Positions 1 through 64,000 of a DNA stretch of 64,000 nucleotides are shown here, in pieces (within the stretch, counting starts at the first letter, position 1; each line of letters begins with the position of its first letter). Made by a program: the position numbers and the translations under genes. This stretch comes from Chlorokybus atmophyticus (lineage: Eukaryota > Plantae > Mesostigma and Chlorokybus algae), in NCBI GenBank assembly GCA_009103225.1, contig RHPI01002438.1:688755-752754 (forward strand), in the 5' to 3' direction. The notes under the pieces are model-generated. The model searched no databases. It had not been told where the DNA came from and saw nothing but the letters and a program-made list of their open reading frames with translations.

Positions 1-48
<48 letters not shown>
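1..48. repeat. (AG)n microsatellite, runs off window start
   Basis: Uninterrupted AG dinucleotide run from base 1 to 48. Confidence 0.98.
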
Positions 49-49
<1 letters not shown>

Positions 50-522
50 AGCGTGATTTTGTCAAAGATAACAACTTTTTAATCATGATTGTTGCTTGAC
101 TACTACATCTTTCCGTATGTAAGAGCTGAAAAGTGTGTATTGAGATTGCGGAGGAAAGCGATGAGAATCTGATGGTTGGAATTGCATCAACTTTTCATAT
201 GATCTGCATCATGTAGTACGAGGCGTTTTTGCAAGCATACTCGACTTGCACATCACACAAGGACACACTGGTCGCGCCAACATGACTGCATGGCCATGAT
301 TGAAATATTATCCAACAATGTCCAACGCGTACCACCTTCGATTACTACATGTACAAAATGGCACTTGGTGCCAGCCGCATAGGGTGAATGAACTGTCACC
401 ACACAACGTACAACTTGCTGCTAGCTGCAGCACTCCATGGGATCAGTACAACAATGTACAAAGTTCGGAGCAACTTGCCCTGCGCCCACGCCCCATGCCA
501 GGCTGTGGACTGCAGCATGGTG

Positions 523-2904
523 TTACTTAGCTCCCGGCAGCAGTTCTTGCAACTTAGACCAGATGCTTGGCTGCGCCATGCCTGCGCTGAGATACAATCG
601 CTCCCAAGCCGCCGTATCCTTGCCCGGACCATCGCCCTGCACATGAAACAACCCCTGAGTTACTCAGTCACACTTCACGGGCACAAAGACTGCTACCAGA
701 CACATAACCTGAAGCAGAGTACAGTAATGGCTACCGACAGCGACACATCACAATAACCTTGGTGCTCTCTAGTTCGTATGTTTGGTTGCATGTGCACTCC
801 AGCTGCAGCGCCTGCACAAACGCCTCTGCCACAGCTATGCGGCTCACTTCACCAGACAGCTTATCACCTGCAAGAAATGGCAGCCTAAAGGCATGACCCA
901 CTATGGTCGTTTAGGTGCACACGCATGACAAAAGGTATGCTGCAAACCTTTGCCAACAACAACACGCTGTCGCGATCCGCTGGTGGCTTTCAAGAGCGTG
1001 TTCAAGTCATATGATGTGTATGGTCCGTCCGTCAGGCGAGCGGGCCGGATGATTGTGTAAGCCAGACCAGAAGACCGCAACAACTCTTCTGACTGCCCCT
1101 TGTATGTCAAAACACCATTCAAGTTGAGTATCCTGCCGCCAAGACAGAAAGCATCAGTGCCTTATGGCTTCAACCTAGACAAACAGTTGCTCATCAAAAC
1201 GGTGCTTGTCTACAAGCAGTGGACACCGGGTTGTGGGAGGGTCAACAACTCACGAAGTGCTGTGTGAGCCGCGGTAGGTAGCCTCGCTTAGGAATGTGTG
1301 CGATTTAGTGTACATGTGCCAGTTGTGCAATACCACACACATTGCAACAACCTTGATTGGCACGTGACAACAAAGCAAGGTGCTGCGATGATACACTTAC
1401 AAAAAGGGGAATTGGTTGGCTCTTTCGACGCCAATGGAGGAAGCAAACATAAACCGCTTAACAGTTTTGGGGGTAGCTTTAATCAGGTTGGAAGCACCCA
1501 CCAGATCTACAGAAACAGACAACTCATAGTGGGTGGTCACCAACCACAGCACAAACAGGACTACACGCAAGTGGGTGCAATGACCACAAAGAGATGAGAT
1601 ATCACACTGCAGTAGAACGCCACAACCAGCACCTATGTTTTTGGGTGTATTGTCGCCGTCCCAGCGACTAGAGGGAAAGGCGGTTGTGCCTGTGCAGCAT
1701 ATCACAGCACCCACACCATCCCACATGCTGGGGACGCTCAACACCTCCGGATACCGCGTGTCGCCCATCACAAGCTGAAGACAAGCATGATCACACATCA
1801 GATGGAAGAACAACAAGCAACACTTGTTGTAATCAACATGATTGGCCACAGAGAGAAGTACCATACTTGCAGCTTTTGATGTTCGCCAAAGAGAGCACGT
1901 GCTCGCTCAATGCTGCGCACCATAGCACGCACGCTGTATCCCCTCTCCAGCAACTTGGCCACCAGGAGCTGACCTGCACACATTGCAAGAATGCTGTTGC
2001 TTCCAATACGACGACAGCATCAGCAGTACAACACTCATAACAGGGACTTGCTGCAGCATGAGCGCCATGTCTTGGTTTGCATGGCACGCAAGCATGTAAC
2101 CCTTTACTGCACTTCCGACACGACATCTTGTGTATTGTACCCAGCTAGCAATGCTGGCAAAGCCAAGACGCTATGCCTTGCAGACGTCGTTGCACGCATA
2201 CTGGAGTACACACACCTACATAGATGCATACACTCACCAGCAAGGCATACGTACCTACCCCTCCTGTTCCACCCGCGACAAGCACTTTATCTGGCGAACC
2301 GGGACTCAGAGTGTGCTGGGAGCTGCTTTCGCTTGGTGCTGTACTCGCCGATGCCGAGCAGTGGGAGATCTTAGATCTTCTGCAATGTGTGCCTGACACC
2401 TTCAACAAACTGCTGTGCCGTCCCGGCAGCACCTTCAGTATGCTAGCGAGATAGCAGTGTTTGGTGTCAGTGCTATTGACCAGGCACGTAACAGCAACCG
2501 TGTATCAAAAACACATACACTAAAGATAGTAATTACATGCACCAAGCGCGGAATGCAAACCCTCGCTACTTGCAATCATCTTTGCTGCGTGTATGCCACA
2601 ATTCGATGATAGACGCACACTTGACAAGCACAGGTACAGACTGCCCACCTCAAGCTGATGGCCGGCTGTCTGCATGAAGTTGAGGCCACCCTGCTTGACG
2701 CTGTCGAGGCATAAATTGGCTGGAACCGTCCTTGTCTTGCACTCCGCACTGCACATACGCATGCATTCAGCCTCACAAGGCGACGCACAGTCAAGCATGC
2801 AGCCAGACCGAAGCAGCCAATTCTCACTGACCTGATGGTTGGTTGGGCACAGCAGTGGTCACGGCCATTGCTGGCGCGAGCGCCGACGTCGCAGCGACAC
2901 CCAT
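523..2904 (-). CDS. Multi-exon plastid-type NAD(P)-binding Rossmann-fold protein (atypical SDR, At4g31530-like); start codon uncertain
   Basis: Exon translations: KVLVAGGTGGVG|QLLVAKLLERGYSVRAMVRS (GxxGxxG motif), GAVICCTGTTAFPSSRWDGDNTP, VKRFMFASSIGV, YTIIRPARLTDGPYTSYDLNTLLKAT, GDKLSGEVSRIAVAEAFVQAL, GDGPGKDTAAWERL...GAK* (TAA at 523-525). GT-AG junctions. Candidate first exon MGVAATSALAPAMAVTTAVPNQPS starts at 2904 and ends at a GTCAGT donor near 2832. Confidence 0.85.
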
Positions 2905-4210
2905 CACCGCAGCCATTCAGCAGGAAGAGCGCAAGCAACGCTACGACGGGCCGTCGTCGCCGTCGCCGCCTCCACCGCCACCGCCACCGCCACCTCCACC
3001 TCGTCGGCCAGGACTGTGGCAATGCCGTTGCTATGGGCAGTAATGCTGCCGCAGGCCCGCAGCACGGTATCTCAGACACTCCTATCAGTGCGTCGCAGAG
3101 TACGAGAAGTATCCCATGCGTGAGACCACTGGTCGGGTTTAAAGTTCACACTTGGGAAATCATGTGTTGGTCCCATGGTGCTGCGGCGGGTTGGGTGTCG
3201 GGAGGTGAACGGCGACATGTTGGCTGACTCTGTTACCGGTAGGTGGCATTTGCTAACACAAACAGAGCCAGCGGCCATCACACCCACAGATATACTGTAC
3301 AAAAATTACACAGCAACTTCCTCCTCCCAAGTGACTTCCGGTTGGAGACTCACAACAGTGTTGTTGCAACCATTGTTATTGCTTTCGTATGAGAATTTCT
3401 TTCTTTGGGATGGCATCGGCTAGGGCTTTCAGAATGGTTAAAACCGCTGGGTTGGGGCATTTGAAAATGGCTTGATAAAGTTGGGCAATGAAGGTATTAA
3501 TATTGTCATCATCGACAATAGTGCCGTTCTGCTAGCGGTCAAGCGGTAAGCGGTAAGCGGTTCCCATTTTGTCAAGACACATCATGCATTTAATGAGCAA
3601 TTATTTGTACACACGGTTGTCATCGTGCTCATATAATGGAATGTATATATATAATAGCTTAAGCTGGCGCAGACTCAGCGGCTATGGTGGGTTGATACAA
3701 GCGCATTACTGTGGAGACTTCGTTCAATTTGTGATGCACAGCTGGCAGCAGGTGCACATATCAAATAAGTGTACTTTTAAGCACATGCACGTCGCAGACA
3801 CCGCAATCGCAATAACTTGCTGACAGTCAGTGTGCGGGCCATTTGAAATTCGCATTCCTCACAGTGTTCATAGATGTTACGTGCGAGAAACAAGATAGAT
3901 AGGTGTCCATTGCAGTGATGGCTGCATGCATCCGCGACTTTTCAATATTGCACACTATTGCACATTAAATTTGTCGTGCCTGTCATGGTCGAGGGCAACC
4001 TTGTCTCGGGCAGGCTGCAGAGGAGTGCTAGTGCTGCACGCATGCTAGTGCCGTGCACTGCATTGGAGTCATGCAAGCAACAGACAACCCCCCAATCGTG
4101 GGCATAGACTTGAAGATGAGCCTACGCGGTGTTTAGTGCAGTGGACGAGCCGATGTTGCTCGCCACCTTTGTGTACAGACTGTGTCGTAGTGCACACAGT
4201 CAACAAGCCA

Positions 4211-4218
4211 CCCCCCCT
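4211..4218 (-). promoter_or_regulatory. Polypurine tract (AGGGGGGG) followed by TG
   Basis: Minus strand reads tcAGGGGGGG|TGGCTTG about 30 nt after the pol stop, the typical Gypsy PPT position. Confidence 0.7.
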
Positions 4219-4249
4219 GAGATTCTGGGGTAGCCCTCTGCTCCAGAAC

Positions 4250-7200
4250 TCAGTTCCTACCGACTGTGTGGGGGACCGTTGATGCGGCAGTCATCGCACC
4301 AGTATTCCCACAAGGGTACTGCGTCCAGCGGAGGTCAAGGCAGTAGCAGTGCATGCCTTGATTACAGCCATCGCATAACATCATCAATGGATCGTCGTCG
4401 GCGCTGCCACACTTCTCGCATCGGGTGCTGCGCAGCGGACGCGGGTGCTGGATCTGGGTGAAGCCAGCAATGTAGGGGAGATGACAGGGCGCACAATTGA
4501 CCATGTTGTCCTTCATGCGCTCGCCTCGTTGTCCCAACAGGTCCAGTACCCCTGTGGGGTGCACCTTCAATACCTTGTAAACAGCACGCCCGACGGAGGT
4601 ATCGAGGGTGTCGCGTGTGGACGCCATACGGTAGACGAAGTCTCCTGACTCGAAGCGGCGCTCCCGCTCCTTGTAGAAACCACTGCGCACACGCTCATAA
4701 CGCAGCGTGTCGCGGTGCTGCGCGATGCGCAGGTTGTTGAAGGCCATGGGGACTGTGTGTTCGAACAGCGCACTGCGCACTGTCAGATCATACAACATCT
4801 CGTCGGGGTTGTCGAGATTGTCCACCACTCTGTCGACCTCCTGCTGTGCGCGGAAAGGGAGCAATGGCTGCCTTCCGAACAGTAGATAGTATGGGCTGTA
4901 CTCTCGCAGGGCTGCCTGCTTGGACAGCCGGTAGCCCATTGCTACCCATGGGAGGTGATCATCCCAGGTATTCTTCTCGTAGGCAAGGACGTACTTGCGC
5001 AGTGCCTTCTTGATGGTCTGCACGGTACGCTCGGCGAGGCCGTCGGCCTGCGGGTGGTCGCGTGAGGTGCGACGGTGGTCGATGAAGCATCTGTCGATAA
5101 GCTTGTCGAAGGCTCCTCTGAACTCCGTACCCTGGTCGGTGATGACTTCAGCGCAGCTGCCGAAGCGTCCGAGTACATGGGAGAGGAAAGCCTGGGCTAC
5201 TCCCTCACTGCTCTTGTCGGGCAGGGGCACCAGCTCCACCCACTTGGAGAAGTGCTCGATCATGACGAGGATGTAGCGGTTGCCTCGCGCTGAGGGCGCT
5301 AGGTCTCCGAGGATGTCCAGTCCCCAGCGGTAGAACAACCCGGAAATGGGAAGGGGATGCAAGGTGGCATTGCGCGTGTTGAGGCTGGCGCGAACCATGT
5401 CACACTGCTGACAGTTGCTGACGAACTCCCGCACCTGTCTGTGCACCCCATACCACCAGTACTGGGTCCTGACCAGGCTGACCGTGCGCTTGACACCGAA
5501 GTGCCCGAGCTCGGTGTGAAGGGAGGAGATGATGCCTTCACGTGCAGCTGGTGTGGGGACCTCCTGATCTGCATCTTGTATCCGTCGATACAGCCTGTCG
5601 TTGGCCCAGCGGTAACGCTGAGTGCGTTGCCGGACGCGGTCCTTCTCGCGTGCGCTCATGCCTGCTGGAAGTTGTCCAGTCTGAAGCAGTGCGAGGGATG
5701 GCTCGTCCAGCCAGATGTCTTGTCGTGTGTCGGTGGGTGCCAGCTCCTCATCATCCACCTCAGGGTCGGCAGCGATTGCTTCTTCTGATAAAGGATCGGT
5801 GGTGGTGATGGCGGGCTCGAGAGCGGGCATGTCCCCGTCTGCTGCTGCCTCAGCGATCTGAGTCCTGCGTCCTGAGCGTAGCGCAGCGACAGCGAACATG
5901 GTGGCCACACCTGAAGGTGCAGCTGTAGGACCCAACTCATGTCGGGCGCCTGTGGCGTCGTTGGTGCTGAGGTGGGGGTTACGGCTGAGGCCATCCGCAT
6001 CCTGGTTGGCAAGGCCTGCGCGGTGTTCCACCTCGAAGTCGTACTCCTGGAGCAGCAGCGCCCATCGTGCTAACTTTCCTGTCAAGTGCTGGTTGTTCAT
6101 TAGCCACTTGAGGGGTTGATGGTCAGTGACCAGTTGGAACTGCCGTCCAAACAGGAAGGGTCGGAAGAAGGAGATGGCCCACACTGCGGCGAGACACTCC
6201 CCTTCGTAGCTGCTGTAGTTGGCCTCAGCACTGTTGTTGCTGCGGCTGGCGTACGACACTACGCGCTCCTTCTTGTTGTTGTCATGCTGTACGAGCACGG
6301 CCCCCATGCCGAGCTTGCTCCAGTCTGTGTGCAGGATGAACGACCTGGTGTAGTCAGGGCGTTGCAGAATGGGAGCTGTGGTGAGGCGGAGCTTCAGCTC
6401 CTGAAAGGCCTCCTGTTGTGCCTCCTTCCACAAGAACTCGGTGTCCTTCTTCAGTAGTTCGTTGAGAGGCCTTGCGATCTTGGCAAAGTCCTTGACAAAC
6501 CGGCGGTAATAGTTGGCAAGGCCGAGGAAGGCCCGCAGCCGCGTGAGGTCTGTGGGGGCAGGGATAGCCACCAGTGCTTCCACTTTGGCCTGCTGTACGT
6601 ACACACCATGGGGCACAATCATGTGTCCTAGGTAGGGTACCTTGTGGGTGAAGAAGGTGCACTTGTCAGGGTGCACCGTCATCCCGACTTCCTTCAGCCT
6701 CTGTAGCACCTCTTCGATGTGCTGGAGATGCTCCTCATTGCTGTGACTGAAGATGAGGATGTCGTCGATGTAGCAGCGTGCGAAGTCCAACCCCTTGAGG
6801 GCTTTGTCCATGACGCGCTGGAACTTGGCCGGAGCGTTCTTCAGTCCGAAGGGCATGACCTTCCACTGGTACAGCTGCCGGTTTCCCCAGAAGGAAGTCT
6901 TGTGCTTGTCCTCCTCCTTGATGGCGATCTGGTTGTACCCTTGGCGCATATCCAGGATACTATAGACCGTGCAGTCTCCTACATCGTCAAAGATGCCTTC
7001 TGCGGTAGGCATCGGATACCTGTCCTGCTTGGTCTTGTTGTTGAGGGGGCGATAGTCGCCACACATGCGCCGGTCTGTCCAGTTGCCTGCTGAATCTTTC
7101 TTCAGGGGCATGACGGTCGCGGCCGCAAAGTCCGATGTGGACTCCTCGATCAGGCCTGCCTCTAGCAGCGCCTTGCACCTCTGCTCCACCAAGTCTTCTT

Positions 7201-10200
7201 CTAGCTTGGAGAGGCGGTACTGTCTTCTGAACACCGGTTCGGTGTCCACTAGTTCAATGTCCATCTGGTATGCTGAGCAGATGCTCAGCTCCTTCACACT
7301 GAAACTGAATTGGCTCCTCCACTTGTTGAGGAGAGCCTCGAGTTGCTCTCGAGTCTGGCCTGTGGCCAGCGGTCCAATGGCGTGGGACCATGAGGTAGCG
7401 TTGGCGACCACTGGAATGTCTTCCACAGTAACTGCTGCCTGCTCCTCCATGTGGGCGGTCTCGAGGGCGGTGTGTGCTGCTTTGGTCTCTGAAAAGCGAG
7501 CAATCCACCCCCCAGCCAGGTGTTCGAGCTCCTGGAAGGACACATGGCGGTCCTGGAGAGCAAAGCACATTTCCAAGTACCACACCATGCTGCTCTGATC
7601 CATGGCGCGCCCTAACAACTGACATTGTTGACTGGTTGTCAGCGTGGAGCCTGCGATGCTGCTTGGAAAGAATCCCATAGCACGCTCGCGCTCGCGGGCA
7701 TTGGGTTCTTCCAGCCGTCCAGTGTTGGAGTCCAACACCATGCCGTCGCCTGCATTGCGGAACGCGTAGGAGCCTGGATGGGATACTAGTGTGGGTAGCG
7801 CGCGGCGCGGCTGACCCGGCTGGTTGCACTGGTAGAAGTGGTGGTGGTCAAGGCGTGTGACTGGTTGCGCTGTGCGTCCAGGGTCCAGGATGTCATCGAC
7901 GACGAGATTTCGTGGCCGATTGCTGTATAGGTACTCTGCCAGAAACAGGTCTTCCACAATGGCCAGGTTGGTCCACTTGGTGCGGACGCGGTGTGCACGA
8001 GATCCATAACGCGCGGCGTTGATTTTGAGAGGATGCCCCAGCAAGGAGCATACTTGCCGATAGGCCTTGGCGACGTGGTGCCGCTTGTCATCCTCGGAGT
8101 GCACATTCTCGATGATGTACCCCAAGGGCCTAGCGATCTGACTGATCTGTAGGAGTTTGATGACTCTCATTAGCTCCCAGAACAGCTGTGAGCGAGGATC
8201 CGAGAGCCCTTGGCCTCTGCCTGCCCTGGAGTGCCCTTGACACTCCCACCCTGCTATCAGCAGGTCAATGTTGCCGACTGCCTGCAGGTGATCCTTGGTA
8301 ATCCAGCGGATGTCCTGCGGTAGAGCCTTCTGGCTTCCTTGCAGTGCCGACAGTGGTAGCTGCTGCGGGTAGCGCTGGTGCAGCTGTCGTAAATGATGGC
8401 TCAGAGCCTCCTGTGCATGAGGGTCAGGGTCACAGTAGAGGTACTTGGTGACTGTTGTTCCTGTGTTGAGGACAGCCGCAAGCCCACTGACTATGCCTCC
8501 GAACAGCTCCAGCACGGTGATGCCTTGTTGTCGGCGGAACATGTGGAACTCCACAACTCCCGTAGCTATGTGGTACTGCTTCTGTACTGTAGCCTGGTCT
8601 TTGTAGGCAGGGAAGTGTGCAGTGAGCTGAGGCCTGGTCAGCAGCATGTGTGCTGCTACTTGTGCGCGCCAGCGACGCTCGGATGGCTCCTGAAAGGCCA
8701 CTTCTTTGGTGACAGTCTCTTGAGACTCATCGTACGGTGTAGGGGAGTCCTCTTCAGCGTTTAGGCTCGGGCTCGAGCTCGTTGCAGTTGTCCTTGGCTG
8801 CGTTCGGGCACGAGGCACACGTGAGCTTTTTGTAAGACTGTAGGTGGCTGCTGCAGCCGATCTTCGTTGCGAGCGGTCCTTGGCCACCAGTTCGAGAGGT
8901 AGGAATCCCTGCTCCTCTCCATCGTCCTCATCCCAATGTGGTCGAAACCATGCCTGCTCAGTCCAGCAGTCCAGCCCCATGCCGACAGGGAAGTTGCAGT
9001 CCTGTCCCAACAGTAGGTCAAAGGACCCGGCATCGGTGACCACACACCTTTGTACAATCTCGGTGCTGTGGGAAGGGTTTAGTCCGGTGAGGCGGATGCT
9101 CACAGCCTGCTTGGTAAGGCCGAGTACCTTGTCACGGTTGCCGGTTGCGGTGTCCAGCTGATAGGGACAGGGAAGCAGCTCAGCGCTGGTGATGCCGAGA
9201 TCTCGTGCGAGGTAGCGCCCAATGATGACAGGCTGTGCTCCAGTGTCCAGCATCACGCGTTTGGGTGCCCGCCCATTGACGGTCACGTGCTTGCCTTGGT
9301 TGGCGATCATGGCTGCATTGGCGTTGATGCGCAGCCTCTTGAAGCGACGGAACCTCTTGCGTGGAGAGACTGTTGCTTTATTCTCATCTGCGGGGCCTGA
9401 CCGTAGGGCAGCCAGGGCTCCTCTGCCTGATGGATCTTGTGGGCCTCCTTGTCCTCGGCTTTGTCCAAACCGTCCTTGTCGCGGTTGCTGGTACACGCGC
9501 GGTGGCCTAGGCACTGGAGGTGCTGCTGCAACCTGTCCAAGTGGAGGTGCAGGAGGGTTGACCCTCTGTGCAGCTGTTGTCATGCCAGGAGGAGTGGCCA
9601 GTGGCTGTGGCGGGAACCCTGGAGGACCTGGTGTTTGCGGGACTGCCTCTCGTGCAGCCTGCTCCTCTGCATAGGTCCATCGCACAGCATGGGCTGCCTC
9701 TCTGACTAGTGTACCTTCCCATGTCGCCGTCGCATTGTTGTCCACGTCTATATAGCGATGGTTCTGAGGCATGGGCTGCAGGTACACTGCGCGTAGGAGC
9801 CGCGCTCTCATGTCGTGGGTGATGGTGGGCACCCTGAGGATCCCTGCCATGTAAGCATCCCATCTGCCGTTGACCACTCCCACTTCCAGCACTGTTATTG
9901 CTCGTGTGCGTACAGTGAGCCGGGTCTCTGGCTGTTGGACATGCTGCTCGTAAGCAGTGGCGATGCGCCTGCGCTGACGTCCTGCCTCCACCCCTGGCAA
10001 ACTCAGTATCGCCTCCAGAGCTCCCTCCAGAGTGTCAGTGGCGGCGGAAGCCACTTCATCATAGGCTTGCCGTATGGAGCGAAGGAATGCGTCCACCCAC
10101 GCTATTCTGGCGCCGAAAGCGAACAACGGGACTGCGGGATGGTTGGTAACCAGCCACGTCACTAACCGTGCGCGTGCCGCGTTGCCATTGTCTCGCATCC

Positions 10201-11854
10201 CAAGCATCTGCCGCAGTCTGATGCCTTCTTGCCGATGCAGCATGGTTGCTTGTCGCAACAGAGCAGTGCGTAGTTGTTGCTCTCCAACCAGTCCTGCTCC
10301 ATCTCTTTGTGTACACCCTTGTGGTGTAAGGTAGCCCCTCCCTGGCTCCCTTTGGTCCTCAGGTAGATCCTCCACCAGCGCAGGCAGCAACGGGGCGATC
10401 ACCCCCCTGGTTTGTTGAGCCAACGCCCTCGCTTGGTCAGAGTTGGTCTCGACGAAGAGCGGAGTGGTGCTGGAGGATGGACCAGCAGTTGGTGACTGAG
10501 GTATTGGTGCACGTGTAGCTTCAAGAGCTTGTTCACGTGCAGCAATGGCGGCAGCTTGATCCTGTCGCCAATGATATGCTTGTTCCAGTGCGTGGTAGCG
10601 CTGATGAAGACGAGCGGTTGTAGGAGGTCCGAGTGCTTCATCAGTGCCCAAAGGCAGGTCGGCTGCGTCGGCGATTCGCTGCTGGATGGCGTCTCGGCGG
10701 TCCCGATACGTGTCCAACGGGCTGGGTTCAAAGGTGGTGGTTGGCATGCGTGCAGGCTGGCGCGGGGCGGTCTGCATGTTGTTGTGCAACGCCCAGAACA
10801 GCTGCAGAGCCAACTCCAACACTACAGGTGGGCTGTAGCTGATCAAAAACACCCTGTCACGCATCGGAGGTGCAGTGCCAGCAAGGATCTCATCTTCTAA
10901 CTGGTGTTGAGTGAGTGCTGGAAGGGTGTGAACCTCTGGTAGCGGGAAGACGCGATCATCGCGGGCGACACGCGTGGTGCGCTCCCCCCCCCGACCGAAG
11001 GCGATGGTAGTGGGGTCTGCTCCGCGCAGGATGGTTTCCCATGCTCGTTCAGCTTGCTGACCAGTTGGGACAGCCTGAGTGACGTCGAGAGCGGGCAGAG
11101 TGGCTGCGCGCGTCGCTGCAGAGACAGCGGGCTCGACGATGGCCATTGTGGCAGTTGCGACGGTATCGGTCAGTGGTGCGAGAGTTGTCTCAACGCCTAC
11201 GGACAGAGGCGCTGCTGCAGTGGGAAGTGCACCGCCCACTGGTGCAGATTCGGTAGTGATGGCGGCTGCTGCCAGTGTGCTCACCAGCGTCGGCGTCACG
11301 GTGCCCACCGGTGTACCAGGTCGTGGTGCAACTGGAGTGGATAATGCTGACGTTGATGGAGTCGACGTTGTAGCCGGTGTGGCTGTTGCTGCGGAGGCAG
11401 CACCACAGGTGGCTTCAGAGGAGGTGCCTGCTGATGTTGTTGCAGCTTCCCCTCGTGCTCGTCGTGATGGTTGCACGCGGGACGGAGTGTTCCTGTCTCT
11501 CTCGCGTTTTGCAGCCATCAGCGCCCATCGGGCCGTGTAGCAGGCGCGGTAGTCCTGCTCCTTGTCTTCCTCCAAGCGTGCCATACGCGCCATGAGGGCT
11601 GCCATATGGTCATCAGCTGGTGGGTTGGCTGAAGCCTTGGCGGCAACAGCAGCAGCGCGCGGACGTGTCTCTGGTCCCTTACGCTGAGGAGGTCTGTTCT
11701 TCCCCCTGTAGCCTTGCTCTTCCTTGCGAGCACTGGCATTGTTGTTGTTGTTACTGCCACCAGCGTTGTTGCTGTTGTGGGCTCCAGTGTTGTTGCTATT
11801 GTAGCCACTGAAGTGGTTGCCAGTGTGGCCCAGTGTTGTTGCTGTTATAGCCAC
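4250..11854 (-). CDS. pol: Pol polyprotein (2534 aa): unknown N-terminal region, aspartic protease, C5 DNA methyltransferase, reverse transcriptase, RNase H, integrase, PHD finger
   Basis: Protease VMLDTGA (DTG at 9239-9247). RT LDMRQGYNQI, MPFGLKNAPAKFQR, YIDD (6761-6772). RNase H HTDWS...YEGECLA...TDHQPL. Integrase H-x3-GH...C-x2-C (HTELGH...CQQC), WGLDILG, TDQGTEF, GLAERTVQTIK. C-terminal CEKC...LCDGC...HCYC. Confidence 0.97.
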   Translation of the reverse strand: MAITATTLGHTGNHFSGYNSNNTGAHNSNNAGGSNNNNNASARKEEQGYRGKNRPPQRKGPETRPRAAAVAAKASANPPADDHMAALMARMARLEEDKEQDYRACYTARWALMAAKRERDRNTPSRVQPSRRARGEAATTSAGTSSEATCGAASAATATPATTSTPSTSALSTPVAPRPGTPVGTVTPTLVSTLAAAAITTESAPVGGALPTAAAPLSVGVETTLAPLTDTVATATMAIVEPAVSAATRAATLPALDVTQAVPTGQQAERAWETILRGADPTTIAFGRGGERTTRVARDDRVFPLPEVHTLPALTQHQLEDEILAGTAPPMRDRVFLISYSPPVVLELALQLFWALHNNMQTAPRQPARMPTTTFEPSPLDTYRDRRDAIQQRIADAADLPLGTDEALGPPTTARLHQRYHALEQAYHWRQDQAAAIAAREQALEATRAPIPQSPTAGPSSSTTPLFVETNSDQARALAQQTRGVIAPLLPALVEDLPEDQREPGRGYLTPQGCTQRDGAGLVGEQQLRTALLRQATMLHRQEGIRLRQMLGMRDNGNAARARLVTWLVTNHPAVPLFAFGARIAWVDAFLRSIRQAYDEVASAATDTLEGALEAILSLPGVEAGRQRRRIATAYEQHVQQPETRLTVRTRAITVLEVGVVNGRWDAYMAGILRVPTITHDMRARLLRAVYLQPMPQNHRYIDVDNNATATWEGTLVREAAHAVRWTYAEEQAAREAVPQTPGPPGFPPQPLATPPGMTTAAQRVNPPAPPLGQVAAAPPVPRPPRVYQQPRQGRFGQSRGQGGPQDPSGRGALAALRSGPADENKATVSPRKRFRRFKRLRINANAAMIANQGKHVTVNGRAPKRVMLDTGAQPVIIGRYLARDLGITSAELLPCPYQLDTATGNRDKVLGLTKQAVSIRLTGLNPSHSTEIVQRCVVTDAGSFDLLLGQDCNFPVGMGLDCWTEQAWFRPHWDEDDGEEQGFLPLELVAKDRSQRRSAAAATYSLTKSSRVPRARTQPRTTATSSSPSLNAEEDSPTPYDESQETVTKEVAFQEPSERRWRAQVAAHMLLTRPQLTAHFPAYKDQATVQKQYHIATGVVEFHMFRRQQGITVLELFGGIVSGLAAVLNTGTTVTKYLYCDPDPHAQEALSHHLRQLHQRYPQQLPLSALQGSQKALPQDIRWITKDHLQAVGNIDLLIAGWECQGHSRAGRGQGLSDPRSQLFWELMRVIKLLQISQIARPLGYIIENVHSEDDKRHHVAKAYRQVCSLLGHPLKINAARYGSRAHRVRTKWTNLAIVEDLFLAEYLYSNRPRNLVVDDILDPGRTAQPVTRLDHHHFYQCNQPGQPRRALPTLVSHPGSYAFRNAGDGMVLDSNTGRLEEPNARERERAMGFFPSSIAGSTLTTSQQCQLLGRAMDQSSMVWYLEMCFALQDRHVSFQELEHLAGGWIARFSETKAAHTALETAHMEEQAAVTVEDIPVVANATSWSHAIGPLATGQTREQLEALLNKWRSQFSFSVKELSICSAYQMDIELVDTEPVFRRQYRLSKLEEDLVEQRCKALLEAGLIEESTSDFAAATVMPLKKDSAGNWTDRRMCGDYRPLNNKTKQDRYPMPTAEGIFDDVGDCTVYSILDMRQGYNQIAIKEEDKHKTSFWGNRQLYQWKVMPFGLKNAPAKFQRVMDKALKGLDFARCYIDDILIFSHSNEEHLQHIEEVLQRLKEVGMTVHPDKCTFFTHKVPYLGHMIVPHGVYVQQAKVEALVAIPAPTDLTRLRAFLGLANYYRRFVKDFAKIARPLNELLKKDTEFLWKEAQQEAFQELKLRLTTAPILQRPDYTRSFILHTDWSKLGMGAVLVQHDNNKKERVVSYASRSNNSAEANYSSYEGECLAAVWAISFFRPFLFGRQFQLVTDHQPLKWLMNNQHLTGKLARWALLLQEYDFEVEHRAGLANQDADGLSRNPHLSTNDATGARHELGPTAAPSGVATMFAVAALRSGRRTQIAEAAADGDMPALEPAITTTDPLSEEAIAADPEVDDEELAPTDTRQDIWLDEPSLALLQTGQLPAGMSAREKDRVRQRTQRYRWANDRLYRRIQDADQEVPTPAAREGIISSLHTELGHFGVKRTVSLVRTQYWWYGVHRQVREFVSNCQQCDMVRASLNTRNATLHPLPISGLFYRWGLDILGDLAPSARGNRYILVMIEHFSKWVELVPLPDKSSEGVAQAFLSHVLGRFGSCAEVITDQGTEFRGAFDKLIDRCFIDHRRTSRDHPQADGLAERTVQTIKKALRKYVLAYEKNTWDDHLPWVAMGYRLSKQAALREYSPYYLLFGRQPLLPFRAQQEVDRVVDNLDNPDEMLYDLTVRSALFEHTVPMAFNNLRIAQHRDTLRYERVRSGFYKERERRFESGDFVYRMASTRDTLDTSVGRAVYKVLKVHPTGVLDLLGQRGERMKDNMVNCAPCHLPYIAGFTQIQHPRPLRSTRCEKCGSADDDPLMMLCDGCNQGMHCYCLDLRWTQYPCGNTGAMTAASTVPHTVGRN
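4287..4420 (-). other. PHD finger (C4HC3) at Pol C-terminus; last C-x2-C pair out of frame by a 1-nt deletion
   Basis: In frame: CEKCGSADDDPLMMLCDGCNQGMHCYCLD. Adding one C near 4333 restores PPLDAVPLWEYWCDDC, the canonical PHD end. Confidence 0.85.
7570..8525 (-). other. Dnmt3-like C5 cytosine DNA methyltransferase domain embedded in-frame in Pol
   Basis: Motif I ITVLELFGGIVSGL; motif IV IDLLIAGWECQGHSRAG (8233-8251); RSQLFWE; motif VI IIENV (about 8102-8115); motif VIII INAARYGSRAHRVRTKWTN (cf. Dnmt3 IDA..VSAAHRARYFWGN); motifs IX/X ERERAMGF...LLGRAMD. Order and spacing match a C5-MTase catalytic domain. Confidence 0.9.
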
Positions 11855-13307
11855 TGAAGTTGTTGGCAGGGTGGTTGTAGCTGTTGGCGGGCCTCAACTC
11901 TGGGAACTTGAGCCAGCAGACTGACTCCAGATGACCAATCTTGTGACAGTGGTCGCAAACCAAAGTTGAGTATTCTTCGGTGCACTCCTTTTGGTAGTGC
12001 CCATGCCGTCCACAGCGATGACACAGCACAGGGGCAGCAAGTGCAGCATGAGCTGACCGTTTCCCTTTGTCGCGTGCTGGTGGAGCGTCCCGGCCACGGT
12101 CGCGGCGAGGAGGCTCAGTTGTCGTGCTGACTACAGGCCGTACGGCGCTGCGGTTGGTGTCCAGCACTGCCTTCTCATACACCAAGCGCTTGTGGATGGC
12201 TTGTGCAGTCTCGAAGGCTTCTTTGAGGGTGTAGCCAAGGGGCCTGCTGTAGTTCAGAGTCAGGCGTGTCGACTCGCTCAGAGCAGCATCCAACTCATTG
12301 ACGTATATTACTGCAGCAGCCTCCTCACTGACAATCTTGTAGTCAGTGTCCTTCAGCAGACCTTCCAGTCTGGAGTATAAGCGGAGGGGATCGTCATTGG
12401 GCTTGCATCGGAAGCGTCTCAGCTCCTCAACCTTGCTGGTGGTCTGAGGAGGGAAGGTACGGCGCAGGGCAGCGTACAGGTCCTTGAGTGGAGAATCAGA
12501 GATGGCAGCACCTACGGTGATGGCTGGTGCGCGCAGTGCTACTGACCCGAGGGTGAAAGCGCTGCCTCCTGCACGAGAGCCAGGTGTTGCTGGAGGTAGA
12601 GGAGTACCCCACTCTGCGGCTGCCGCTTGCTGTACAGCTCTTTGTTCCTCAATGATGCTGGCAGAACGGTCGAGGATGCGGACTCGACGTGTGGCCTCCT
12701 TGGACTCAACTTCTGCAGGGGTCGAGTTGACAAGTACCAACTCTGATTCCTCCTCCTCTGCCTGCTTGAGAGCTGCAGCTATGGTCAAGCCTGTTACTGC
12801 AGCTGAAGTGACAGGTGGAATGACACCTGCTGGACGGTGCAGGGCTGCAGATGCTATGGTGCTGGCAAGCTCGCCATAGCCGTCTACTCGATGCAGTTCA
12901 GCAACGGACTTCCAGACATCGTGTGCTTCATGATCAAGATACTGAGCAGCAATGTGGAAAGAGATCTCATCTGACCAGTCTTTGTTCTTCAGAGCTTGCT
13001 GCCGCATCTTGGAGTGGAACTTGATGATGAACTCATCCAGCGAGGTGGTGCCGGCACGTCCGGAGAAGCGCAGGGATGTGGTTGAACTGGAAGACTCCAT
13101 CTCGTTGTCGTCGCTGTCCGATGATAGTGGAGAAGCTGGATGACGAGGAGTAGAGTGGAGCGGGGTGAAGCTGGAGATGGAGCGCGAGCCTCTGCTGCTG
13201 CGGTCGATGCTTCCGTCACTGGTCCGCTCGTAGGTGAGATTGGTGGTTGGGCTCCAACTGCTGAGGTCACCCTCGTCTATTGGGGAGAACGGGGTGGGCC
13301 TGCTCAT
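11796..13307 (-). CDS. gag: Gag (503 aa) with capsid-like helices and two CCHC zinc knuckles
   Basis: FSGRAG..LDEFI..F...YLDHEAHDVW and LYAALRRTF...ELRRFRCKPNDDPLRLYSRL capsid-like segments. CHRCGRHGHYQKEC and CDHCHKIGHLESVC knuckles. Directly upstream of pol and overlapping it. Confidence 0.92.
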   Translation of the reverse strand: MSRPTPFSPIDEGDLSSWSPTTNLTYERTSDGSIDRSSRGSRSISSFTPLHSTPRHPASPLSSDSDDNEMESSSSTTSLRFSGRAGTTSLDEFIIKFHSKMRQQALKNKDWSDEISFHIAAQYLDHEAHDVWKSVAELHRVDGYGELASTIASAALHRPAGVIPPVTSAAVTGLTIAAALKQAEEEESELVLVNSTPAEVESKEATRRVRILDRSASIIEEQRAVQQAAAAEWGTPLPPATPGSRAGGSAFTLGSVALRAPAITVGAAISDSPLKDLYAALRRTFPPQTTSKVEELRRFRCKPNDDPLRLYSRLEGLLKDTDYKIVSEEAAAVIYVNELDAALSESTRLTLNYSRPLGYTLKEAFETAQAIHKRLVYEKAVLDTNRSAVRPVVSTTTEPPRRDRGRDAPPARDKGKRSAHAALAAPVLCHRCGRHGHYQKECTEEYSTLVCDHCHKIGHLESVCWLKFPELRPANSYNHPANNFSGYNSNNTGPHWQPLQWLQ

Positions 13308-13357
13308 ACAGCTGGTCCAGAGGTGAAAGGGTAGAGTGCTTGTGCTCTACCGTCTAT

Positions 13358-13373
13358 CCTGATGCTGTTACCA
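13358..13373 (-). promoter_or_regulatory. Degenerate primer-binding-site-like sequence
   Basis: TGGTAACAGCATCAGG about 50 nt upstream of the gag ATG; 12/16 match to the plant tRNA-iMet PBS TGGTATCAGAGCCAGG. Not preceded by an LTR-ending CA. Confidence 0.4.
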
Positions 13374-16300
13374 CCCAACACACTAGTGCTTGTGCGCACT
13401 ATGTGATGACAATGATAACGAATGCCCAGCGATGTATCCCTGGGTGCAGACTGAACTATCTGATGCAGATTGCAACACACTCACTTGTGCAAAGAGGGTG
13501 ACACTGTAAGTCAACAAGCCACTACGATAGGTAGTGCTGTGGACACAGTTCTTTGCATGAGTGGATAGAATGATACACTGTTAAGTGAGGTGAATGAGTG
13601 TGCAACACGTGGATGCAACACCCTGACTACTGAAACAACACACCACCGTCAAGCTCACAGCAATGGCAGGCACAGCGCACAAGAGCATGCACCGTGTCTC
13701 ACGCAGTAAGGGAATTCTTGGCAACCGGGGCAGCGTGCTTCCAGTTCAAGTCGCTTCACAAGCTCTTTAGACACAGAGTCTTTACTTCGTAGTACTCCTA
13801 GTACTCACAGTACTCACTTACAGTGTCACCAGCCAGTCTGGTGACGTGACTTCCTACTTATACATGTCAAATCATGACTGTGCAGTGCCACGCGGGCACT
13901 AGGCCAACGGTCACATCGAGGCCTCATGCTATTTCGGAAATCTCCTAAGACTTGATATAGCACATGTGTTCTTAACAGACTTGCAACTGATCAGCTACGC
14001 GCGGTCCCTACAGACAGGTCTATAAAGTAGCCCTAGCTACATGCTACATGAGTGATACAGTAGCTAGCAGTAGGCTGGGGCTCGCGCGGTCTTCATGCTG
14101 GTAGCCCGGGCGTGGGGCTGGGTGTAGACATGCTTGAGAAGAACTGGCATGCGAGGGTAGATGGCATGACAAATTGCACATTAATGCATATCTGATTTGA
14201 TATTATCGCAGCAGCGGCGCAACTCTATGCTATTGTGCTCAACTTGCTGCGCCGAAAATCCAGATTCATGTAACAGTCAGCACACACATTTGCTTAGGTA
14301 TTATTAAACTTTTATACATGAAGATACAAACTATTTACATGCGCCTCGCATCAAGCAATATTTTCTTATTTCATCCATGTCGTATTGCAGCAGCAAAGCC
14401 TATGCATCCATTCGTAGCAGTTTTAATTCTTAACATATAAATAAATAAAAATTTTGGGTTTTCGTACTGATTACAACAAAACAGTTGGCCATACAATAAT
14501 TATCAAGCAGAGTGTGAATATGTCCTCCCTACCACATGCCGTTCACATTGTTTGTATTACCCTGCTTAATCACGCACCGTGCAATATGACAACGCAAGTT
14601 TTTGGCATGTAGTTGATAAGAAAACGTTTTCGCAAAGGCATGCGTAAACAAACAGGAATGCCATCGAAGTCATTCTTATAATTGGCCATTTTTAACCTAC
14701 CCTCGAGAAGCTAAGTGCACCTATACTTGTACAACGAGTAAGAAGCGCTCGTCTGTATGTTGGGTGTGCGAGTCGTTTGGTAGTGCCATGATAGACATAC
14801 GTGCATTGATTTATGAGTAATAAGTGAAGCATGCATGAGTTGGGATTATAGCATACATAATGCAGTCCCAAGTTGTTTGTGAATGTCAAGTGCAATGCAT
14901 AACACGAGCTAGCATTGGTAAAAGACGCTTCGTTCACATACGGAGCACGTTAGGAGTGTATTGTGCATGGAGTGGAGTGCAAGATAAAATTTTATAAATT
15001 CAAATTTAATTATGTAATCGACTTTCATGTTTACGTGTTCAACTTCCGGCGCACGCTGTTGTTGGGCAAGCAGCCGATAGGTCTTAGCTAGTGATGAGCG
15101 AGTGGTATGTAGCACGACAATGTTGTCACTTTGTACACTTATTAATGAGTATAGGGCAAAGTTCGTGTTATGTCATGCACAACTACGTCATGCATACAGG
15201 CAGTATCTTCGTGCAATCAGCTTTTAGCACAGTCTGCTAGCTTCTGATGGAAGTTTAAGGTGTTTCTGCAAGCTTCCTTCCCTGTGGTTTACATGATTGA
15301 CAAATAGCTATGATAATTGCCTACCGTATGCACCATACGTATGCAAGTACATAGCATGTACTCTGAGCACCCTTTCCTTTCATAAGACTTTCAGGAAGCG
15401 AAAGGGAGCGAGAAGGAAGTCAAGTTAGAAAAATCACAATACCCAAGCCAATGCGCAACGGTAGTGGGGCAGGCAATGGCAGCGGGCAGCAATGGCTCGG
15501 CCAACTTGCGGATAAGGCAGGCAAGTATGCTTGGCAGGCTGATTGTGTAAACTTCATGCTTAAGACACAAGTGTTTGCAGCTCCGCATTTAATTTGGACA
15601 TGTAATTTGTAGGCTGTATTACAAGCTGTGCTCACAATAATAATCAACAGATGTTGGCATTGTTGCGACGTCACATGGTATGGTCTATGATGTGGAAGGG
15701 TCAAGAAAGCTGCTTAACGCCGTTTGTCAAATGCAGCTCTGCACACATAACAATAACCTTCTGTTATGCAGCTAAGGGTTTAATTAGCACCATGTATCAA
15801 GCTTCGACCAAGCTTTGTACTCCAAGGAGCATAACATTGCACATGGAGTGCGGCAACGTCGTGCGGGGAACTGCATGCTGCGCGCCAATGGGGCAACCTT
15901 ATCAACACACAACCACAAGTGCGGCGCAGAGTTGAGGTGGCAGCAAAAGTGCAATGGAGGAGGGAGGAAGGGCGAGTCCACCTCCTGCTGTGCTTGTCAT
16001 TATGGTGGGTGTTGCGATCAAGGCCGCTGACTATGGCGACATGTGCAGGTATAAGGCAAAGGCTGCAATGCATGCATGACCAACACGGGGGCGGGAGAGA
16101 TAGGGTGAGAGGTAGGAAGTTGGTAGCACACAGGCGCGTGCTAAACCGATGGTTGTATAAGAGATGACATGCTGCATTAGCCACGTGTGCATGTAGTGGT
16201 GAGTAACATGCAATGTTGTTGTCATGATTATTGCATGTCAAACGCATGCGCATATAAGCCACATCACATTGTACAGAAACCGCGAGAGGGGTATGCCCAT

Positions 16301-16763
16301 TCAGACCACACCACGCATGCACTTAGCAAAACATACTCACCTCGTTGCTACATACACCACCACTGGGCTACCTAGTCTACTCCTACACCTACATCTACGC
16401 CCCCCTGTTAGTCATGCATGCAAGCGTTGCAGTTGTGGTTACCTGCAGCAGCGCCACCTGGTTAGCGGCCTATTTGCAGCAGCACCAGCGGTCACAACAG
16501 CAGCAGGGTTTGGACTCCCCCTCCCTCCTTCCGTCTCCACACCCGCCCTCCTCCCGCCGTTTTGACGCTTTGCAGTCCGGTTGGCCGCAACTGCGTTGCT
16601 GCAGCCAGGGTCAGGGTTTGCGCCCATTGGCGCGCAGCATGCAGTCCCATGCACGGCATGCAGCACACTGCTGTCGCTGCGCTGCTGTGTATATACAAGC
16701 ACCTTAGGCACATCGTGTTGATGGTGAAACAGCCTGCTGGGAAAAACATAATGACCAGATTAA

Positions 16764-19700
16764 CTAAGCACCATGCACTTCAGCAACCAAGCCACGGCCA
16801 GTAGTCCTAAACTGCTCTACGACTGAAGCAAGATCAACCATGGGTAGCACATAAGGTGCTGCTTTGCCACTGTTGGTCTTTCTGCGTTTGGCTGGCGCTT
16901 CATCTTGCCCGCTTTCAGCCACAACAGAAACACGCTTGTACGCCTCTGGCCGCCACGTGACTCCGATCACATCACCACCATAGACATCGTAGTGAAATCT
17001 CGCTATTGACCCATAGCTAGCCTGCATAAGCACATGCTATGTGGTTGGTGTTGCAACATAATCATGGATGTTGAAAGAGAAACCATCAACCTACCACCAG
17101 CTTGTGCAGGTACTCGTGGACGGGGTCAAAGCCAACCAACAGAGCATCGCGCGCGGCTGCACCCTTGGCTAGTGCCGTGCGCGGCATGCGCCTGAGGTTG
17201 ATCTTGGGTTCCGCTTCACCATTCTGCATTGTGGACGCTAATGATGATGTTGAGAAAAGAGTCTGCTGCCAACGCGGGAGAGCCTCGCGGCGCAAGTGGA
17301 GAAGCGCGTCATACGAGACGAGTGGTGTGCGAAAGAGACGCAGCCATGCCTTGCCCGATATCTCATTGCGCTCAATCAGTTGCTGCAGAAGTTGTGATGA
17401 CGTGCGAGCATATGCGTTCAAGCGCTTTAACACATCTGTGTCGGGCCGATGGCGCGTCCACGAGTTGCTCTCCTTATCCTGTCCATAGCCGTTGCATATC
17501 AGACAAGATAAGCATGCGAACAACGCAGGACCTATACGAACAGCCACCATGCCTGCTTTTATGTGCGCAGCAATACCTGTGGCGTAGCTATAAACATAGC
17601 GGGCCCACCTCCCGGCAGCTTGCGCTTGATATCAAAGCGAGCCTGTCAAGTAGCAAAGCCATCGTGGTTACCAGAAGGTGAGTGTCGCTATGTACATGCA
17701 ATGTTGTGCCTGTGGCTAAAACCACACACGAACACGCGAGCACGCGCACACAAGTGCCCACACTGCACACACACGTGCACATGTGTGATAGCGCGCACAC
17801 AAATTTGCCTGTATGTGGGTTCGGTCATTGGCCGTCAACTCGCCATTCACATCAACAATAAGCGGGAATTGATGCCAGTCATGGCCGGTCAGCACCCTCA
17901 AGAATCGAATCAGCGCAGTGATACGTGACCGAGGCAGGCCAAACGGCTGCGGCTGTGTGAACACGCGCGCCATCAAGAGCTCCACTGCCTCCTCGCAGAC
18001 TTGGTTCCCAAACATGTGCGCTGAAACCCAGCGCTTGGCCAATCTGCAGGTTAAGAGTGTTCAGTTGAATGGATGAGATACAATTGCAGCAATGCAGGCC
18101 AGCAAAACAGGCCGACAACGCACACCTGACAGAAGGACCAAAAGCAGGGTACTGTCCATGAAGGCCTGACAGCTGGCTTGCGTGCACACTTCTGTGTCTC
18201 AAACTCTCCTCAAGCGCGGCTTGCTCGCTCTGCTGCTTGCGCTGCAGCGCTACTTCCTGTTCGCACAGTATGTGGACGCGGAAAGCAAACCCGTCATGGA
18301 AGACATCCAAGTATGGGTCTTGCGCCACGACGGTATGCATCCCAGCAGTTGCACGCAAGCTTTCGGCAATCTTGAGACAGAAGGCGGCTTTCATATGGCG
18401 CAGGGCCTCCGTGTCATTAGGCCACTTGCCGGATCCTTCCAACTCGAGCAACAACTCTATTGGGTGTACACAGAGTGGAACTGTTGAGCCATCCAACAGT
18501 TCATCGTGTAGCTTTCTTGAGCCGCCTCCGCCTCTAGCCAACGGGTGCGGTTGCGGCGGAAACACGTCCGCGTGCCTCAAGACTGCGCCGATACAACAAT
18601 ATTGTTATAACCCCACTTGCAAGCGGACTGCTGCTTTCACTCATAGCAAGCGAGTACTACTAACCTGCACTTAGTGGTTGCAGGCTCACAATCTTTAGAG
18701 GCAAGTCCGACAGGTTGCGCAGTTGCTTCGACAACTTATCGAAAGACTCTTGCACAATGGGTTCCACTGCGGAAGGGTCTTGCATACCATCCTTGCCAAG
18801 AAGCAACACTCTATCCAGCTGACCCGCAACCACATGGACGGCCGACTCATCCACGCTGAAGTGCCGCTGCAGGATGTGACGACACATCCTCTCAATAATG
18901 AGGTGCCTTTCACCTAGCGTAAGATATTGATAGATCAGACAATGGCAAAGTATACTTAAAACAAGCACACATATTAGAGCAGAGGTGTACACACTGACCT
19001 GCAGGGCACTCCCAGACTACAGACTCTGCAATCAGGCCATCTTTAAAGCGGCGAAGCTCAGCACGCGAGCCCCAAAAGTTCCTGAATGCCTTCGCCTCAG
19101 CCTTCTTGTCAGCAGCCGGCCCAATATCCACCAACCTGAGAGCCGCATCGCCCTCAGCTAAGACAATGCCCACGTCAATGGCGGGCTCAAGTGCTGGCAA
19201 CCCCTGTATGAAAGAGATAGTTGCTGAAGAGTGCGGATGGGACAAAGAGCCAGGTGTATGCGCACGCTTATGTATACCTTCTGGTTTGTGTCCCATGCAG
19301 GATTGGGCCTTGGAAAGACTCGCACAAAGGCCGCGCGGTCGGACAAGGCTTGCTTCAGTACTACTTCCACGCGGCGTTCTTGTTGGCGCCAAGTTGGCAC
19401 GTCCACACTGCCAAGCTCAATATTCTCCACAGGCAACAACACACTGCAAGAGAGTGTGATCCAATTGTGAGACGCGAGCTGACAGCATCACATCAGAACC
19501 ACAACAGCAAAAGGTAATGTAGGAAAGGCACCTCACGTGGTAATCAAACTTGAGGGCATATGAGACGGGCGTGAGGAATGTTGCCTCAAATGCTTCTTCA
19601 CCGCTGCCTTTGCGCTCGGAGTCCATCAGGTTCGCCAGCGTCGTCTTGGCTTCCCTCTTTAGATCCTGCACTGCCGTCTTGCTCACGTGCGCCGCCATGT

Positions 19701-32879: not shown

Positions 32880-35800
32880 TCATCCGCCTCCGCCTCCGCA
32901 TCCTCCACCTCCACCTCCACATCCACCTCCTCCACCTCCACCTCCACATCCACCTCCTCCACATCCACCTCCTCCACATCCACCTCCACCTCCACCACAA
33001 CCTCCACAACCTCCACAACCGCCGCAACCACCGCAACCGCCGCAGTTCCCGTTGGCGGTGGCCATTACAATGTATGGTGTGGATGCTAATGCCGTCGCAA
33101 AAATGTAATCGGTTCTGGAGGCGCTGAACGGCATTGCTGTTGCTCCCGCATAAGGGAAATAACGATCAGACCCCGCGCCCGCAGAAGTAAGCAACACCTG
33201 TTGCACACAGCGTGCTTGTCATACATGCACATCGCGCATGCGCGCTGCGCAGTGTTGTGGACCCGAGATACACACCCGGATAATGGCTACCTTGGGTGTT
33301 GTTATCACCCAAGGTTGTGCAGTTCCCTCTAATGTGTGCGTGCGCGTGCAAGGCTGTGCGCGGGAGTGCGTGTGGGTGTGGTTGCATGTGTATGGGTACG
33401 TGCAGGTGTACGTGTGCGATGGTGATGGTGCGCACACCTGTCGCTTCTCCATGTCGCGGGCTTGAGCTGGCTGCGTGTTGTTGAGAAGTCTGTGCTGCGG
33501 ATAATTTTGCACGTATTGCCGGTACTCCTCCTGAAGACACAGTTATAAGTTTAATGCTGTGTCCAGGGGATGAGTGTCAGCATTGAAAGTAACTTTTCCG
33601 GGGTGCAACACTGACAACCGATGTATGGCTTGCTCACAATTTCATGTTCGTTTAACTCCTTCGGCACCACAACACGCGATGTGATGAGGCGCAGCACACC
33701 CGCGGTAAACGCAAAGGCCACCAGCTCCGGCACTGCATCATCACACAGCAGAGCAGCAACAACCCTTAACACTTGCATGTTGATCGAGGAAACTATGTCG
33801 TGTGTTAGTATGCAAAGAAATGTGTGTCGTGTCTTTTCTCACCAGCATTGCAGTCGGCAATGTTCAAGTAGCCCAATGTTAGGTCCAAACTGATGTGACC
33901 TCGAATGTCCATCGCTGAGGCGACGTGCCGTGGTTCGCACAGGACTTCAGCTTCTGAACCTGCCTGTTGTACATGCGAAAGACAGCAACAAAGGTCAGGT
34001 TGGACCAAATGCAGACCAATATCATCAACCGCACACCAAATGTTTTATCTGGTTTCACTGCGCCGAACCTTGTGCAGACGAAACGCCTGCAGTTGAAATG
34101 ACCCTGGGTCGCCTGGTATGCCTATCTTGCCTGGTACCCCCCGTTTCCGGGGCTTCTCACCTGGAACACCTGGCACGCACGCGCCGGTAAGCGACAAACC
34201 ACAACATACATAGCCAAGCCACATGCTGCGGTTACATGCTGGACTCTGCTTTACTTACAAAAGCGGTCAATTGTTGGTGCATGCGTGTGAGTGGGCGCAC
34301 GCACTTGCGTGTGTATGCGCTCGTGTGCACATGTGTTCTTACCCCACCGTTTGCCGACCCACATGCCTTTACACACGCCCCAGTCGCCATCGCGGCCACG
34401 AATTATCATCGCGCGCTCGCCATTGGCTTCGTCCAGTGTGACAGTAATCAAACTTGCACCCACTTGCTGCGGCGTCGGGAGCTCATATGGCCCGCTCATG
34501 TGCGCTGTGGCCTCGACTGCGTGCGACTTTACATCTCTCACAATCACACAAGCCCTCGGAGCATGCAGCGGCGAGGGACAGCACCCTGACATGCTTGCAT
34601 CATAGGACACCTGCAGGGAAAAGAGTCCAACGTGTGTATCAATGTGCGAGCGCAACTGTATTTGTGTCCATCTGTGTGTGTGCATGCCTGCAAGCGCACA
34701 CACGCGTGCGTGCGCATGTGTGCATTCATCAATGTCGGTTGCGCATAACCGACAACAAGTGACTGCGACATATGCTTAGTTTTACCTGCACGATGAAGAG
34801 CTCCTTGCCATAAGGATCGCACACGGTGTGCGTGGCGGCATGGCCGCTTACAGGTTTTGCCAGCGCGAGCTGCCCGCATGGCATGCTGACGGTTTGCGTG
34901 CTGTTCTGCTCCACCTGCCATGCACATGGTGGTTGGCAAAGCTGTCACAACACCTTTGCCATCTGTACAGCATTCAAGCTGTACAGTGTATTGTCGTCAA
35001 AAGGGATGAGCGTACCGCAAAGATGTCTTGAAGGTTGCAGGGTGCGAACGCACCGTTCACCACTTTCAACAGCAAGCCGCAGCGTGTGCCCTGAAGGCTA
35101 CTCGCAGCGTTGTCTATGCACAACGCAACACGTGTGTGTACATTGACTGCTGCAATGAACAACAACAGCAACAATGGTATCAACAAACCTGCGATTGCAA
35201 TCGCTGACTTTTTGTCGACTGATGGAGCAACCGTCACGCGATACTCGCCGGCGCTTGTGCTAACAGCCATCCGATGTGGCCACGCAGCCGCACCGCTCAG
35301 CAAGTCACGAACGGAAAGTGACGGGAGCCTCGTGTGCGTGCCAAAGCTCACATGCATGGCGTTGTGCGCACCCGTGTGCAAGAGCTTGTTAACCACAAAC
35401 CTCCACTTGACGGTTTTGCCCCACTTCCTCCAGCCGACACGCTTGACGCCACGCATGCTCCTGACCCAGCTGGGAACAGCGGGTGTGAGCTCGTCGTAGT
35501 TGCGTGGACTTGGCGTGTGCATTGCAGACGGGATGGCAAGACGGCATTTCAAGCCGGTCCATTGGCGCGCAGGCTTCTCCACAATCACAGTGATCGCAGA
35601 GACGGCAGCGGCGAGGTCTGCAATCGGAAGCATTAGCATGTGCATGAGCTGCTGCTCACATTGGCTCAGACATGCATGTATGCCACCCCACCAACCAACC
35701 TTGGGTGTATTGTGTTCTGGCGCCAACGCTGCCGAGTGTTGTGGCAGGATCGCCCCGCAGCATGCTCCCGTTGGTCTCATACACGTCCGTAAACCGTTCA

Positions 35801-37351
35801 GCCCACAGCTTGCGTACAGCCTGCATGTGGACACAGAGAGGGGTTGCAGCTGATGTACTCACAACTTTGTACACTCAATCAACGGTGTGCAAGCTGAGGC
35901 CAGAGCGGAGTGCTTACTGTGGCGGCATCGCTGAGTCGAGACCCTGGAGTCCTATCGTTGAGGGTGTCGTCATGCTTGAACACCTTGCCGGCCCACTCTG
36001 CAGTCTCGAGGGCATACAGTGTTGGATGCAGCATGTGTGCGTGCCACACCAGATCGATGTCGTAGGTCGGTGCCAAACGAACTCCAGGATTCGTGGCATG
36101 CAAGTAGCAGAAGCGTCGGTACCGCTGCACTGCCGTGGGCAAAAACACTTGCGTGTCTGCATAGTGCGGAAGCGTCACCTGCACAAGTACAAAGCATAAG
36201 CCAAACTTGCTAAGTTGGGCAGGCTGTTTACGGCGTGCAGTTTGCAACACATGCATGCGAGGCCTGCAAGCTTCGTGTGCATATCAGCCCGAGGCGTGTG
36301 CACATGCGTACGTATACGCATCCACTACGCACAAGCACACACACCTGGTAGATGAAAGCAGCTTGGCGCAATGCTGCCGCCTTGATATCATACTTGAACT
36401 GTGACACGAACTTTGCCGCAACACCGCTTGCGTTTGACCCATCAGCCTGGAGTTCGAAAGGTACGCCAGGGTACTGTTCCTCCCAGGCAACGCGCGCACG
36501 CTGTTGCGCATGCAGGCGCTCCCCGCGTCCGAGCAGCGCGTGGTCCAGCAATTTGCCAAACACATGCTGCGTGTCGGAGGCGTAGATGGTCGGCGATAGC
36601 ATGTGGCATTGCCACACCCATTGCACGTCCACTGGTGGGACAATGGTTGTGGGCTGCTTGGAGCCGCCTGCAGAGGAAATGCCGGTGGGTCGTTGATAAC
36701 AACAACAGCAACAGCAACACCAACAACGAGTTAAATAACAACATCAATAACAACAACCAACACAACACAAGGCCAATAACAACAGCAGCAGCAGCAGCAG
36801 CAGCAACAGAACAGGCAACTGCCAGCGATGCTCGCTACTTGTCTCAAACCAACACAGCTATCAAACAAGCAGTCATAGTAGCACACTGCTGCTGGGCATT
36901 GAGCTAGGCTGCAGCTCACTCGCTAAAAGAGGCAGCCAGTAGGCTTCATAGCGGTGCAAAGCCGCAGCCAGCTGGGGGCCGTCTTTCAACAGACTCGGCA
37001 GGGTCAATGCAACCTGAAAGCAAGCGACACGGTGTCAGTGGCAATAAGCATTGAGCGTTGCCACCTAAGCTGCAAGTGTTCAATTGTGGGGCGGGGCTGT
37101 GTTACAAGCTTGCAAACAGCAAAGGCACGTACCTCAAGGAGTTGCTCTCTGAGCCTGGCTGCTGCGGCGGTCAAGTCCAGAGAAGACTGCACATGTGCCA
37201 GGTGAGAGTAAGCTCAAGTATTACTTAAAGCTTCAGCAAAGCGCAGTTCATCAACTTCTACAGACAGCAGCATGTAGAGCTGTGCGGTGTCTGGCCTCAA
37301 CGTTCTTACCCGTATGCTGTCAAACCTGGAGTCTGGCTGACGTAGGAACAT
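32880..37351 (-). CDS. Glycine-rich domain-containing protein (GRDP1/2-like, DUF1399), copy A, multi-exon
   Basis: MFLRQPDSRFDSIR|SSLDLTAAAARLREQLLE...WQCHMLSP...YDIKAAALRQAAFIYQV...LAPTYDIDLVWHAHMLHP...FKHDDT...KLWAERF; long (GGC/GCG)n Gly-Cys tail ending at TGA 32880. Exons I checked are open. Confidence 0.85.
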
Positions 37352-39949
37352 TGTCCGGCCTGGTTTGGTCTGGTCGGATCGCCTCGGCTGCCAGTCTACA
37401 GCTGGCGCTATGCTGCTGTGGAATGCAGCTAGTTAATTACCCTGGCAACAGCATGTCGCTTATCTATGCGGAGCATGCGGAGCATGCGGACTGCTGCCGG
37501 TTGGGACCAAGGCTTGGGCCTCTGGCACGGATTGCTCAGGCATTGGAGTGGATTGCTCAGCAAAGCCGCTTTGCTCAGCCGAGAGGATGTGGCGGTTACA
37601 AGCAGAATATACTTCTTGTTGAAAAGATTTCATCGTAACTACCTGTTTGCATTTACCAATGCATGCAAAATCGAGGTAGTTGGTGCCATGCTCAGCATAC
37701 ATGATAGACAAAAACATGTTGTGGCTACTTACACCACACGATGTATACCGAAAGAATTGCTACTTAGAATGTACGGGTACACGTACATACATAAACAACT
37801 ATACACCGATACACCTATTGGCTACAAGTAACGAGTCATGAGTATGGTCGCTTAACATATTGCATTCAACATAGTACTAATGAGATGCAAAGTGTACTAC
37901 ATCAAAGTGTCGATTGTTGAAAATTTGTAAACAAGTGTAAGATATACGTGACAGTGATATCACAAGTGTCTTGCAATTGTTTATAAAATACAGCAACCGA
38001 CGCTTGTATATGATCACAAGGGGCGCAAATTAGCGTGATGTTGCAAAAAAAGTTGTAAGAAGGGTTGGCCTCGGTTTGTTTTTACTTCGTCAAACCCCCA
38101 TTAAAGTATGCATTTTTATTTATGATTATTATAGTGCATACTTTTGTTAAGCCATGTACTATCTGGTAAGTACTTTGTGGTTATTGAAGTGCAAACTATT
38201 ATTGAGACATATAACATGTGGTAATCATTTATACAATATCCTTTCAACACTACTTTCTTTATGAAGATTCTACGGCATCACGGTGCAAGCAATTGCCAAG
38301 CAAAATTGACTTCACAGCAGAGCAACAATAATCAACGCACATCATGTGCATAATACATGCTAGCTATTGAAGCTCAACTATAGTCTAAGCTTGTGACATC
38401 AACCATACATGTCCACCATACTCGTTCTTGTAATGCAGTGTTTATCATTCAAAGAACATTGCCTGATTAGGCACATGACGTACAATGGTATTTCTATTGT
38501 AATTATATATAATGATTGAATAACTACAATTGACATGTATATTGGGACATTTGTTGATACACCATAATGTAATGCAATGCATATCTTTTATGCGTTACGA
38601 AAGCCGCCTTACAACCATTTTTAATTTATATAATAAATGTAATCAGTTACGTAACGGTGCAAATTTGTTTTGTGTATGTTAAGCACGTGAGTTAATATGA
38701 CAACATTGCGCGACATGTTGACAGCATCGTGATAGCCAATTTCAGATATAACTCAACAAACCGAGGGAGATGCACGGAGACAGCACTGCTATGTTATATT
38801 AATTGCGGCTGTCAACAAAGATTCCGCTTCCTTTACTGTGAATGGCGACCAGCTCATATGAGCTATTCAACAAAACACCTGCAACGAGCGCACACTGTTA
38901 ACTCGCATTGGGTAATGCTGTGCATGGCTGTTAATAATTATAAGTATCAACCATGCTTCTTTTACATGGCGTGCTGGACATTACAGGCAAAGTGATGCAG
39001 GCGTGCTTAACCATGATCTCATTGACCGCCAACACAATGCCTAGAGATGCACAGAGTTGGTTACTAAAAAAACGCCCATCCTCGTGCGGGTCTTCTTTAA
39101 ACGCTTCAGCCCGAGAAAGCGCTCGAGCTGCTACCAACTCAATGCAAAGCTGCTCAGCTGGCTTGGGTTCCATTCCATTGGCCAAACTCTTGAAGTTGGT
39201 TTTTGTAGTATGATCGTTCCATTAATAAGTTCATTTGTTAACGTTGCAAGAATGACAGTGGACTGTATATGCCAAGCTAGACTAGCGGGGCTATGTGTAT
39301 GAAGTGTAAAGCAGGGCAAAGAGGGCGGCGGGCTATATTTGCAGGAGTAGAGGAGGAGGAAATGGGAGGCTACGTTTATATATTACACTTCGCATTGCGG
39401 TTATCAACGTGTTTACTACATTATGTACAACATAAATATTTTTACCTTATTCAGTGTAGCAAATGATTGACATAGATGTCGTATACTTATGCATCCAAGA
39501 TTAAGCTATGCGTACATATAACAATTTTGGCGTAAGTATTACGCTTGATAAACAGATGTTTTAGTTAAGAAGCTCATGCATGCACTTTGCAAACGAAATA
39601 TTGACGTGTGCGCATCATACATATAATAACGTGTGCGCATTCAATGGTACTGCCATGAAGCATACATGTCATGCATCTAACATGTTACAACCGCTGCGGG
39701 AATGATTGTATGTATCTTATTACAGGGTTTATGAACGCATGAGATTCTTACACAAAGGAATCACTCATATGTGGTAATCAAGCAATAGCATAATATCATA
39801 ATGCGACCTCAACACCGTCGACATCCATAGAGGGGATGATTTTGTTATATTCATTACTTATGCTTACATATATCATGAATACACGATTGAGTCAATCATG
39901 TGTTCATGAACACAAGTTGTGTTTTATATTTGTCGCAAAATGGTACTCC

Positions 39950-42081
39950 TAACGTCCGATGAAACAAACAGGACGGCCATGGGTCTGAGGATACTCACAT
40001 AAATTGTCGTCGTTCAATCTACCCGCTGACCTGATGGAAGCGACATACGTCGCAATATTTTTCCCCTGCCGGCCGACACATTATTGGCAACAGCCGTGCA
40101 CCTGAGGATACTTATGTAGACTGTCGTGGCTCAGTCCACCTGTAATCTCGATACAGGGACCTGAGTATAACGGCCGTCCCCGGCTGTTTGCACAAAGGGA
40201 CTGACTTGGACGGACAGGTACCTGTCAGTTACATACGTTAGACAAAAGGGACTTAACCTAATTAACCGGTACCTTTTAGCTAGGTGCAGTTAATGTACCG
40301 GCGACTGTACACTAACTCAGGGTGACTAACAGGTACCTCATGGTACCATTTCCCAACCGACCGTTATTAGGTACATCCAAAAGTACCTGTTAGTACCGTT
40401 CAGGTCAAGATTGGATACTTGAATGCGTGACAAGCAAGACGGCGACTGAAATAAAAAAAATACAATATATTGCAAGTTATAAAAGTCTTACAATGTATGC
40501 ACAATCTGAACTACCTATTGTGAGCTTCTACTACTAGTACAACTACCCTAGTCCAAGACCTTAATAGACACCGGCGCTCCTGCACCGCGCTCCACCTTCG
40601 CCGTCGCTCCTTATCCACCGCCGCTCCTGCAAAGCACAAGGCAATTAATCAAGCGCGGTCAACAGCAATATACACAACCTTCACACTCGCATGATGTTGC
40701 TTACTATACCGCCGCCGCCGCCGCCGCCGCCGCCCAGCGCTCACCTGTTCAACACTTCAAGCCGTAGAGCGTTTGGATGACTGGGGCTGCTCAAGTCATT
40801 CAAACACTCAACGGTACAATGGCACCGTCGTACCATTCAAATGATACGATTATGTCACTATAGCAATGGACATTTTGTGCCATTAATATGGTACGATAAT
40901 TGCATTGTACCACCATCCCGACTTACCGGCATTTCTCGCCGACATATAGGGACGGGCGGTAACTTGCTTGCATAACCGTTAGGTCGCCGCCGCATTCAGT
41001 GCACGACCGGCGGTCGGCCGTCACTTAATAAACGTGGTAAGGTCACCTGATAGGGACTAACGGTAACTGGCTTGCCATAGTAGGCAGGCCGTCGCGCATA
41101 CTTTCCGACGGTCAGCGTACGACCGACGGTCGGCCGTCACAGTATGTGACCAAAATGTGACTTATTTGCTATACAGATTGGTCGCCATCGCGCAAATAAG
41201 ACGACCGACAATCGGCCGTCACCTCAAAATGCGGTGTTGCCGTCACAAGCAGGCCGCCGTCGTTTATACCTATCGGCCGACCGCTTGCCATTGGTATATG
41301 TTGCTTCGTAGTAACGGCCGTCCTAAAAAGTCCCTTCATAGACCAATTCGTTACGTCAAGTAGGATCAGGAAGGGTCAGGCACCCGTCAGTCCCTCAGTC
41401 CCTTGTCAATCATCGTGTAAAATTTGTGACGTAAGGTACGGCCGTCACCATCAGTCGGCGGCCGTCTACAGAAAAGGACTGAACCTAACTGATAAGTAAC
41501 TAAGTGATACCTAACAGTTAAGTACCGGTTAGCGACTGTACTTTTAAGAATACCCATCAATCAAGCAAAAGGTACTTGGCGTAACTGACAAGTAACCAAC
41601 CGGTACCTAACAGTTGGGTATCGGTTAGCGGCTGTACATTAACTGGTTGTGCCTTACAGGCACCTCATAATACCTGCCGTTACTGAAGTGTGCCTGCAAA
41701 GGTACCGGTTAGGTACCGGTTAGTCATAATCAGATACCCAATAATGAGTCGTCATCAATCATTAAAACAATCATATCACACATATATTGCAAATCATACT
41801 GGTACTGCTATAACATGAACTAGCATGAACCACTATTAGTACTACTACTACTACCACCGCGAAAAACTTTATACAACCATGTATGGCGCGGACGTCCGCA
41901 CCAGGGGGCAATAGCAGGTGGTGGAAGCCGCGAACCAGAGTCAAAACCTGGCGTACAACTGCGAAAACCAACCATGGTTAAATTTTTCACAATTGTCACC
42001 GCTGGCGCACCAATTTCCGCACCAGGGTACACGGCACCCATGCAGTCAGACAATACGAGGTACCAGATACCTTACCTCATT
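39950..42081. repeat. Internally repetitive non-coding insertion (probable non-autonomous transposon) replacing the 3' end of GRDP copy B
   Basis: Seven CGGCCGTC motifs (40171, 41015, 41131, 41213, 41315, 41439, 41459), many GGTACC/GTACC, and two degenerate ~350-bp direct repeats (about 40165-40520 and 41440-41800). Homology of copy B to copy C stops abruptly at 42082. Left boundary approximate. Confidence 0.55.
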
Positions 42082-43453
42082 CAGCGCATATGTTAAGCAT
42101 GCACACAACGCGCATGCACTTATGTTTTGTGTCCTGGAAGACGTTATGTTCTCCTTTCCTGCGTGTGTGCGCCAAGGGTGCGTGGGCGTGTGTTTGGAAG
42201 TGTGCGTATGTGCGCCATGGTGAGATTTGGTTGCTCACATCTGCAGTGTCTGTTCCATGGCTGGCTTCATCACTTCGCTGCCATTCAGGACACGCCTCTG
42301 TGCGTTGTTCCGATAATCCTCCTGAAGACACAGTCTCATTATACATTTTTATCGTGGTGCAAGGATGAATGCCAGCACTTAGAACAGCAGTAATGTGTTG
42401 GGACGCGAAACTAATAGACAATGCTTGTTCGTTCTGCTCACGATTTCCTGTTCCGTCAGCTCCTTTGCTACTGCAACTCGCTGTGAGACGAAGCGCAGCA
42501 CGGCCATGGCAAACACGAAGGCCATTAGCTCCGGAACTGCATCAACAACAGTTCAAAGCAGACTGATGTGCATGCTAATATGTAGCAAGGACGTGTTTAT
42601 ATGCAAGGATGTCTTTTGTCTCACCAGCATCGCCGTTCGTGATATCCAAGTACCCCCGTGCTAAGTCCACACGGATGCACTTGGCAACCTCTATTGCTGA
42701 GGTGACGTTTTGCGGTTCGCACAGGGCTTCGACTTCTGACCCTGCCTGTGGACATGCGAGCAAAAGGCTCATGCTCATCCGTAATGCAGGCAAGTAGCAT
42801 GCGCCATCAGAAGCAGGGTTGGCTTATTTATGGTGTCGCTGCGTCGACGTACCTTGCGCAGACGAAACGTCTGCAGTTGAAGTAACCCTGGGATGCCTGG
42901 GATGCCTGGCCTGCCAGGTACCCCGGGTAACAGGCTCTTCTCACCTAAAACACCTGGCGCGCAAGTTGGTCAGCGACAAATAAACATTCAAGCCACATGA
43001 TGCCGTTCCTGTTCTTGGACTCTTGTCTAGTTGGAGACAGTGAATAGTGTGTGTGCATGTGTGTGTGTGCGCATGCGCGCATGCATGTGTGTATGTGTGT
43101 GCGTGCAGGCTTGTATGCGTGCATGCATGCGTGCGTGCACTGCACATGAATGTGTCCTGACCCTTCTATTTGCCAACCCACGTGCCTTTACACACGAGCC
43201 AGTCGCCGCCGCGGCCGCAAATGATCATCGCACGCTCGCCAATCGCTTGTCCAGTGTGACAGCGATCAACCTCGAGGCCACTTGCTGCGGCGTGGGGAGC
43301 TCGTACGGCCCGCTCAAGTGCGCTGTGGCCTCCACTGCGTGCAACTTTGCATCTCTCACAATCATGCGGGCCCTCGAACCATGCAGCGGTGGCGCAGGAG
43401 AGCACTCTGATGTCGTACTCTAGTCATATGACACCTGAAGTGAGAGAGTCCTA

Positions 43454-43525
<72 letters not shown>

Positions 43526-46220
43526 GGCGTGCGCTTGCGCATGACTTCTGTGCTTGTGCTTGTGCGTGCCTGCAAGCGTATGTCTCTCTGTGCGCACGCT
43601 CACTTGTGTGTGCGCACGTTTGTGTACGCATTTACCATCAGTTGCATACATTTTTTGCACAACGGCAGTCACTGCAAGAATGCTTGGTATTACCTGCACT
43701 GTGAAAAGCGCCTTGCCATGGACGATGTGTGTGGCGGCATGGCCGCTTGTAGCCGTAGACACTGCGAACTGTCCGTCTAAGAGGCTTATCATCTGAGCGC
43801 TGTCTGGCTCCACCTGCCATGAAGGTTGCAAGATGTCTTGAAGGTTGCAGGACACAAACGCCTTGTTCACCATTTCCAACAGCAATCCGCAGGGTGTGCC
43901 CGGATTGTTCCTTTTGTTGTCTGCGCACAACTAACTGCACATCTGTTAATGCCAACGGCAACAACAATGACAACGACAACAACAGACCTGCGGGTTTGTG
44001 TGCTGTCTTAACATTTATGGACTGAACAAGCGTCACACGACAATCGCCAGCGCTCGCGCTCGCAGCCCCATGGCTCAGCAAGTCGCGAACGGACAGCGAT
44101 GGGAGCTTGATGCTCATACCAAAGTTCGCGTTGATGGTGTCGTGAAGACTCGTGTGCAAGCACGTGTTAAGCTCGAACCTCCACGCGCAAGTGCTGCCCC
44201 ACTTCCTGTCGCCGGTGCAATTGACGCCGCGCATGCCTTTTATCCAGTCGGGAACAGCGGGTTGTGTGGGCAGATTGTGGTCGCGTGGGTTGGATGTGCG
44301 TACTGTGAACGGGATCATAAGTTGGCAGCTCAAGCTGCTCCATTTACTTGAAGGCTTCTCTAACATTACAATGATCGCAGGCATGAAAGCAAAAAGGTCG
44401 GCAATATGATAGATGAGATCAGCCATCGCTCACTGCGCCGCACATGCATGTGCGTGCGTGCGTGCGTGCGTGCGCGCGTGTGGGCGGGTGGGTGAATTTG
44501 CATGCGTGTGCGCGTTTGTGCGTTTGGTATACGCACGCACATGTACAATTCGTCCAGCCAACTAACCTTGGATGGTTTGTGTTTTGGCGCTACCGCTGCC
44601 AACTGAGGTCGCAGGGTTGCCCCGCATCATGCCCCCGTTTACTTCGTACTCGTCTGTGAAGCACTCGGCCCACAGCTTGCATGCGGCCTGTGGACACAGA
44701 GAGGGGTTGCGCCAACTACACACACACGCACACAATTGCGTACCCTCTTTAAACAGGGTGCATGTTAAGCAAAGAGCAGTATGCTTACTGTGGCAGCGCA
44801 GTTGAGTTGGGAGCCTGAAGTGCAGTCGTTTAGGGTCTCGTTGTGAGTGCACAACTTCCCGGCCCTTTGTGCTTTCTCGGTGGCGTACACGTAATTGGGT
44901 GCATCATGTGCGCGTGCCACACCAGATCGATGTCGCATGTCGGTGCCAAACATACGCTTGCATTCATGGCGTGCAAATAGCAGAACTAGAACTGCCGGTA
45001 GGGCTCCACTGCTGCGAGCAAGAACACTTTGGTGTCGCAATAGTGCGGAAGTGCTACCTGCACAAGGAAAAGGCATGATCCACCTACATGCTTGTTCAGC
45101 AGGCTGTCACAAGCGTGCAGGTTGCATGAACATGCATGAACAACTGGGTGTTTTCTGTGTATGGCCCTTGGTGTATGTGCGCATGCATAAATACATGCAG
45201 ACACGCACATGCACACGCATACTTACCAACACAAGCACAAGCACCCATACACGCACTCACTTGCGCGTGTGCGCATGCATGCAAGCATCCAGTTGCACAC
45301 CAGCACACGCACCTGGTAAATGAACGCGGCTTGGCGCGATGCCGCCGCCTTCATGTCACAATCAAACTGCGACACAAATGTTGCCGCAACATTGCTCGCA
45401 CCGGACCCATCGGGCTGAACCTCGAAGGGCACGCCGGGGTAACGTTCCTCCCAGGCAGCGCGCGCACGCTGCTGTGCATGCAGGCGCTCCCCGACATCGA
45501 GCAGCGTGGTCCAAGACCAGGCCGGACACGCGCTGCATGTCGGAGGCATAGCTCGTGGGCGACAGCGTTGGGCACCCATTGCACGTCCACCGGAGGGGCA
45601 ATAGATGTGGGCTTTTCAGAGGCGCCTGCAGGGCAATTGCTGCTGAGAATGTACTACTCCTGTTGTCTAGTAGACAACAGCGACAACAGCAGCAATAACA
45701 GAAACGGCAACTTTCAGCAGTGTTCATTACAGCTGCTGAGTAGTGAGTGAGGCTGCAACTCACTTGCTGTAAGCGGCAGCCAGTAGGCTTCGTAGCGGCA
45801 AAGCCGCAGCCAGCTGGGCCGTCTTGCAACAGACTCGGCTGGGACAGTGCAACCTGAAAGCAAGCGGCATGTGAGAACGGTAACAAGTATTGAGTGGTGG
45901 AGCGTTCAATCAATGTACCATTGTTGATTGTGACATAACAGCATAACAGCGTACTGCCTTTGAATGAAGCGGCACCAGTACCACGAGCTGGCCATCAGCG
46001 GCAGCAGCAATGCACGCACCTCAAGCAGCTGGCTTCTCAGCCTGGCTGCAGCGGCGGTCAAGTCCACAGAAGACTGCACACATCCAAGTGAACAAAGTAG
46101 CAAAACACCCATACATCAGATTGGCATGCTACTTAGCAGCAAGCACATCTGTGTGCCGTGTAGGGGCAATGCACGTACCCGTATCCTGACAAAGCTAGAG
46201 TCTGGTTGGTGGAGGGGCAT
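42082..46220 (-). pseudogene. GRDP/DUF1399 copy B, pseudogene (frameshifts, last exon lost)
   Basis: Start MPLHQPDSSFVRIR at 46220. Relative to copy C there is an 8-nt net deletion at about 45563-45572 that removes the WQCH motif and a 2-nt deletion at about 45505. The terminal Gly-rich exon is absent. Confidence 0.8.
43457..43522. repeat. (GT)33 microsatellite in an intron of GRDP copy B
   Basis: Direct count. Confidence 0.97.
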
Positions 46221-47227
46221 GGTCCGACCTGGCCTGGGCTGGACCGGTCGTCTCTGCAGGCTACCGCTTGCAACCTGTTGGGATGCACTGCGGAGAGAAC
46301 AAGCATGGTCTCACGCAAGCAGCAACAACAACAGCAATGCCGCAGCTGCTCATCAGCTTGAAGCTTGGAGCATCACCAAATAACATCTTGCAAGGAGGCC
46401 CGGAACACAAACAGGTGGTTCGTGTCTCTGGGGTTTGCGGAGTAGGGGCGTTGCCAGACAGCTAGCCAATGTCATGGCGCATTGCTAAGCCGTGGGGACT
46501 ACCAGCCACTACCAGTAGTTTGCGCATGCACGACGAAGCGCAACACAAGTGAGTTTAAGACTTACCAGTACATGCCGTGGTAGCATGGACGATTTGTCAG
46601 GTAGAAACTTTTATTACAGTTGTCGACGAAGTCACGAAACACATAGCTAGATTTTCGATGGAACCATTTACTTTGTATCTTTGTTATACTCTTGATTTCG
46701 CATTCAATTAGCTAGTTTAATGGCAATGCTGTAGACTGGTGGATACAATGTACGATCATGTTCAAGTTTTATGACAATTCACAACCTTAAACCATTTGAA
46801 CCATAAGGACATGTCTATTTTCAAACATGCTTTGCTATCACATACAACACCTAGATATTATGTCAATGATTTATCTCACAACATCATGTTGTGACATGCA
46901 TTGCATGCATGATGATCATGCATGCATTGCATTAGAATGATGTATTGCATGGATTATGTTAAATAACAGACTTTAGCTCTACCATACACGAGTAAACCGT
47001 CAACTCAAATGATTTCATTGATACGAAAGTCCATTGCACGGCACACATGCATACGCACATGCAGATTGGGTGGACTCCACCCCACCTGCCTCGCACCTAT
47101 TTGGTCGGCACTCACGCATATTGTTTGCACTTACTGAAGTTGATATGCTTTTACAATGTGTTTCATATGAGTGTGCTAAAACCGTATTGTTCTGACGGTC
47201 GGGTTCAACCTGCTCCACCCCGTTGCA

Positions 47228-47527
47228 GTGGATGGCGACGATGCTTTTGAGTATGAGGTGGAAGCAATCCTGAGTTACCGTAAGCCTCGACGCGGACGCG
47301 CGCCGTCTTACTTTATGAAATGGAAAGGGTGTGATGTTGAGCACAACACGAAGGAGCCCGAAAAGAATCTTACCAACTGCCAAGAGATTCTTCGGTGGTA
47401 CTGGAGTGCTGTGTCCACACGCGGATGGGAAAAGGGTGCTGGTAGACATCTTTACCGCTTCGGCCCTCGTTCTCTCACTGCTTTGGTTTTTAGTGCTCAT
47501 GGTGGGGGTTTGCTAACCCTTCAATGA
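47228..47527 (+). pseudogene. Chromodomain-coding 3' remnant of a chromovirus (Ty3/Gypsy) pol
   Basis: PAPPVAVDGDDAFEYEVEAILSYRKPRRGRAPSYFMKWKG.DVEHNTKEPEKNLTNCQEIL, followed by a G-run PPT at about 47545-47557 and LTR-like sequence. Confidence 0.85.

Positions 47528-64000: not shown

Follow-up and report, generated by a model that had tools for sequence, protein, structure and literature searches.

The window, by which we mean the whole 64-kb stretch of DNA analyzed here, contains a retroelement that is best explained, with good confidence, as a young and nearly intact copy of Gypsy-DNMT3, a Ty3/gypsy-type element of the green lineage that carries a DNMT3-class domain in Pol. Pfam, profile and structural comparisons thus agree with the original prediction of a gypsy retrotransposon with a Dnmt3-like methyltransferase in its Pol. 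Elements of this kind have been on record since 2018 and occur commonly in green algae as well as in some land plants; the present element adds a member. When a transposon encodes the enzyme that writes a mark by which transposons are usually silenced, the host–parasite picture is inverted. What is added here is a copy that looks intact, from one more early-diverging genome of the green lineage, together with evidence for a large, old and constrained family.

The methyltransferase domain is complete, unpermuted and in frame between the protease and the reverse transcriptase. All six motifs that had been proposed from the letters alone as an ordered, stop-free set were located, in the canonical order I-IV-VI-VIII-IX-X and all within 7570–8525; this span is real and the whole fold is slightly larger (Table 1). 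The catalytic cysteine, the glutamate of ENV, the arginine pair of motif VIII and the glycines of motif I are all kept. The Pfam family DNA_methylase (PF00145) matched both the whole pol and the excised domain (E values of 3e-10 and 2e-11, 40.3 and 44.3 bits), well above its curated cut-off of 22 bits. In a phmmer search of PDB sequences DNMT3C, DNMT3A and DNMT3B ranked first, and a family profile scored DNMT3A at 1e-27, DNMT3B at 1e-24, DRM at 7e-14, M.HhaI at 5e-9 and DNMT2 at 3e-7, with no match to DNMT1 in the same search. An AlphaFold2 (AF2) model of the domain (pLDDT 92.5, pTM 0.91) was compared to the PDB by Foldseek, and the best 50 matches were all DNMT3A, DNMT3B or DNMT3C (E value of 6e-20, TM scores of 0.81–0.84). 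Taken together, the profile scores and the predicted fold, which go well past anything that chance would give, indicate that the domain almost certainly belongs to the DNMT3 class. The PWWP and ADD reader domains of cellular Dnmt3 proteins were not found in pol by Pfam; the element holds a captured catalytic domain and not a cellular Dnmt3 gene.

Table 1 Features of the retroelement in the window (positions are those of the whole stretch)
Feature	Position	Strand	Basis or detail
Whole retroelement	3972–14171	(-)	~10.2 kb, limits read from sequence
gag ORF, 503 aa, CCHC zinc knuckles	11796–13307	(-)	ORF list, Pfam zf-CCHC
gag-to-pol frame passage	11784–11874	(-)	46-nt tandem duplication (88% match) in a 24-nt-period array
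pol ORF, 2534 codons, stop-free	4250–11854	(-)	ORF list, translation
pol N-terminal ~850 aa, partly Ala/Thr/Pro-rich	9302–11854	(-)	Pfam, comparison with relatives
Aspartic protease, DTG motif	8999–9286 (pol aa 857–952)	(-)	Pfam
Predicted DNMT3-type C5 cytosine methyltransferase domain	7535–8557 (pol aa 1100–1440)	(-)	Pfam, profile, AF2 model
Motif I, LELFGGI	8492–8512
Motif IV, AGWECQGHS	8228–8254	(-)	Cys codon 8240–8242; Glu for the usual Pro 8243–8245
Motif VI, IIENV	8102–8116
Motif VIII, GSRAHRVRTKWTN	7967–8005
Motif IX, ERERAMGF	7670–7693
Motif X, LLGRAMD	7598–7618
Reverse transcriptase RVT_1, YIDD motif	6617–7078 (pol aa 1593–1746)	(-)	Pfam
RNase H	6041–6430	(-)	Pfam
Integrase	5054–5551	(-)	Pfam; H2C2 zinc domain 5387–5551, rve core 5054–5329
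C-terminal PHD finger, frame-split in this copy	4287–4420	(-)	Weak Pfam PHD match, comparison with relatives

Nearly all characterized C5 methyltransferases have a proline before the motif IV cysteine. The original prediction read this motif as GWECQ, with the cysteine kept and the proline replaced; the reading is correct, and E-C proved to be neither fixed in the family nor peculiar to this copy. Among 80 family and outgroup domains the residue before the cysteine is Glu in 38, Pro in 34, Asp in 4, Ser in 3 and Cys in 1, and the catalytic cysteine itself is present in 80 of 80. The tree of these sequences requires at least nine switches between Glu and Pro, a pattern more in keeping with a position that tolerates change than with loss in a single direction. 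Over 28 domains with a mean identity of 44%, 26 columns are invariant, including the catalytic cysteine, the ENV glutamate, AHRxRxxW and the E-R of motif IX; ERE is found in 27 of the 28. The dN/dS values of the DNMT domain in family pairs (dS 0.07–1.3, mostly E-type) are 0.01–0.17 rather than the value near 1 of a decaying domain, indicating that the E-type domains are constrained. Most reverse transcriptase, RNase H and integrase segments gave 0–0.07, the sole exception being a 25-codon integrase segment (0.68). Compared with other contigs from two sequencing runs, the pol of this copy shows 26 synonymous and 14 nonsynonymous differences; the DNMT domain accounts for a small sample of these, 6 of each kind. 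By these substitution patterns, the DNMT domains of the family, those with an E-type motif IV included, are under strong purifying selection.

The expectation that such elements are rare did not hold, as public data contain ~580 family clusters at 50% identity (E ≤ 1e-30). The hosts known by name are Closterium, Calypogeia (a liverwort), Hariotina and Cymbomonas, and the nearest public relative is just 47–49% identical in the DNMT domain. The family is monophyletic with a support of 100/100 relative to an outgroup consisting only of stand-alone DNMT3-type metagenome ORFs. Two layouts of pol are found: PR-DNMT-RT-RH-IN, seen so far in streptophyte hosts (this genome, Closterium and Calypogeia), and RT-RH-DNMT-IN-PHD, from chlorophyte hosts (Cymbomonas and Hariotina). 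A single branch separates the two in trees of the DNMT and of the RT alike, and the window copy groups with the Closterium/Calypogeia type. A broader history, which we put forward tentatively and consider rather unlikely to hold as a whole, is that Gypsy-DNMT3 was not acquired in the Klebsormidium lineage but stems from one ancient capture before the chlorophyte–streptophyte split, with largely vertical descent thereafter; the DNMT module would have shifted once within pol, and repeated Pro/Glu toggling with no loss of constraint would imply an active E-C methyltransferase.

The closest described counterpart is KnitGypsy-Dnmt3 of Klebsormidium nitens, reported in 2018 by de Mendoza et al. (PMC5890265), whose study also bears out the statement in the original prediction that DNMT-bearing retrotransposons have been reported in dinoflagellates and charophytes. 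Compared by published description, both are gypsy-type elements of streptophyte algae whose Pol ORF holds an intronless, unrearranged Dnmt3-type domain, both keep the key catalytic residues, and in both motif X is poorly canonical and an ordinary LTR pair is absent. The Ka/Ks of KnitGypsy-Dnmt3 (< 0.2; PMC5890265) likewise points to purifying selection on the DNMT, as do the family pairs above. By contrast, the hosts differ, and the A-coding-B-A-B repeats of the K. nitens element are not detectable in this copy. SymbioDIRS-Dnmt3 of Symbiodinium also carries a Dnmt3-class domain in Pol and makes its cDNA before integration, and its family too has two domain orders; however, its backbone is of the DIRS type, in which a tyrosine recombinase takes the place of a DDE integrase, and it represents an independent capture.

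Cellular DNMT3A, DNMT3B and DNMT3C are the best profile and structure matches and share the order I-IV-VI-VIII-IX-X and a motif VIII of the SAAHRxRxxWxN type. They are only ~21–23% identical to the element's domain, which has E-C for P-C, LGxAMD in motif X and a motif VIII–IX segment that is ~20 residues longer. The element also lacks the upstream PWWP and ADD domains of the cellular proteins and instead has a PHD finger beyond the integrase. Plant DRM enzymes are Dnmt3-related and were the second-best class by profile, but their motifs are circularly permuted and those of the element are not. The DAM-LTR and EpiLTR elements (bioRxiv 10.64898/2026.05.21.726589) are similarly LTR-type retroelements with captured DNA methyltransferase and chromatin reader domains. 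They differ in the enzymes that were captured, which are adenine methyltransferases of prokaryotic type and, in EpiLTRs, a cytosine methyltransferase related to DNMT4 and accompanied by chromodomains, and their authors set them apart from Gypsy-DNMT3 (bioRxiv 10.64898/2026.05.21.726589).

The domain is probably a working methyltransferase. The DNMT would be synthesized within Gag-Pol and packaged alongside the reverse transcriptase and integrase. It could then methylate cytosines in the double-stranded cDNA made by the element or in a copy that has just integrated, much as the original prediction proposed for the new cDNA or the insertion site. The sequence context would probably be CG, by analogy with the DIRS-borne DNMT3 of Symbiodinium, which carried out de novo CG methylation in yeast (PMC5890265). 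A new insertion would thereby be host-like in its methylation state rather than naked foreign DNA. This specific role in cis is conceivable, though we give it somewhat less than even weight. The CpG observed/expected ratio is 0.70 in the element and 0.80 on average in the window, a contrast too small to constitute a distinct deamination footprint of self-methylation; among copies, 8 of 30 transitions touch a CpG. The sole support for transcription is one weak 153-nt contig (8089–8241) from a run guessed to be RNA.

Might the DNMT3 fold have been kept without DNA methylation in vivo? As in DNMT3L or DNMT3B3, the domain could act by binding DNA or chromatin or by oligomerization and so help the preintegration complex to reach its target or to stay on it, with the lost motif IV proline as a sign of lost catalysis. 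The glutamate in place of proline, which the window copy shares with roughly half of the family, would fit this, as would the non-canonical motif X and the finding that the DNMT3 domain of K. nitens, in the one published assay of a gypsy-borne domain, gave no methylation in yeast; the authors drew no conclusion from this because human DNMT3B failed there too (PMC5890265). However, dead DNMT3 paralogues drop catalytic residues, whereas here all 80 sequences have the cysteine and the ENV glutamate, the arginine pair of motif VIII and the glycine of motif I are invariant even at the low mean identity of the family. The dN/dS of E-type lineages is as low as that of the P-type pair, and the repeated Pro/Glu interchange again speaks for tolerance. 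Thus, we consider a non-catalytic role unlikely. An enzyme whose substrate is not double-stranded DNA but RNA or an RNA:DNA hybrid, such as the primer or the template of genomic RNA, is less probable still, although DNMT2 does so with the same fold. The genome of the element is RNA, the enzyme adjoins the reverse transcriptase, RNA methylation was raised as a possibility for a LINE-borne DNMT by de Mendoza et al. (PMC5890265), and such a target would account for the absent DNA methylation in yeast. Yet the family profile matches DNMT3A far better than DNMT2, the top structural matches of the domain are all DNA-bound DNMT3, and the family conserves the VIII–IX region (PTLVS..GSYAFR), the part that recognizes DNA in DNMT3.

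That the domain is a mere passenger, a host Dnmt3 fragment recently captured by or nested in one dead element, outside its biology and bound to decay, we regard as refuted. The absence of LTRs and the two frame problems of this copy might suggest as much, but the same in-frame domain recurs in hundreds of diverged elements from several algal and plant hosts, and the related loci are not host genes lacking RT or IN. The DNMT and RT trees concur on the main split, dN/dS is far below 1, and neither intron nor stop interrupts the 2534 codons. This copy and its relatives provide a panel of natural variants for testing gypsy-borne DNMT3 activity; experiments could make use of the catalytic motif, which occurs naturally as both E-C and P-C, and of the DNMT's two alternative places in pol. 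No new kind of system is established here, and the question of activity itself dates from 2018.

The assignment of the element as gypsy-type follows from its RT-RNase H-integrase order and CCHC gag, and its pol domains, PR-DNMT-RT-RH-IN by Pfam, all lie in one ORF. Its termini, TGTCATGCC at the start (14171–14163) and GGCACGACA at the end (3980–3972), form an imperfect terminal inverted repeat, and the 12-mer TTAATGTGCAAT lies directly outside each end. The GC content inside the element reaches 0.58–0.60. No LTR pair was found in the element by repeat search, by self-blastn, by comparing the two flanks with blastn-short or by local alignment with shuffled controls; the single piece common to both flanks is a 14-mer (4198–4211 and 13509–13522) with a score within the shuffle range. 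When the untranslated ends of the copy were compared with each other and with themselves, no DIRS-like split direct repeats (A-coding-B-A-B) rose above shuffled controls, unlike in the nearest full-length relative, L001, which has split repeats. No further copies of the element were found in the window, and the remaining repeats there are unrelated to it.

The gag is weakly homologous to the gag portion of three relatives, P0002, P0003 and P0029. The pol lies in the +1 frame relative to gag, with FSGYNSNNTG present in both ORFs, and this frame change reflects a lesion or else programmed frameshifting; in several relatives that share the PR-DNMT-RT-RH-IN layout, CCHC and DNMT lie within a single ORF. 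The PHD finger is also divided, its first part (CEKC...HCYCLD, 4322–4420) being in the pol frame and its last part (PPLDAVPLWEYWCDDC, 4287–4334) in another, whereas in relatives H.YCL.PPL..VP.G.W.C..C runs uninterrupted in one frame. Given these interruptions at the gag-pol passage and in the PHD finger, the copy is perhaps non-autonomous, but either frame change could also be an assembly error. The first ~850 residues of pol match no Pfam family, no homologue of them was detected in the relatives, and the variants of this region in other copies are mostly synonymous.

The methyltransferase feature in the pol gene of this minus-strand, ~10.2 kb Ty3/gypsy-type element (3972-14171) is real, and the original prediction interpreted it correctly. 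All six C5-MTase motifs that it had placed within 7570-8525 (I, IV, VI, VIII, IX and X) are present in canonical order, and their coordinates were verified. Its claim that the domain lies in frame between protease and RT is borne out by the stop-free pol ORF and by the order of Pfam matches along pol: protease, DNA_methylase PF00145, RVT_1, RNase H, integrase zinc finger, rve core and a weak C-terminal PHD finger. The protease DTG, the RT YIDD, the acidic residues of RNase H and integrase, and the integrase H2C2 are readable in the pol translation. The first 850 residues of pol match no Pfam family and have no homologue among the relatives; despite this, copy differences in residues 546-1045 comprise 10 synonymous versus 4 nonsynonymous changes.

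Coding features of the window element and split direct repeats of L001, its closest full-length relative (L001 rows in L001 coordinates)
Feature	Position	Strand	Basis
gag ORF, 503 aa, CCHC knuckles	11796-13307	-	ORF reading
pol ORF, 2534 codons, stop-free	4250-11854	-	ORF reading
pol N-terminal part, about 850 aa (aa 1-850)	9302-11854	-	no Pfam match
aspartic protease	pol aa 857-952	-	Pfam
DNMT fold	7535-8557 = pol aa 1100-1440	-	DNA_methylase PF00145
L001 split repeat	9251-9667 again at 17351-17764		
L001 split repeat	17146-17442 again at 18038-18334		
L001 split repeat	8595-8982 again at 18355-18742		

The excised DNMT region scored 44.3 bits against PF00145 (cut-off 22) in the HMM check that had been proposed. 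A single-sequence search of solved structures returned DNMT3C, 3A and 3B as best matches (E about 2e-7), followed by M.HaeIII and M.HhaI. A profile built from A1, our alignment of 28 gypsy-borne DNMT3-type domains, matched DNMT3A (E 1e-27), DNMT3B (1e-24), DRM (7e-14), M.HhaI (5e-9) and DNMT2 (3e-7), with DNMT1 absent from the matches at E below 0.01. An AlphaFold2 model built on A1 (mean pLDDT 92.5, pTM 0.91) was compared with the PDB using Foldseek; the best 50 matches were all DNMT3A, 3B or 3C (E down to 6e-20), with target-normalised TM scores of 0.81-0.84 against DNMT3 catalytic-domain chains. A DRM-like identity was ruled out because the motif order is unpermuted. Thus, the Dnmt3-like label given in the original prediction stands, on profile, single-sequence and predicted-structure matches.

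The element belongs to an already known kind of system. KnitGypsy-Dnmt3 from Klebsormidium nitens carries an intronless, unrearranged Dnmt3 domain in a gypsy Pol, with a Ka/Ks of less than 0.2 and a DIRS-like repeat arrangement (de Mendoza et al. 2018, PMC5890265), and a 2026 preprint cites "streptophytes (Gypsy-DNMT3)" as an established case (bioRxiv 10.64898/2026.05.21.726589). A non-exhaustive literature search found nothing on the host, on two pol layouts or on E/P alternation in motif IV, and these family-level points, namely the two layouts, the P/E toggle and the host breadth, might be new.

Searched against 1.84 billion representatives of clusters at 50% identity, the A1 profile matched 580 of them at E<=1e-30, and the 150 matches listed all score above 314 bits. 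Named hosts are Closterium sp. NIES-53/-54/-65/-68, the liverwort Calypogeia fissa, Hariotina reticulata and Cymbomonas tetramitiformis. One protein, P0241, comes from a bacterial MAG, where it is annotated as [quoted passage not shown], and probably reflects eukaryotic contamination of the bin. Across related metagenome loci (L001-L063) and proteins (P0001-P0187), the DNMT module occupies two places in pol. Layout (a), PR-DNMT-RT-RH-IN, is that of the window and is the minority arrangement (clear in 13 of 187 proteins, with 11 more compatible), and layout (b), RT-RH-DNMT-IN-PHD, is the majority (86 of 187, with 23 more compatible). The DNMT domain was placed in a larger, quick tree and in a careful IQ-TREE analysis. 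In the latter, the family is monophyletic relative to stand-alone ORFs (100/100) and layout (b) forms a single clade (98/100), while layout (a) is an unresolved basal set that includes the window, Closterium and Calypogeia. One branch of the RT-RNase H tree likewise parts the layouts (99% SH-aLRT), and this agreement between the trees suggests one DNMT capture and one relocation within pol. Named layout (a) hosts are streptophytes and named layout (b) hosts chlorophytes; because each side has few named genera, this split is a lead rather than a result.

Marine and lake metagenomes contain stand-alone ORFs of 300-350 aa (among L064-L082, e.g. L068:135-1034 and L080:3099-4139), clearly DNMT3-type (E 1e-27 to 1e-30 against DNMT3B/3C) and with no RT or integrase nearby. 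In three decayed or interrupted copies from moss-associated metagenomes (L072, L076 and L077), the family DNMT lies in four frame-shifted pieces with ~1.6 kb inserted between motifs VI and VIII. L007 and L033 begin with 122 or 141 bases that recur at the opposite contig end (99-100% identity), as would be expected of an element assembled in circular or head-to-tail form.

Motif IV of the window reads AGWECQGHS (Glu codon at 8243-8245), confirming the noncanonical GWECQ with its Cys kept. The original prediction had asked whether ECQ is fixed across copies, and it is not. Among the 28 A1 domains, 15 have E before the Cys, 12 have P and 1 has S. An 80-row tree has E there in 38 rows, P in 34, D in 4, S in 3 and C in 1, and it requires at least 9 P/E changes. 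P is present in all five stand-alone outgroup ORFs. As E is encoded by GAA or GAG and P by CCN, each switch takes two base changes, and a single domain with an Ala intermediate was seen. Constraint is as strong on E-type as on P-type domains, and the lowest dN/dS pairs are mostly E-type. Given these comparisons, the Glu is neither private to the window copy nor fixed, and it is compatible with the domain being under long-term constraint.

Between pairs of related metagenome loci (dS between 0.07 and 1.3), DNMT dN/dS is 0.01-0.17, against 0-0.07 for RT, RNase H and integrase in most of these pairs; one 25-codon IN segment reaches 0.68. The pattern proposed as a sign of decay, a DNMT dN/dS near 1 beside conserved RT and integrase, was not seen, and the family data refute the reading of the domain as a decaying passenger, which we consider extremely improbable. 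At the amino-acid level, the window and its nearest relatives are 47-48% identical in DNMT, 54-61% in RT, 64-71% in RNase H, 57-61% in integrase and 35-44% in protease. Copies were compared using Logan contigs, very fragmented, from two runs containing the window sequence, aligned to 5000-10999. Run X1 yielded 66 contigs at 99% identity or more, 91 at 95-99% and 162 at 90-95%, which suggests that the organism has many diverged copies. The 40 best-supported differences comprise 26 synonymous and 14 nonsynonymous changes; the DNMT domain contributes six of each, a small sample but one with a nonsynonymous share under the neutral expectation.

The predicted DNMT3-type catalytic domain is complete, constrained, part of Pol and, in layout (a), adjoining RT. 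It would be packaged together with RT and integrase and may methylate cDNA of the element itself or its new insertion, probably at CG sites, such that a copy would enter the genome bearing a host-like mark. That the domain is instead a non-catalytic binding module is unlikely; the catalytic Cys is kept in 80 of 80 rows. In a yeast assay, DIRS-borne Symbiodinium domains methylated CG and the gypsy-borne domain gave no methylation, a result its authors call inconclusive (PMC5890265). Action on RNA or a hybrid is more doubtful still; the solved structures matched best are DNA methyltransferases of the DNMT3 group.

The window copy has no LTR pair, nor any split repeat above shuffled controls. In L001 (8595-18742), split direct repeats flank the coding region in the DIRS-like arrangement described for the K. 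nitens element. At 3957-3980 and 14163-14183, the window element ends, TGTCATGCC ... GGCACGACA, form an imperfect inverted repeat, and an identical 12-mer, TTAATGTGCAAT, lies just outside each end, its 3' copy within a short GTGCAAT-type tandem repeat. At the gag/pol boundary (11784-11874), a 46-nt tandem duplication (88% match) within a 24-nt-period array puts pol in the +1 frame, and the peptide FSGYNSNNTG occurs once in each ORF; in several layout (a) relatives, a single ORF encodes both CCHC and DNMT. The integrase-terminal PHD finger (4287-4420) is frame-split, its final W.C..C (the last Cys pair) readable only in another frame, and that of the relatives is in one frame. Each of the two frame changes may be a genuine lesion or stem from misassembly, and the methyltransferase domain is untouched by them.

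Elsewhere in the window, two large inverted repeat pairs (32403-37545 / 58715-63807 and 42082-46273 / 51130-55193; 76-84% identity) matched none of the gypsy domains used as queries and are probably other transposable elements, unrelated to the DNMT element. An apparent GC dip and spurious six-frame ORFs at 55.7-57.2 kb are due to an N run (assembly gap) from about 56061, preceded by a poly-C tract.
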